From the NCBI GenBank assembly GCA_045837725.1, contig JBEWZL010000278.1, positions 186,001-250,000 of the forward strand: a stretch of DNA of 64,000 bases, written 5' to 3'. The stretch comes from Vermamoeba vermiformis (Eukaryota). The notes under the pieces were generated by a model. That model was not told where the DNA came from. It was given only the letters and a program-made list of their open reading frames with translations, and ran no database searches. The number at the start of each line of letters is the position of its first letter. The first letter of the stretch is position 1. The position numbers were made by a program, and so were the translations under genes. This document shows positions 1 to 64,000 of the stretch, one piece after another.

Positions 1-372
1 GGACGACAAATAGCCATTTAATTCCAGTTATAAATATGCTCGAGTTTGGTCAGTGGTTTGCGTCCATGAATGACAGCCCTGTAAGGACTTGCGTATTTAG
101 AATGAAATTTCGCAGAAGAGCTCTATTATTAAATAACCATTGTATAGATATACCAATCGCTCATAGATAATCAAAATAGTCGAGTACTGATTAAGAAAGG
201 GAGTGCTGGTATTTCAATGTTGTTGCATCCGAATCTGAAAACGTGGTACGCTGCGTGGAGCGATGCACCGCAAAAATTCGTGGCAATGAATAGTAGATAT
301 TTGTTCTAAAATAACAGGGATACGGGCAGTATCTCCTGCCGAGACTTTGATGAACAAAAAATGAGGCCTTAA
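1..372 (+). pseudogene. 3' end of an F-box-protein paralog with a premature stop (partial, 5' end outside window)
   Basis: Last exon (IYQSLIDNQNSRVLIKKGSAGISMLLHPNLKTWYAAWSDAPQKFVAMNSRYLF*NNRDTGSISCRDF) aligns codon-for-codon with the last exon of the gene ending at 3663. It has TAA at 307-309 where the paralog has ATA. Confidence 0.65.
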
Positions 373-469
373 AAAATGCAAGCTTGCAGAACGACGTTCA
401 CAACAAGACAATTCTATCCAATCAAAACCACAACGCGCATATGCATATGTAATTGTTATTTATTAAAGC

Positions 470-1533
470 ATGGATCTTATTAACGAAGTAATCGAAACGG
501 TGAGAAAAGAAGGTTAGTGTGGATCGAGTTCTGTAAACGCCTATGATTTTTTAAAATTATGATCTTGATCTAATGAATATATAGGGTCGTGTACACATGC
601 TGCAGCGACGTTCGGAGATCAAATAAAAATGACAAATTGGACACCGAAGTTGAAAGAGCTTTTTGCACTTCTGGCCCAGCTTATAGAGGAAGAAGATGCT
701 GTTATATACAATTTATTACGAGTATTATATTTATGCGAAGCACCGGGGTTTATCAGGAAAGACGTTGTTTTGACGAATCCGCCAAGGAGGAATCTGCTCG
801 AGAGCGTGAGTTACCCGACTCTCCCAAATCAATTAACTAACGATATTTTATAGGCCATATATTCAGAGAATTGGAATATCGCAAATTTTCTTGTTAAATT
901 CGCTGTTGAGAGAGATGCGAAACTGCTCGAAAAGGATGAGTTTTGGGAGCCGCAGTTGGAATGCAAAGCAACGCCAGATCAATGGGGCAAAGCTCTTCGT
1001 ACGTATTAATATTTCGTAGTATAATTTTATGCTAATGTGTAATTAGAACTGATGGCCAAATCGTGCGCTTCTTCTCGCGTGCTTCAAGGTGGTGTTTCGA
1101 ACAGTAATTTAGCTCATCTATGGACAGCTCGTCTTAAAATCTTCAAATCTGTGATTGAGAACGGCTATGTGAATCTATTAGACTTGCTAAAGTATCCATC
1201 AGCGTTCATGTTGATGGTCAGACTCGGTGCAGATCTGCCTCCTCAAAACACCAAAAAAGGTAATTTGATCGTAATTTACAACTTAATTAATGAACTCACA
1301 CGTTGACTACAGGTTATAATATGACACTTCCGTATTGTGTATGGAGTTCACGCATGAAAAAACATAAGCGGATTCACTTGTTGCGTTTTCTCGATTCCGT
1401 TGATCCAACACTTTTTGACGTGCCATGTGGTCCCAACAATGTCAAGCTCGCTTATGAGTGCTGGAAAGCGAGCGATTTAGCCATCATTCGAAGTGTCCCA
1501 GCACTTTCTAAGACAAAAATTGACAGTCAGTAG
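470..1533 (+). CDS. Hypothetical spliced protein, possibly with degenerate ankyrin-like helices
   Basis: ATG at 470; a phase-1 GT-AG intron joins it to ORF 629-853, and further GT-AG introns join ORFs 1052-1306 and 1303-1533. Weak ankyrin-like words (IENGYVNLLDLL, VRLGAD). 3' end uncertain. Confidence 0.45.
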
Positions 1534-1916
1534 AAATGTCAAAATGACTCTTTGCAAAGCCGGATCTAACCACCAGTTTTATCGTAGTGCATATGAAAGA
1601 CCGGAGAGGACGAGGAATAGGCGATTATTTACATCCTAAGAAAATACTTGCCGATAATATTAAATCAGAAGAGCGATTCGATTATGCCATCACGTAAGCC
1701 CACGTGGCCTCGTAACATTGATACTTAAAAGAAAAAAGGGTTTGTTTTTTTTTGCCTTCATTTTTCAAGCGCTGTTGTCAAAGGCAAAATTCCAGTAATT
1801 AATTATTTATTCCAACTTGATACTGGTGCCGTCACGCAATTCTTTTGCGCTTATCCTGGTACGTTCAATTCGATAATTGTAAACTAACTACTAACGTGCG
1901 TGATGGTTTAGAGCTA

Positions 1917-3663
1917 ATGAAGGCGTTGGAAATATTAATACTAAAAGACAAACAAGTCTTATCAAAGCTGTTGGAGACTACGACAGATCAGTTCTTGGTG
2001 GCCTATTGTATGGCACAAGGTCACAAACCTCCGCAGAACAACGTCATGTGGCCTCAACTTGCTGCAAGTATGTACTCGGCATTCAATATTTAATCCTTAA
2101 TTAAGTTAGGACCGCGTGACATTGACTAAAGTTTGACTTTTTTGTCGAAGATTTGAACAATTTTAGTTTGACCAATCACAAAGCCACACGTTCGGTTCAA
2201 ATTAAGGATATCAGATTATTAATACAATTGCTACTTTCTAGTGTGGGAATTAACTCCCATAGAGTACGAGGTCCGTACTGTCAGCGAATTGGTCTTGCAG
2301 TTCGACAAGGATCAGCGGTGTCATATCCATGAATTGCCCGATGACGTCATCAGCTTGATTCTACCTGAAATTTCGTTCGCGGACGTGATGAGCTTGTTTG
2401 CAGCCTCGAAGACCATGCAACAAGTCTGCAAACGCTTGACAAGTCCCTCGTTGTGGAAGAAGATTGCAGCAAACAACTTCAACGGCTTTAAGATGAAGTA
2501 TCTCGATTCTCAACCAATCACTGATTGGCGCAGTCACGTGATCAAAGAAATGAGGTAAAATTCACCAAATTGAATTATGAAAGTATCATTAATGACCATT
2601 TTGTTATTAGATGGCGAAAGAACTGGATTCATCAACGGTTCACTGAACGAACGATTTTCACTGAACTGGATGGAGATTTTCAATTTGCCACAGACGACAA
2701 CTGGTTTGTAATGACTTCGAGTCTGCCATCGGGTCTGAATGTCTATTGTTGGAATTGTCATACATTTCAATCGTACACGATGGAACTTTCATACATTCTC
2801 GGCGAAGTCCTTATAATAGATTCTACTCCATCGAGCTTAACAATTGCCCTTGTCGGCTTCTCATTGAGTCTAAATGAAACTTTCATACTCATTTTGGATC
2901 CGGTCAATAATCGCTTCGTGAAAGAGATCAAGCCTTGTGTGCAGTCGCTTGGCGCTCCATTTTTAATTAAGTTTCGATCTAAACTTTGTTTTGTAAGCAA
3001 AGGTAACGTCAAAATGATATAATATGTAGAATATCATATCAAATATTCTTATTGTTTTGTTAGATCTGCAAGAAGTTGACATTGAAGCCGGTGTCACGAA
3101 ATCAATATGGAATTTAAATGGCAAGCCTATTTATGCACGAATGGCGGCCGTCAATATCAATGAAGACTCGCTGTTACTTGTTCGTAGTAGTAGGAATAGC
3201 CAAATTTTGATTTTGGATCCGGACCTGAATCTGGTCGCGGCCGCTGAAGATCCACCAAACTCGAGCACCGTCCTTTCGGCTGCTTTCTTCGGCTCGGGAT
3301 CGGCATTCATAACGATTTTTAAGCATCTCGAGTTTGGTCAGTGGTATGGTCACCTTGGCAGCGATACCGTAAGTGGTCACCGTAACCAAATTTGGAAAAG
3401 AGATCTGTTTTTGAAAAATTAAGAGACGGTGTTCTAACTGTTATTAACAGGTCTATAATTCAATACTTGACGCTCAAAATGATCGATTGCTCATCAAGCA
3501 AAGTGCTGGTGGAATTTCAATGTTGTTGCATCCGAATCTGAAAACGTGGTACACTGCGTGGATCGAAACACCAGAAAAATTCGTAGCGAAGAATAGTAGA
3601 TACTTGTTCATATATAACAAGAATACTGGCTGTATATCCTGCCGAGATTTTGATTGGCAATAA
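1917..3663 (+). CDS. F-box protein with a putative C-terminal beta-rich substrate-binding region
   Basis: F-box motif IHELPDDVISLILPEISFADVMSLFAASKTMQQV...LWK. In-phase introns (about 2068-2241, 2555-2610, others). Ends CRDFDWQ* at 3661-3663. True start may lie further upstream. Confidence 0.75.
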
Positions 3664-3829
3664 CTCCAGTACGTGTTCCCGATTTAGGAGTTTAAATACT
3701 ATGGTTTGTAGCAATTCTTTATAAGATTATCATAGGTCGACTCGTAAATACTGTCTTTACTTTAATTCTATAATTAATTACGATTATACAATTAGGTCGT
3801 AAAGCTACGTGTTTAATGCAGATCCGTTC

Positions 3830-5443
3830 TTAAAACAACAGACCAACTAAGACCAACAATAAAGAGGCTCTTATTATAGTCGATGAACTAGTTTGCTGAG
3901 TGCTAGGTGCTCTATTATTGGGAGTATTGGTAGTGCCAGGGGAATTCGATGCAACAGGCTCAACGTTGCACAGCACTGTTACTTCGCATTGGGCAGTCTG
4001 TTCGAATCTAGAGACGCTTATAGTAGTTTTGAAGCTATTGTTCGCATCGAAAGTCACCGCAATGGATGCAGATCCGTTCACTGAAACTTCGGCGCAATCG
4101 TCATCGATGGAGTAGAGCTCTGATACGTCAATATTGACTGGATTGCACGACAAATAGGACTTGTCATGACAAGTAAGGGCAATAGGGTCGTTGTAGCAGA
4201 ACGGCAAGTAAAGGAGTTGCGAAGCTCCTTTGAGATCTCCGTAGGTTTTGTTTCGGGCGTTTGATAGACTATAGACGGCCTTATCTGTGACCGTGAAGCC
4301 CCAAAAATGCGTCGTGATGAAGCTTGGTAAGTTACTAATGTCTTTAGTGGAGCTGTAGATCTCGGTAATATTCCAAGAAAATTTTGCCAGTTTTGAGAGC
4401 TTGAATAAGCTGCCTTGTGGAGATCCTAGTGATAGAATTAATAACGTACTCATAAACTGTATTGCCTTACCATTTGTAGCGTTCATATTTCGTTGGTTGA
4501 AAATTGAAGAGTAGTACAGATCAGACCCGCGCCACAAAAAGTAATTGTTGTAGTACAAATTACCATCGTCTTCTCTATTAACTGTTGTTGCGATCCATTT
4601 GGTATCATTCTTCTCTAAGAATCCAATTTGGGTGCTAGATAAGATGAAAACCAACGTGTCCTCTCCGTTGTAAGTGTACGGAATGCTACTCGAGTCAAAA
4701 CTGAACGGAACAGAGACATTTTCCACGAAATTAAACTGGTCGTTGTCTATCGAATAGATGGTTACTATTTTGTGAGCCTTGTCATAAGTGGCTGCACGAG
4801 ATTCGGAAACTGTGTACCCAGCCCAAGGATCCGCTAGAACTGAAGAGGTAGGAGTAACCGGCCAATTGTTGTTCGAGAAAGGGTACAACGCTAATTCATA
4901 TCCTCTAGCGGTATAGTCCAAAGCGACCATGTTGTTGTTTGAGAGCAGATGGATCGAGTTGGCGAATCCGGATAATTGTTTGTAGGCCCAAGTGAAGTTG
5001 TTTGTTACTTGATGGTTAGCATCCATCTTCCAAAAATTAACGTCGCGAGTGCTACCATCGTAGGAGACGAACCATTCGTTGTTCGCATTCAGAGCGTTGC
5101 CTGCCATCCGTGATCCCATCAGCCGATTAACTTCTGTATACTGGCCAGCGTCATTTCTAGCATAAAATACTATCATGCCGTTTGATTCGTTCAGAGGAAC
5201 CCAAAAGAAAAGATATTTGTCGTTTTGACCAATGAAGCCTGGATTGATCTGGGAAAGAACACTGCCGTCTCCTCCCATTAATTCGCTCTTTTCGAATAAT
5301 GGGATATTCCTGAAGTAATAAATTATTAAAATCGACAATGAAACTGAATTCCGTGTTGCGGATAACAAAGATGGAACTTTGATTACCTGCTGTGCAAGCG
5401 CCAAAGCTAGAAAGGAGGCCAATAAAATAATATACCGAGCCAT
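3830..5443 (-). CDS. Secreted/GPI-anchored cell-surface protein
   Basis: Signal peptide MARYIILLASFLALALAQ, beta-rich body, Cys-containing domain, S/T/P/N-rich stalk and hydrophobic C-terminus (ASLLLVLVGLLF*). Two probable stop-free short introns lie inside the 562-aa ORF. Confidence 0.7.
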   Translation of the reverse strand: MARYIILLASFLALALAQQVIKVPSLLSATRNSVSLSILIIYYFRNIPLFEKSELMGGDGSVLSQINPGFIGQNDKYLFFWVPLNESNGMIVFYARNDAGQYTEVNRLMGSRMAGNALNANNEWFVSYDGSTRDVNFWKMDANHQVTNNFTWAYKQLSGFANSIHLLSNNNMVALDYTARGYELALYPFSNNNWPVTPTSSVLADPWAGYTVSESRAATYDKAHKIVTIYSIDNDQFNFVENVSVPFSFDSSSIPYTYNGEDTLVFILSSTQIGFLEKNDTKWIATTVNREDDGNLYYNNYFLWRGSDLYYSSIFNQRNMNATNGKAIQFMSTLLILSLGSPQGSLFKLSKLAKFSWNITEIYSSTKDISNLPSFITTHFWGFTVTDKAVYSLSNARNKTYGDLKGASQLLYLPFCYNDPIALTCHDKSYLSCNPVNIDVSELYSIDDDCAEVSVNGSASIAVTFDANNSFKTTISVSRFEQTAQCEVTVLCNVEPVASNSPGTTNTPNNRAPSTQQTSSSTIIRASLLLVLVGLLF

Positions 5444-5890
5444 AGTGTGTGTTATAGCAACGATCTCTGCATAATATGAAACTGAAAATCTGTTTTTGTT
5501 TATTAACGAAAATGACATGATGTCAAATTTATTAACTGACAGCCTTCAACCAAAAACGTTCAAAGAATAATTCACACAACTGCGCTACCCGTCAATGGTG
5601 TCAAACCTTATGTTTAACTACTAGAGCCAAGAAATGAAAAAGAAATTACAACAGAATCGCAACGCAAAATCAGTTGCTGTCAGTTGTGACATTATTCTCT
5701 GAAAAGTTAAACTTGCAACAGAATTCCATCATTAGTCATTGCATGATATAATATTGCGAGATCCGTGCCTTCGGAACTCTTTCAGTGAAAATAAAGTAAA
5801 GTTGTCAAATGATTTATTTACAATTCGCTTGACGAAATTTTGAAGTATTATTATTATTGTTTTTGTTTTGAATGACGTTAAAAATGTCTC

Positions 5891-8800
5891 TTACAATGGT
5901 TGCAACACTAATAAATGTTTTGCAGCTTGAACAACATTCTCTTTCTTCCAGTACATTGGCGCATATTCTTTTCGTTCCAACACCCCCATCATGTCACTAT
6001 AGGATATTAGTGACATGTCCATATTATATTATAATATATCAAATACGTACTGATGATAAGGGCTGGATAATCGACCTGATTGACCCGGAGCCAAGATCCA
6101 CTTTGAGTTGTCGAAGTCCGAGAAGTCAATAATTTGTCTATATGCATCGATCTTGTTAGCAAATATACCATCATATACTAGGCGGACAGCTATTATTACC
6201 TGAATGAAATGCCGTTGATCGCATCAAATTTACGGTGTCCCTCGTCCTTCGCAAAACCACTGCGTGCCACTGTATCGTCATCACCGTCGACCGGTTGTGG
6301 ACCAACATCGAACACTACGACCATATTAATACTATACTAGGTCTCAGTGTGGATCAACATAACACTACGTACCAAGATTGAACGGCTTTTGTTTGCCAAG
6401 CAAGTGCGCAAAATTTGAACGGTGGATGCGACCCCAGTGCCAGTCTTGCACGCTTTCACCGAACTAAATCCATGTTAGTATATAATACTTTATGATTGGG
6501 ATATTATTATGTACCTCTTCTACGAGCCAGTTAACGGAGTCTCTGAAAGCCTTTCGAAGTCCCTTTGAACGACCGCCCAGATCTGACCACTGCACCAAAA
6601 GTTAGATTCGTATAGCAATATGACTGATATTAATAATACTACTTACCCATTCAGATTGAGGATTGTCCATCAACCTCAAAATATTAACGATGTCGTAACC
6701 GATAAACTACATCCGGATCAGTAAGTTCAAGTTCCCGCTTAGCAATTAAGAAAATTAATATATAACTTACTTCTCCAAAAGTACTAATAGGCATGAAATT
6801 GGTACCGTGCATATTGGACTTGATGGCTGAAAGAAAAATATGTTAGTGCGAGGCACCGAGTTTTAATGCCACAAAAAACACTAGGTAAATTCAATATGAT
6901 ACAATAATATATATGTATGTTCATACCAGAGGGTACTTTAGACTTCAATATGTCGCGCACTAAGAAGTATCTAAGAGACTGATAAATAGAGCCTGCAACT
7001 GTAGTGCGTGTCATGGATCCGTTCCAACCACGCAACTCGCTCATAGCTTCTTTTTCGAGGTCTGTAAAGTCCGCTTGATCGTTGAGATCTATAATACAAT
7101 AATTAGATCAAATAAATGATGGATCTAACTCATGTTAGGACTTTTGTTCGATCTAGCTATTCAGTAAGAAAAAAAGATCCAACGTAACAAAAAATAAAAT
7201 AGCTATTAATTCAGTATAAGGCGCATCATTTGGATACTTACCTAAAAATTTCAAGAATTTTTCTACGAATTCTTTGCCGGGAATGGTGAAGACATCTGTT
7301 TGGATCAGCTGTTGTTCGCGCAGACCTAGCTTGATACCACGAGCAGTAAACTCCTTGATCATATCTTCGACGCGCTTAGCTCGGTATCCATTGTTCCACA
7401 TATTGCCCTAAGAGTCATAGATTAGTATTGACCGCTAAAAACAGATCCGAAACATCGATGCGCACGCTCGGTGGATCTCGCTTTGAGTACGTACCAAATA
7501 ATGAGGATAATCATCACCAGCAATCTTGTGATTGGCCGAGACTACGTAACCGCTCTTCGGGTTCAAAGCAAACGGTTTTTCATCGAAAGGTATAAAGCCG
7601 TGCCAATCATGCTCGCCTGTCCAGCCTGGAGAAGGTAATGCACCATCGCCCTAATAAACATGAATATGTTACATTATTATCAATTGCGAACCACGATCTT
7701 TGAAAGATTTTGGAAGATCTGCGGGTCGAACAAAAAAAATGTAAATGAACTTTGCCAGTAGGTTCATATTATTTAAAGTTGGAATAAATACGGTACCTTC
7801 TTTCTAATAGGCACAAGACCAGACAAGTAATAGCCGATATTGCCTTGTGTATCTCCATAGACGAGATTGAATGAGCCAATGTCCATCTTCTTTACTGCAG
7901 TCACAAACGAGTCCCAATCTGTTGCTATATTGAGCTCGTATTGGCCTTCAGACATGCTACTTTGCTATAATAAAATATTATTGTTAGTTTAAGTTCTAGC
8001 GAACGTTCATAAACTTCGGATTTGATCCACGATCTGGAGGAATCGGATAATAGGCATTAAATTTATATAACTACGTACTGGTAATAATCCAATGCTAGCA
8101 TAGGCAACGGCAGTATGACTATGAGTCTTTTGGTACTCGATCTGAGTCTCGTTCAAAATGCTGAACAAATTCGAGATGATAGGGCCGTGGATAGTCTATT
8201 CGAATATTAGAATATAATCCATATTATAGTATACTAAGCATATTATTCATTCATACCTCGATAACCTCTTCGATGTGCGGTGCCTTGCCTTTAACAGCAA
8301 TAACTTCTTGGCGCACGATAGGCTGCACAGCCTCGCCTTGATGTTCGTAGGTGCCATTAGCAAAGAATTTTTCCACGAATAAGTCCTTAGTATCGGCCAT
8401 AGATACAGTAATACTAATTTGAAAAAAATTTTGTTAGATCCGGATCTGTTCACTTTGATGCAGCTTCAACCGTTCATATTTATGACTCACCCCCAACCAA
8501 TATGTTCATTATGACCAATAGCAATCACTGGAGTACCAGGCAAGGACACTCCGATTGCGTGGTAAGGTTTGTGTTCCGTATCCGTACTATGCATGTGGAT
8601 GCGATACCAAGCTGACGGTGCAGATGTAGCTATAATAATAATAATAACATATTAGTAAATATAGCTTGTTAATCTAATTGAAGAATTATATTGTTACGTA
8701 CTAAGATGAGGATCGTTCGCCAAAAATGGTTTGCCAGTCGATGTTAGTGAGCCTGACACGGACCATGCATTTGAAGCACCTATTAATTAAATAGATATTA

Positions 8801-10352
8801 ATTATAAGGCCGACGGCTATTACTATTTTAAGCAATACGACATACCTCCTGCCTTAATATAAGGTGGCAAAACTTCGTTCAAGTTGACTCCGTCCAACAA
8901 AATCGGATTGAACTCGTGTTTGCCCGAAGGAAATTTCAACGTGCTTGGGTTGTCAGGGTAATTAATATCAAATTCTTTCATCAATTTGTCGCCCAAGACC
9001 TCTTTCAGCATTTGACGAGGAAATTCGCTTTGTTCACCAGCTCCCATTTGCCAGCACACTAGCAATAGTATTATTAATTATGATAATTACTATGGAGTAT
9101 TATGTTAATGCGTACTTAAGCGTCCAATAGTCAATACGTCTACTGAGCTCCAAGTTTCAGGAGTAATGCCCAGAAAAGTAAATTCAACTGGCAATTGTCC
9201 TTTAGAATTCTTCAAATAAGCGTTAATGCCTATAATAACATTAATATATATATATTGTAGTGTAATTATTCTTTTCGTACCATCGGTATAAGATTCCAAG
9301 AGCAACAGCGCACGGTTACTCGCGACTAAAAAAAGCATTAGAATCGATTGGATATCGCCTAATAAGGCTATTACGACTTACATTCGAGATCTTTTTGAGC
9401 TTTTCTGGCCAATCCAAACGTTCTGAAAATTCTATCGACGATAAGTCCGCTCTCACCAAGTGCTTCGGCCATTCGACCTTCAATTATCGTTAAATAATGC
9501 CACATGCCCATAGATATAATGTTACACGTACCTGATGCAATACGGCGATGCATTTCCATTTGCCAAAGGCGATCTTGCGCGTGTACGTAACCAGCCGCGA
9601 AAAGCATGTCGCGGTTATTAGTTGCGTAAATGTGCGGAACGCCATGACTATTATAAATATAGATATTAGTCCTCGTACTTATAATTTAAACAAATTTTGT
9701 GAGTCGTTCTCCTGACGGGACCAGTTTGAACGAGATTCCGGATCGGGTTCAGAGGTACACTTACGAATCCCAATAGATTTCAACTTTATCGTTCAATCCA
9801 TTCAATGATATAGTGCCATTAAGAACGGGGGTACGAGTGGAATCTAATTTAAAAAAAGGAGTTAAACCATCGTAGTAAAATTGGAGGGAAATTCGATCTG
9901 GTTGCCACGTCGTGCAAAATGTAATATACCACTATATAAAAGTTCATATGACTATTCATTACAATTCTTACCCATGGTTGCAATCAGGAATCGCAATAGA
10001 GGGCCGATCCAGGATGTAGCTTTGCTCAATGTCGCCTGTTAACATGAGAAAGTTAATATTTTGACATCAATTATTCATATAATAATGTGGCAATAATAAT
10101 CATATTTGCTTCGCTCGATACAAATGTCAACATCCGGAGATATTTAAATTTACTTACGCCAATATAACCCCACACGCCCTTGTCATCTTCATCAACGATA
10201 AATATAGATGCGATAGCAATAGACAAAAATACAGTCATAAAAAATACAAGCGAGCCAAGTGAGATGCGTCGTATTTTTGTTGTTGCGGGACTAGATGTCG
10301 GCGCGGGAATGGGCTTCTCGGCCACTTTATCGGCCTTTGGCTTCGTGCTCAT
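5891..10352 (-). CDS. Peptidase S45 family Ntn-hydrolase (penicillin acylase / acyl-homoserine-lactone acylase-like), with N-terminal membrane anchor, highly intron-rich
   Basis: Spliced motifs [31 protein letters not shown], catalytic beta-subunit start [26 protein letters not shown] (~8700-8780), [29 protein letters not shown]-terminus [22 protein letters not shown]. Confidence 0.9.
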
Positions 10353-10489
10353 AGCTTAAGGTCGAATATACTAACGGGCACCGGGAGCGGTGGTTAATGT
10401 TGCAAAATAAATAGGGACAAAACTGACCCGAAAAAAATTTAGTTTTTTTATCATTGTAGCTTACACAGCGATACACAACAGCAATTATA

Positions 10490-11188
10490 ATGTCATACAG
10501 CCAAGAAGAAGTTGTTATTAACGAACAAGACCAAAAATCAATCGAAAGAGAAAAGTCTGACAAGATTAAGGTTTCGTCAAACAGATCTGTTTTCTATTAC
10601 GTTGATTTGGCTGCTGAATCATTGGCCGCTTTTCCTGAAGTTGAATTGAGCGGTCTCGGCTTTGGTAAATATTTTTATATAATTTTTCAAATCATTTATT
10701 GAAATTAATTTGCGACTAGTCTCTGAATGCGTTCTCTAATAATTATTATCATATAGCCATTACTACTGCTGTTACTATCGCTGAAATTCTCCGAAGCCAA
10801 GAAATTGCTGCCATCTCTAGTAAGTAACGAATTTCCACGGAGCCAACAGAAAATATTTTTCAAATCTGCGTATTTCGGTCTATTTGCTTTTGTAATGGCC
10901 AAAAATATTATATTAATTATTTCTTAATAGAGGTTAACACTACCTTGGTTGGCGTTGACGGCAGACGTGGCCAGAAGCCTAAAATTCAAATCTTGTTGAC
11001 TCGATCCAAGAACTTCGACCAAACCTTTGCCAAGAAGAAACAATTGGTACGTATAGATCATCTATATTTTTTGAGGCATTATTATTGATTTTTGGCGTCA
11101 CTAGTCGGAAGAGAGCAAGATAATCCGAAAGGAACTCGAAGAGAATCAAAAACGCGTTCAAGACGGTATTAAGAAAGCTACTGCTTAA
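10490..11188 (+). CDS. Alba-family nucleic-acid-binding protein
   Basis: Spliced sequence KIKVSSNRSVFYYVDLA...EVELSGLGFAITTAVTIAEILR...KPKIQILLTRSKNFD matches the eukaryotic Alba pattern; three GT-AG introns. Confidence 0.85.
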
Positions 11189-11450
11189 ATAGGAGCAATG
11201 AATATGTGTTATAAGGTACTATAGGAATAAACAAGACAATCAGAGTCTTCAAAAGCACGCGTGTACTGGCAGAGATCGAGCTCGTCACTAAAAGACAAAT
11301 ACTGGGCCTAATAATAGCATCCCCAAATATGTAAGTACCAACATACTGTAATTACGCTTTATAGAGCGTATCAGACGGCAGCAGAATCAGATCTGATGTT
11401 CTCGCGATCACATCTAGCTTGAATAGTTTCTCTTCAATGAAAATTTTATT

Positions 11451-12963
11451 TTATTCGAGAGGCACTTCCGTAGTAGGCACTAAAATAGGCTCTTTCACTG
11501 CCTTGTCCTTGCTAAGTCCGGATGAGGTCGGCAGACCGCAGAACACTTTAACGGAGTCGTAGACTAAGAACATGACTGCAGAGAGTGAGCCGACCATGAC
11601 GCAGCGAGTGCCTAGACCTAGCCACACGCCTCGCCAGCCTAATGTGCGGAGAATTCCGCCCACTGAGTTCGGCATCCTGGCTACAAGCTCGGACTTGACT
11701 CCTTTAGATCTGCAAGGGTATCGTTAACATACGTAAATTGTAGCTATAGCTTATCAATACGATCGATTATAATCGTATACTAATGGAAGGGATCATTACT
11801 AAGAGAAAATATTCGATGACGGATCTCATCGAGGTACGTACTTCGCATTGATGATAGAGAGCACAGTATCGGCAGGATGACTGGTTATTGCGCTAATAAA
11901 TCCAGCAACGAAGCCTACACTTGTGCTAACGCCAAGTTGTTGGTGAGAAGTCAAGTCGTCTTTAGATTTCTTTGACGAAACCATGGGCAAGACAGATCCA
12001 TAAAAGTGATCGACCAAGTACGAGAAGACCGTTAATTGCGTGATGGTGTACGGCAATTGTTTGAAACATAGTGGTCCTAGGCCCTTGTACAAGCTATAAT
12101 AGCATAGTTGTTAGCCAACTGTCTCGATCGTTCGATCTTCATCCAACCAACAAAGACTAAAATCTTACCCAGAGATACCTTCTTGCTTGTAGATCATCTG
12201 AGTTCCTTTGATAGCGTTGGAATTTTTAAACATCTCAGGCTGGCTCACCATTCTGATACGAATTGCTTCCCAAGGACACAGGGCGATGGATGCGATTACT
12301 TCCGCTGCAGCAGAACTTGACATGTAGATAAGAGTTCTAATATGAGTCAAGATTAGTACGTGACTTTTCGTCCAATAAAACTGAAAATTAAGCAAATTTA
12401 CGATCACACTAACTCCCGATCAGGAGTTAATGAATAGATTTTCGGTTCGTTATTAAACAAATGGAAATATGTATGATAAATAATGCGGCCATTATCATGA
12501 CGGCATCATGTTCGATATACTTACTTGTATTTTTGAGACGTTTCTGATCCGAGCTTGGAAGAGATTGTATTTTTAAATAATTCAAAAAATCCGAATTTAG
12601 CACCACCCTGAATGATATAACCGAGCATAGTAGGTCCAAAGCCAAGGAATAACCCTCTAGTTCCTTCTTCAAGGCGGATCTTTTTTACGGCCGATGAGAA
12701 AGAGGTGTACTCTGCAGGATTAATCTGAGGGTAATATTAGTATTGTAGTAATTATTTATATTGGATTATCGAGAATATTAGTTAATTAATTTGCGAAAAT
12801 TGATTGAGTTTCGGAGAGCCCCGATCGAATCCTTTACCTGAATCCTTGTTTTGACCACGTCAATAGGCACTAGTACTGTATGGGCTGCTGATGCACATAT
12901 TCCTCCGGCCAACGCAGTACGAAGATAAAAATCAAGCTTGCTGCGCTGTTTAGTAGAGCTCAT
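11451..12963 (-). CDS. SLC25A3: Mitochondrial phosphate carrier (SLC25A3/MIR1/PIC2-like)
   Basis: Three carrier repeats with PxDxxK signatures: HTVLVPIDVVKTRIQ, AEVIASIALCPWEAIRIR, YKGLGPLCFKQLPYT, SHPADTVLS. Confidence 0.9.
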
Positions 12964-13293
12964 CTTATATTCTAAACAATATTGATATATATTACAAATA
13001 AATTAGATGTGTTCTTTATGTGTGACAAATATGCAAAATAAACGCGACAATCTGAAAATCCGGTTATTAGGATTTGCCACGTGCTTAGCGGGGTTGTGAT
13101 TCGGAGTTCTAGAAAGATCTATATCACAATAAATCGGCTAATATTAATTAATTACTATCATTATTTGCGTTTTTTGCTGCTTTATAGCTCCCGAAACCTT
13201 GATCTGGATTCCTCCAACGAGAGAAGACTAACGCTGTCAGTCTTAATTATCCGAAAAGATGCAATTTAGTATTACAACAGGAATATGGTGTAT

Positions 13294-15196
13294 TCACCAT
13301 ATTATTGCCTCGTTACAAAAAACAAGACCTGAGCGATCCTTCGTGCGGATTCGCTGACTGTTTGTTGTCGTACGAGGAGCTTCATTCTTTCTCTTGCATT
13401 CAGGAAACGATTCTTTAACCACATGAAGCAACGTTTCAGACGTCAATTCCTCGCTAGTTTCCAAAGATTGAGCCTGCCTGAATACCCGGACTGCGATGTC
13501 TTGTGCCGCTGCAATTAACAGCTTGATAGCCCTTGGTGTGATATAAATATCAGTCTTATGATGATACAGCTCACTATAGATAACCCTTGTCCAAGCGTTG
13601 AGAGTCCTATTGTTCTCGTAAGCAGCAATTTCTTGGAATTCGTCGAATTCGCATTCCTCCTTGTCGATGACCGTGTAGTCGTTGAAATTGAGCCAAAATA
13701 CCGCCAAATTATCATCCAATATGTCACTGATTTCTTGGAGATATGCGACAAGTGACTCGTAAACAGTGTAACGATAAGCTGCGTTACGATCGTCAGTTAT
13801 AACAGCGCCATCGTGAATCTTGTATAGTTGTTTCGGATGGTAGTCTTCATCGTCATATCCCTCCAAAAGATGACTGGAATTTGTACGTCCATTTCAAAAT
13901 GTCGTAGTCGTCCGGATCTTCGTCTTCATCTTCGCGTTCTCGTTTTTCAATCGGCTCATTGTCTTCCTCATCCAAAGAAGTGGATTGATCGCTGACGATA
14001 TATTCGTCGCTATCTGAGGCCATGTCACTTGAGTCCAATTCAATTGGTGTCCGGTCGTTCTGGATCTCCGGATCAAACGTGGTTGCCAAGGGTTGTTCGA
14101 GATCATCATTGCAGTATCCGCCAAGATAATAATCTATCTTTTCATATTTTGTTATTGTCGGGCCATAACTAATATACTCAAGTGTTGGAAATTGTACGTA
14201 AGGCACGGAATCAGCCTCGTCATGCCGATAGTTCGGTAGCAGCCTGAATCGAGCTCCATTACAGCACTTTAGAATTAAAATTAGTAAATATGCGCCTTAA
14301 ACTATAGTAGAGCGTACTTTAATCAGCTCCCGAACATCATTTGTCAATGGTAAATCATAGAGCGAACAGTCGGTGTCGATCTCTTCGTCAGTAAGACCTG
14401 GTTCAAAAAATGCAGGACTCGAAACGCCTTGTTTAACGACGCCATAGTCATCAATGATCTTCTGAAGCTTCATCTTGATGTCTTCAATCACTTTGCGAAT
14501 GAAAACTGAATTGACATGATTGCGTCTGTACTCGGCAAACCAATCGATTTGATCGTCTGGAACGACATTCTTCCACTCACTTCTGTCTTCATGTTTCGGA
14601 TCAATGCCTGTGAAATGGTTCTCAATGTCGTGACGTTGTTTCCAATGACGAGAGTTGTAAAACAGCTCGCGCCACACGTGATGTGATTGGAGCACGAGGG
14701 CATTTGTCAGCTTACACACTCTGCGCCACTTGAACAACGTGTATCGCGAATCACAATGGTTGATTATTTCTTGGCAGAGCTCGGGAGGAAAATCTCGGCT
14801 AGCAAACTTCGAAGAAAAATTGAGCCATTTTTTAAACTCGGATCGCTCCTTGTCAGAAGAGTTGTTTCATTTGTCCATGTGGTGGCAAGCGTAATTTAAG
14901 ATTATAGCGGATCTCTTGCGTAATAATTCTTTCTCCTGTGGAGCAAGAAAATCTTCAATATTTGAATAATCTAATGGCTCGTCGTTTTCGCTCAGATCTG
15001 AGTCTTCTTCTAGCTTCTTTTCTAATGCCTCGTTTTCTTTTCTTTTTTGCTCAATTTTTCTGCGCTATTAAACAAACTGAAGTTAAAATATTGACAGATC
15101 TGCGGGAGACCAACCCAACAACGCTACCTTGAGCTCGAACTTATCGTTGATACATAATTCAGCTATTTTTCTCTTTTTTGAAGATCTATTGTCCAT
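13294..15196 (-). pseudogene. F-box + SMI1/KNR4-like + histone-fold protein gene with an in-frame TGA and a frameshift
   Basis: ATG at 15196 (MDNRSSKKRK). F-box DFPPELCQEIINHCD..LFKWRRVCK; SMI1/KNR4-like PGLTDEEI..LPLTNDVRELI..NG; C-terminal histone-fold-like segment. In-frame TGA at 14867-14869 and a frame change at ~13865. Confidence 0.6.
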
Positions 15197-15299
15197 TGTT
15201 ATCAAGTGTGTTTGCAACTAATTGTTGACAGTTCTTGTTGCGTGCCGCCTGTAATCAAATTTAGCAAAAACATTCTTGAAGCCAACACGCAGCAATTAT

Positions 15300-17065
15300 T
15301 TATTTCGACTCGGCATTCTTTCCTCGTACAAGATGTAAATAATAGTTTAAGAAATAAAACTGATTGGTCGAAGTTGGCTCGCGAATCGGATGCAGGGATC
15401 TGAAAGGATTCAATTGATGACTCAGCGTTACTTTGCCTCCCAACTTTTCAATGTACTTCTGATCTAATTCAGCTTCTTCTGCATTATAAGATGTCACTAA
15501 CAGCGGTACATTATGTTGCAAGATCCATTCCAGCGCTGGTTTCCACGAATTCTCTTTGTTCATTAATTCCGCTTCATGAATGCCAGAATTGAATGCGCAC
15601 ACGAGATCAGGCTTCTTAAATTCATTCTTATCCGTCGGCTGGTTCTCCGTATTATTATTAGTATTATTCGTGTTGTTTTCGTTCTTTGGGTTGCCGTAGT
15701 TAAGTACGTATTCTTCGTAGAGCATTGGGTACGACAAGAATGTCATCTTTTTGCCAACTTTTTCGCATTTATCGCACGTGTTAGCGTCAGGCATGTGAGT
15801 CTCGGACAGTTCAGGGCCGACCATAACAACATTCAATTGTTTCAGGTTGGGCAGTACATGCAATAACTCTTCAAAGACAGTCACTGTCAATTGTTCATTC
15901 GTTATTGCAGCGCCAACAATGTGAATAGTCAGTTCTGTAGCTTCAGCCAAGTTGACGGTGTTGAACTGAGCACGTATCTGTCAGTACCTTCACGATAATA
16001 CGGAGGGCTTATTTACCTTTTCAAGCGCATATAATGCTGTGACTGGCATTGAAAGCGGCGAGCTAATTATAGAAACACCGACTTGACTCATATCAGGTGC
16101 CTCTCGTGCGTCAAAAAAGCTCTTCCAATCACCTGTACACACGTGTCAGATGCAGCGCTCCCGTTATTACCCTGTATTTAATTACCTGCTAATGGCGTAT
16201 ATTTTTCAGCAATAAAATCACTCGTCCAAACAAACGGCACTTTCATCTCGTAGATTGCTTTTTCAATTTCAACGGTCAAGTTGTACACGGGACACAGCTC
16301 TTCGTGGAGTTGCTTGACCTCACTGATCACAATGTAAGATTGTAGTCTTATTCAATAATGGTACTTACGCCTTGTTAACGTGCTTTGGACAGAATGACAC
16401 GATGTGACACTTGGGACAGTTGACCAGATCTTTGCGGGAATGGCAGACATTGCACGACTATGATAGTATTATGTTAATATGAAGCTTATAATGCTAAAAA
16501 TATAGTATTTACGTCTTGAAATATGACCACATTCGTTTCTTCATAAGTAAGTGGTCGTTGCAGATCTTCGCCAATAGCAGCAATGCAGAGCCGTTGATAA
16601 TCTAACCAAGTTGATTCATCGAATGGCTGGTCAATAGGGATTTTTTGCATATCAGAGTTATTGCGTAGATTCTCGAGGGCTTTGCACAGCAGTGTTGAGA
16701 AGAAAATAAGAAAAATTAATTATCGGAGCATTTTTAAAAATTGTAATTATAATATATTATCCATCTGTATACATATAACCGTCTTATATAGTATTTGATT
16801 TATTTAATTAAAAATTATGAATGAAGAAAAAATATTTGTGGACACTTATCTTTGTGGTTATTGAAGTCTTCTCGTTGATGTTCGGCGCTACAATACCACA
16901 CACCCTTGCATCTACTACAGCGCATCGCAGAGCCGCCCTATTAAAGGTCAATACGTCGATCTTGCCAAACGTTCCAAGATCAGTATTCAAACTCACTTTT
17001 GCGGTAGACTCGCTTTTGCAGATGCGACATACTCGCGGCATAAATCGTGCTGATAGTCCAAACAT
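15300..17065 (-). CDS. MYND zinc-finger / MSS51-like (ZMYND15-type) protein
   Basis: Spliced MYND fingers (CRIC..RCSRCKGVWYCSAEHQREDFNNHKDKC and a second finger with CPKCHIVSFC). MSS51 C-terminal motifs LTIHIVGA, VVMVGPEL, KPDLVCAFNSG, LVTSY, NPFRS. Confidence 0.85.
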
Positions 17066-17148
17066 GTTGTTTCTCTTAAAGACAAAATTTCAATAAGAAA
17101 CAATTTTCTGCGATTCTTCGTTTGCCAATCTTTATTACTCGTATTAAA

Positions 17149-17613
17149 ATGAACGCAATAGCTTATCGAAACGGGGTGCTGATTTTTATTGCAGTCTTTA
17201 CTAGCTTCTTCGCTTACGCTTGGTGGACTGGAGCTCCCAATGTGTTCCGCTTGTTCTTCGGTAGAGACAGATCTCCCATGGAAGCTGTAGGATTTCGCTA
17301 CGGAGCATGTGCTATGATTGGTGTCGCACTTACTTGCTTCAATGCAGCCTGGGGGCCAGATCACGAAAAGAAGCGCACACTTCGAATTATGACCCCTGTC
17401 GGGGTAGCTTCAGTACTCATATCTCTGGCTGACAAACATCTTTTCGACCCTTTTTGGTGGTACGCGATCACTTTGACGTTTGTAGGAGGCGTAATTGCGT
17501 CTTACATTGGTGGATTCGTACTTGAAGAAGAAAAAGTACCAATTCAAGGGCACAAACACATCGCACCTGAGCCAGCTGTTGTTGCCGAGGCTTCAAAGGC
17601 TCATCAAGCTTAG
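17149..17613 (+). CDS. Small 4-TM membrane protein, tandem paralog 1 (154 aa, intronless)
   Basis: Four hydrophobic segments; same length and clear similarity to the copies at 18057 and 18895. Confidence 0.85.
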   Translation: MNAIAYRNGVLIFIAVFTSFFAYAWWTGAPNVFRLFFGRDRSPMEAVGFRYGACAMIGVALTCFNAAWGPDHEKKRTLRIMTPVGVASVLISLADKHLFDPFWWYAITLTFVGGVIASYIGGFVLEEEKVPIQGHKHIAPEPAVVAEASKAHQA

Positions 17614-17935
17614 TTTCGTTCTGGTTTGGTCTGTTCGAGAATGAAGGACTGTCGTGATCTAAAATTACAATAAATCTAGCGGGCTGATTAACTTTTCGCG
17701 TCGAATTCTGTTGTTTTCATGAAAAAAGAATTGTGCGCTTAGATTGCCTCGATTGCTGGGTGTTGTATCATTTGGGGGGGCGACTTCCCACCAGAACGCC
17801 TATTTGCTTGAGTAATATTCTACAATACAAAAGTAAATTCTATTAATTCAGGTGCATCACGTCCTACCTTCGAAACAACAGCATTTTTCGGTGAGATTTG
17901 AGGAACAATAATTTTAAGAGGTGGAGAATTGAATG

Positions 17936-17937
<2 letters not shown>

Positions 17938-18008
<71 letters not shown>
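17938..18008. repeat. Poly(T) homopolymer, 71 nt
   Basis: Uninterrupted T run directly visible. Confidence 0.95.
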
Positions 18009-18009
<1 letters not shown>

Positions 18010-18056
18010 TGATTGTTCGAGCCCCCATCGCAAAATCATTCGTCAAATCTATCATC

Positions 18057-18521
18057 ATGAACGCAATAGCTTATCGAAACGCTGTATTACTCTTCACTGC
18101 TGCTTACGCTAGCTTCTGGGTCTTCAACTTTTGGACCGGATCGCCCAATTTGTTCCGCTTGTTCTACGGCAAGGACAGATCGCCTTTGGAAGCTGTAGGA
18201 TTTCGCTTTGGAGCATGTGCTATAATAACAATAGTACTCATGTGCCTTACTGCCGTATGGGGATTCGACCACGAAAAGAGAAGGGCGCTACGCATACTCA
18301 CTCCTGTCTGGGTGGCGAATCTGCTCATCGCTTTGGCTGACAAACATCTTTTCGACCCATTTTGGTGGAATATGCTCACTCTATCGTTTATCGGAGGCGT
18401 AATTACGTCTTACATTGGTGGATTCGTCCTTGCAAACGAAAAAGTGACTATGCACGGGCACAAACACATCGCACCCGATCCCGCTGTTGTTGCCGAGGCT
18501 TCAAAGACTCATCAAGCTTAG
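18057..18521 (+). CDS. Small 4-TM membrane protein, tandem paralog 2 (154 aa)
   Basis: MNAIAYRNAVLLF...EASKTHQA*. The poly-Phe N-terminal extension in the ORF track is spurious. Confidence 0.85.
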   Translation: MNAIAYRNAVLLFTAAYASFWVFNFWTGSPNLFRLFYGKDRSPLEAVGFRFGACAIITIVLMCLTAVWGFDHEKRRALRILTPVWVANLLIALADKHLFDPFWWNMLTLSFIGGVITSYIGGFVLANEKVTMHGHKHIAPDPAVVAEASKTHQA

Positions 18522-18894
18522 TTTCGGTCCTGTTAGAATGAGGGACTGATCGTGATCTGAAATTTTCCGAGTAAAAATAAATGTAGCGTGTTAAATGAAC
18601 TCTTCGCTTCGATTTCATTTCAAATGTATCGCGATGTTCCGTATTGAGTGCGAGTGGACTGGTTGCCTCGATTGTCATCATTGCCGGAGTGATTTTCGAA
18701 GAGATCGCGATCCAACCAGATACAGCACTGTTAAATCCTATATACGAAGATTAATTCAACTTGTTTTAATATATATCAAGTAGAAGTATCAATCAAGTCC
18801 TACTTTTGAAACAGCAATAATTTTCGGTGAGATCTGAGGTACAACCATTTTGTATTTGCCCTGTAGCCCCGAATCTTTCGTTATATCTACCACA

Positions 18895-19359
18895 ATGAAC
18901 GCAACATCTTATCGAAACGCGGTACTACTCTTCACGGCTATCTACTCGAGCTGGTGGGGCTACGTGTTCTGGACTGGCTCGCCGAATCTGTTCAACATGG
19001 TCTTTGGCAAGGACAGGTCCCTATTAGAAGCATCGGGATATCGCTACGCAGCATGTGGTAACATAGGAATAGTGCTTCTATGTCTATCATCTGCTTGGGG
19101 CCTCGACTACGAAAAAGTGCGCGCACTGAGGATCCTGACGCCGGTCTGGCTCGCTGATCTTCTCATCATTCTCGCTGACAAGCCCTTATATAACACATTT
19201 TGGTGGAATCTCATTGCTGCCTCGTTTGTTTTCGGCATCGGTATCTCATTCATTGGCGGCTTCATCCTTTCGAACGAAAAAGTGTCGATCCACGTGCATA
19301 AGCCCGTAGTTCATGACCCGAATGTAGTAACAGATGCGTCTAAAGTACATCAGGCTTAG
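18895..19359 (+). CDS. Small 4-TM membrane protein, tandem paralog 3 (154 aa, most diverged)
   Basis: MNATSYRNAVLLF...DASKVHQA*; collinear with paralogs 1 and 2. Confidence 0.85.
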   Translation: MNATSYRNAVLLFTAIYSSWWGYVFWTGSPNLFNMVFGKDRSLLEASGYRYAACGNIGIVLLCLSSAWGLDYEKVRALRILTPVWLADLLIILADKPLYNTFWWNLIAASFVFGIGISFIGGFILSNEKVSIHVHKPVVHDPNVVTDASKVHQA

Positions 19360-19400
19360 TTTCATTGATTTCAAGTCGCTAAGAATAGCTTGATTTTTTT

Positions 19401-20041
19401 TTAAGGCAGATCCAAATTTAGCACTGCTGAATTTATCTGTAAAATAATAAATGAAGATCGATTTACGCTTAATGTCTGGTGCTTCTTCTTTCTGCGTGTT
19501 GCTTTGGCGAATAAATAAGCCAAGCCAGTAATCTCCAACAGAGCTACTCCTGCTCCAATCATATCGCGGCCGCGTAACGGAATGTAGCCTTAAATCTCGT
19601 TAGCCAAATACAACCGAAATAGTATATTAGTATATTTACCACTTCTATAAGCCCATACGCGCAGTCCAACGACATAAAAGTCGCCAAGCGCAATTAAACC
19701 AGAAAGGAGTTGATGGAACAGCGGATCTCGGCAATTAAACGCTGCATAACCTTCGAGGAATGGAAGGAATGCTAATAGTATACCTTTGCCCTAAAGCTGT
19801 AGAGTTAGCCTCGTGCTCGCGAAGCGGATTTGAGGGCGGAGTTCGAAAACTCGCGTTCTAAGCAATATTTTCCTTTACTTACTCGTGGTTCAAGCGTCAT
19901 CCATTTAGATACATCGGTAGTATCAAATGGAGGTGGCTGAACTGCGCCAGTGAAGTGCGCTAAGGCGGCAAGTTCGTTGAGTGCAGCAGAGGCGAGCCAG
20001 ATCAAGCGCTCGGACCATGGAATATTCAAGCTTAATGCCAT
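19401..20041 (-). CDS. Small spliced multi-pass membrane protein, unknown function
   Basis: MALSLNIPWSERLIWLASAALNELAALAHF, followed by GT-AG introns, then hydrophobic exons such as IGAGVALLEITGLAYLFAKATRRKKK. 3' end uncertain. Confidence 0.5.
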
Positions 20042-20724
20042 ACTATTTAAATAAAATATTAGAGCGAATTTTTTTGAGGTCAAGTAATAATAAAATAAAT
20101 TTAACAAATAGCCGTTCGAATCTGTTTCGTGCAAAGTTTGAATTGCAAGCCGTGCTCCCGCATAAAATATTAAATGTGTATTAAACATCAATATTATTAT
20201 ATAATAATACTACACTAATTTTGCACGTCGGTACAAGTTGAAACGGTTTTTGCTTGCAGCAACTGACGCAGTTTCCTTACCTGTACAGCTACTGTATACT
20301 CGGTATCTTACTATCCTCAACTCAGCTATTAATGTTGTACTCAAATAACTTCGGTTTTGTTAACTCAAAAGTCGACGAAAGTAGTTTACCAATTTTTAGA
20401 TCGCGTTAACTTGACTAAACTTATGAGTGCTCACTTCCTTAAGTACGTACTGTAATTTGAAGTGCTCAGTAAAGTAGAAGTACGTGTTGGTTGGCTCGCA
20501 TGTGTTGTAGCATAATCGCAATATTTGGAAGAAATCCTAGCCCGATCCGGAAAAATTGTAAGTACGGACAACAAAAATTACCCTGTGTTTAGTCCATTAA
20601 ATCTGTTTTAATTGCTAACAGTAAACAATACTCCACGGCATAGTATTGTCAGAACGTGAAGCAGCAACTAGAGAATATTTTATCTATTGTCCTCCGAAGA
20701 TCCGTTCGCCGCAACTGAATCAGA

Positions 20725-22836
20725 ATGGCTTTATTTTTGCCGATTTTGTTCTTAATTTTCGCCTCCATTGGTCTCTTTGCTTTGTACTCGAACAACAAGC
20801 TTCAGGTAATTAAAATTAGTGGATCTTGATCTCGTAAATTAACAATTTTGTCCAGAATTTCCATAAGAGCCTGACAATTCCCGGACCAAAACCTCAATTA
20901 TTTTGGGGTAATATTCGACAATTTAGCACTGACTTCCAGACTCAATTGAAGGGCATTATTGATAGTAAGTCCCGATCCGTCGCGCTATCTCCAAACCAAA
21001 AAAATTAGTCAAACTTTTAAATATGCGTTGTACAAGTCCATCTATAATAGCTAGGTATTATGTACCAATTGATTTCTGGAAATTAATCCTGTGTTGCAGC
21101 GTACGGTGAACCGGAGACTTTGCTTACTAGAATCTTTTTCTTCCACGCACCTACTATTATCGCTGTTAAGGCCGATCATGTTAAGCAGGTACGCATATAT
21201 TATATTAATACTTCAAATTTATTTCATTTAAATAACTTACTTAAATTTCGCGGCGCAGATCTTGAACGTTACCAGCGAACGCCAAGACGCTATCAACAAA
21301 GTTCATATGGACCATTTCTTAGGTCCTAAGGCCATGGTCTCGTTGCACGAAGATGAATGGAGATTTCACCGTCGCATTGTTTCCAAGGCCTTCGGTTACG
21401 CGCAATTGCAAGCTCTCGCGCCAGCATTTGCCTCGTGCGGTCAAGAGCTAATTGATGCACTGTCTAAGATCTCTAGCACCACTAATGTTAATATCGAGGC
21501 ATATTTGAAAGCTGTTACGTTGAACGTTATCGGTCGAACTGGATTCGGTTACAATTTTGACGCCGTTAATCGCATGGGAACTGGTATTGATCCTGTTGCT
21601 CAAGTAAGTCCTAATTCCTATTTATTAATAATATCCGACGTTGATTCAGTCGCCAACTATTTTTATAGTCTTCGTATTTTCGTACAAAAAATGATTTTTA
21701 ATTCTTAAATTACTTTCAGGCCTTTGAATATTTGCTGGCAGCTCACGCTACTCGCGAACGATCAATTAATCCGCTCGATTGGTTCTACAACGCACCTACT
21801 AAGAAGAATGCTCGTCACAAGGCCGAAAGAACATTGTTGCGCAGTACTATTCAAAATATTATCACCCGTCGCAGAAAGGAACAAGCTGAAGGCTCGCAAC
21901 AGCGTCACAATGATTTGTTGGAGTACTTTTTGGAGGCACATGACGACGACTCGGGTCAAAAGTTCACTGATGAGGATTTGCTCGATGAATTGCTCACTAT
22001 GATGTTCGCTGGGTACGTTGACTATATGCTTCCACATTGCGTCTTAATTGGTCTAAAATCTGTCACTTTTTTGACACCTCGGTGACACGTGTCATCGCGA
22101 AACTTTTTTCTCGATGTAGTCAGTTGCCATAGGCTTTATATGCATACTAATCGATTGTATTACGCAGCTATGACACGACCTCATTGATGTTGTCGTACAC
22201 ATTGTACTTGTTGAATATGAACAGAGACTGCGAGGCACTGTTGCACAAAGAGGCTGTTGAAGTCTTAGGCAACAGATTGCCCGGCTTCGACGACATTGCC
22301 AAGCTCAAGTACACTCAGTGCGTGTTGAAAGAGTCGTTGCGATTCTATCCTCCTGCTCCGTTGACTGCTCGCACTTTGACTCAAGATTTCGAGCTGGAAG
22401 GTCACATCATTCCCAAGGGATACAATATGTTCTTGCCTATATATTACATCCACACTCACCCTGTTAACTGGCCTGATGAGCCTCTCAAGTTCAAGCCTGG
22501 TAAGTTCGGGATATTGACCACGTCTACATCCATCAAAATTTTTTTCATCTTTGAAATACCGTCTATAATCTCATATGATTCTAATGATCAATATTTGCAG
22601 AGAGATTTGCAGATCTCGAGTCGTACAACCCCGCGGCTTTCTTGCCGTTCAGTGGCGGTGCTCGTACTTGCGTCGGTCAAAAGTTCGCAATGAACGAAGG
22701 CATTATAGTCTTGGCGATGATGGCTCGTCAGTTCTATTTCAGAGTGCAAGAGGGATTTGTGTTGAAGACGACTATGGGCATCGTGCAGAAACCTGTCAGT
22801 GGCTTGCCTGTCTTCGTGCACCAGTACAAGAACTAA
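20725..22836 (+). CDS. Cytochrome P450 (CYP4/CYP3-clan-like)
   Basis: N-terminal TM plus PGP hinge, WxxxR (WRFHR), I-helix MFAGYDTT (across an intron), K-helix KESLR, PER motif and heme signature FSGGARTCVG. Confidence 0.95.
22083..22094. promoter_or_regulatory. Intronic palindrome TGACACGTGTCA (copy 1 of 5)
   Basis: Exact match inside a P450 intron; function inferred only. Confidence 0.5.
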
Positions 22837-23872
22837 CCAAAATCCATGTTTTAACTTTATTTATTACTCTGTTGTAAATAAATTGCACTTTATATAGCGC
22901 ATGGTTAATGTCGCGGTATTTCGGGGCAGATCTAGCGGGTAATAGGTAAAAGATTGAAATGTGAATTGAAAAAAAAATCTTGCAAGATTAGGGTTTATTG
23001 TAAATTGTAAATAGAACTGTATAGCATATTTATATATGTATATATTTTAATGGATAATAAAAACAAGAAGCTTGTTGGGTCGCTGGATCAATCAACAAAA
23101 GGTAACAATAGCAAATCCAAATTGCACCGCTAAATTGAAGCTTCAAATTAATTCTAAAAATATGTTATTAATTATCATGAATAATTAGAGCTAGCATCGC
23201 CTCTACTCCAGGACAGTCATGAAAATCAGAAAAATATAGATCGAGGCGCCAACAAATACACAGTTTCTGGTAAACTCTTCAATACATTAATCACTCAATA
23301 TTAATCATGTTTTAGAAACATGGGCGATGATCCAAGAAGCACGAGCGAGAAACCCCTCGATCGATGAAAACTCGTGGCAGGACTCAGATCAAGAGCTATT
23401 TCAAAATCATTATAAAAGAAAGCATACATGTAGACAATTTTTATTCCAACCAATCATAGGTAGACCTAATTTCTAGATTTTTTGATATTTTTCGTGGATC
23501 TGACATTTGACTCAGGAACTTGTTTTACTGGCGTATGGCTCATTATAACTATCATAGCAGTAGTGTCTGTAGCATTAGTAGTCGGTTTGGTTGTTGGATT
23601 GTATAAATCAAGGTAGTTTTGAAACAGCTTTTTTGGCTCGGCGGATCCACATACATTTGATTCCATTCATACACTAAAATGTACCCTTCCTCATGGTAAC
23701 TACGTCTTAATATCGCATTTGATAGCGATAACATTATGAAACCGCCACAGGCAATGAAATTTTATCTGGGTTAATCTCGAATTCTTTTTCTTGTGATCGA
23801 TTTTTTGTTTTATTGTCCCCTCGTGTCGTTTTCTTTTCATTTCAGTCTATATTTTGTGACTATTCACCACAA

Positions 23873-26402
23873 ATGATTCGCCAATTAATTTTAACAATTG
23901 CGATCTGCTTTGGCATCGTCTACGGCCAAACTTTTTCGGGTAAGCCTTGTCGGATCACGACGATCGTTGCAGAATACTGATTCTTATATTTAAGCCGTCT
24001 TCCACAACAATTTCCCTCCAAACAGCATGCCTATTGGCGTCAGATCCAGAACTTATGGTGTCAGTCTGACGCAAAATCCAATTTCAGACTCGCCAGTTAT
24101 AGTTAACTTAGCCTCAACTGGCCTACAATTCTCGCCATCTTCATTTACATTCACTTCGACCTCGTCTGTCGTTCAGTCATTCACCGTAACGGTAAGTTTT
24201 GGATCTGGCGAATTGAATTAAATTAATTTATTTAATTACGAATGTAGGCAACGGCGCTTGGTTATCAACAGATTAATGTAACAGGCGGCGTTACTGCACA
24301 AAACTTCTATGTTTCTGTAACTCAGCGTAAGTTAGTGTATAACTGCCGCTGAAAAGATCCGCCTTAATTAATGCTTATTTTAGGCGTTATTTATGCTCAA
24401 GAACAGACTACATATAATGCCGTTGGCCAATGGACTAACTTTGTTTCATTCGCAATGACTTACGACGATCCCAGTTCAGATTTGGCCATCCACACGAATC
24501 TGACTAGCTCAGACACGCCTCGCATCTCTCTAAGCGGCATTGATACGCAACTCTCTAACTCTAAGCGCGGCGGTTATTTATCTGTTCGCAGCGACGTCGA
24601 GGGCACTTCTCTTTTGAAATTCACTCCCATCGGATCCCGCGCCGATTGGTACCAGATCTCAAGCACTATCGTTGAGCTCGATATCGCCCAAAGTAAGTCA
24701 TTAATATAGAATAATAATAACTCCGACCCACAAAATCAAATTACGCACCATTATTCTCAAACGATTTCATATTTTTGTTCCGCGTGTCATAATGTCACTT
24801 GAGATTAAACTAATTCTTTTCTTTTATTTCCTTATTAGGAAGTATCTCCGTCCCTTCCAACCTCAACGCATTCAAAGTCGGAGAGCGTGTCTCATATCAA
24901 ATTCTATTGTCCCAGCCTTCAACTGGCTCGCTGTCAATCACGCCAGCTGGATCTGGCTTGTTTTTCGAGCCCTCCACTGTGACCATTGCTGCTGGCTCAC
25001 TTTCAGCCACTGTCACTGTCTACGCTAAATATGCCTCTGATTCACCAGTATCCATCTCTTACACTGTGAGCGGATCGGATGCAGTCATGTACGACTTCAG
25101 CGGCTTCACTACTATTTCAAGAATTAATTCGCGTAAGTATAGGACTACATTATTATAATAAGACTTATCTTAATGAGCCGAAACTAATTTTTTTGGTCTA
25201 TTTTTAGCTCAAGTCACGTGCGTTCCAGTTAAAACTTCTACCGGGTACAAACAACCCGTGCACATCAACTGCCGCGCCGACGACTTTACTGACTCAGTGA
25301 CTATCACTCCGACAGGTGAAGGCATGAGCTTCTCACCGCAATCAGTCACTTTCTCTGCTGGTTGCACATCCGCAACTTTTGAAGTGACTCCTTCAGTCGT
25401 GGGACAAATTCCGATCTATTATGACATTAGCGGTGATAATTTCTACGCTACTTTTAGTCCTGCCAGCAAGATTCATACTATTAATGTTAGCAAACGTAAG
25501 TCAACGCAAAATTTTTTGGTTGTTAGGTGGCGTCTTGACCTAACATTTCCTTATTTAGGCATTGTCACCATCACCGGTCCTTCAGTGAATGTTGCAGGAG
25601 GCGAGAACTACGTGATGGTTTCACTGTACGGCAGCGATACTTCAACGTTGTATCCGCCCTACAGCTCGTTGATTGTCACTCCTTGCACGCAGTCCTCGGG
25701 CTTGGTCGCATTCGAGCCTTCATCACTCACCTTCGACAACACGCAATCAGTTGGTGCTATTAGTGTCAGACCTCTTGTGCCTGGTGTCACACAAGTCGAT
25801 TTTGGGTTTACTTTGAGCGGCGATGATGCTTATGGATTCCAAATTTTACCAGCCTATAGCACTCAGATCGTTAACAGTAAGTACTAATATTTGATACTAT
25901 TATTGAAATAGTATAGATCTAATATGAATTTGTTTAGATGTATTCGATGTCAAGTACTACACGGACGAAGAACATGTCAAGCAATACCAACGTCTTCCCG
26001 CCCTCAACACGACCGAAGCATTCAATATTTCGGTGTTTAAGTACGATAATATTATTAAACTACCCACCTATCGCGAGTCAATTTTATTAAGCTACCACAC
26101 TCGAGTCCTAATATTTGTTTTAACTCAGCATCGTTGGTAACGTCACTTTGACGCCTGAAAGTGCCGTCGTCACATTCACTCCTAGCTCGTACACTTTCAC
26201 TCGCACCGACACTACAGCCAGCTTTAATATCACTGGCATGCGAAGTGGAACATCGTACGTGACCTTCAAGCTCACTGGCGACTCTGCTCGTTTGTTCACC
26301 GTGCCCAAGCCTTCGTTGCAAGTCACCGTACTCGGATCTAGTGCCGCTGTTACACTTGCCAGCACATTGTTGATCTTGTTGTGTGCATTCATTGCACTGT
26401 AA
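23873..26402 (+). CDS. Secreted, probably GPI-anchored surface protein with repeated beta-sandwich (Ig/Calx-beta-like) modules
   Basis: Signal peptide MIRQLILTIAICFGIVYGQ. Recurrent F.PSS.TF....F.V....G...Y..SG.DA units. Hydrophobic C-terminus LASTLLILLCAFIAL*. Multiple GT-AG introns. Confidence 0.75.
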
Positions 26403-26489
26403 TGTATATAAAAATTAAAGACTAGATATCTAATTAGCACCACAATTGATTCGGTCAATGTTCAAGAAAGCGTCTGGCAACACTTGAAT

Positions 26490-29469
26490 TTATTTTCGGT
26501 ACGGTTGTTTTGGCGGATTTGACTTGGCCAATGCCGGCGAGGACGGTGAAGGTTTGAACTCGTCGGAAGTAGATTTGGGCTTGACCATTGTTGGCGAGGA
26601 CTTGGCCAGTGCGTGATCGCCAAATGTTGCTCGTCGAGGTGAAGTTTGTGAGCCTGTACTGGCATTCTCGTTTGAACTGGCCTTGGCAAGTGGTATCTTT
26701 GGCAATGGTTTTTTGGGCTTCTTTGAAGCCTCATCTTTCTCAGGCGTTGTTGTTTTGATCGTGCTTGCCCCGCTCTTATCCACAAATGTTGCACTCAAAG
26801 TACTGTTGCCGCTCTTATCTACAAATGTGCCCGTCATTGTCTTGTTGAAAGTGTTGCCGCCGCTCTTGTCCACGAAAGTGCCCGCGTTCATAGTCTTATT
26901 CATCGTGTTATTGCTTCTCTTGTCAACAAAAGTACCCGTGTTCATAGTACTGCCAGCGTTCTTATCGACAAAAGTGCCCGTGCTGAGTGTCTTGTTCGTG
27001 ACAAATGTGCCGCTGTTCATCGTCTTGTTCACCGTGTTGTTCGTGCTTTTATCGACAAAAGTGCTCGAGGCCATTGTGCCCGCGTTGCTCCTATCAACAA
27101 ATGTACTCGTGGAGTCGTTGAAGTACATCATACTTTGACTAGTGTTGACCAAGTTCATGTCGTTCGCGCCCGCGTTGATTGTTTTGACGTTACTCTGGCC
27201 CTTTGTGTTTGCAGGCAATGCTTTTGACGGCAATGTTTTGGAGCCTGCATCATTTGGCATCGAATTGCTGATCGTTAATTTCTGCGAAAGTTGTTAGGGT
27301 CACATTGTTGACACGTGAAAAATATTGAGTGACACGTGTCAAAGTGTCAAACTTACCCTCATTTTATCACGCATCACAAGTTGATATTCTGTTAACAGCG
27401 GTGCTAACTCTTCTTGCGCGTTCAATTGAGCACCTTGCAGGACAAATGGGTGACTCAACAGCTCGACAGCTGTCAATCGACCACTCGTCTCTTTGGACAA
27501 ACATTTCTTCAAGAAATCTGCAAATTCGGGACTCCACCGCTCAGGATTTTTTAACTTAGGTGCGTCCTGATTCATGGTTAGATTATTAATATAAGACGAA
27601 TAGAGGCTACCTCGTACTTGTTTTGGAATGGTCATCATCGCTTGAAGTGGATGTGTTCCGTGCATCGGTGGAGCTCGCTCGGCCAATTCTATCGCAGTAA
27701 TTCCCAGGGCCCATATGTCACTTTTTTCGCTGTACTGTCGTTTGCTGCAAATTTCCTGCAATAACATTAGTTCATGAATGATCGGATAAAAAGTGAAATT
27801 TCACGTACTGGTGACATCCAATAGGGCGTGCCAACAAGAGTATCGTTCTTGCCCATGACTGCCTCCATTGTCGTGGCAACACCAAAATCGGCTATTTTGA
27901 CCTCGCCCTTGGAATTCATCAGAATATTTGCAGCTTTAATATCCCGATGCAGAATTCTTTTTGCGTGAAGGTAAGCTAATCCGAGCAAGGACTGGTATAA
28001 TACAAGTGATATTTGTGACTCTGCTAGTGAGATATTTAACGTTGTTATAAGATCTTTCGTGGATCCTGACTCGCAATAGTCCATCAAAATCTGTTCATGA
28101 AAAATGACACGTGTCAATTGCAATTCTTCATGCGGTACAAATAATAGCGCGACTTACCCATAGATGCTTATCTTTAGCAATAGCGCCATAATAATTTACA
28201 ATGTGATTGTGCCGGCACTTTTTCAAAATGTCAATCTCGTCCTGCACTTCCTTGCGTGCTGCCGCGTTGTCAATTTCAACAATTTTGATGGCCAAGATGA
28301 CATTGGCTTCACGATGCCGAGCTTTGTACACGACACCATAAGCGCTAATGATAGTGTTAATATGGCATATTAAATAAGTCCCGAAACCTTACCCTTGACC
28401 GAGTTTTTCGATCAATTCAAAAATCTTCAGCGGATCTTGTCCAGTCCAATTAAAATCTATGTCAACGTGAATATTATGGCTCAGATTATATGGCGCACTA
28501 ACTACGAGCGACTCTTCTTCATTAGGAATTTCCATCGAATTTGCTGGCGATGCTTTTTTCAGCAAATTATCGGTGCTCTGAATTTTAATTAGAATATAAG
28601 TAGTAATCCATTTAATAATTATTTAAATAATTATTAATTGAACTTACTTTTGTCTTCATGTCTTTGACTGCAATAAAATTCTTTAGGGTCTCTTCAAAAA
28701 TCAACGACACGTTTTGACCTGGCAAAAAGAGAACGAGTAAGAATTAATCTTGTACATAAATATTCCTTTTTTGGTAATTTTACCAGTCTTCGCTGACACA
28801 GGAAAGAATGGCCAGCCAAATAATTTTGACACTTTTTGGCCCTCTTGAACTCCTTGCTCATTATTCTCATCCGCTGTTATAATTCATTAATAAATGTCAA
28901 ATATAATGTGCTGGCATACCGCAATTTCCCGCCAAAACAGCTACGAGGCTGGATCCGCCGCGTACTGACATAATTTCATCTTTTATTTGAACCAGGGCCT
29001 CAAGTGTCTTGCGCGATGTGACCGAATAGACGAATATAAACGCGTCTGCCCATTTATACCACTAAAATAAATTAGGTTGATTTATTTTGTATTTTCTTAC
29101 CTTTGTGTGGAGAAAATTGTTCTTGGGATCTCCGCCTGTATCCTATTCAATTGAAATTAATATTCTATGACGCAGCAATATTTAATTTTATTACCAATAT
29201 GGTCACATTGAATGTCTGGCCTCGGATATCAAATGATTTTTGGTGGCGATCCTCTATTTAAATTTTTAATTTTAATAACCGAATTATTTAGCAGTAATTT
29301 TGGTAAAATTACATACCTATCGTTGGGTAAGGCGAAATAAAAAATGTTTCGTGGCAAAGCTGGCTAACTAAAGCAGTTTTACCGACACCTGATACGCCAA
29401 CCAATGCCTGTCAGATCAGTTAATTAAAAACCTTATTAAATATCTTTATCTTACTATTTTAACTTCCAT
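26490..29469 (-). CDS. Ras-like small GTPase - CRIB/PBD - STE20-family Ser/Thr kinase fusion with repetitive Thr-rich tail
   Basis: In-phase splicing gives [53 protein letters not shown], then [14 protein letters not shown] (CRIB), then [37 protein letters not shown]. Confidence 0.85.
26770..27110 (-). repeat. Degenerate coding repeat, 8 copies of (S/G/A)TFV(DK) interleaved with (N/K/S/G)TM
   Basis: Visible in the translation of ORF 26490-27260. Confidence 0.85.
27330..27341. promoter_or_regulatory. Intronic palindrome TGACACGTGTCA (copy 2)
   Basis: Exact match inside a kinase-gene intron, flanked by extra TGACAC/GTGTCA half-sites. Confidence 0.5.
28105..28116. promoter_or_regulatory. Intronic palindrome TGACACGTGTCA (copy 3)
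   Basis: Exact match inside a kinase-gene intron. Confidence 0.5.
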
Positions 29470-29581
29470 GAGGTATTGTATCTCATATCATTTTGCTAGT
29501 ATTGAATCACAAATGACGAAAATGGTTCATTAATGCAGTAATAACAATTCTCCGATTACGCACGCAAATTACAACTTTTAT

Positions 29582-31849
29582 TTACATTTTTTTATCCTTC
29601 AAATACTCGGTCAATGTTTTAGGCTCAATAGCGAGCCGAGGATTACTCTGGATCTTCTTGACAGCCCGAACAATATTTTCTAAGTGATTGTACACTAAGT
29701 AAGCGAGCGCATCCACGACGTCTTTTTGCACCGAAATATTATAATTTTGAAAATCGCAGCTAGATTTCAGCCATTCAGTGAATTTCTTCCGTGGCCTGCC
29801 AAAACTAACTTTGCAACAATTCTCGAAGAAAATGTACTGTGGCTGCGTCATATTCCTCGAAAATTCTTCTCGTTCAGCTAATCTACTTAATTTTTCTTCT
29901 TTAATCTTCTCTATTGAACAGTCTTCGATGGCTTGATCCGCACAACTCGTCATAGATTTCAACTGATCTATTGACGGTGCTACCCAATCAGGTCGCAGCT
30001 GGACGTCATTATCTTCATGATTCTCTTCGTTATTGTTATTTTTGGCTCCTTCGTTGTTATTCTCTTCAATTTCCATCGCTTGTTGTTTCGCGTCTTTTGT
30101 TGCCTTTTTGTTATCACCTTCATCGACTTTATCTGACTCTGCCCAATAGGCTTCTATATCCGCTCCAGTATCCTATAATATCACTCATTAATATCGCTTG
30201 TAAAGTGACGTACTGGATCCAGATCTCGATCCGGGCTGGTTTAACAAAAAAGATTGTTCTACTTACATCCATATGCTGCGCAAATGCTTTACTTGTTTTC
30301 AAAAATGATAGGAAGTGTTCTACTAATCGAATCGACTTCATATCTGGAAACAGTGCTCGTGCAAAGTGATCCAATTTCACGCCTACTTTTCTGACCGAAG
30401 AACTGCCTTCTTTCACTGTCGAATCCTCTGACTCCTCTTCAACACTTTAAGTAATGTTAATAACGACATTATCGATGATGTAGATTGACTTACTCTCCGT
30501 GAGACTTGTCTTTATGCGCTTCGTGCGATAATTTTTGCAGCAAATTCTGACCAAATTTCGTCGCTTCAGCCTCGAGCAATTTCGATGTCTCGACACTAAG
30601 AATAAAATTAATATTATTATGCAAATATAAAACTATATTAAAGTAAGCGTCATTGACTTACTTTGGCTGAGCAACTTCGCCCCATGAGTGCATCATGCTT
30701 TTAATTTCCTCTTCGTACGTAGGTTTTGACTTTCTAATTGGCACTAATTCCCTAAAATAATTAATATTAATAAAAATGACACTAAATAAATGTTTCACGT
30801 ACTTATTGACAATCATATTGTTGGCATTAACTTGATGAGGACTCTCAATTAACATCCTCTGAATGGCTATTTTCATGTACTGATCGCGCGGTAACATTCC
30901 TTGCAGCTCTTGCAAAGTGTACGACGCGTATTTGGACAGCAGATCTGACTCTTGATCTGTAATCGTACTCGTGTTAGCAAAACTCCTATAGTTACAACAG
31001 ACGCCATAATACCTTGTACTGAAGAATTTAATAGTGCTGATTTTTGTTTTGACTTGCTTTTCTTCGTCGTTGTTGCTGGAGATCCATCAGTCTTTTTTGC
31101 ACGAGGTTTTTTAGGCTTAGGAGTCTCCTCTCCTTCCTCACTTTCCGATTTTTTGGTCTTTTTAGGCGTGGCTTTCTTCTTTGCTGGCTTTTTACCGTTA
31201 GTTTCTTCGGTGTTCGCGACTTCTGGTTGTTGTGAGGTTTGATCCAGTTGTGATTCGGCTGTACTTGCTTGTTGTTGCGTGTTTTGTTCTTCTTCTGTAT
31301 TTTTCTTCGTAGATTTAGTGGTTCTTTTCTTCTTTGGTGGTTCTACATCCGGATCGAAGTCATCCGCCTGGATCTACCGCCAAAAAATTATTTATGATTC
31401 AGATTTTGTACATTATGATTTAAATATATCAAGTGGTAAATTAATGGCCTTATTGTAATTTAACAAATTTACCTTGCGTTTCCTCGATCGTGGTTTCGGT
31501 GTTTCTTCTTCGTCTTTCATTTCCTCGTCCTAACAATAGCAATTAATACATAATAGTAACAAGTGTTATCTCTTACAAGTATAGCGTCTTCTGTATAACG
31601 CACGGGCTTGGCACGGGCCCTTCGAGTTCTTATTCTACGACAGATCACAGTTAGCCTCACTCCACAACATTGACCACTACTTACTCCTCCATAACAGCGT
31701 ATTATACGAGGCTGTTTAGCGACCCGTCGGCTGATGTGGTTGCTTCTTAGCTGGTTACGCTTCTTTCTTTTTCCTTGCGTGTTCGTGTGAACAACAACGC
31801 TACCCGCAACTTGAACGACGCTAATCTCATTGCACCCCTGAGTTAGCAT
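29582..31849 (-). CDS. SPT3: Spt3/SUPT3H-like SAGA histone-fold protein with long K/E-rich N-terminal extension
   Basis: YEEEIKSMMHSWGEVAQP; RLAEREEFSRNMTQPQYIFFENCCKVSF..KKFTEWL; DVVDALAYLVYNHLENIV. Start codon uncertain. Confidence 0.75.
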
Positions 31850-32354
31850 TGCACGTCAAGTATTGTTGCTGGCGGTAAGACTAATAACCGAACTAAAGAA
31901 AGTTGGGCAAATCTGGATATGATTTTGGGCTTACTTTAACGAGCAAAAATTTGTTTACATAATTTCCGACAATTATTATATTGCCAGAAACCGAAGGTCC
32001 CATTTGTAAAATTATACAAAGGGTTTTATAATTTACATGATAGATTTCCTACAACGGATGAGACTGTCGCCATAAGGCTTAGCACGAGTTACTCAATTAA
32101 TTTGCACTAATTTATACAAAACTACGATCAAAGGCGTAGTCACCCTATAATTTATCAACGAATGGCTTTCACTGCTTTAACCAGACGAGGCATCCTTTCT
32201 CTAAGCTCATGCTTTCTTCATTCGTGGCCTCTTCCTTATTTTAGCACTTCCATTAGTGTTATTCATACTTTTCTTAGCTTTAGTCGGCCAGCAACCAAAC
32301 CACAACAAATTTGGCGCAGATCTGGCATAAAATGAAAATTTTGGACTCGTTTAG

Positions 32355-32557
32355 ATCACCTTCTCGGCCTTTTGGCTATGATCAAGTGTAGTATCTGTTC
32401 TTATCAGTTTAATCTCTGATAGCTGGTCTATGGACCGGCACAAGATTAAATTTATTTTTTGAGAGGGATGCAGTTTAAAAACCTGCAGCTTGCTGTGGGT
32501 TCTGTATCGCGGATCTTCTCGGCATTGCACAATATGGCCTTGCTAGGTCCACCTCCA
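32355..32557 (+). ncRNA. U2: U2 spliceosomal snRNA
   Basis: ATCACCTTCTCGGCCTTTTGGCTATGATCAAGTGTAGTATCTGTTCTTATCAGTTTAATCTCTGATA is nearly identical to the conserved U2 5' end (branch-site GUAGUA, stem IIa). Sm-like site AATTTATTTTTTGA; ATTGCAC loop near the 3' end. Confidence 0.95.
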
Positions 32558-32992
32558 CCTTACAAAATATCAAAAAAAATATTAAAACTGGGGTTTGGGG
32601 TAATGGGTTAGTACTGGTTTTGGTGGCAACCACCGCATCTGTACCTTTATTTACGTACCATAAAGAGCTTTTAATATTAATTAGCGATTGGTTCATTTTC
32701 TATTTTATCCTTCTGTCACATTTATGACGCGTTTTTCCATGCTACCTATAGTAATTGATTTCAGCGTAATTCCACTGTAATTACATAATAACATGATAAT
32801 GATAATCGTACACCGAAACACTCGTTCATTGCATTCTTATTAATGATGCTTGTGCATAATTACGCAAGTGTCCGTATCGCGACTCTATTCCGAACCGATT
32901 CACACAACGAGTGTCTAAAATTGCTGTTTAATGTCGCCATTTTAGCTCTTTTGAATAATGATAACAACAAATACTAAATGTTAATTGTAAAT

Positions 32993-35900
32993 ATGAAACT
33001 ATTGCTAGTCGTAGCTGTCGTTTGTTGTCTGAATGTTGCAAGATCAGGTAAAAATAGGCGAGACATTTGATAGACAAATCATAATACTAATGCCTCATAA
33101 TATTTGTTATTAGCTGCCCCTGTAGCAACTAGCGCGACGTATCAGGTAGAAAAACAAAACTCGGTGATTTGGAATTACACTGACATTATCGGATCCCAGG
33201 TTAAAAGCGCCACTATTAATGGTATCGAGTACAAGGCAGCAGTATTTAATGCGGAGTTCGACCAGGACCTATACGTCTTGGATAACTTTCCCTGTCAATG
33301 CGGGATGTGCTCAACGAATGTTTTGACAACAGCAGCAAACGAAAATTCTTTCAATTTCACTGATTTAGCCATTGGAAAGTGGGAAGAGGTAACGCAAGCA
33401 TATTTAATTAATGAATTTGGCGCGATAATAATTTTTTGAAAGGGCGAACTGATTGGAACGCAATCTATAAAATATTATCGATTGGATACCAGTGCAGAGC
33501 AGCTATGTCATCATATTACCATTGAGGTTGAAGTATTTCATGGCTTTGCAAGCGTTGTTGTGGCTACTGGACGGTATGTCAAGGTTTGCATAACTTGCCT
33601 TATTTGGAAAAAATACGAGACTCTGGATGAAACTTGTCAAGATTCGATATTTGTTTATGCCCAACCAAATTATTTAATTAGAATTATTAAATCGTTCACA
33701 AGTTCGTGTAATGTGAGCCGATCCGAACATGAGACAGAAACTAATTAGTGCTTTAGAATTCCTTCATTAGCCGATTACGATTGGTACAGACCTGTAACTG
33801 GACGAAGAATTTTCAAATTATGCAATTCACACGCGGCCTATGGACAGGGCCGATTTTATGTCGGAGTGGTCGTCAATCAGCACAACGAATACAATTTATA
33901 CAAGATTAGATACATCACTGAAAAGAACCCCGATTGTCCGCCATTAACTCCGAACCCCGCGATTCCATCAGGTACGAGATATCTCCGGAGATATTTCCTG
34001 GTTTACTCAAATATTAGTAGATTATCCCGAAGGCTTCCAATGGCTGCAAGACGGTCGAGCCACAATTGGCTTCGTAGAGCGCGAGTCCTATAAATATTAT
34101 GGATTTCAAATCACCACTCAGTGCACAAGATTCGCCGTGTCGCTGCAGAAGAACTCATCGGGTGAAGCAGATCTGTACATGTCGGTCGACAACAAGCCTC
34201 TCGGATTGTTCCAGCCACTCGACCCACGTCGTGATTGGCTGTCAAACAACGACGGAGACGATGTCATATCTATTCACTATTGTCATGACGCACCGCCTCC
34301 CTTTACGTTTTTCTTGGCGGTGACAGCTTTTGACACGGAGACTGGCTTTGATATTATTGCGACTACGCGTAAGTTCAACATCGATAAATATTATATAGCA
34401 CTTTTATTGAACCATTGTGTTCAGAGAATGAGTTTGTACTGTGGCCTTTGAGCGGACTTGCATTGAATTCTCCAAACACGCACTTGGCACGTACGTTTCG
34501 CGACACTTGAAGAAAGCGGTGGAATATTTACGATTTAACATTTATTTAGACTCTTTTCGTCTTGAATGTGACTCGCCTGATGGTACTGCAAATGAACAGT
34601 TCTTCTGCGAGTTCCCGTCGTATCTGGACTGCTACCAAGATGTCTTTCACTGCTGTTTTCCGTTCTATCCAATCTCTGCCATTCAAACTCCGAATCCGTT
34701 GTGGCCGTGGAACGCTGGTGACTCGTCATTGAAAGCTTTTTCAGAAATTTTGTGGTATGATTTGGCAACGCTTAAATTTTCGCGATTGTAATGTTTTCAT
34801 AGGGACGACATGGATTATAATCAAACTCATCAAGCCAATCGCTTCACGGTTGTATTGATGATCTCGCAGCGAGATGAAGACAGCATCAACTTGTTTTCGC
34901 AAACTACAGACTTTGGCAAGTGCAGAATGATTTGGACCGGTCAAATTACAAACAGCGATGGAGAAGTACGTGCACTAAACAATTATAACCCAGACAAACG
35001 TTAATAATCGATCGTAGGCCATAAGAGATGAGTTAACATTTCAGCCGGCGAATTTGAACTGCACAAAATCATTCGAGAACTTGGTTCAATCGAGCGCAGA
35101 TATCATTAATGAAATGTCACTTTCAGTGGACTATTTAGAACTCACGAAGGCTCACTACATGGTAATTGCAGTGCAATTTTGTTTCGGTGTTTATACCGAC
35201 ATTTTTTGTTACCCGGACCAATTCCTCCTCTGGCAATATTCATTAATTTAATGATACACCTGGTCCAACTAATTTTATCTTGTATTAAGCTCAATTTCGA
35301 GTTTTTGCTTGAGGACTGGTATGGATGCAACGAGTTTATTCTTGGACTAGGCAACACAACCAACTTCGACGTCGTGCAATCTGATCTTCAAGTCTGCTTA
35401 CACTACCCTGTATGTAGTGTACAAATATTGAAATACCGGTAGCTAATTCTTTCAGAATACTCCTGAGTACAACAGCGATCCGTGCTGCACGCCAGCGTAC
35501 GTAGTTTTTACAAGCGTAATATCATCTTGCTAATCAATTCTTAGTTTATTGAACGATCAGTGCTGTGCAACGAGTGACTTGACGTTCAGTTCGAAGTTAC
35601 TTAAACAGGCCAACGAATCACTCATCGCGTCAAAGTGCTCCAACCCCACGTGCTCGCTGAAACAGCTAGACAATTTAGTGGGCATTCAAAGCGCTATTGT
35701 AAATCCTGAGACCGGCTGCACGGCTTCTTTTAGACGCGAAGCTAATTCTGCTAAATACGACGGCTATCAGTCGTTCATCAACACGTGCCAGTACGAGATC
35801 TTGGGCGAGAGATTGCAAGGCATAAAATGCTCTGCCAATTCCGATTGTTACAGTAACGTGTGCAACAAAACTACAGGACTATGTTCGCAAGGCAAGGCAG

Positions 35901-38900
35901 AGTTGATTGACGTACGTACACGAGATTCACGATTATTGAAATGTCTAACTTGACTATTAGTGTCTCGTATCAAAAATTGATACTAGCATTGCTCGTTTCA
36001 TGTTCAACAATTGGGGACTCAAAGAGAACGTCACTAGCACGAGATTGGCTGAAGAACTGGTCACTCGCTACACTCTGTCAAACACTTGTGTTGGTCCAAC
36101 AGGCATTGACTATCGGTAAGTGTGACACGTGTCAATTTTTTTACACCTTTGGAACTAACGTTGATTAGCGATCATTACTTGTACGGCCGTGAAGAGCAAA
36201 CTTGCACCGATGAATGTCCTCCGTCAAGAGAGCCTCGATGCTTGGACAAGACGTGTCCAGTGCCTGCTGAATGCGACGAGGAACAAAGTGGCATTTGTTA
36301 TCGATCTTACGTAAGTCCAGTCTGTGTTTCAGTAGGACGTAACTGTGCTAACATTTGTCGTAGCGATTGATTCGCGGTGAGCCGTCACAATGCTTGAACG
36401 ACAAGACGTGCAACTGGCTCGATTGTTCACAACTCTCTGATGTACAGTGTCAAACGGACTGTGCTAATTTCGTCGAGCCTGAGTTCTGCGGCGATTGTAG
36501 CTCTGGCTCGTTGCCTTGTAGAGACACGGGACTGAACCAAACTGCCTGCAGTGAGGGCATTTGTGACATTGAAGGCGTGCCATTGAACGAAGTAAGGTTC
36601 TACCCTGCCATCTATATTTTCCTACTAATCCTCGTGCAGTGCCTGACCACGGGTGTGTGTAATGCCAAATGCGATAACTCTTCTTGCCTCAACGAGACCT
36701 CATGTGCCGTTAGTGGCATTGTAAGTAGATTTAAGCTGTAATGACATCAACGACTAACAAACATAGTGCTCGGATCAAGCGCTGTTTGCCGATTACATTG
36801 CTAAATACGGAGCGGATGGAATTTGTCTCAAGCCCAAAGGCCACGAGCTCAACTTCATCGCCACTTGTGCCTCAGAAGAAATCAATAGTCCATTTGGCTG
36901 TGGCCTTCCTCAGTACTTGAACGAGACCTCGTGCACTTCCGCAGGACATATGTGGTGGACTTGGGCCACGGATCGAGACAGCTGCTTGAGCTTTAAGACT
37001 TGCTGCCGAGTCTATTTTTGGCAACAGCTTTGTGAGCTGGAAAGATCAAGAACAATGTGCTAGTTGTCACGGCGAGTTTAGTACAGCGTTTACTTGGTCG
37101 AATGGCACGTGGCGTTATGGCAATGTACGACCGTTAGTCTGGATGTCACGTGGTTATGTTTCAGTGAACAAGTTCGGCGAATCATTTGACATTATTGCCT
37201 TGAGAAAGGCTGTCAGTGCTGCTATTGTGAGCAGAATTTCTCCAGCCTACACAACTGAAGCTGTTTGCAGGCAAGTTTGAGACATCTTTCATTGACTTGG
37301 GTGAGAGTATTATACTGACCTTTGGCTACAGGTACAGCGGCAGTGTCAATGTGTTGAATACTTTGCTGTGTGATTGCAACTCTAACTTCGACTCTGCCGG
37401 CAATTGTTACGACAACTACGCCACTTCAACGCTCATAGGAGTGGTGCGTGCCTGTCCTTACATCACTTCTTCAGTCACGGTATGTTGTTTACGCTTAGTA
37501 TATCCCAAAGAGCTAACCGTTCAACAAGGCCTCGCCTGCCACGTTGCGAGTGTTCGCCGACACCATGTCAGCTGATTCGTTCTGCAAAGCTGTGCAACTT
37601 GAATCAACAAGTGCCTCTTTCTACACGTCGGAATCGAGCATCGCTTTGTCTTCGGAGATCTACAATAAGAGGTAATCACTGTGTAATTCCTTCAGTGTGA
37701 CACCCGTCAACTAATGCTGGCTCCTTCAGAATTCCCAACGATTATGCCGTGGTTAATAACGCACATGGTGGCATTGTCGGACAAATTATTTCTGACGGTG
37801 TCATTATCAACATTGATTTGAGCGATGGCACAACATTGGCGAATCCATTTGAGCTCTGCATTGACATTGATCAAGACATTGGCCGTGCCCCTGCTTACTC
37901 TGTGTACGGCTTTGGACAGCTATTGTAAGTATATCACCATTTATAGTCTTCGTACCTAAATGTGGGTTTATTAGGCCTAATGGCACTATTGTCTTGCTTG
38001 ACAACGAAGTCACAACAACGTCAACAAGTGTTTGTGCACGAGTGCTCAACGGCACTTATTTCGCAATTGCTCGACAAGATGGGGACTGGCAGAGTGTTCA
38101 GCCATATGACGAGCTCCAAGCAACACTCAAATGGGTTGGTCTCGCGTTGTACTTTGTCGTGGTCATCTTTGGCGTGTTTCAACTTGCCTTTGTAGCCACG
38201 AACTTCCGCTCATTGATTCGTGGCCAGCAGAAGATCGTCTTTGTGACCATTGTCCTTGTCTTTAATATACGTGAGTATTAAATCGCCTACTGATACTTGT
38301 GTACTAACATTTAGTAGTTCGAGGTGTCTACTTTGCACTGCCAGTCAACTCGTTCAAAGAGTTCTACATTGTGCAGTACTTGCTCTTCGAGCTACCCACC
38401 TTCTTGTTCTTCACAATTTACACCATCATTCTTTACCTCTGGTACGTTATCATAGTATTTCTTACGTCCTAGTCTCATGTTCATTCACTTCACAGGAGTG
38501 GCGTGCTTATCAAACAATCAGTATTGTCCAAGGGCAAGGCACGAGTGCGAGTCCGTAAAATACGCACAGTGTACATTGTTGTGAATGCCATCATGTACGC
38601 AGTGTTTGTGGCATTAGTGTTGCTCAATCAGCTCTTGCCGCAAGCTCAACAAGAGTGCAAGATTGGATCTGCTAGTAACGCTACTTCGGCACGATATTAC
38701 ATCATTTTGGCGTATCAAATTTTCATTGCAGCTGTGTGCTTTGGCGTCAGCTTGGCCTTCATGATTCAAGGCATTCAGTTTATTATCGTAAGCGCCGTAC
38801 TTAATCAACTGGTAGTTCTTAAACTTATCGCTTCACAGATATTTAAACGAGCTAAAATGGTCAACACATCGGGCAGCAAAGATCGAAGAAGACACTTAGT

Positions 38901-39464
38901 ATGATATCAGTATTATTCAAGTTGACACCTTTGTTGACACTTTTGACATTTTAGATTACGTTCATCGCCGTGACGTGTACTGCACTCTTCATCGGTCGTA
39001 CAATTGTGTTCTTGTACGCAGCAGTGACAGGCAATCCAGTGACCATCATTATCTTCGTCTTGTTCGAAGTACTGCCCTCACTAGCGCTGTTGTACTACTT
39101 GCGACCGTACGACTGGCAGCGACCATTCTCCACGGCCAAGAACTCGTCGGGCACTGACGGCAAATCTTCGCACAAGAGCACGCGATTGAGCACGGTATCT
39201 GGCAAGCTGGAGAACATGACTTCAACAAGCAGCATGGGCCCTGATGACTCGACGAAGTCTCCAAAGTCACCAGCAGCTATTCAAACTGTCACTACACCTC
39301 AACAGATAACAGATCCAGCGCTCAAATCAAGCTCATCTGATAGCTCTGGCGAGGAACCAAATGCTACGGCATTAAGTACTGCTGACAATGAAGAGCAAGA
39401 GCAGTATCCGCTCAGTGATGACTCGTCTAGCGAAAGCGGAAGTGAACAAGAAAATGACGTGTAA
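32993..39464 (+). CDS. Very large Cys-rich ectodomain + 7TM protein (THH1/TOM1/GPR137-like TM region), adhesion-receptor-like
   Basis: Signal peptide MKLLLVVAVVCCLNVARS, many Cys-rich exons, seven hydrophobic segments including LFELPTFLFFTIYTIILYLW and FEVLPSLALLYYL, and a Ser/acidic cytoplasmic tail. More than 20 GT-AG introns. Confidence 0.75.
36123..36134. promoter_or_regulatory. Intronic palindrome TGACACGTGTCA (copy 4)
   Basis: Exact match just after a GTAAG donor in the 7TM gene. Confidence 0.5.
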
Positions 39465-39598
39465 AATAACTGGCAAGTGTAATTAGATTAAATTTTTGTT
39501 TTATTTTTATTTCATAGGCTCAATGACTGTTTGGGTGCGATTGATTGAAAAAATATATTATTATTAATTATTAATTAAATGACCCGGCGACCGATCGA

Positions 39599-42344
39599 TT
39601 AATCTGGTGCTTTCTGCTTATCGTCAGAAGCTTTCGATAAACGAGCAACTCTGAGGCAAGCCAACTCGTTTCTAGCGGCATTGGAGTGGTTGTACACAGT
39701 CTCATTGAACGCCTGTGTAGCATCCTTGCCCAAATACGCTTGAATCAACTTGCGACCACCAGGGTGTTGGTCGATAAATTCAGTGACGTCGTGAATAACG
39801 TCATCGATCAAAATCAACGACGCGCCTTCAGCGACACGGGACTGATACTGTTGCATGCTCATTTCAGGGAGGTCATCGAAAGAGCGGCCCCAATTGAACT
39901 TGGACTTCTCTTGATCGATCTTCTTTTGGATCATGCTGATGCGACCCTTGGCAAAGAGATCTTTCTTGAATTTCTTCAAGTTGTAGGTCAGACCAACCTT
40001 GCTCAAAGTGTAGATGAGCCACTTTCCTATTCATCAATCCATATTAGTACAAGTCCGTGATATATATTGGGTGACACGTGTCATGTCAAAAAATAAGTGG
40101 AAGTTGAACGTACCAGGGTCATAGTGGTACCACAAGAGGCCATTACGATAGTCATAAGGGAACTCGTGGTGGAAGTTGTGGAATCCTTCACCCCAAGTCC
40201 ACAGTGACACGAAGATGCTGTCACGCGGGGTACGTTGATCGCTGTAAGTAGCGTCACCCCAGTAGTGGGCCAAACTGTTGATGAAGAAGGTGAACTGTTG
40301 GATGAACACGGCCTTAGTGAAGCCAGCAATGAGCAAGCCACCGAGCCAGTCACCCCAGCCAAAGCCAGCGATCAACATGGGCATGATCAAGCCGAAGAAG
40401 ATGGCAAGAGGTGCGTAGTAGCGGTGTTGGAATTGCAACATAGGATCAGCCTCCAAGTCACTAATGTCAGTCTTGACGATCTCGTGGAAGTCAGGGCCCC
40501 AAGCATCACGCTTCCAGAACATCCAGCCAATGTGCGAGTGGAAGAAACCTTGCTTGGCATTGTACGGATCTTTCTTCGTGTCCGTGAATCGGTGGTGAAT
40601 TCTGTGATCGTGGCACCAGCTGAAGCACGAGCCTTCGAAGGTCCAGGTAGCCATCACCAAGAGGGGCAACTTGACGATCGGATGGGCATCGTACGAGCGA
40701 TGAGACCACAGTCTGTGGTAGCCAGAAGTGATGCCAACGCCACCGACGTAGAACATGATGAAGGCTAGGATGGCAGTCTTGAGCGGAATGTCAATGAAGA
40801 ACGGTGCAATGATGCCGCAGATGGTCGAAACAACGAGCCAAATAGTGACGGTCCAATCGAGTTTAGTGAACAGAGTGCTGATGCTGAGACCAGTGCTGTC
40901 ATCAGCATACAAGTACTTCCACAACGAGGTCTCTTGGATGCGCTAGAGATTTAAATTAATAAAGATTTCCTTTTATGGAATTACTAAGAATATCGTAATT
41001 ATTACCTTGTCGAGTTTCTTTTGCATCAAAGCATAAGCCTTCTTGATGTTGTAGCTAGGAATGCTTTGAATGTTGTCAGAGGCAGCAACAGCCATGTAGT
41101 TCAAGTTGTCAGACAAGAGCTCGACCCACTTGGGGAACTTGACTGTTGAGAATGAAAACTCGAGATCTTTCTTCGCGGAGTTAAAATCCTTTTGGAACTG
41201 TTCCTTAGCGTTCTCAAAATCCTTCTGCAACTGTTCCTTGGCGTTAGAAATGTGTTCTTTGTACTCATTGTAACGCTCTTCGGCGGCTTTAAGGATCGTA
41301 GCGTGAGGGAGCTGATGCGCTTTTTGGAACGAGCTGGCCCAGAAGTGATAGACGGCCAAAGGAATGAAATAGTACTTGAACAAGCCCCACCAGCCAAGGT
41401 TCATGGCCATCAAGGGGAAGAACAGGCAGACAAAGGCGTAGATCAAAACCATGTTGACTGCGGTTCGCTTGTTGAGATTCAGATGCGCGCTGACTTGAGC
41501 CTTAGCCCATTGCCATGAGGACGCAAAGAACCAGAAGGGTGATGACAGCAATCCTATATTAGCAAGAGAATAGTCGTTAGAATTGGTTGTTACACATGTT
41601 CCAAGATCTGGTCTCAAAGTGACTTGTGCAAGATTGAATCACATATCAACGGAATCGCATTAAATCCTTAGTATTATAGTAATAACGGTATTCATATAAT
41701 GCATTATTGCTTACTTGATTTGTTAAAGTATTGGCGCCAAGATTGGAAGGGAGTCATCAAGGGCAACAGACAGAGAGTTCCGACAATATCATTGACGGTA
41801 TTATTCTCGAAGAATGCATCATTGCTGCATGCATAGGCTACAGTAAGGAGCTAGTATAAGCAGCGTTAGCATTTTGAAGATTGAACGGATCTAATATTTG
41901 TGTTGACACTTTCGGGTTGCAAATTTAAATTGATTCAAAATATGCATTTACAATGCTAAAGCGCGAACAAGTATGTCATTTAATAATTAGATGGTATAAA
42001 ATTTTGATCCGATCAGATTGAAATCATGAAATTTTTTCATTATCATCAATCGACTTACGCCTGTAACCGAAGTGCCTAAGAACAACCAGCCAATGGGTAG
42101 AAGATACCACGGAGTATTTGCGATGATTACGACACCGAGCGTAACAAAGGACAGGATCTTGATCAACGACCAGATCGCCTTTGTGGTGCTTTTTTGGAAC
42201 ACCTATGACAGATAAAACATTAATATACCATTCATTGAATGAATTGAAGCAGAAGAGAATTAAACTAAACGATGGGAATCAATCATTTACCTCTCTTGGC
42301 ACGAGATCTGCCAATGGAGGCATAGGAGCCACAAGCGAGGCCAT
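39599..42344 (-). CDS. Delta-9 acyl-CoA desaturase with C-terminal cytochrome b5 and an N-terminal His-less delta-12-like domain
   Basis: Delta-9 His boxes YHRLWSH, HDHRIHH, GEGFHNFHH; cytochrome b5 HPGG. Upstream exons splice in phase and resemble an omega-6/delta-12 desaturase fold. Confidence 0.9.
40072..40083. promoter_or_regulatory. Intronic palindrome TGACACGTGTCA (copy 5)
   Basis: Exact match inside a desaturase intron. Confidence 0.5.
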
Positions 42345-42898
42345 GAGCTGTGTTTGTTCGTCAAATATGGATTGCTGAAAAGACTGCCGTGCACTGGACC
42401 GCCAAAAAAAGTTGCGACGGACCGCTCGTGGACGGAGATCCCCAGAGAGATTGACACGTGGTCCCGAAATAACTCATTCTCCGATCTGACTCCTCAACGG
42501 CCAACTAATTTACCAAAATCCACGAAAATTAGCCATTAAATTAACTCCTCTTTAGGGAAATGGCCGGTTCCTAAGGCACCGTTGAATGTTCCAAGTAAGT
42601 AAAGTGCACGGCCCGCCATATTATTTAATCGATGAAACAAGCCAAAATATAAGTCATTAATCGAGAAGTAGTGAATAACTAATTTTGTTGGCCATCCTTT
42701 CGTCCAGAAATTCACGAAAAAATGTTCTTCTCGCAGATGCACCAGTTCCTTATGCCATAATGCACAATGGCTTTCTCGACTTGCTGCAGGGTATTATTAA
42801 GGCTAAATATTAAATATTTTTGAAATTGCTTTGCTTTTTCTTGTGGTTGCACCATCGAGCTGATTATTTTTTTGCTGTTGTTCTGAAGAGCACAACTC

Positions 42899-43741
42899 AT
42901 GGCGGATCTTACACCAGAACAGCTCGAGCAACAAATTGCCGAGTTTGCAGAGCAATTAGCTAGTGTCGAATTTGCACTGCGAGCGGATCCGACGAACTCA
43001 GAATTATTGGATGCGAAAAAGAGTTTGGATGAAGTATTGAAAGAGCTCCACGACATTCAAGAATTAAGGAAAAAAATTGAAAAAAAAGAAACAACCACAA
43101 ATAACAATAATACAGCACCGTCCTCTGAAAAACTCAAAGCAGTTCAAGATGCAGCCGCGAGCAAAGGAATTTATGTTGGCATGCTTTGTGAGGCTCTTTA
43201 CAGCGGAGACAGCCAATGGTACAATGCACGCGTTACTGATATTAATGCTGATGGTGTTGTAGTTGTATTTGATGGCTATGGTAACGTGGAAACGATCGAT
43301 CCCAAGAAAGATTCAATCCGCGCACGTCAAGAAAAAGCTCCTCTTGCTGGCAAAAAACGAAAAGAGCCTGAAACATCATCTTCAGTAGCATTAGAACACA
43401 TTCCCAAGTCATTACAAATTCTACCAACAGATTCTGAAAAAGTTCGTCTGATGAAGAAAAAGAGGATCAAGCAACTCAAATCTAAGACTCGTTTCCAGCA
43501 ACTTGAAGAGGATACCACCAAGAAAAAATCTTCATGGCAAGACTTTTTGAATACAGCCAACAAGAAACAAAAGACGACGAGTACGATCGCGCCTAAAGAA
43601 AGCATTTTCCGCAGTCCCGACACTGTGGATGGACGCGTCGGAGTTGTTGGATCGGGCAAGGGCATGACTCCGAACCCTACGAGCAATATCAAGCCTGTCG
43701 TACCCAAAAACAAGACCACTGTCGATTTGCCCTTCAAGTAA
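42899..43741 (+). CDS. SMNDC1: Survival of motor neuron-related splicing factor 30 (SPF30/SMNDC1)
   Basis: QLASVEFALRADPTNSELL; Tudor domain CEALYSGDSQWYNA..VVFDGYGN; ESIFRSPDTVDGRVGVVGSGKGMT. Confidence 0.92.
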   Translation: MADLTPEQLEQQIAEFAEQLASVEFALRADPTNSELLDAKKSLDEVLKELHDIQELRKKIEKKETTTNNNNTAPSSEKLKAVQDAAASKGIYVGMLCEALYSGDSQWYNARVTDINADGVVVVFDGYGNVETIDPKKDSIRARQEKAPLAGKKRKEPETSSSVALEHIPKSLQILPTDSEKVRLMKKKRIKQLKSKTRFQQLEEDTTKKKSSWQDFLNTANKKQKTTSTIAPKESIFRSPDTVDGRVGVVGSGKGMTPNPTSNIKPVVPKNKTTVDLPFK

Positions 43742-43919
43742 CCTGTAATATATCCTTATAAATAATTGCTTCGTTCAGAAATCTTTAAATTAGTTTAATA
43801 TGAAATCACCTGCTTCTAGAGGCTCGTGTTGATTCACCATTTTGAACTTATTCTTTCAAGCGAATGACGGCCTGTCGAACAAATAGTGATCCCACCACAT
43901 CCTTGCGACCCTCCTACAG

Positions 43920-44254
43920 ATGGCTAAATTATTGCAGAGTGCATTGTCGTGATAACACGGCCACTGTTGGTTAGATTGACGGCGAAGTGATGCACGTGTG
44001 TCTGTGCGCTGATTGTGCGCCACAAGTGCGCAACCAGGCAATCTGCCCACTTGACAGAGTTCCTGTCGACGATAAGGGTAGAGATTGTGAATGATCGAGG
44101 GGAGGTCCAGTTGTGTCCAGACAAGCATTGTCTTTATCATTGGCACGTGTCGCATTTGCGACAACCGCGGCACACGAGCAACCTTCTGCGCGCAGAATGT
44201 TACTATGGTGCGGCAGATAAACCTGATGACAACGCTGTGCGTATCTATTTCTAG
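43920..44254 (+). pseudogene. Decayed RING-finger (C3HC4/MDM2-like) gene fragment
   Basis: Reconstructable ECIV/RDNTATVG*IDGEVMHVCLCADCAPQVRNQAICPLDRVPV with a frameshift and TAG at 43972-43974. A second broken CRIC..AEC..AVRIYF* follows. Confidence 0.5.
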
Positions 44255-44436
44255 TTGTGTAATGAATTCATAAGTATTTAATAAAAAAATCGGTCATTTT
44301 GGAATTGACGAGCGAACAGAATGGTTTTCATTATTTCCAATTAGTATTTACTCAATACACAAAGACGACAAATACAATCACGAGGCCTTATTTGTACGAT
44401 TCATATTACTAGCTGAGTTCACTGAAGTTGTTAGTA

Positions 44437-48195
<3,759 letters not shown>

Positions 48196-48212
48196 AATCA
48201 AAGCCCCGTGTT

Positions 48213-49526
48213 TTATTTCGTCGCGTTGATCATATTCAAAATATCTGCAGGGATCTCTGCTCGCTGCACGCCACTCACTTCAAGCAAAAAATCGAGCAGT
48301 GCAGGTGTCTTGACACACGGCTTGAAACACTGGTAATTGCGTGCTCTGATGTTGACCCCTGGGCACAACAACAGCTTCTTGATCACCTCGCTGTAGCTCT
48401 GTGGATTCTTCCAGTAATTCGTTACTGCTCGAACCAAGGCTTCGTTATCGCACGAGGCTGGATCTACTCGCGGATCTGCAAGCAACACATCCAGCACCGC
48501 TAAGCATCCACTGCCCGCTGCAAAGTGAATAGCGTGCTCTTTGCCTTGCGCAGGATGTACTCTGTTGTCAGCCAGCAACAGTGCCACGACTTCAGCGTGA
48601 CCATTGCGTGCTGCCTCGTTGATGGGTGCGTTGTTCTTGCAGGCCGGATCTACCCGCGAATCAGCGAGGAGTAACTTGACTAGCGCGACATTGCCGTGCT
48701 GCGCTGCGACTCTAATGGGCAAATTGTCGACTGTGCTCGGCAACACACGAGCATCTTTGAGCAGCACTTTCACCACATCCAAGCGACCATGGTACGAAGC
48801 AGTTCGAATAGCCAATTGTCTGCCCACACTAGGGTCCTTGCCGCGGTCAATTAAGAATTGCATAATGTCTGCTCGTTGCACATCAGCGAGCACTTCGTCG
48901 TTGAGTTCTGCATCCAGTCGCGGATCGAGTTCAGCAATTGCCTTGACTAATTCGAGACTAGTGCCAGTCACAGCCAGTTTAAATATAGCAAAGTCGCAGT
49001 CTAGTGGCACGAAGCGTGGACAGGCGTATAATAGACGCACAATATCGACTGACTGGATCTTCACGGCCTCGCGGAATGCAAGGTGGTCGCTGAACGACAC
49101 ATCCACTCGCTCGTCCTCCAACAAGAGCTTGACGACGTCTGTGTGGCCATTGCGACAGGCATAAATAAGGGGGTCTTGCGAGGGCACTGAAGGATCGGTT
49201 TTCTTGTGTTTTAAAAGAAGTTCAACAATCGGAGCACATCCATCCGCACTGGCGTAACGAATAGCCCATTGTTGCCAAGTTGAAGGGTCGACTCTAGTAT
49301 CTTGCAGTAGTCTATCCACCCACTTGACATTACGTTGCGTAATTACTCGACGTAGACCTTTGCACGCTTGAGCTGCTGGATTGATGCGTTCGTCTTCGAG
49401 TAAATGTGTTTCCGCAATCTTGTTACAACTCCTCGATATATACAACCAATTTAATGGTATGATGGGTATTATGTGCCGTTCCCAAATCTCTTTTGGAAGA
49501 GAAGCAAATGGATTTTCGGAAGACAT
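48213..49526 (-). CDS. Intronless ankyrin-repeat protein with F-box-like N-terminus
   Basis: NPFASLPKEIWERHII followed by about 9 repeats of AI..A...G...VV.LLL.D.RVDP. Confidence 0.88.
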   Translation of the reverse strand: MSSENPFASLPKEIWERHIIPIIPLNWLYISRSCNKIAETHLLEDERINPAAQACKGLRRVITQRNVKWVDRLLQDTRVDPSTWQQWAIRYASADGCAPIVELLLKHKKTDPSVPSQDPLIYACRNGHTDVVKLLLEDERVDVSFSDHLAFREAVKIQSVDIVRLLYACPRFVPLDCDFAIFKLAVTGTSLELVKAIAELDPRLDAELNDEVLADVQRADIMQFLIDRGKDPSVGRQLAIRTASYHGRLDVVKVLLKDARVLPSTVDNLPIRVAAQHGNVALVKLLLADSRVDPACKNNAPINEAARNGHAEVVALLLADNRVHPAQGKEHAIHFAAGSGCLAVLDVLLADPRVDPASCDNEALVRAVTNYWKNPQSYSEVIKKLLLCPGVNIRARNYQCFKPCVKTPALLDFLLEVSGVQRAEIPADILNMINATK

Positions 49527-50750
49527 TTTCTAAAGTAATCCCAATAATTAATTTACACGTAATATTACAAAAAGAATTTAAAGCCTATATAAATAATATT
49601 GTAGAGATTGAAATTTTAATTATTATAAGAAGCTTTGCGTTGAAAAAGTTGGGAAAGTGTCGGAAGGTACTTACAGGTCAATACAAAGCAATATTTACAA
49701 TAGTGAGGTTAAAGTACAATGTAAATTAGCTCAAGTCACAAATACATCGTGTTTAGACTTGTGGTCGTCAATTACATTGGGTAAATTTCAAATATTCTGC
49801 TTGGAACTGCACACGAAAAAGAGAACTATGAATGGGCAAATATTTTATTAATCAACTATGAGTATACTCCTACTACGTCCAATAAGGGGGACTGAGAAAC
49901 AATACTATTCTCTTGGGTGATTGAGACTGTCTCGTCTCTAAATAAAAAAGGCGTTAGTATTAATGTTATAATGCTCTTGCTAATTAATGATAGCATCTTC
50001 TCGGTATAAGTTGAATAAGGGCTTACTGATAATGAAAGTTACTGTTCTTACTGATGATGATCTCCAGCTAGCGCAGAACGAGTTAAGAAAACGATGGCAA
50101 CTCTGACGCAGATCCCCCACATTTGAAGTTTGGCCAGCAAATATGCACCGATAATAATAACCCATGATTGACAACGCAACATCCTTTTTATTAATAAGTG
50201 AAATATACAAAGCGAGTTCTTACGAGGCTGAAACGCGCATCCAAACAGCAGCCAAAAATCATCCTATTTAACAAATAATAGTGATAGATTGGACTATAGG
50301 CCACTGTTATCATCGACAAAAGCATGTTGTTGGGTATTGTCTTCAATATTCATATTCGCTGATTAAAATGTTGGGCTATATGTAATACGTAGAGGTCATA
50401 TAGTGTCGAAGTGATATATATACGTGAGGGCTAGTAAGATGGTGAGTCGCAAGCCAAAAAGTAGCAATCGGGTAGATATAGGAGCTAGTGTACAACTAGG
50501 TGGGTGAAGGGCAAAGTGGTGGATGGGGTTGGATGTGGTCACTCAACTCGCGAGCAATGAGCTAGCACAACGCTCTTTAAGGCCAATGTATATGACACGA
50601 GGCGGGCACGTGACTTGAACACTATTCGCAGCGAAAATTGCCGATTTCTCGAACAAAGGCGAAAGGTCCAAGTCACGCACTCGCACGTCAACATCACCGA
50701 CCTAAAAGAACGCGTGCTAGACACAGCGACGAGTGAGCGCGTGAATGGAT

Positions 50751-52382
50751 TTAAGTGAAGTAAGGGATTGATTGGCGAGGTGGTACTGTGCGCTCATTCT
50801 CGGGCACTGCGTTGAAAATTTTGAAGTCCCGATTGAGGTCTTGATCCAATTCGAGAATTGAAGCAACGTTGCCGCATCGGTAGCAGTAGTTAGGCGCTGA
50901 CCACACTGTGACTAATTGCTTATCGAACATGTATTTGTAGCCTTCTTGTACCAATTGATGTGCTCGACAGATCAACTCCAAATTGTTAATGCGAGTGAAC
51001 TGTTAAAATTAAGGAAATATTAATAAAAAATCAGTACAATATAAAGTGGATATAACTATTAATATTAGAGCCCTCGTAGACTCAATTAACATTTTCCTAA
51101 TTTTTTTCGTTTTGGATCGTACCTCAGCAGTGACACGTGAGCCGAACAACCAACCAGCACCACGAGGACTGATCTGCCAGTTGTCAATCTCTTCAGGATC
51201 TGACCACATCAAGTCGCAGAAAGGACCTTCGTGCGGGATCTCTTGATTTCTAGCAATAGTTCTGATCTGATCCAATCCTCTAACGTCTGTATTGGAAAAT
51301 TATTAATACCATTGCCTTCATAGTATATTCGTTATTTTCTTAATAAACACGATTTATTTATCGCTAAATTAATCTTAAAAAGCAAAATTAATTTGAGTTG
51401 GACTTACCAGGAGACAAACCACCGTGAACGCACAAAATACGGCCATCAACGACCTATATAATCACGTCATTAATACACATAACGTTAATTTGCAAAGTGT
51501 CACTATTAAAAGATTTTATCTCGCAGCTGACGAGATAGAAAGCGGAAATTAAAATTTAAAACAAATTCAATTTGATAAAGAATTTAACTATGCTCTAAAA
51601 TAATACTTACAGCAGCGATAGTCAACAGATCAAAGACTTGCGTGCAGTATTTCCAAGCATTTGCATTGCCGTATTTTTGTTGGCACTCATCGTAAAAGCC
51701 ATAGACTTGTGTAATCTGTCGGGACTCGTGGTTGCCTCTCAACAGTGTAATTTTGTCGGGCCATCTGTAGGTATAATCGGTTAGCCTTCTGGAAGCCTCA
51801 GATACGTTGCAACGGAAGATTCGATCAATTTTTAGCTGGCAAACGAAATGCCGTCCGAAAATCAAATTTTGATATTCTATAATCGCTAAATACGTGCCTA
51901 GCCTTGAGTGTGAGCAAATAGGTGAAAGTTTCTAAGCTGTAGTATCCACGGTCAACAAAATCTCCCTTTAGATGAAAAACATTGCACGATTAGCAAGCGT
52001 TCTGTGCCTTAAAATAATTATTAAATTATTTACCATGAAAATATAGTTGGTATCGGGCAGTTCTCCACCAGTTCGGAAGAGCTCTAACAAATCATAAAAT
52101 TGTCCGTGGATGTCGCCACAAATCGTTACAGGAGCAGGTACTGGTTGAACATTCGATTCCTCGAGTAAATATTCCTTGACCTAAATCAGTGAGAGATTAA
52201 TCGCTGCCTGAGGAAGCTTCAAAAACGAATTCAAAAAGCTGATTCGTTGCGGTTGTATTAACGTTGTAAATTCGACTTACAATCTCGCATAATTTCTTCA
52301 GATCATTCTCTGGCAAATATTTACATTGACGAACAGTGTCGATCCACTGGTCCAGTTCGCCGTGAGAAGCTTTAGCCGCCAT
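50751..52382 (-). CDS. PPP6C: Serine/threonine phosphatase 6 catalytic subunit (PP6c/Sit4)
   Basis: [86 protein letters not shown]. Confidence 0.95.
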
Positions 52383-52808
52383 AATTATTTACGGTTTAAT
52401 TTAGTTATTTAATCGCAATATTATTATACAAATACGAGTGCGCGTCAAAATTAAAGGACGTCTTAGAATCAACTTCCTTTTGATGTTTACTTCGCGCGGT
52501 TTGAAAAAAAAGATGGCCGTTGTGTGTGAAAAATAAATTTTTGTGTCTGGCGCACGATTGGCTGGTTTTTTGGACCTGATTTGCGTCTTCACGGACTTGA
52601 AATACATTGCATATACATTACTATATACCACTATTGAACTTTTGCTTTTGTTTCAAGGGTTTGATATGATTTGGTAGAGTTGCAGGATTCCAAACGGAAT
52701 CCGCTTTGTCCCTGCTTTATTTATCACCCTACCGATATATTATCAATAGATTATATTTATTGTAATTATATTGAAACGTACAAAGCTAAATGAACTAATA
52801 CAACCCGT

Positions 52809-54974
52809 ATGGATGGAGTCAAACGAAACTAAAAACAACCAGAACAACTGGAGAAATTCTATTAACGTAAAATGGAACAAGTACGTATACAATATTCATT
52901 TCAGTCGATCATGATTAAAAATTAATTGTCTTACGCACGCGTAGAGTGCGACAAGATTCATCCAAGATTCTCGCGTCGACAGGCAAGCTATTGCAAATTA
53001 AAGATCAGCCTTCAGCAGATAAATGGCAGTTGTATCGGAAAATAATAGAACAAGACCCACCTCCGACGGCAATACCGCGAGATAAAACACTCAAAAACTT
53101 GATTCGTTATGTGGGCATTCCTCAAGACATGCGAGCGAAGGTAACGACTCAAAATAATATAATATCGTCAAATTCCGGCATATCTTAAAATTTTCGTCGT
53201 TTGGCATTTTTTGGCTGCAGTTTTCCACCGCTGGATCGCAATCCACTGGGAGCATGCAATTAAAATTTAAATTTAATTTGGAATCCTTCCGTATACGGCT
53301 ATATGCCATTTACGCTTCTTTGCTCGAATTTGACAGGCTTCTATTGGCAGATGTGGACACTTCTGACACGTGCAGCTCAAAATTATTGCGATAATAAGCT
53401 GGAATACTCAGAAATATTGCGCAATCAAATGGAGAAGAGCAACGAGTCCATAGCACAAATAGAGAAGGATCTGCATCGCACTATGCCTCGCAATGAATTT
53501 TGGAACAAGGACAAAGATATTCCTCGACTGCGCAGCGTGTTGGTAGCATACTCATGGATTAATCCATATGTAAGTTTGGTAATAGGAATTTATTTTGCCG
53601 AAAATGGACGCTTTAGCCGAGAGATCTGCCTATTTCGGAAATTTGATGTTAGTTCCTTGAATACGCGTTGACACTAACAATTGAATTTGGCGAGATCAAA
53701 CGCCTTTATACACAAGAAAATTAATGCCTTGTCCGCCTAAGGAGAATAATCTAACGAAGTTGCAATTTAGGTCGGTTACTGCCAAGCCATGAATTTCGTT
53801 TGTGGAATTCTGCTGATCGTTATGAAAGACGAGATGGCATTTTGGATGATGCGGTCGATCGTCGAGGACATATTGCCAGTCGATTACTACGCGTCAGATC
53901 TGCTAGGGATCAAAGTAAGTAGTTGTTGCTTAAATTAGCTCCAGACACGCGCCGCAGTAATAAATCGCCTAATCGAATTCATTACTTCAAGGTCGATACG
54001 GAGGTCATCAAGGCCCTTCTAGAGCAGAAGCTGCCGAGAATAGCAGAACACTTGACAAAACTGGATGTTGTCTTGTTGCCAATCATATCCGAGTGGTTCT
54101 TGACGCTGTTCGTCAACTGCTTGCCATATGAGGTATGCTAGGCATTCGATTCAAGATTGCATCTAAAGTCAGTCTTGCCGTCATTTGGATCGAGAGCATA
54201 AATCTATTTTTGTCTCTTTGCCACGAATTAACCTACGATTTTTGATAGAACGCCTTGAGATTTTTGGATAGCTTCTTCTCGGAAGGCAGCAAGATATTGT
54301 TTCGGTTTGCCCTCGCGCTTTTCAAGTACAACGAGCAGAAGATCCTCGAGCTTCAAAGTTTTGAAGAGGCATTCTCATTCGTCAAAGACATGCCAGCGCA
54401 ACTTACCGATGCCCAAATGATGAAAGAAGTCATGGATCTGAGCTTTGATGGCTTATGGCTCGGAAGAATGTCGCTCGTAACGATTTCAGAACTTCGGAAT
54501 TTCTTCGAAAGCAAGCTCATCTCAGAGAAGCAAAAGGCTCATCTCAAGGCCCTCAAACGCGAGAATAGGAAGGCTATATTACTTGCCGAGAATGCCCCGC
54601 CACCGCCCGCGAACAAACATCTACATTATGTGTCCTCGGATCATCGCATGAGCTCAGATTTGACTGAGCTTGGCTATCTACTGCCCTCGAAGCACACTAG
54701 AAACGCTTTTGTTGCACGACCCTTCCGCGTCAATTTGATGGCGGAGATTAAGGTTATCGAAGACTACGTTACGCCTCCAGTCAACTTTGTATATAATGGT
54801 GCTACGAGCTTATCGCCGCCTGTTTCTCCGCGATCGCTTAAGCCTTCGAATACCAACACGCCCTCTCACACGCCACCAGCCTCACCGAAGCGGGCTGCAT
54901 CCGGTCATGTTTGGCAGTTGGTGAAGGTTCCATCGAGTTCGAAGCTGCAACGAAGCCAGGATATGAACAGCTGA
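52809..54974 (+). CDS. TBC-domain Rab GTPase-activating protein
   Basis: GIPQDMRAKMW, QIEKDLHRT (Arg finger), VGYCQAMNF (Gln finger), EWFLTLF, FLDSFFSEGSKILFRFAL. Confidence 0.9.
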
Positions 54975-55471
54975 TGATGACATGCCGCCGGTAGTCACGT
55001 ATGTAAATAAACCGATTTAGAACTAACGTACAATCTGCCGCAAATCTGCCGCAATCTCGTCAAAACTCGCCTAATCGGGAAATTTACCTTAATCGTAAAG
55101 TGTCAAAAGCGTCACCCGCTTTCCTTCGGCCAATCACAAAATTGTGATTCGGTTATTGTGGGAGACGGGACGTATTTTTAGAATATTGCGCATGGAAATT
55201 ATGAATTCGAACTGGGCAGTCAAATTCAGTTAAAGTGCGAGTAATAGTAATATACTTACAAAGAAGCCACTTCGTGCCAATTTATTTTGGTTTTAGCTTG
55301 CATGTACTATGCTGCTTAAAATAACTCACATTTTTCGAAAGTAGGAACTATTCTGATTGGTCGAACCAGCTCGGTTGGGACATAAAAAAGACAAAATGGA
55401 ACTTTTTCTTCCAAATTCTTCAATCAGTAGCCACGCTCCTAGCAGTACTACTTCCTGCCTCTAGCTCAACA

Positions 55472-57351
55472 ATGCGCGCTCGAAAATCTCTTTCGATTCA
55501 CAAACAGCCACAACCGGATCAGCCTGAGCGACAACGACGACGATATAGAAAGAAAGGAAAGACTGACCTTAGCGAATGTAAGCTCGAACATTATTCAGTT
55601 AGTTAACGCAGCGTTGCCAACGAATTTTATTTAGCTGGTATCAGGTGCTCCAGATGCGACGGTCGAAATATCGTCTTCTTGAGAGGGGAGGGAAGAGTGT
55701 ATTGCAATCCATGCAAGTCAAGATTTCCTCCTCCTAATTGCGACGTAAGTAGTCATCTTTTCGAAAAGCCCGAAATTCATTTTATTATCAGGTTTGCCAA
55801 CATCCAGAAACAAAGCCTCATCATGCCAAAGAGCGCCGATGGCGCTGTCTCAAATGCAGGAAGACATTTACGGTTTCGGGTAAGCGATACTACGATTCAT
55901 TTTCGAAATTGAATTCCGATCTGAATTTGAAATTTAGGCGCTGGATCTCCTGGCAAGCGTCGTTGTGGCAGAAAGAGGAAGCCTCTTAGCGAAGAAGAAG
56001 AAGACGACGAAGAGTTCGACTGCCTATCCTTCGTCGAGCCCTCCATCGCAACTAACCGTCCCCAGCGCTGTGCTCGCCCGATTAGGAAAGTGGATGCCGA
56101 CGGCGAAGACAATGAACTCTCCGACGTCTCTATGGAAGATGACGACGTCAGCGAGGCTAGCGAGGAGTCCGACTCAGTGGCTGAGCAAGAACTTTCAAGT
56201 CAGGAATCCGCGGTCAACGCCTCGATCGACAGCTTCTTCGACCCTGCTAGCATCTCTGACATGCAAAAGATAGCCGCTCGACTGTCTATAATGATGGCAG
56301 TCTATGGGTGCCCTAGTAGCTTCACTCCACTCCTAAAAGAGCTCGACGAGTTGGCTTTCGCTTTCGATCGTTGCAAGCTTGTCCTCTGCTCAGTCAATTT
56401 TGCAGTAAGTAGCAATTTTAACGGCCAATAAGACGATTTATTTAAAATTAAATCTGCTATAGGATCTTGATCCACTGGAGAACATGGCTTACGCATCCAC
56501 GCTGGTCCTCTTCAGACAAACTACTTACGAGGTCGTGTCTACGCTGCTCGACTACACAAGCATCCCTTACTATCGATCAGAAAGAGAGGTCATGCGTCTC
56601 GTCATGCAGTTCTTCATTAGTGTGGTTACTATGAAAGAGATCGAGTTCAGTCTCGCGCAGTACATGGCGAAGCACATCTGCACTCTCGCTCACGTATGGT
56701 TTATTCGCAACACACTTTCGACATAGTACTAACGTATTACATGCTCAGTTAATCGACCGATATTGTGCTACGGGCACGTACGATGCTTACATTCTGGATG
56801 TAGCGTTGATTATGCTCCGACTAGCCGCGATCTACTTGGCTAGCCCTCTCGGCAGCAGAACTAAGCTCCGCGTGGACGAGGTAAGTTTTAGTTTAGTAAC
56901 CGAGTTTGTGTTATATTTCCGAGCAATGTTTTGCAAAAATCGACCGATCTCGATCCACTTTGGAATTTTCAATGAGTATTAACGGTTTTTTCGTAATTTA
57001 TAGTGCGGCAAAGTGTTTACGACTATCCTTCGATGCTTGAGCACGATGATCTATCGTCCTCTATCTCAAAAGCCAGTCTGGGACATCTTAGTCACACTCA
57101 AGCAACATCCGCTCTTCAGCACCTTTGTAATGAGCACAGCGAATTCATCGCAACTTCGCGAGGTGATCGAAGAAACACAAAAGGCTTCTTCTACGGGTGG
57201 AATGGCAATGATGTCGTCTGTGCGTGATGCGATCGAGCTCTGCATCTCCGCGTACTTGCCTTCGTCCACCCCGGATGCACCAGACCAACCCGCTCGCATC
57301 GCCGATTGTCGCCGCGATGAACACATGGCGCCTAGTCAAGCGGTGCTTTAA
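55472..57351 (+). CDS. Hypothetical protein with two N-terminal Zn-ribbons, acidic linker and helical (cyclin-like?) C-terminal domain
   Basis: Spliced CSRC..CNPC and CDVC..RWRCLKCRKTFTV; basic NLS-like KRRCGRKRK; D/E-rich segment; LAHLIDRYC..ALIMLRLAA. Confidence 0.6.
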
Positions 57352-57717
57352 GGCTTCTTAATTGAAGACTTCTAGCAAGCTTGCTAAAGTTTGCTACCTC
57401 AGAACTTTAGCCGATCTGGCTTCAGTTGGCTCATTTTGTTTGCAGAGCCATGTATTATACTGTACTATATATATCATATTCTTAAACCAGACCTATATAT
57501 AAAACTTCCTATTTAGTATTGTGAACCGAATGAGGCGAAGTCACGTGCCCCTTTTCTTCTCGATTATGTCGGACGGAGTTTTTAACCCTTTTATATCTAT
57601 TGTAATTAATATCATACGCCACGCGTCATTGTATATTTTTGTATCATATATGATTGCTCTGACTTATTGACTAAACGATACTGATCGATAAAACAACGCG
57701 AGAAGAAGCATAAAGAG

Positions 57718-59884
57718 ATGGGAAACGGAGTCAAAAAAGAAGCTATTGATAGCAAATATTTGAAGCCGAATGGACTGTACACTTTGGAATGGGATTTGAA
57801 AGTTGTAAAGAAGCTGATCTTGGATAGAAAGTTAGCTCCATTCTTTCCAGGCAAAGACAGTGCCAACGAACAAGAGACAGAAGAATGTCCTATTTGCTTT
57901 TTGGTAAGCCATCCATTACTAATCGGGTCCGAATATTTCGCGATCTCGGGTCAATTTAAAAATTGTTAAATCTAAAATTTATAACAGAATTATGTGGGTG
58001 GACTGAACCGAACAAAGTGCTGTAAAAAGGGAATATGTACAGGTAATCGCATTCGCGAGAGAATATGAAATTGGGACGAGTTTTATTAATTTTTTCTAAT
58101 TTTCATAAGAATGCCATTTAATGATTAGAAAGCCTACTGGAGAGCCGCAGTAAGTGCATATAAATTCAAAATTTTATTAAACTCCGAATCATTGGTGTTT
58201 CCGACGTATTTACCTACGAGATTCAGTTCACTAATCGTTGTCGAACAGCTGTCCCTTCTGTAATCGAACAGGCTACGCTGTCATATTTACTGGACCCCTA
58301 AGCAAAGAAGAGCGCGATCAGGAGTTTAAAGTAAGCCTGAACTTCCTTTCGTCTTCTGCCCGGCAGATCGCACGAAGCGAAAATTCGTAAAAAATCAAAT
58401 CTACGCACAAATCTGAAGATTATAGGCATATATGGCCTACGTAAAGATTAAATATCGATTACGAGGAGCGGAAATACGTATAATGAATCACCACACAGAT
58501 CCGTTTCTGAAATTCGTTATGCAAAATTGAAACGCTTTAATTAACCATACTATTACTACAGGAACAACAAAAAGTTGTCGAATTACAAATTAAGATGCGT
58601 CAAGAAGAACAAGAGAAGGACCGAGAGCGCGAGAAACAACGCGAGCTGTCCAGATCTAAAGCAAGTGCTGCAGGAGACGCAGCAAATCAACCGCCGAGCG
58701 TACAAAGCGTGCAATCGGACTCAAACAAACCTGCTGCTGCCTCAGAGTCGATCAGGACCTCGCGTTCAAGCTTGAAGAATTCTCGTCGCAAAGACAAGCA
58801 CAGGTCAGGCGAGAGAACGCCTCGTCGTGATTCAGGACCTAAAAACGAACCACAGCTGCCGCCTCCCTCACCTGCTGTTCCTGTGGTACCGATAGGTAAG
58901 TCTACATGAGTGCACTATTTGATTCAAAACTCACGGTGAGCACGTGCAGTCCCCGAGAGTGTGTCGAGCTCGATGGATAATGACAGCGGTCAAGAAGACT
59001 TTGTGGCGCACATGATTAGTGCGTTCAATCAACCGCGCAACGGCAGTGATTTGTTGCAACCACAGGACTTGGAGGAGTTGATGATTATGGAGGCTATTCG
59101 TCGATCCTTAAACGACGTTAAACGTAAGTCTTTGCTATTGACGCATTGTGAGGACTTGCACTGACGACTAGTGTAGCGACTGAGTCTAAAAATAAACTCG
59201 AAGTAATGGAAAAGGTCGGTTCACCAGCAGCAAAAAGTGACATCACAAGCAGCACGAACACAAACAGCACAACGCAATCAGGATACAATCGCACCTCTGC
59301 TGAGCCTAAAGACGAAGAACTAGATATCTCAGAGACACTAACGAATTCAAGTTTTTCGACGAATTACACCAACACTACGACGGCATGGGAGGCCAATCAA
59401 CACCCTTCCATTCACAGTGACGCTGATCCTTCCAACTTGACTGGACTGTCAGAGTCGAGTTCCGAAGAAGGTGAGTGATTATAAGACCAATTCTTGAAAT
59501 GAAAAGACATTAATGTAGTTAACAGAAATGAAGAAAAATACTCCTAAATTGGTTGAAAAAGAGAAAAACAAGCCGCGGTCAGTGGCAGAGAGCTTTATTA
59601 ACAGCGAAAACGAGAAAAAGGAGAAAGAACCCAAACAACAGAGCAATCGCTCATCACTTATTGACGTGCAACTAACGGCGCACACCTCGATTAAACCTAA
59701 AAAGGAAAAGAAGGACGAGAGCAGCGAGAAGAGCTCATCAAGCTCATCTGAAGATAGTGATAGCGACTCTAAATCAGAAAGTGACAGCGCGGAGGAAGTA
59801 CTGCTGAACAAACGAAATCACAAAAATTCACTGAAAAACAGTTTGGCTGAAGGAATTTTCAATACTGAAACTAGCGTGCAGTAA
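57718..59884 (+). CDS. DA2/GW2/SIP5-like RING E3 ubiquitin ligase
   Basis: MGN start (possible myristoylation), KPNGLY..WDLKVVKKLILDRKLAPFFPG, ECPICFL..LNRTKCCKKGICTEC..CPFC, later LEELMIMEAIRRSL (UIM-like). Confidence 0.88.
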
Positions 59885-60099
59885 TTCAACAGCGGTGTAA
59901 TATTAATACTAACAATACCAATACATCCAAAAGAACGGTGTAAAAAAAAACCATGTACAAAGAACCCAAAAGCAATTGTAGATTTTTGTTTCAATACCCA
60001 TCAAAATATCGGTTAAATTTAACCTCAATGTATAGAACGACCGATAAAATAAAACCGATTGAATTTACCATAAATAGCTAATCGTATTGGAACGAGATT

Positions 60100-61017
60100 T
60101 TATTTTGCAATGCTGTCCTTGTTCAATTTGAGATCTGATTTTCCGCCAGTCTTCTCGATGAGCCTTATGTCTCTAATACATCATATTAAAACAAAATACT
60201 CGCGTATATGTTACGTATAGGCCTACCTGATGACAATATCGTGTGACAAGGCCTTGCACATGTCGTAGATCGTGAGTGCCGCTAATGAACACGCATTCAA
60301 GGCCTCCATTTCAACACCTGTCTTGTGTGTGCAGGTTACTTTGCTATCAATAACGACCTATTATTGAATGTGAGTTAAAGTCAGGCCTTAGATCTGTTAT
60401 GGTGGACTTACTGTATTGTTATCGAGTGCAATGTCAATGTCACAGCCTTCGAGTGGGATCTGATGGCAAAAAGGAATCATTTGTGAAGTATTTTTAGCGG
60501 CCATTGTGCCTGCAATAACAGCTGTAGCGAATACAGGGCCTTTCTACGAGTACGAGTCAGATCTTGCACTTAGCCAATTAAAACTCTTAGAGGCGTTACC
60601 TTCGATTGAATATCTTTCTTCTCCTTATCAAATTGTTGCACAATAATGCTTGGCAAGTCAATTAACGCACGAGCACGAGCCACACGACGAGTAACATTTT
60701 TGTCTCCAACGTCAACCATGCGCGGCATATTGTTCTCGTCCAAATGTGTAAAGTTTGATTGTTTTCGTATTATTAACGATCGACTCTGCAAGCGTTTGGT
60801 TAATTGGAATTAGGACGAAAATACAAATAAAATCTGAAAAATTAGTAAGAAGTATGCCTCAACGATGCATCCGTTTGTCCATAATAATATTGAATAATAA
60901 TTACATATTTTGTAAATGGATTTTTTGATTGACACCAGCAGAGATTGGGAGGGAGGATCCGCTTACTTGAGCTGAACGGGTAACGCGTAGTAATTTGCTT
61001 CCAATCCGTGGCAACAT
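60100..61017 (-). CDS. moaC: Cyclic pyranopterin monophosphate synthase (MoaC/MOCS1B/Cnx3) with mitochondrial-type presequence
   Basis: [44 protein letters not shown]. Confidence 0.93.
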
Positions 61018-61131
61018 TCGATTTGTTAATTATTATAGTATTCGATTAATTGAGGTTTGTGCTCAGTTCAGGCCAATAAAAAAGAAAAGTTGAATTTTAT
61101 TCGAGCTCTTTATTTGTAACATATAACAATA

Positions 61132-64000
61132 ATGGTAAGTTCATCATTTCTTATCGAGCCTCCGTAAATTGTGGTTGATCGATACTTGTGTGGTGTTTGG
61201 ATTCTGGATCTGATCGCTAACTGCCTCCTTTCTTCAGCCACGCCCAAAAGTGTCAAAAGCGAAGCTCGCTAATAAAAAGGGCGCTAGTAATAATAAAGGA
61301 TCATCAAATTATCAACCCCCTCACTTGAAACGAAAACGCGATCGAGACGATGAGGTAAAAATAATTTTAGAAATGTCATTGTGAAGTATAGACACGTCTA
61401 CAATATTCCTAAAATTTATATAGACGATTTATCTTATGAATATAATTGATTTAAATATTTTGAGGTGCGATTCAAGATCCGATCGCAGATCCAGATCGGT
61501 TTAATAACCTGTTTTAATAGACCGATGATAAGAAGCGATACCAAAAACGACAAAAGCGAAATAGCGATGGAAGACCTTTGAAAATTGCGGATAATGTATT
61601 TGCAGACAATCAAAATTCAGATGAAGTCGATCTAATGCCAGAAGACATTGAATTTTTCAAACAACACGGAGAATATATTGAATTGATTGATAGAATTAAT
61701 CCTAAGGAATTAGATCCGTAAGTACTCTTTACTATTAGAGAAATATTCCTTCGCTGGGCAGAGCTTTAGTATTCGAATTTTTATTTGGATAATAATGCTA
61801 ATAATTTATCGAGCAGAAAAAGCAAAGGCTCTCGTCGTTCTGAAAAGAGAAAGCGCGAAGAAGAGGAAGAAAAGCTGTTGCCTTACGAGGCTACAGCTCG
61901 CAAACCTGCTTGGGAACGCGAACAAGAACGCGAGAAAGAAACTTATTCATTGCCTATTAAACAAGATGGACGTATTTTACAAGGTAATTATACAATTTTA
62001 CATGCATATAAATACTCGTACTAACGCTGTGGCCAGTTCAAAAGCAAAAAGAAGTCAAAGAGGAGTCCGAGGAAGAGATTGATGACGCATCAGCAGACGT
62101 GAGTTCAGACGACGAGGATGACGATGAGCTGTCAGGACTCGGCGGCAGTGACTATTCGGGCGATGAAATGGAAGACGAGAATCAAAAGGGATTCGTGGCG
62201 CATGGTGGCAATGAGAGTGATGACGAAGACAACTTGGAATTTTTGGAGCTCAAAATGTACGAGAAACGTCAAGAACACATTGCTAAGCGCAAAGAGGTCA
62301 TTGCGGCTACTGCTGCTTCTATTGTAGAAGACCCTGAGAACAGAGTACGTAACAGATCTAGATCTGACATGAAACATGAATATTAACGTCATCCTATTTA
62401 GATCAAGCGCTTGAAAGAGCTGCGAGATTTGTCCAAAGACTCGAGTGACGCTGTGAAGAAATTGTTGATTTTGTCCGAACTGGCCGTGTACAAAGACTTG
62501 GCTCCTGGTTACCGCATCGTTGTGCACCACGAGGATGATCCTAAAGTCAAGGTAATATTGCCTAATTTGGTAATATTGTGCATAGCTAACGTCTTGCTGT
62601 AGATTTCAAAAGACGTCAAAAAATTGCGTGAATACGAAGCCACCTTCTTGGCCGCGTATCAGAAGTACTTGCAATACTTGGACCACTTGATCAAGAGTGC
62701 TATGCGCAATGAGTCATCTGATGTTAGCGAGAGCTCATTGCCTGCTATTGCTATTCGCTGCTTGACGCAATTGTTGTTGGATCTGACCTTCTTCAACTAC
62801 CGATCTAACATCATTCAAACACTCGTCCCTCTCATGAACTCGCACATCGAAGTGGTACGTATACATAATGCCTCATAATAGTATGATATATGGTATTAAT
62901 CATGCCTTGTAGTTCAGTGATCTCGCTTGCAAAGGCATGGAAATGTTGTTCAAGAAAGACACGCAAGGTGACGCCAGTTTGGAAGCAGTGAGAATCATCG
63001 CTCAAATGATCAAAGCTAAGGGCTACTCTGTTAGACACCAGGTATATTATAATGTACTAATATTGGAGGACTTTTGTCTAACTCCAGTACCAGGCTTTGA
63101 GAACGTTTTTGCAATTGCACTTGACCGAAGAACTCGATGAAGGAGATGACATTATTAACCCTGAAAACAACAAGTTCAACAAGAGGTTAAAGATGACTAA
63201 GCGAATGAAGAAGAAAAAGAAAGAAGAAAAAGAATTGGAGCGAGATCTGCGTCTGGCGGAAGCTGAACAAAATCGCGAGGAAAAGAAACAAAACGTAAGA
63301 ATTAATCTAGTCATTGTAAGCCTTACTAATATCATATTATAGCAAAAAGAAATTCTCAAGGCAATCTTCTTGACGTACTTCAGAATTTTGAAGAAAGCCA
63401 GAGGATCCAATTTGTTGCCTTATGTACTCGAAGGTCTTGCGAGGTAATAATCTACAACAATACCATTCTCTGTCCATATTCTAACGTATAATAGATTCTC
63501 GCATTTAATCAACTTGGAGCTGTTAGTCAACTTGTTGCAAGTGTTGCGCGAGTTAATTAGTTCCAAGAAATTGTCGCTCTTGTCATCATTGAACTGCGCT
63601 TTAACTGCGTTCCAAGCACTCAAGATGGAAGGTAATATAACAACATAATATTGCCATATAAGGAAAAGTTATCTCATCAGCTCATATCTTTAGGTGACAC
63701 GTTGAGCATTGATTTGAAAGATTTCTACACCGAGTTCTACGGCATTTTATTGAAATTAGTCACATGCTCACCAGCAGAACAAACAGAGCTGATCCCGATC
63801 ACCATCAGTTGTTTGCAGCTGATGTTATACGAGCGCAGACAGCTCTCGATGGACCGTGTTGCTGCTTTCATCAAGCGCGTGCTGATCATTTCAATGCACT
63901 TGCAGCCCAATGCAGCCATTGCCATGCTCGTCGTTGTGCGTGATTTGTTAAGAGTAAGTCTTTTGGTGTTATATAAAGTGCGTGCCAAGTGATTAATGTT
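61132..64000 (+). CDS. NOC3: Nucleolar complex protein 3 (partial, runs off window)
   Basis: [69 protein letters not shown]. Confidence 0.92.

Follow-up and report, generated by a model that had tools for sequence, protein, structure and literature searches.

The 12-bp palindrome TGACACGTGTCA, which has perfect dyad symmetry, recurs as five exact copies in the introns of four genes within the window, that is, the whole 64-kb stretch of DNA analysed here. Because relatives mostly keep the palindrome at the same spot, it most likely serves, within genes, as the docking point of a paired regulator. Judged from the sequence comparisons below, it is probably the double-stranded DNA sequence best bound by a sequence-specific, homodimeric transcription factor. 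The genome is that of a compact, intron-rich, amoeba-like protist.

The palindrome in the introns of the window

All five copies listed by the first-pass annotation, in four genes and on both strands, were recovered (Table 1), and its claim that they exceed chance holds at the scale of the window. None of 100 dinucleotide shuffles reached five copies (mean, 0.01), and the palindrome is the top over-represented 12-mer under both order-2 and order-3 Markov models. Allowing up to two mismatches gives 12 matches (five exact, none with one mismatch, and seven with two) versus 2.41 expected. The gaps between the exact copies are irregular, at 775-8018 nt, and all five copies lie inside 18 of the 64 kb.

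Table 1. Palindrome copies and related sites in the window.
Feature	Position	Strand	Context
Palindrome copy 1	22083..22094		Intron 22013-22167 (+), cytochrome P450 gene; 70 nt from donor
Palindrome copy 2	27330..27341		Last intron 27282-27356 (-), STE20-type kinase gene; 15 nt from donor
Palindrome copy 3	28105..28116		Intron 28091-28157 (-), same kinase gene as copy 2; 14 nt from acceptor
Palindrome copy 4	36123..36134		Intron 36116-36168 (+), gene of a large, cysteine-rich membrane protein; 7 nt from donor
Palindrome copy 5	40072..40083		Last intron 40027-40113 (-), delta-9 desaturase/cytochrome b5 gene
Shared 16-nt flank and three-quarter site CACGTGTCA	27309..27329	-	13/16 with copy 5; CACGTGTCA 21 nt from copy 2
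Flank of 16 nt in common with copy 2	40056..40071	-	CAATA and TCAC also present in L001
Two extra TGACA half-sites	22061..22078		Preceding copy 1 by 22 and 11 nt
8-nt tandem duplication	27336..27351		Creates extra half-site at 27344
Three-quarter site, 2 mismatches	16137..16148		Modelled intron 16133-16185 (-)
Two-mismatch near-copy, centre changed	37698..37709		Intron 37672-37729 (+)
Three TGACA half-sites	38921..38952	+	12-nt and 9-nt tandem repeats, intron 38899-38954
Three-quarter site	42452..42462		Precedes the desaturase start codon (42372; this codon is conserved in L001) by about 80 nt; CCACGTGTCA in window, CCACGTGGCA in L001
Three-quarter site	51131..51139		Modelled exon, PP6-type phosphatase (from reading of translation)
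Three-quarter site	53364..53372		Exon of RabGAP-TBC gene

Introns were taken from a self-trained gene model, and all are predicted. The five palindromes fall within its GT-AG introns, each of which would carry an in-frame stop if retained. Across the P450 junction, 123 of 123 spanning homologue alignments are gap-free (at least one of these, P0253, is a read-through record), as are 232 of 236 across the desaturase junction. The kinase exons around the intron of copy 3 cover Pkinase positions 12-74 and then 75-166, unbroken, while the support for introns 27282 and 36116 consists of splice signals and frame. The closest named relatives of the desaturase, from Capsaspora and dictyostelids, are 55-57% identical to it.

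Gene models shorter than 400 nt (13 of 40) were removed before sites were counted by sequence class. The 27 modelled coding sequences offer no place where the palindrome could be encoded, so its absence from exons is uninformative, and the split between introns and intergenic DNA is 5:0 (P = 0.071). Thus, the first-pass statement that the palindrome is always intronic describes all five copies correctly, but intron specificity is weak. No copy comes nearer than 1358 nt to any modelled start codon; in a post hoc comparison, 26% of intron bases are at least as distant.

The surroundings of the copies bear on an earlier claim that flanks are not shared. Copies 27330 and 40072, both in last introns and in the same orientation, have 25 of 28 nt in common; their 3' flanks, in transcript sense, agree at 13 of 16 positions (P = 0.0028 from 20000 draws of five random intronic points). 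This is one of 40 flank pairs; the remainder are at background. ERSE is CCAAT-N9-CCACG; it was considered as an explanation of the shared flank and rejected, as the spacing does not fit. The half-site clusters described earlier at 22061-22078, 27309 and 27344 are present and intronic, but several half-sites belong to short tandem duplications (27336-27351, 38921-38952). The near-copies at 16137-16148, 37698 and 38923-38948 are likewise present and intronic, and the half-sites at 38921..38952 may be branch-site sequence.

Conservation in orthologous introns

A metagenome scan gave nine loci, of which one, L001, is close; eight of the nine lack the 12-mer. In the L001 desaturase orthologue, the 12-mer is exact in the orthologous intron (L001:2789-2800), while 42 of 99 four-fold sites (42%) differ from the window. 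It is also the longest string common to the two introns (12 nt), compared with at most 8 nt in 53 unrelated introns. The chance of an exact 12-mer at this divergence is 0.576^12 = 0.0013, a neutral yardstick that may overstate the significance because intron 3 of the desaturase gene holds a longer exact block of 18 nt between the window and L001. Moreover, the site upstream of the desaturase gene is preserved as CCACGTG(T/G)CA amid poorly aligning DNA.

For the P450 intron, the read-throughs of P0252, P0403 and P0405, which form one lineage, fit TGACACATGTCA at offset 71 (70 in the window), and that of P0253 fits TGGCACGTGTCA at offset 91, with GG...TC flanks in each. A one-mismatch fit to the 16-mer occurred at none of 43632 control positions. 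Three of the four informative comparisons are back-translated peptides and thus indicate compatibility, not DNA sequence. The desaturase intron of P0122 cannot encode the site, its best fit having three mismatches. P0123, identical at 145 of 152 positions and with the same ending as the read-through of the window, is too close to inform, and P0001, P0402 and P0404 end before the palindrome site. The genome and viral collections yielded no eukaryotic orthologue, and none of nine read-through ORFs of the window was found in the protein collection. In a scan of viral contigs for a donor plus palindrome, seven loci were obtained; L015, considered as an intron-bearing eukaryote, turned out to be part of a tailed phage, where the word lies in coding DNA, and the other six were viewed around the match only.

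Conservation in orthologous introns, which the first-pass annotation named as a check, is therefore exact for the L001 desaturase and one-mismatch-compatible for the P450 relatives, while P0122 lacks the desaturase site. As far as sequence can indicate, this supports the earlier suggestion of a protein-binding element.

Candidate readers of the palindrome

Because its position within introns varies and no RNA fold is common to the copies, the palindrome most likely acts as a site in double-stranded DNA. Recognition would take place at the DNA level by a dimer, and the effect on transcription could be activation or repression. Under the proposed mechanism, the optimal site would be bound by a homodimeric transcription factor. 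Since coding sequence has no room for the palindrome and intergenic spacers are very short, introns would harbour the perfect site, and weaker sites, with one perfect arm and CACGTG, would lie in a promoter and at synonymous positions. As the surrounding intron drifts, selection would retain the site, with some turnover.

The most likely reader is a class-B bHLH protein contacting CACGTG and TG(A/G/C)...CA, to which we assign about half of our confidence in a homodimer site, with bZIP and TALE proteins sharing the rest. The class-B bHLH family fits best because every variant retains a CACGTG or CACATG core: CACGTG is found in five of five copies, L001, P0253 and the upstream site, and the P0252 lineage is compatible with CACATG, a tolerated secondary E-box. 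A point against this family is that HES/HEY proteins are known from animals. The class-B E-box of E(spl)/HES/HEY resembles the palindrome in its 12-bp dyad, CACGTG core and TG-purine...pyrimidine-CA flanks, and one arm of the P0253 variant is of the E(spl) type; relative to tgg...cca, the outer flanks are TGA...TCA in the window and TGG...TCA-compatible in P0253. tggCACGTGcca is the reported optimum for E(spl)/Hey (PMC1950541), and TGGCACGTGTCC was the strongest Her1 site (PMC3404119). In contrast to these, the palindrome has A/T in place of G/C beside the core, a unicellular host, a gene-body location and a bHLH-Orange reader that is only a candidate. As a separate observation, the lack of one-mismatch copies in the window, with three CACATG and no GACACATG in introns, is not what a tolerant site would usually show.

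A TALE homeodomain pair could instead read two inverted TGACA half-sites across a 2-bp spacer, with the DNA role unchanged; this is possible, though rather doubtful. The geometry, present in five of five exact copies, is that of TGIF1/Meis. It occurs in the TGIF1 crystal site TGACAGCTGTCA (PMC6158717), with 10 of 12 letters in common with the TGIF1/Meis/Hth site (also bioRxiv 10.1101/706473), and in the minimal Iroquois site ACAnnTGT (bioRxiv 10.64898/2026.01.21.700777), and TALE genes are present in Amoebozoa and Naegleria (PMC6219170). Seven doubtful introns were removed before intron positions and half-sites in host introns were counted. In modelled introns, the spacer is 2 in five of eight inverted TGACA pairs at most 20 nt apart; intronic TGACAC occurs 24 times versus 5.0 expected (10 of the 24 belonging to the palindromes) and TGACAT 19 times versus 8.1. 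The five host introns hold five extra TGACA versus 1.0 expected (P = 0.004). However, TGACAG, the Meis/TGIF half-site, shows no enrichment in introns (5 versus 4.0), the half-site here being TGACAC, and the spacer is CG in five of five copies, not GC. Extra half-sites also favour the sense strand (24 versus 15), many of them near the branch region and some in tandem duplications. Among orthologues, the expectation of kept arms and a free spacer is true for the P0252 lineage, whose variant retains both half-sites with a changed spacer, and false for P0253 and the L001 upstream site, which alter a TGACA arm yet retain CACGTG. The first-pass TALE assignment thus agrees with the site in geometry but not in half-site letters or in these two variants.

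A possible but doubtful reader is a dimer of bZIP proteins, either G-box/ABRE or Hac1/UPRE2 in type, for which the 12-mer would be two overlapping ACGTGTC sites. An ACGTG(G/T)C arm lies on both strands of all copies, and between the window and L001 the upstream desaturase site varies from ACGTGTC to ACGTGGC, at the ABRE K position. The host genes include those for the desaturase, the P450 and the large membrane protein, and if the bZIP reading were true, ER and lipid genes might be tied to a stress response; four host genes are, however, too few to show a pathway. The ACGT core is retained in L001 and P0253 but is broken in the P0252-lineage variant, where it is not encodable, and TGGCACGT of P0253 is presumably not an ABRE arm. 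The UPRE2 core is ACGTGTC (PMC11087760) and GACACGTGTC, identical in its inner 10 letters, is assigned to bZIP factors in peach (PMC8133646). These are promoter elements, whereas here no perfect copy of the five is closer than 1358 nt to a modelled start, and one three-quarter site lies upstream.

Explanations other than a regulatory dimer site, and wider context

A structural chromatin word is unlikely; it would be read by a general factor as a barrier to nucleosomes, as a target of modification or to suppress internal transcription, with no gene-specific regulation. Such a word would suit the distance of the copies from start codons, and other palindromes (GATC/AGATCT and TTCASTGAA) are enriched, even at synonymous sites; GATC itself is absent from the 437 nt of the five host introns, with about 2.9 expected. 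On the other hand, the spacing is irregular and confined, and a related site is conserved directly upstream of a start codon. It is also unlikely that the copies are what remains of a mobile or duplicated element only about 28 nt long, with the palindromic end persisting, although the first-pass annotation had offered a mobile-element footprint. MITE/introner relics are the comparison class for short dispersed intronic repeats, and the palindrome resembles them in its dispersal and its one shared flank pair, that of copies 27330 and 40072; short tandem duplications also adjoin several sites. It differs in that no target-site duplication was seen and host introns have at most 10 nt in common outside the word, leaving no common intron body. 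Moreover, the 12-mer is exact in L001 despite the neutral divergence, and neutral decay would give the reverse of five exact copies with none at one mismatch. The 28-nt unit with its shared flank has no match in viral contigs.

An RNA element in splicing, either a hairpin or a site for an RNA-binding protein, is very improbable. Copy 3 may overlap the branch site because it is 14 nt from the acceptor, and shuffled sequences fold less well than intron 27282 and the L001 intron (z = -2.48 and -2.22). However, the folds differ (z = -2.48 to +1.09), and four of six are no better than shuffles; the stem is just 4 bp in most copies and the loop letters are invariant. The distances of 7-70 nt from the donor and 14-73 nt from the acceptor, with no shared fold, tell against the splicing signal suggested earlier, and a related site sits upstream of a gene. 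Rfam gave no match at the palindrome sites.

Returning to the homodimer site, a more speculative possibility is that this amoeba-like lineage regulates genes from a conserved, promoter-distal intronic enhancer or silencer. In it, a perfect 12-bp dyad would be accompanied by a further half-site at 11 or 21 nt, spacings of one or two helical turns; its reader would be a dimer particular to the lineage, with a specificity spanning the bHLH, bZIP and TALE codes, and the dyad would be one of several palindromic words shaping even synonymous codon choice. Unicellular eukaryotes are viewed as regulating mainly from proximal promoters, and a palindrome acting more than 1.3 kb inside genes, as its position in five of five cases would allow, would bear on that view. 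Work on cis-regulatory codes in free-living amoeba-like protists is sparse, and a conserved, letter-perfect site offers both a bait for the factor and a genome-wide marker of its target genes. A literature search, outside which lay subscription journals and supplements, returned nothing on amoebal intronic enhancers, amoebal bHLH/E-box or Acanthamoeba 6mA/GATC, and the exact 12-mer only in Ebola virus papers.

Exons also carry related sites where the protein sequence permits. CACGTG is over-used there, at 17 of 78 codable positions versus 5.75 expected, ranking only 13th of 2080 hexamers in a synonymous-shuffle test whose null ignores codon-pair bias. The three-quarter site is used at two of eight codable exon positions, with 0.15 expected.

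Palindrome copies and their host introns

The five exact copies of the 12-bp palindrome, a dyad of inverted TGACA arms around a CACGTG core, were confirmed at the positions given in the first-pass annotation. None of 100 dinucleotide shuffles reached this count, and the palindrome ranks top among 12-mers in the window against a Markov background. Additionally, the window holds seven two-mismatch copies and no one-mismatch copy. The window is part of a compact eukaryotic genome (GC ~41%), for which a gene finder, self-trained on this sequence, gave 40 models with 192 introns (median 58 nt). Class counts use the 27 models whose coding sequence reaches 400 bases, giving 40161 exon, 14059 intron, and 9780 other bases. 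The predicted host introns belong to genes for a P450, a STE20-type kinase (two copies), a large cysteine-rich membrane protein, and a delta-9 desaturase. Homologues cross the P450 and desaturase splice junctions without gaps, the kinase exons meet at Pkinase positions 74/75, and the remaining two host introns are modelled from splice signals, frame, and stops only. The long desaturase form is common to Capsaspora, dictyostelids, and other amoebae, with at most 57% identity among the named records. As modelled, a single frame would fuse a Ras-like GTPase domain, seen as weak Pfam matches on two exons, to the STE20-type kinase and a repetitive tail.

The flanks had been described as not shared, which fails for the copies at 27330 and 40072: these match at 13 of 16 bases downstream in transcript sense (P = 0.0028). 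All other flank pairs show background similarity. The shared flank ends in TCACG, whose would-be centre lies 21 nt from that of the palindrome. In the same register, TCAC is found in L001, a metagenome contig carrying a relative's desaturase gene, and TCAT at copy 28105, a match that alone is not significant on a rough estimate from few sites. Extra TGACA half-sites are indeed in excess in the five host introns (5 vs 1.0 expected), but some are tandem duplications; elsewhere, half-sites are more often on the sense strand (24 vs 15), close to the branch region.

Intronic location and conservation

The copies had been called always intronic. Against the whole window, this gives P = 0.0005, but the 27 coding sequences offer no place able to encode the 12-mer, and the fair comparison is therefore intron versus intergenic DNA (5:0, P = 0.071). 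In exons, the nine-letter three-quarter site (one perfect arm plus CACGTG) is used at 2 of 8 protein-permitted places (0.15 expected). CACGTG occupies 17 of 78 codable places (5.75 expected), but ranks only 13th of 2080 hexamers in this test. Another three-quarter site lies ~80 nt upstream of the desaturase start. Since weaker sites are used in exons and upstream, and coding sequence cannot hold the 12-mer, the palindrome looks like a gene-body DNA word whose perfect form introns are able to carry. For all five perfect copies, the nearest modelled start codon is 1358 nt or more away, as it is for 26% of intron bases, a distance noticed post hoc and dependent on the gene models.

L001 has diverged from the window at 42 of 99 four-fold sites. 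The exact 12-mer is nevertheless kept in its orthologous desaturase intron, and the two introns have no longer string in common; with 53 unrelated introns, common strings do not exceed 8 nt. The site upstream of the gene persists as CCACGTG(T/G)CA. Desaturase intron 3 carries an 18-nt exact block, so some intron DNA here is not neutral.

Other relatives were viewed indirectly, through gene calls made in prokaryote style, which continue into introns and were back-translated for site compatibility. For the P450 intron, the protein records P0252, P0403, and P0405 (one lineage) fit TGACACATGTCA at offset 71 (window, 70), and a 20-nt context around it is compatible with one mismatch. P0253 is compatible with TGGCACGTGTCA at offset 91. 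Outside the site, each of these read-throughs has diverged, and a one-mismatch fit to the 16-mer occurred at 0 of 43632 control positions. The desaturase read-through of P0122 is unable to encode the site. Conservation in orthologous introns, a check suggested in the first-pass annotation, is thus partial: of four informative comparisons, one is exact (L001), two are one-mismatch-compatible (P450), and one lacks the site (P0122), with P0001, P0402, P0404, and P0123 left out as uninformative. The P0122 loss and the P0252 centre change may represent a single lineage. Copies 28105 and 36123 have no relative among the sequences found. Collectively, the palindrome is a real feature with a probable regulatory role.

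Separately, desaturase intron 3 (1171-1329 in L001) is more conserved than its neighbours, with exact blocks up to ~19 nt, one containing a 12-bp AT-rich palindrome, and no Rfam match; a microexon, a small RNA, or another cis-element is possible.

Candidate readers of the palindrome

Within introns, the position of the palindrome is free. The site-bearing introns share no RNA fold, their folds being unlike one another, and the palindrome sites have no Rfam match. Together with a perfect dyad under selection and the related upstream site, these observations make it likely, as a whole, that the palindrome would serve as a double-stranded DNA site for a homodimer.

The reader could be a class-B bHLH dimer on the CACGTG core with TG...CA outside; the class-B site is tggCACGTGcca (PMC1950541; PMC3404119). 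The TALE homeodomain proteins proposed earlier would instead read the inverted TGACA arms, and the palindrome does overlap the TGIF1 site TGACAGCTGTCA, bound as two monomers (PMC6158717; bioRxiv 10.1101/706473), and the Iroquois site ACAnnTGT (bioRxiv 10.64898/2026.01.21.700777). However, TGACAG is not enriched in the introns and two variants change an arm, which leaves a TALE reader unlikely. A bZIP reader, placed last, is similarly improbable: the palindrome overlaps the UPRE2 core ACGTGTC and the plant GACACGTGTC (PMC11087760 and PMC8133646, respectively), whereas the P0252-lineage variant breaks ACGT. Every variant retains CACGTG or CACATG with TG...CA outside, so class-B bHLH alone accommodates them all, provided that the variants are functional rather than decayed. 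We therefore rank class-B bHLH above TALE and bZIP as a possible reader, tentatively, because the variants that discriminate are single cases, two of them back-translated, and CG-to-CA change is also common neutrally.

Intronic transcription-factor sites are an already known kind of element; new here is this instance, a letter-perfect, conserved site far inside the gene bodies of an amoeba-like protist, for which no earlier report was found in the literature searched, outside subscription journals and supplements. The finding would gain interest if the site proved to work as a distal enhancer or silencer.

Other sequence features

An IMG/VR record (L015/G001, 31704 nt) holds a tailed-phage region, with baseplate and tail-type ORFs by reading, that carries 18 exact TGACACGTGTCA, 11 of them within the 18-bp palindrome TTTTGACACGTGTCAAAA (control pattern, 0). 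These copies sit in coding DNA, 0.7-3.4 kb apart. The 18-mer occurs at 31 loci in viral contigs (including L027-L057), several records having 2-4 copies, and resembles a parS/Noc-type nucleoid site; it is unrelated to the protist.

In introns, GATC (87 vs 36) and (A/G)GATC(C/T) (30 vs 6.4) are enriched, strand-symmetrically. The enrichment extends to intergenic DNA and to synonymous sites (246 vs 167), and CATG is depleted in the window. In yeast and plants, AGATCT belongs to the GATA-type sites. A second palindromic word, TTCA(C/G)TGAA, fills 8 of 23 codable places in exons (0.85 expected). The first of three tandem paralogues has no Pfam match, and a T run may be an artefact of assembly or else a retroposed poly(A).

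Coordinates of palindrome copies and other features in the window
Feature	Position	Strand
Exact palindrome copies	22083, 27330, 28105, 36123, 40072	
TTCA(C/G)TGAA	2639, 2657, 4077, 5781, 25581, 29774, 37160, 44418, 46312, 46328, 59827	
U2 snRNA gene	32356-32557	+
Three tandem intronless paralogues, 154-aa membrane protein	17152-19359	+
Diverged duplicate, ~250 nt coding-like sequence, shared 12-mers	36-309 and 3330-3650	
T run, ~70	17940-18010	
Modelled Ras-like GTPase and STE20-type kinase frame	26490-29469	-
Desaturase intron 3	41554-41714	-

Follow-up and report, generated by a model that had tools for sequence, protein, structure and literature searches.

A single gene of Vermamoeba vermiformis encodes a Ras-subfamily G domain and a STE20-group kinase in one polypeptide. 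The gene lies on the minus strand of a 64,000-nucleotide stretch of DNA (positions 186,001 to 250,000 of contig JBEWZL010000278.1) – referred to here as the window – and its product almost certainly has the order Ras-subfamily G domain, acidic disordered linker, CRIB-like motif, MST/Hippo-like STE20 kinase, and disordered tail. This combination of Ras-type, CRIB-like, and MST-like elements in a single chain appears to be undescribed.

The coding region runs from an ATG at 29469-29467 to a TAA stop at 26492-26490, both on the minus strand, and its features are listed in Table 1. Splicing yields 2304 nt in a single open frame, encoding 767 aa. The initial annotation had described seven small exons joined through GT-AG introns, and these are confirmed in frame (29469-29455, 29407-29317, 29253-29195, 29142-29101, 29061-28920, 28873-28784, and 28718-28648), giving 170 residues that include the SAK motif. 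The phase-0 intron said to follow them and to lead into a CRIB-like motif is likewise present, with the motif in exon 8. Exons 8-12 lie at 28577-28393, 28344-28158, 28090-27809, 27755-27618, and 27566-27357, and the five exons after exon 8 complete the kinase and add a 287-residue tail. Elsewhere in the window, the only matches of a LeuRS fragment, apart from unnamed proteins, are of bacterial type, mainly cyanobacterial at 35-41% identity, which suggests an organellar enzyme. In the DNA run X1, the locus is found only as short contigs with SNPs.

Table 1. Features of the gene for the fused G domain and kinase, in window coordinates.
Feature	Position	Strand	Details or basis
Whole coding region	26490..29469	-	13 exons, 12 GT-AG introns of 39-75 nt, 767 codons + stop
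Exons 1-7 (Ras-subfamily G domain, residues 1-170)	28648..29469	-	Spliced model, Pfam Ras
Intron 7, phase 0, 70 nt, junction of G domain and linker-kinase	28578..28647	-	GTAAGT...TTCAG
Exon 8: acidic linker (residues 171-195), CRIB-like core, kinase start to glycine loop	28393..28577	-	
CRIB-like core, residues 196-209	28461..28502	-	PF00786 + custom HMM
Protein kinase domain, residues 223-476, across exons 8-12	27441..28421	-	Pkinase on P0001
Exon 13, C-terminal tail, no Pfam family, predicted disordered	26490..27281	-	
Degenerate peptide repeats, TFVDK-like and KTMN-like units (Thr-Phe/Thr-Met-rich)	26768..27113	-	

The 767-aa model is colinear across all 12 junctions with three relatives that are uninterrupted, intron-free ORFs on environmental contigs of 2268, 2388, and 4054 nt, respectively: P0001 (750 aa, 88% identity over 677/768 alignment columns), P0124 (767 aa, 90% identity), and P0126 (750 aa, 88% identity). 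Agreement of this extent goes far beyond what would arise by chance. Because these intron-free relatives carry the whole frame at 88-90% identity, the GTPase and the kinase belong to one chain, and intron 7 is spliced out in all three. In L001, a genomic relative with 73% identity, the junction is interrupted by an intron (177-240, 64 nt) whose site and phase are those of intron 7 in the window and whose sequence is unrelated to it. In two other sequences (P0123 and P0279), the reading frame covers exons 1-5 and continues into intron 5, the pattern expected of partly spliced RNA. Identity to P0001 is 93% in the G domain, 95% in the kinase, 82% in the linker, and 79% in the tail, and these region-by-region values, together with a second subfamily of the same layout, may be counted as evidence of selection.

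The gene could in principle be two neighbours wrongly joined, the GTPase ending at a stop in a retained intron 7 and the kinase starting at Met185. Read-through of intron 7 does reach a stop in frame after 14 codons, and the Met at residue 185 of the 767-aa protein is in frame, but no Met is aligned with it in the second subfamily, whose members (P0131, P0277, and P0281) have the same joined layout. Intergenic spacers in the window are just ~110 nt, and three RNA runs with the same species label gave 2, 2, and 1 partial reads at the locus, none of them usable; yet the joined frame is found on three independent intron-free contigs, and the junction intron has kept its site and phase while its sequence has diverged. 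The G domain is also without a CAAX box or other typical small-GTPase C-terminus. We consider a false join extremely improbable, and one gene encoding one polypeptide is shown by these data. Splicing and the intron-free ORFs together support what the initial annotation had proposed as a whole, namely a single chain in which a Ras-family G domain lacking CAAX is followed by a CRIB-like motif and by an intact kinase of the STE20 group.

The second subfamily is represented by P0131, with Ras at residues 42-199 and Pkinase at 283-532, and its identity to the window protein is 39% in the G domain and 51% in the kinase. Sequence searches found the Ras plus STE20/MST architecture in no named organism, the relatives all being environmental sequences, and in the ESM Atlas (clusters of at least 50 members) the nearest large clusters are plain kinases, none with Ras and Pkinase together. 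The literature covered, namely the main text of open-access papers, describes no Ras-STE20/MST single-chain protein. A Stentor kinome preprint (10.1101/168187) contains no occurrence of 'Ras' or 'GTPase', and none of the five terms looked for is present in a review of CRIB in protozoa (PMC8847673). The architecture had been noted at the outset as unrecognised, and neither a paper nor a named organism was found with it.

Pfam Ras matches P0001 over residues 5-160 (E 9.5e-29, 100.5 bits, cut-off 21.6), with the same result for P0124 and P0126, and exon 5 of the window alone scores 20.9 bits (E 2.9e-4). The best solved sequence match of the G domain is KRas (82 bits), and the best 60 are all of K/H-Ras type. 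In an AlphaFold2 model of residues 1-222, pLDDT is 89-98 in the first 170 residues; the model aligns to RRAS2/HRas with a TM-score of 0.92 (target-normalised), and the top 50 fold matches listed are RRAS2, H/K/N-Ras, and Rap1. By sequence and predicted fold, the G domain is of the Ras subfamily. The model has a strand at 110-115, a helix at 122-135, a strand at 139-141, and a helix at 150-177, in the plain beta5-alpha4-beta6-alpha5 order, and the Rho insert helix is absent. There is no CAAX or other lipidation signal, the domain continuing into linker and kinase and the protein ending in ...KQPYRK. A small-GTPase fold with neither stop nor CAAX, as first described, is borne out.

Gly12 and Gln61 are the Ras positions most often mutated in human cancer, and both are altered here. 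With G-domain and kinase relatives aligned separately (alignments A3, A4, and A5), the G12 column holds Ser in all covering family rows (5/5) versus Gly in 49/70 other Ras-like proteins. The Q61 column holds Asp in 6/6 family rows, and among the other Ras-like proteins Gln in 45/70 and Asp in 2/70; at K117 the family has Cys or Phe (6/6 rows; Cys in the window protein) versus Lys in 65/70 others. The G4 motif NKxD is degenerate, being NCAD in the window protein and TFAD in P0131 – which is also without Asn116 – with only the Asp kept throughout. Given this degenerate G4, the G domain might not bind guanine nucleotide, and the losses are compatible with a pseudo-GTPase or constitutive scaffold without a nucleotide cycle. 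On that reading the CRIB-like block would be structural or a relic with no GTPase partner, and the protein an MST-like kinase bearing a decorative targeting domain at its N-terminus. We regard this as unlikely. The P-loop GxxxxGK[ST], the switch-I Thr, DxxG, and SAK are all present, in columns conserved in 66-70/70 Ras-like relatives, and K16, T35, D57, G60, D119, and S145 are retained in the family. That the P-loop, Thr35, Asp57, Gly60, Asp119, and Ser145 are kept across subfamilies with just 39% identity would be difficult to account for if nucleotide and Mg were not bound.

The kinase is recognised by Pkinase at residues 223-476 of P0001 (E 2.5e-71), and GTPYWMSPE and the other listed kinase motifs are all present, by which it is shown to be catalytically intact at the level of sequence. 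Its best solved matches are MST1/2 at 271 bits (STK4/STK3 266-272), followed by MST3/STK24 at 240 and others at 234 or below, and no PAK is found among the best 60. Exon 10 has 43-49% identity to PBD kinases versus 52-55% to YSK/MST-type kinases. The kinase appears to be MST/Hippo-like (GCK-II), as judged by best-match scores rather than a tree. The STE20 kinase of the initial annotation therefore stands as an intact member of the STE20 group, and not as one of PAK type. No SARAH domain is found by Pfam on P0001 (E up to 1) or on the window tail (E up to 10); the C-terminus of P0131 appears helical on inspection, but it too is without a SARAH match in Pfam. Pfam also finds no COR domain on P0001, whose G domain fits the Roc profile (41.5 bits) less well than the Ras profile (100.5 bits). 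The distinction drawn earlier from Roc-COR-TKL proteins holds, with no COR, Roc below Ras, and a STE20/MST-like kinase.

Between the G domain and the CRIB-like motif are 25 residues, and a further 13 separate the motif from the kinase. The core consensus of CRIB is ISxPxxFxHxxHVG, of which the window motif keeps S, P, both H, and V, with a weaker correspondence in the sister subfamily. On exon 8 alone PF00786 gives 17.2 bits (E 0.0064, cut-off 21.3) over profile positions 2-18 of 59, and no PBD is found by Pfam on full-length P0001 (E up to 1) or P0131 (E up to 10). A custom HMM was built from the CRIB segments of 10 PBD kinases and scored among 357 sequences. It gives the window motif 21.2 bits (E 3.2e-6); held-out PBD proteins (11/11) range over 29.6-60.9 bits, and the top-scoring unrelated protein reaches 15.0. 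The second subfamily scores 14.4-15.9 bits, P0131 being at 14.4, no better than that best unrelated protein, and the first CRIB histidine is Gln in P0131 (ISKPFNVQQYVHVD). A PBD below the Pfam threshold and a P0131 motif at noise level are what a relic would show, although the motif in the window subfamily shares the CRIB core of genuine PBD kinases as far as HNIHVD, a sequence also found in environmental PBD kinases. Of the CRIB/PBD-like motif first reported, only a 16-residue core is present. The core starts just 34 residues from the kinase glycine loop, versus 100-160 residues in 10 true PBD kinases, which leaves no space for an autoinhibitory domain of PAK type.

This placement allows another reading, in which the internal G domain, when GTP-bound, would engage the CRIB-like motif, either its own or that of a partner chain, and in this way gate the kinase directly. 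The motif sits between the G domain and the kinase and is the best-conserved block of the linker, with 96% identity to P0001 as against 82% for the linker, and a related [IV]S.P[YF]N[LV]....HVD block after EEES is kept in the distant P0131, but there without the first CRIB histidine. In addition, both subfamilies retain PT[IS]EDRH at the heart of switch I and, following switch II, a block peculiar to the family (WYxWAxAF), as would be expected of a conserved partner surface. However, CRIB motifs bind Rho-family GTPases (Cdc42/Rac), and the G domain here is of the Ras subfamily with no insert helix. In the AlphaFold2 model of residues 1-222 the segment 181-222 has pLDDT 47-57 and no strand, and in the full-length model residues 170-210 are below 50; the CRIB segment is below 50 in both, with the kinase present or absent, and is predicted to be disordered as a free linear motif would be. 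The full-length model has a poorly predicted G domain (block-mean pLDDT 28-70), because its alignment held six rows covering that domain, and it therefore says little about interdomain contacts. A complex prediction of residues 1-172 against 176-490 with GTP and Mg, run without controls or the custom alignments, gave no answer (scores 0.06 and 0.14, mark 0.34) and counts neither for nor against contact. The self-contained GTPase-CRIB switch offered by the initial annotation gained no support, the G domain being of the Ras subfamily without a Rho insert and the motif disordered in AlphaFold2, and we consider direct gating in cis quite unlikely. An evolutionary form of it – that a Ras-subfamily G domain evolved a CRIB-type motif as its own cis effector, such that the nucleotide state of a crippled Ras gates a Hippo-type kinase – seems less probable still. 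If true, it would amount to a Ras-to-Hippo pathway within one protein, with the RASSF/SARAH adaptors bypassed, and a natural 'Rosetta stone' fusion for an ancient module leading from GTPase to STE20 kinase to Mob1.

No relevant Pfam family matches the tail at E up to 10, and its pLDDT values in the full-length model are 24-41. The tail contains 17 T[MF] dipeptides versus 3.4 +/- 1.6 in 5000 shuffles, none of which reached 17. There is almost no tandem repeat at the DNA level, and third codon positions differ between the repeat units. In the MST2 linker, according to Ni et al. 2015 (PMC4511216), Mob1 is recruited by seven TM motifs that undergo autophosphorylation, and its binding site for them can also accept a pT-F motif. 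The post-kinase region of the window protein, disordered and rich in T-M and T-F, resembles that linker as described there. The P0131 tail has no TF or TM dipeptides, and the idea of a docking tail therefore holds at most for the subfamily of the window protein; the absence of a T[MF] tail from its sister subfamily is also a point of difference from MST1/2.

Several known systems share parts of this design. The MST1/2 kinases of the Hippo pathway are the closest to the window kinase among solved structures and are also coupled to a Ras-type GTPase. Animal Ras acts on MST in trans, via an RA-domain adaptor, whereas in the window protein the Ras-type domain is covalently attached at the N-terminus, a CRIB-like motif precedes the kinase, and no SARAH was found. 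In PAK/Ste20 kinases, as here, a CRIB-type core lies N-terminal to a STE20-group kinase. The window protein differs in that its PBD match is confined to positions 2-18 of 59, there is no room for an inhibitory switch, the kinase is nearer to YSK/MST, and the GTPase is in cis and of Ras rather than Rho type. ROCO proteins (LRRK2, Dictyostelium Roco, DAPK1) similarly combine a Ras-superfamily G domain, presumed to regulate the kinase, with a kinase in one chain; unlike them, the window protein has no COR, its kinase is not TKL, and the G domain is followed by 50 residues and then the kinase. P0121 (1135 aa) has Ras, ~630 residues, and then a kinase that scores 152.3 bits with the Tyr/Ser-Thr model versus 129.7 with Pkinase, and its layout is, by sequence, of a different type from that of the window protein.

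The MEN/SIN pathways (Tem1/Spg1, Cdc15/Cdc7, Sid1, Mob1-Dbf2/Sid2), in which Sid1 is a STE20-type kinase, also have a Ras-like GTPase directly upstream of kinases feeding Mob1-NDR, but their components are separate proteins and the best matches of the window G domain are K/H/R-Ras. MEN/SIN is called a GTPase-kinase signalling cascade in a preprint (10.64898/2026.08.31.748335). Proteins of the AGAP/centaurin-gamma type and of Ras plus RapGAP type share an N-terminal Ras-like domain within a larger signalling protein and the absence of a CAAX, but there the partner domain is a GAP and here it is a kinase. Both layouts occur among the G-domain relatives, with Ras-PH-ArfGAP in P0150, P0152, and P0194 (P0150 and P0152 also with ankyrin repeats), and Ras-RapGAP in P0200 and P0272.

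We favour the second option put forward in the initial annotation, in which the protein integrates an internal Ras-type and an external Rac-type input. The architecture is close to certain; the explanation as a whole falls a little short of an even chance, and its mechanistic part, a deduction from sequence as regards nucleotide binding, hydrolysis, dimerisation, and GTPase partners, is more tentative. The G domain would bind nucleotide and hydrolyse it poorly, and would be unresponsive to a RasGAP that relies on Gln61, because it keeps the Mg-GTP-binding residues (P-loop Lys/Thr, switch-I Thr, DxxG, Asp of NKxD, and SAK) but has Gly12, Gln61, and Lys117 replaced. It may thus serve as a built-in regulatory module, mostly GTP-loaded or controlled by exchange, that replaces the role played in animal MST1/2 by SARAH and the Ras-RASSF adaptor. 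That role would be to gather kinase molecules at a site or with each other, leading to mutual phosphorylation of the activation loop. The exposed CRIB-like motif most likely responds to a Rac/Cdc42-type GTPase acting in trans as a second input, probably without a cis clamp onto the Ras-type domain, and the T-F/T-M tail offers candidate autophosphorylated docking sites for a Mob1-type adaptor.

In animals, Ras-type GTPases are linked to Hippo/MST kinases only through adaptors, and the related MEN/SIN cascade of yeasts has a Ras-like GTPase at its head, as a protein of its own. Covalent fusion in nature supports direct functional coupling of a Ras-type GTPase with a Hippo/MST kinase, and makes it possible to study in a compact system how a STE20 kinase could be controlled by a G domain when COR, SARAH, and the inhibitory domain of PAK are all absent. 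With a wild-type Ser at the Gly12 position and Asp at the Gln61 position, it is also a natural experiment on a 'locked' Ras, and the family marks a lineage with unexplored signalling proteins.

The gene model was built from a minus-strand reading of 26000-30200 and splicing by coordinates, and has 12 introns – all GT-AG and 39-75 nt in length – and an open frame of 767 codons. Every detail of the exons, introns and motifs described in the initial annotation was borne out by this reading, with [23 protein letters not shown] and SAK lying in the product of exons 1-7. This is a highly compact genome: the upstream neighbour ends ~112 nt before its ATG, and two ATGs lie within 21 nt 5′ of the start codon. 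In the upstream region (29582-31400, minus strand), neither the neighbour's final ORF piece (29582-30172) nor a piece rich in Lys and Glu (30873-31373) has a Pfam family. The best DNA match, sequencing run X1, covers 26641-29700 as short contigs only; these differ at many single bases and by two small indels, both in introns (27598, 28721), which points to a related strain or population and not to the source assembly.

Features of the GTPase-kinase gene and of other parts of the window
Feature	Position	Strand	Remarks
Start codon ATG	29469	-	opens 15-nt exon 1
Exons 1-7	down to 28648	-	joined via GT-AG introns of 39-65 nt; 170 residues
Intron 7, G-domain/kinase junction	28647-28578	-	70 nt, phase 0
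Exon 8	directly after intron 7	-	encodes [14 protein letters not shown]
Five exons after exon 8	ending with TAA at 26492-26490	-	rest of protein kinase and long tail
Degenerate TFVDK-like and KTMN-like units	26768-27113	-	residues ~561-676
MSS51 C-terminal domain piece	15300-15980	-	
Fatty-acid desaturase piece	40034-40942	-	
Tudor/SMN domain piece	42887-43741	+	
Leucyl-tRNA synthetase (LeuRS) fragment, anticodon-binding domain	47551-48195	+	bacterial-type relatives
Ankyrin-repeat protein piece	48213-49529	-	
TBC RabGAP fragment	54249-54974	+	

The fusion is real and conserved. Longer proteins were searched with kinase exon 10, and P0001, an environmental protein of 750 aa with 97% identity in that exon, is the sole carrier of PF00071 among the 120 matches listed. 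Two further members of its 90%-identity cluster, P0124 (767 aa) and P0126 (750 aa), are also full-length, and all three align end to end with the spliced model at 88-90% identity, unbroken at every exon junction. They are uninterrupted ORFs on contigs of 2268 (P0001), 2388 (P0124) and 4054 nt (P0126), and the same gene in the window spans 2980 nt including introns; because a 2268-nt contig is too short for a 2253-nt ORF plus introns, the relatives' contigs derive from spliced RNA. An alternative with two separate genes would require a retained intron 7, with a stop after 14 codons, and a restart of the kinase at Met185; the joined frame is carried by all three spliced relatives. A metagenome scan (46 pattern matches, of which three are confirmed loci) gave three genomic relatives, among them L001, with 73% identity, which spans the G-domain end, the junction and the kinase. 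The L001 intron at that junction (177-240, 64 nt) has exactly the codon boundary and phase seen in the window, despite unrelated intron sequence between conserved flanking exons. The two-gene reading is thus excluded through the relatives rather than directly. P0123, a cluster member beside P0001, and P0279, from a sister subfamily, have ORFs open through exons 1-5 that then enter intron 5, and appear to be partly spliced transcripts retaining it. Since both enter intron 5 (28919-28874, phase 1), its position is common to two subfamilies with only 39% G-domain identity.

Pfam places Ras at residues 5-160 of P0001 (E 9.5e-29), and P0124 and P0126 are alike in this and in having no match to COR, SARAH or the P21-Rho-binding domain (PBD) at E up to 1. 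Among solved structures, residues 1-222 match K-Ras and H-Ras best (~82 bits), and an AlphaFold2 model made with 72 relatives, with pLDDT of 89-98 over residues 1-170, best matches the folds of RRAS2, H/K/N-Ras and Rap1 (TM-score ~0.92, normalised to target; ~30% identity). The Rho insert helix is not present in this model, and the Roc profile scores 41.5 bits on P0001 versus 100.5 for Ras. On these sequence and fold matches, the missing insert and the lower Roc score, the G domain is assigned to the Ras subfamily, and is neither Rho-type nor Roc-type. Six sequences of the family were aligned with 70 Ras-like relatives that are single-domain proteins, and residues were counted at Ras landmark columns. 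The family keeps the P-loop Gly/Lys/Thr, switch-I Thr, Asp57, Gly60, Asp119 and Ser145. The G12 column is Ser in all five covering family rows (Gly in 49/70 others), the Q61 column is Asp in 6/6 (of the 70, 45 have Gln and 2 have Asp), and the K117 column is Cys or Phe in 6/6 (Lys in 65/70), so residues holding Mg-GTP survive and those driving hydrolysis are replaced. Identity between the window protein and P0001 is 93% in the G domain, 95% in the kinase, 82% in the linker and 79% in the tail, so the G domain is under selection.

Exon 8 alone matches PF00786 with E 0.0064 and 17.2 bits, under the 21.3-bit cut-off and over profile positions 2-18 of 59 only. A CRIB HMM was built from segments of PBD-flagged kinases matched in the exon-10 search, namely the 10 of 21 that fit a regular expression, and was searched against the 357 proteins of this analysis. 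The 11 held-out PBD proteins rank first (29.6-60.9 bits), followed by the window protein and three close relatives (21.2 bits, E 3e-6); the sister subfamily, in which the first CRIB histidine is Gln, scores 14.4-15.9 bits, overlapping the best unrelated protein (15.0 bits). The textbook CRIB consensus has Gly where the window motif has Asp, but environmental PBD kinases carry VSSP[FY].L.H.IHVD, including an identical HNIHVD, so the Asp does not count against a CRIB assignment. The distance from the motif's start to the glycine loop is 34 residues, versus 100-160 in the 10 PBD kinases, which is too short to accommodate a PAK-type inhibitory switch domain. Of the CRIB/PBD-like motif first described, the CRIB-type core is thus judged from sequence to be probably genuine in the window's subfamily, as a bare linear motif and not a full PBD. 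In the AlphaFold2 model of residues 1-222, residues 181-222 have pLDDT of 47-57 and no secondary structure; in the full-length model pLDDT is below 50 over residues 170-210 and confidence rises only from ~211, where the chain meets the kinase N-lobe. The G domain is poorly predicted in the latter (six alignment rows there), so little weight is placed on its inter-domain contacts. Neither model, the full-length one being weak on contacts, predicts that the motif binds the G domain; this fits a free linear motif, and the modelling lends no support to the self-contained GTPase-CRIB switch suggested by the initial annotation.

Pkinase matches P0001 at 223-476 (E 2.5e-71), P0124 and P0126 being alike in this too, and the best solved matches of the kinase are MST1/MST2 (STK4/STK3; 266-272 bits), followed by MST3 (240 bits) and TNIK, LOK, SLK and HPK1 (≤234 bits), with no PAK among the best 60. 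The AIK lysine, [11 protein letters not shown] and GTPYWMSPE are retained. The intact STE20 kinase noted earlier therefore stands as to its motifs and is not PAK-like; from best matches rather than a tree, it is read as a putatively active MST/Hippo-like GCK kinase. Among the nematode kinase matches (P0002-P0004, of which P0002 is an Ascaris model), the Toxocara and Syphacia models carry an AANVLL...ADFGVA stretch twice in tandem. These may be merged alternative exons, and the duplication probably raised the scores of these models (48-52% identity, E 1e-28 to 1e-30).

The 287-residue tail contains 17 T[MF] dipeptides, compared with 3.4 ± 1.6 in shuffles, none of 5000 reaching 17. Tandem Repeats Finder detects almost no DNA-level repeat there and the TFVDK units differ at third codon positions, so it is the peptide that is conserved, not the DNA. 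Unit number differs among relatives, P0124 having one 17-residue unit more than P0001. Passages in Ni et al. (2015; PMC4511216) describe how the MST2 linker autophosphorylates at seven TM motifs, which are redundant in recruiting Mob1, and a pT-F motif that can fill the same Mob1 site as pTM. The tail of P0131, which represents the sister subfamily, has no TF or TM dipeptides, and this counts against the generality of a docking tail.

An exhaustive HMMER search with residues 1-222 against 1.84 billion cluster representatives gave 15,220 matches at E up to 0.001, and among the best 150 only P0131 (267.9 bits) and P0138 (39.5 bits) have a kinase domain by phmmer. P0131 (749 aa; Ras 42-199, Pkinase 283-532) has the same layout as the window protein, with 39% identity in the G domain and 51% in the kinase, and 6/6 members of its cluster are from environmental contigs. 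P0138 is a partial model from Entrophospora and of another type. By Pfam, eight of the other long matches are Ras-PH-ArfGAP or Ras-RapGAP (five), Ras-WW (one) and Ras-only (two), and P0127 carries Ras four times in tandem. Among proteins of 412-1313 aa, a word-based search matched only P0001 and P0121; the latter, with Ras, ~630 residues and a kinase favouring the Pfam Tyr/Ser-Thr model over Pkinase, has a different architecture. The family is thus two diverged subfamilies, with relatives of both known only from environmental eukaryotic sequence.

Elsewhere in the window, the LeuRS relatives found are mainly cyanobacterial (35-41% identity), which suggests that the nucleus encodes an organellar enzyme, possibly of plastid origin, and that the host perhaps bears plastids. 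Convergent with the kinase gene, plus-strand ORF pieces at 24000-26400 contain repeated ...F.PSS.TF...G..SA.F.VT...-like modules of ~100 residues, resembling tandem beta-sandwich repeats; they match no convincing Pfam family, with one weak Reo_sigmaC match (E 0.0017) under the cut-off.

The architecture, which the initial annotation did not recognise, is apparently undescribed: no account of a single-chain Ras plus MST/STE20 protein was found in the openly accessible article texts. The contrast drawn with ROCO proteins holds, as these have COR and a TKL kinase, whereas the window protein has no COR, a kinase that is not TKL and a Ras profile above Roc; the likeness goes no further than the broad principle that a G domain and the kinase it regulates share one polypeptide. 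The CRIB-like core recalls PAK, but the window protein lacks the inhibitory domain and its kinase is not PAK-like. The nearest analogue working in trans is the MEN/SIN cascade, termed a "GTPase-kinase signalling cascade" in a passage of 10.64898/2026.08.31.748335.

MST-type kinases are activated by being brought together, so that they cross-phosphorylate their activation loops; animals use the SARAH domain and Ras-RASSF adaptors for this. Because SARAH is missing here and an MST-type kinase needs proximity, the built-in Ras-type domain – predicted to bind GTP and hydrolyse it poorly – is proposed to give the kinase a signal for localisation or pairing. Through the exposed CRIB-like motif, a Rac/Cdc42-type GTPase would provide a second input, in trans, and the tail would serve as an autophosphorylated docking platform. 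Unlike canonical MST in lacking SARAH, the protein would work most like an MST/Hippo kinase with a hard-wired Ras input.
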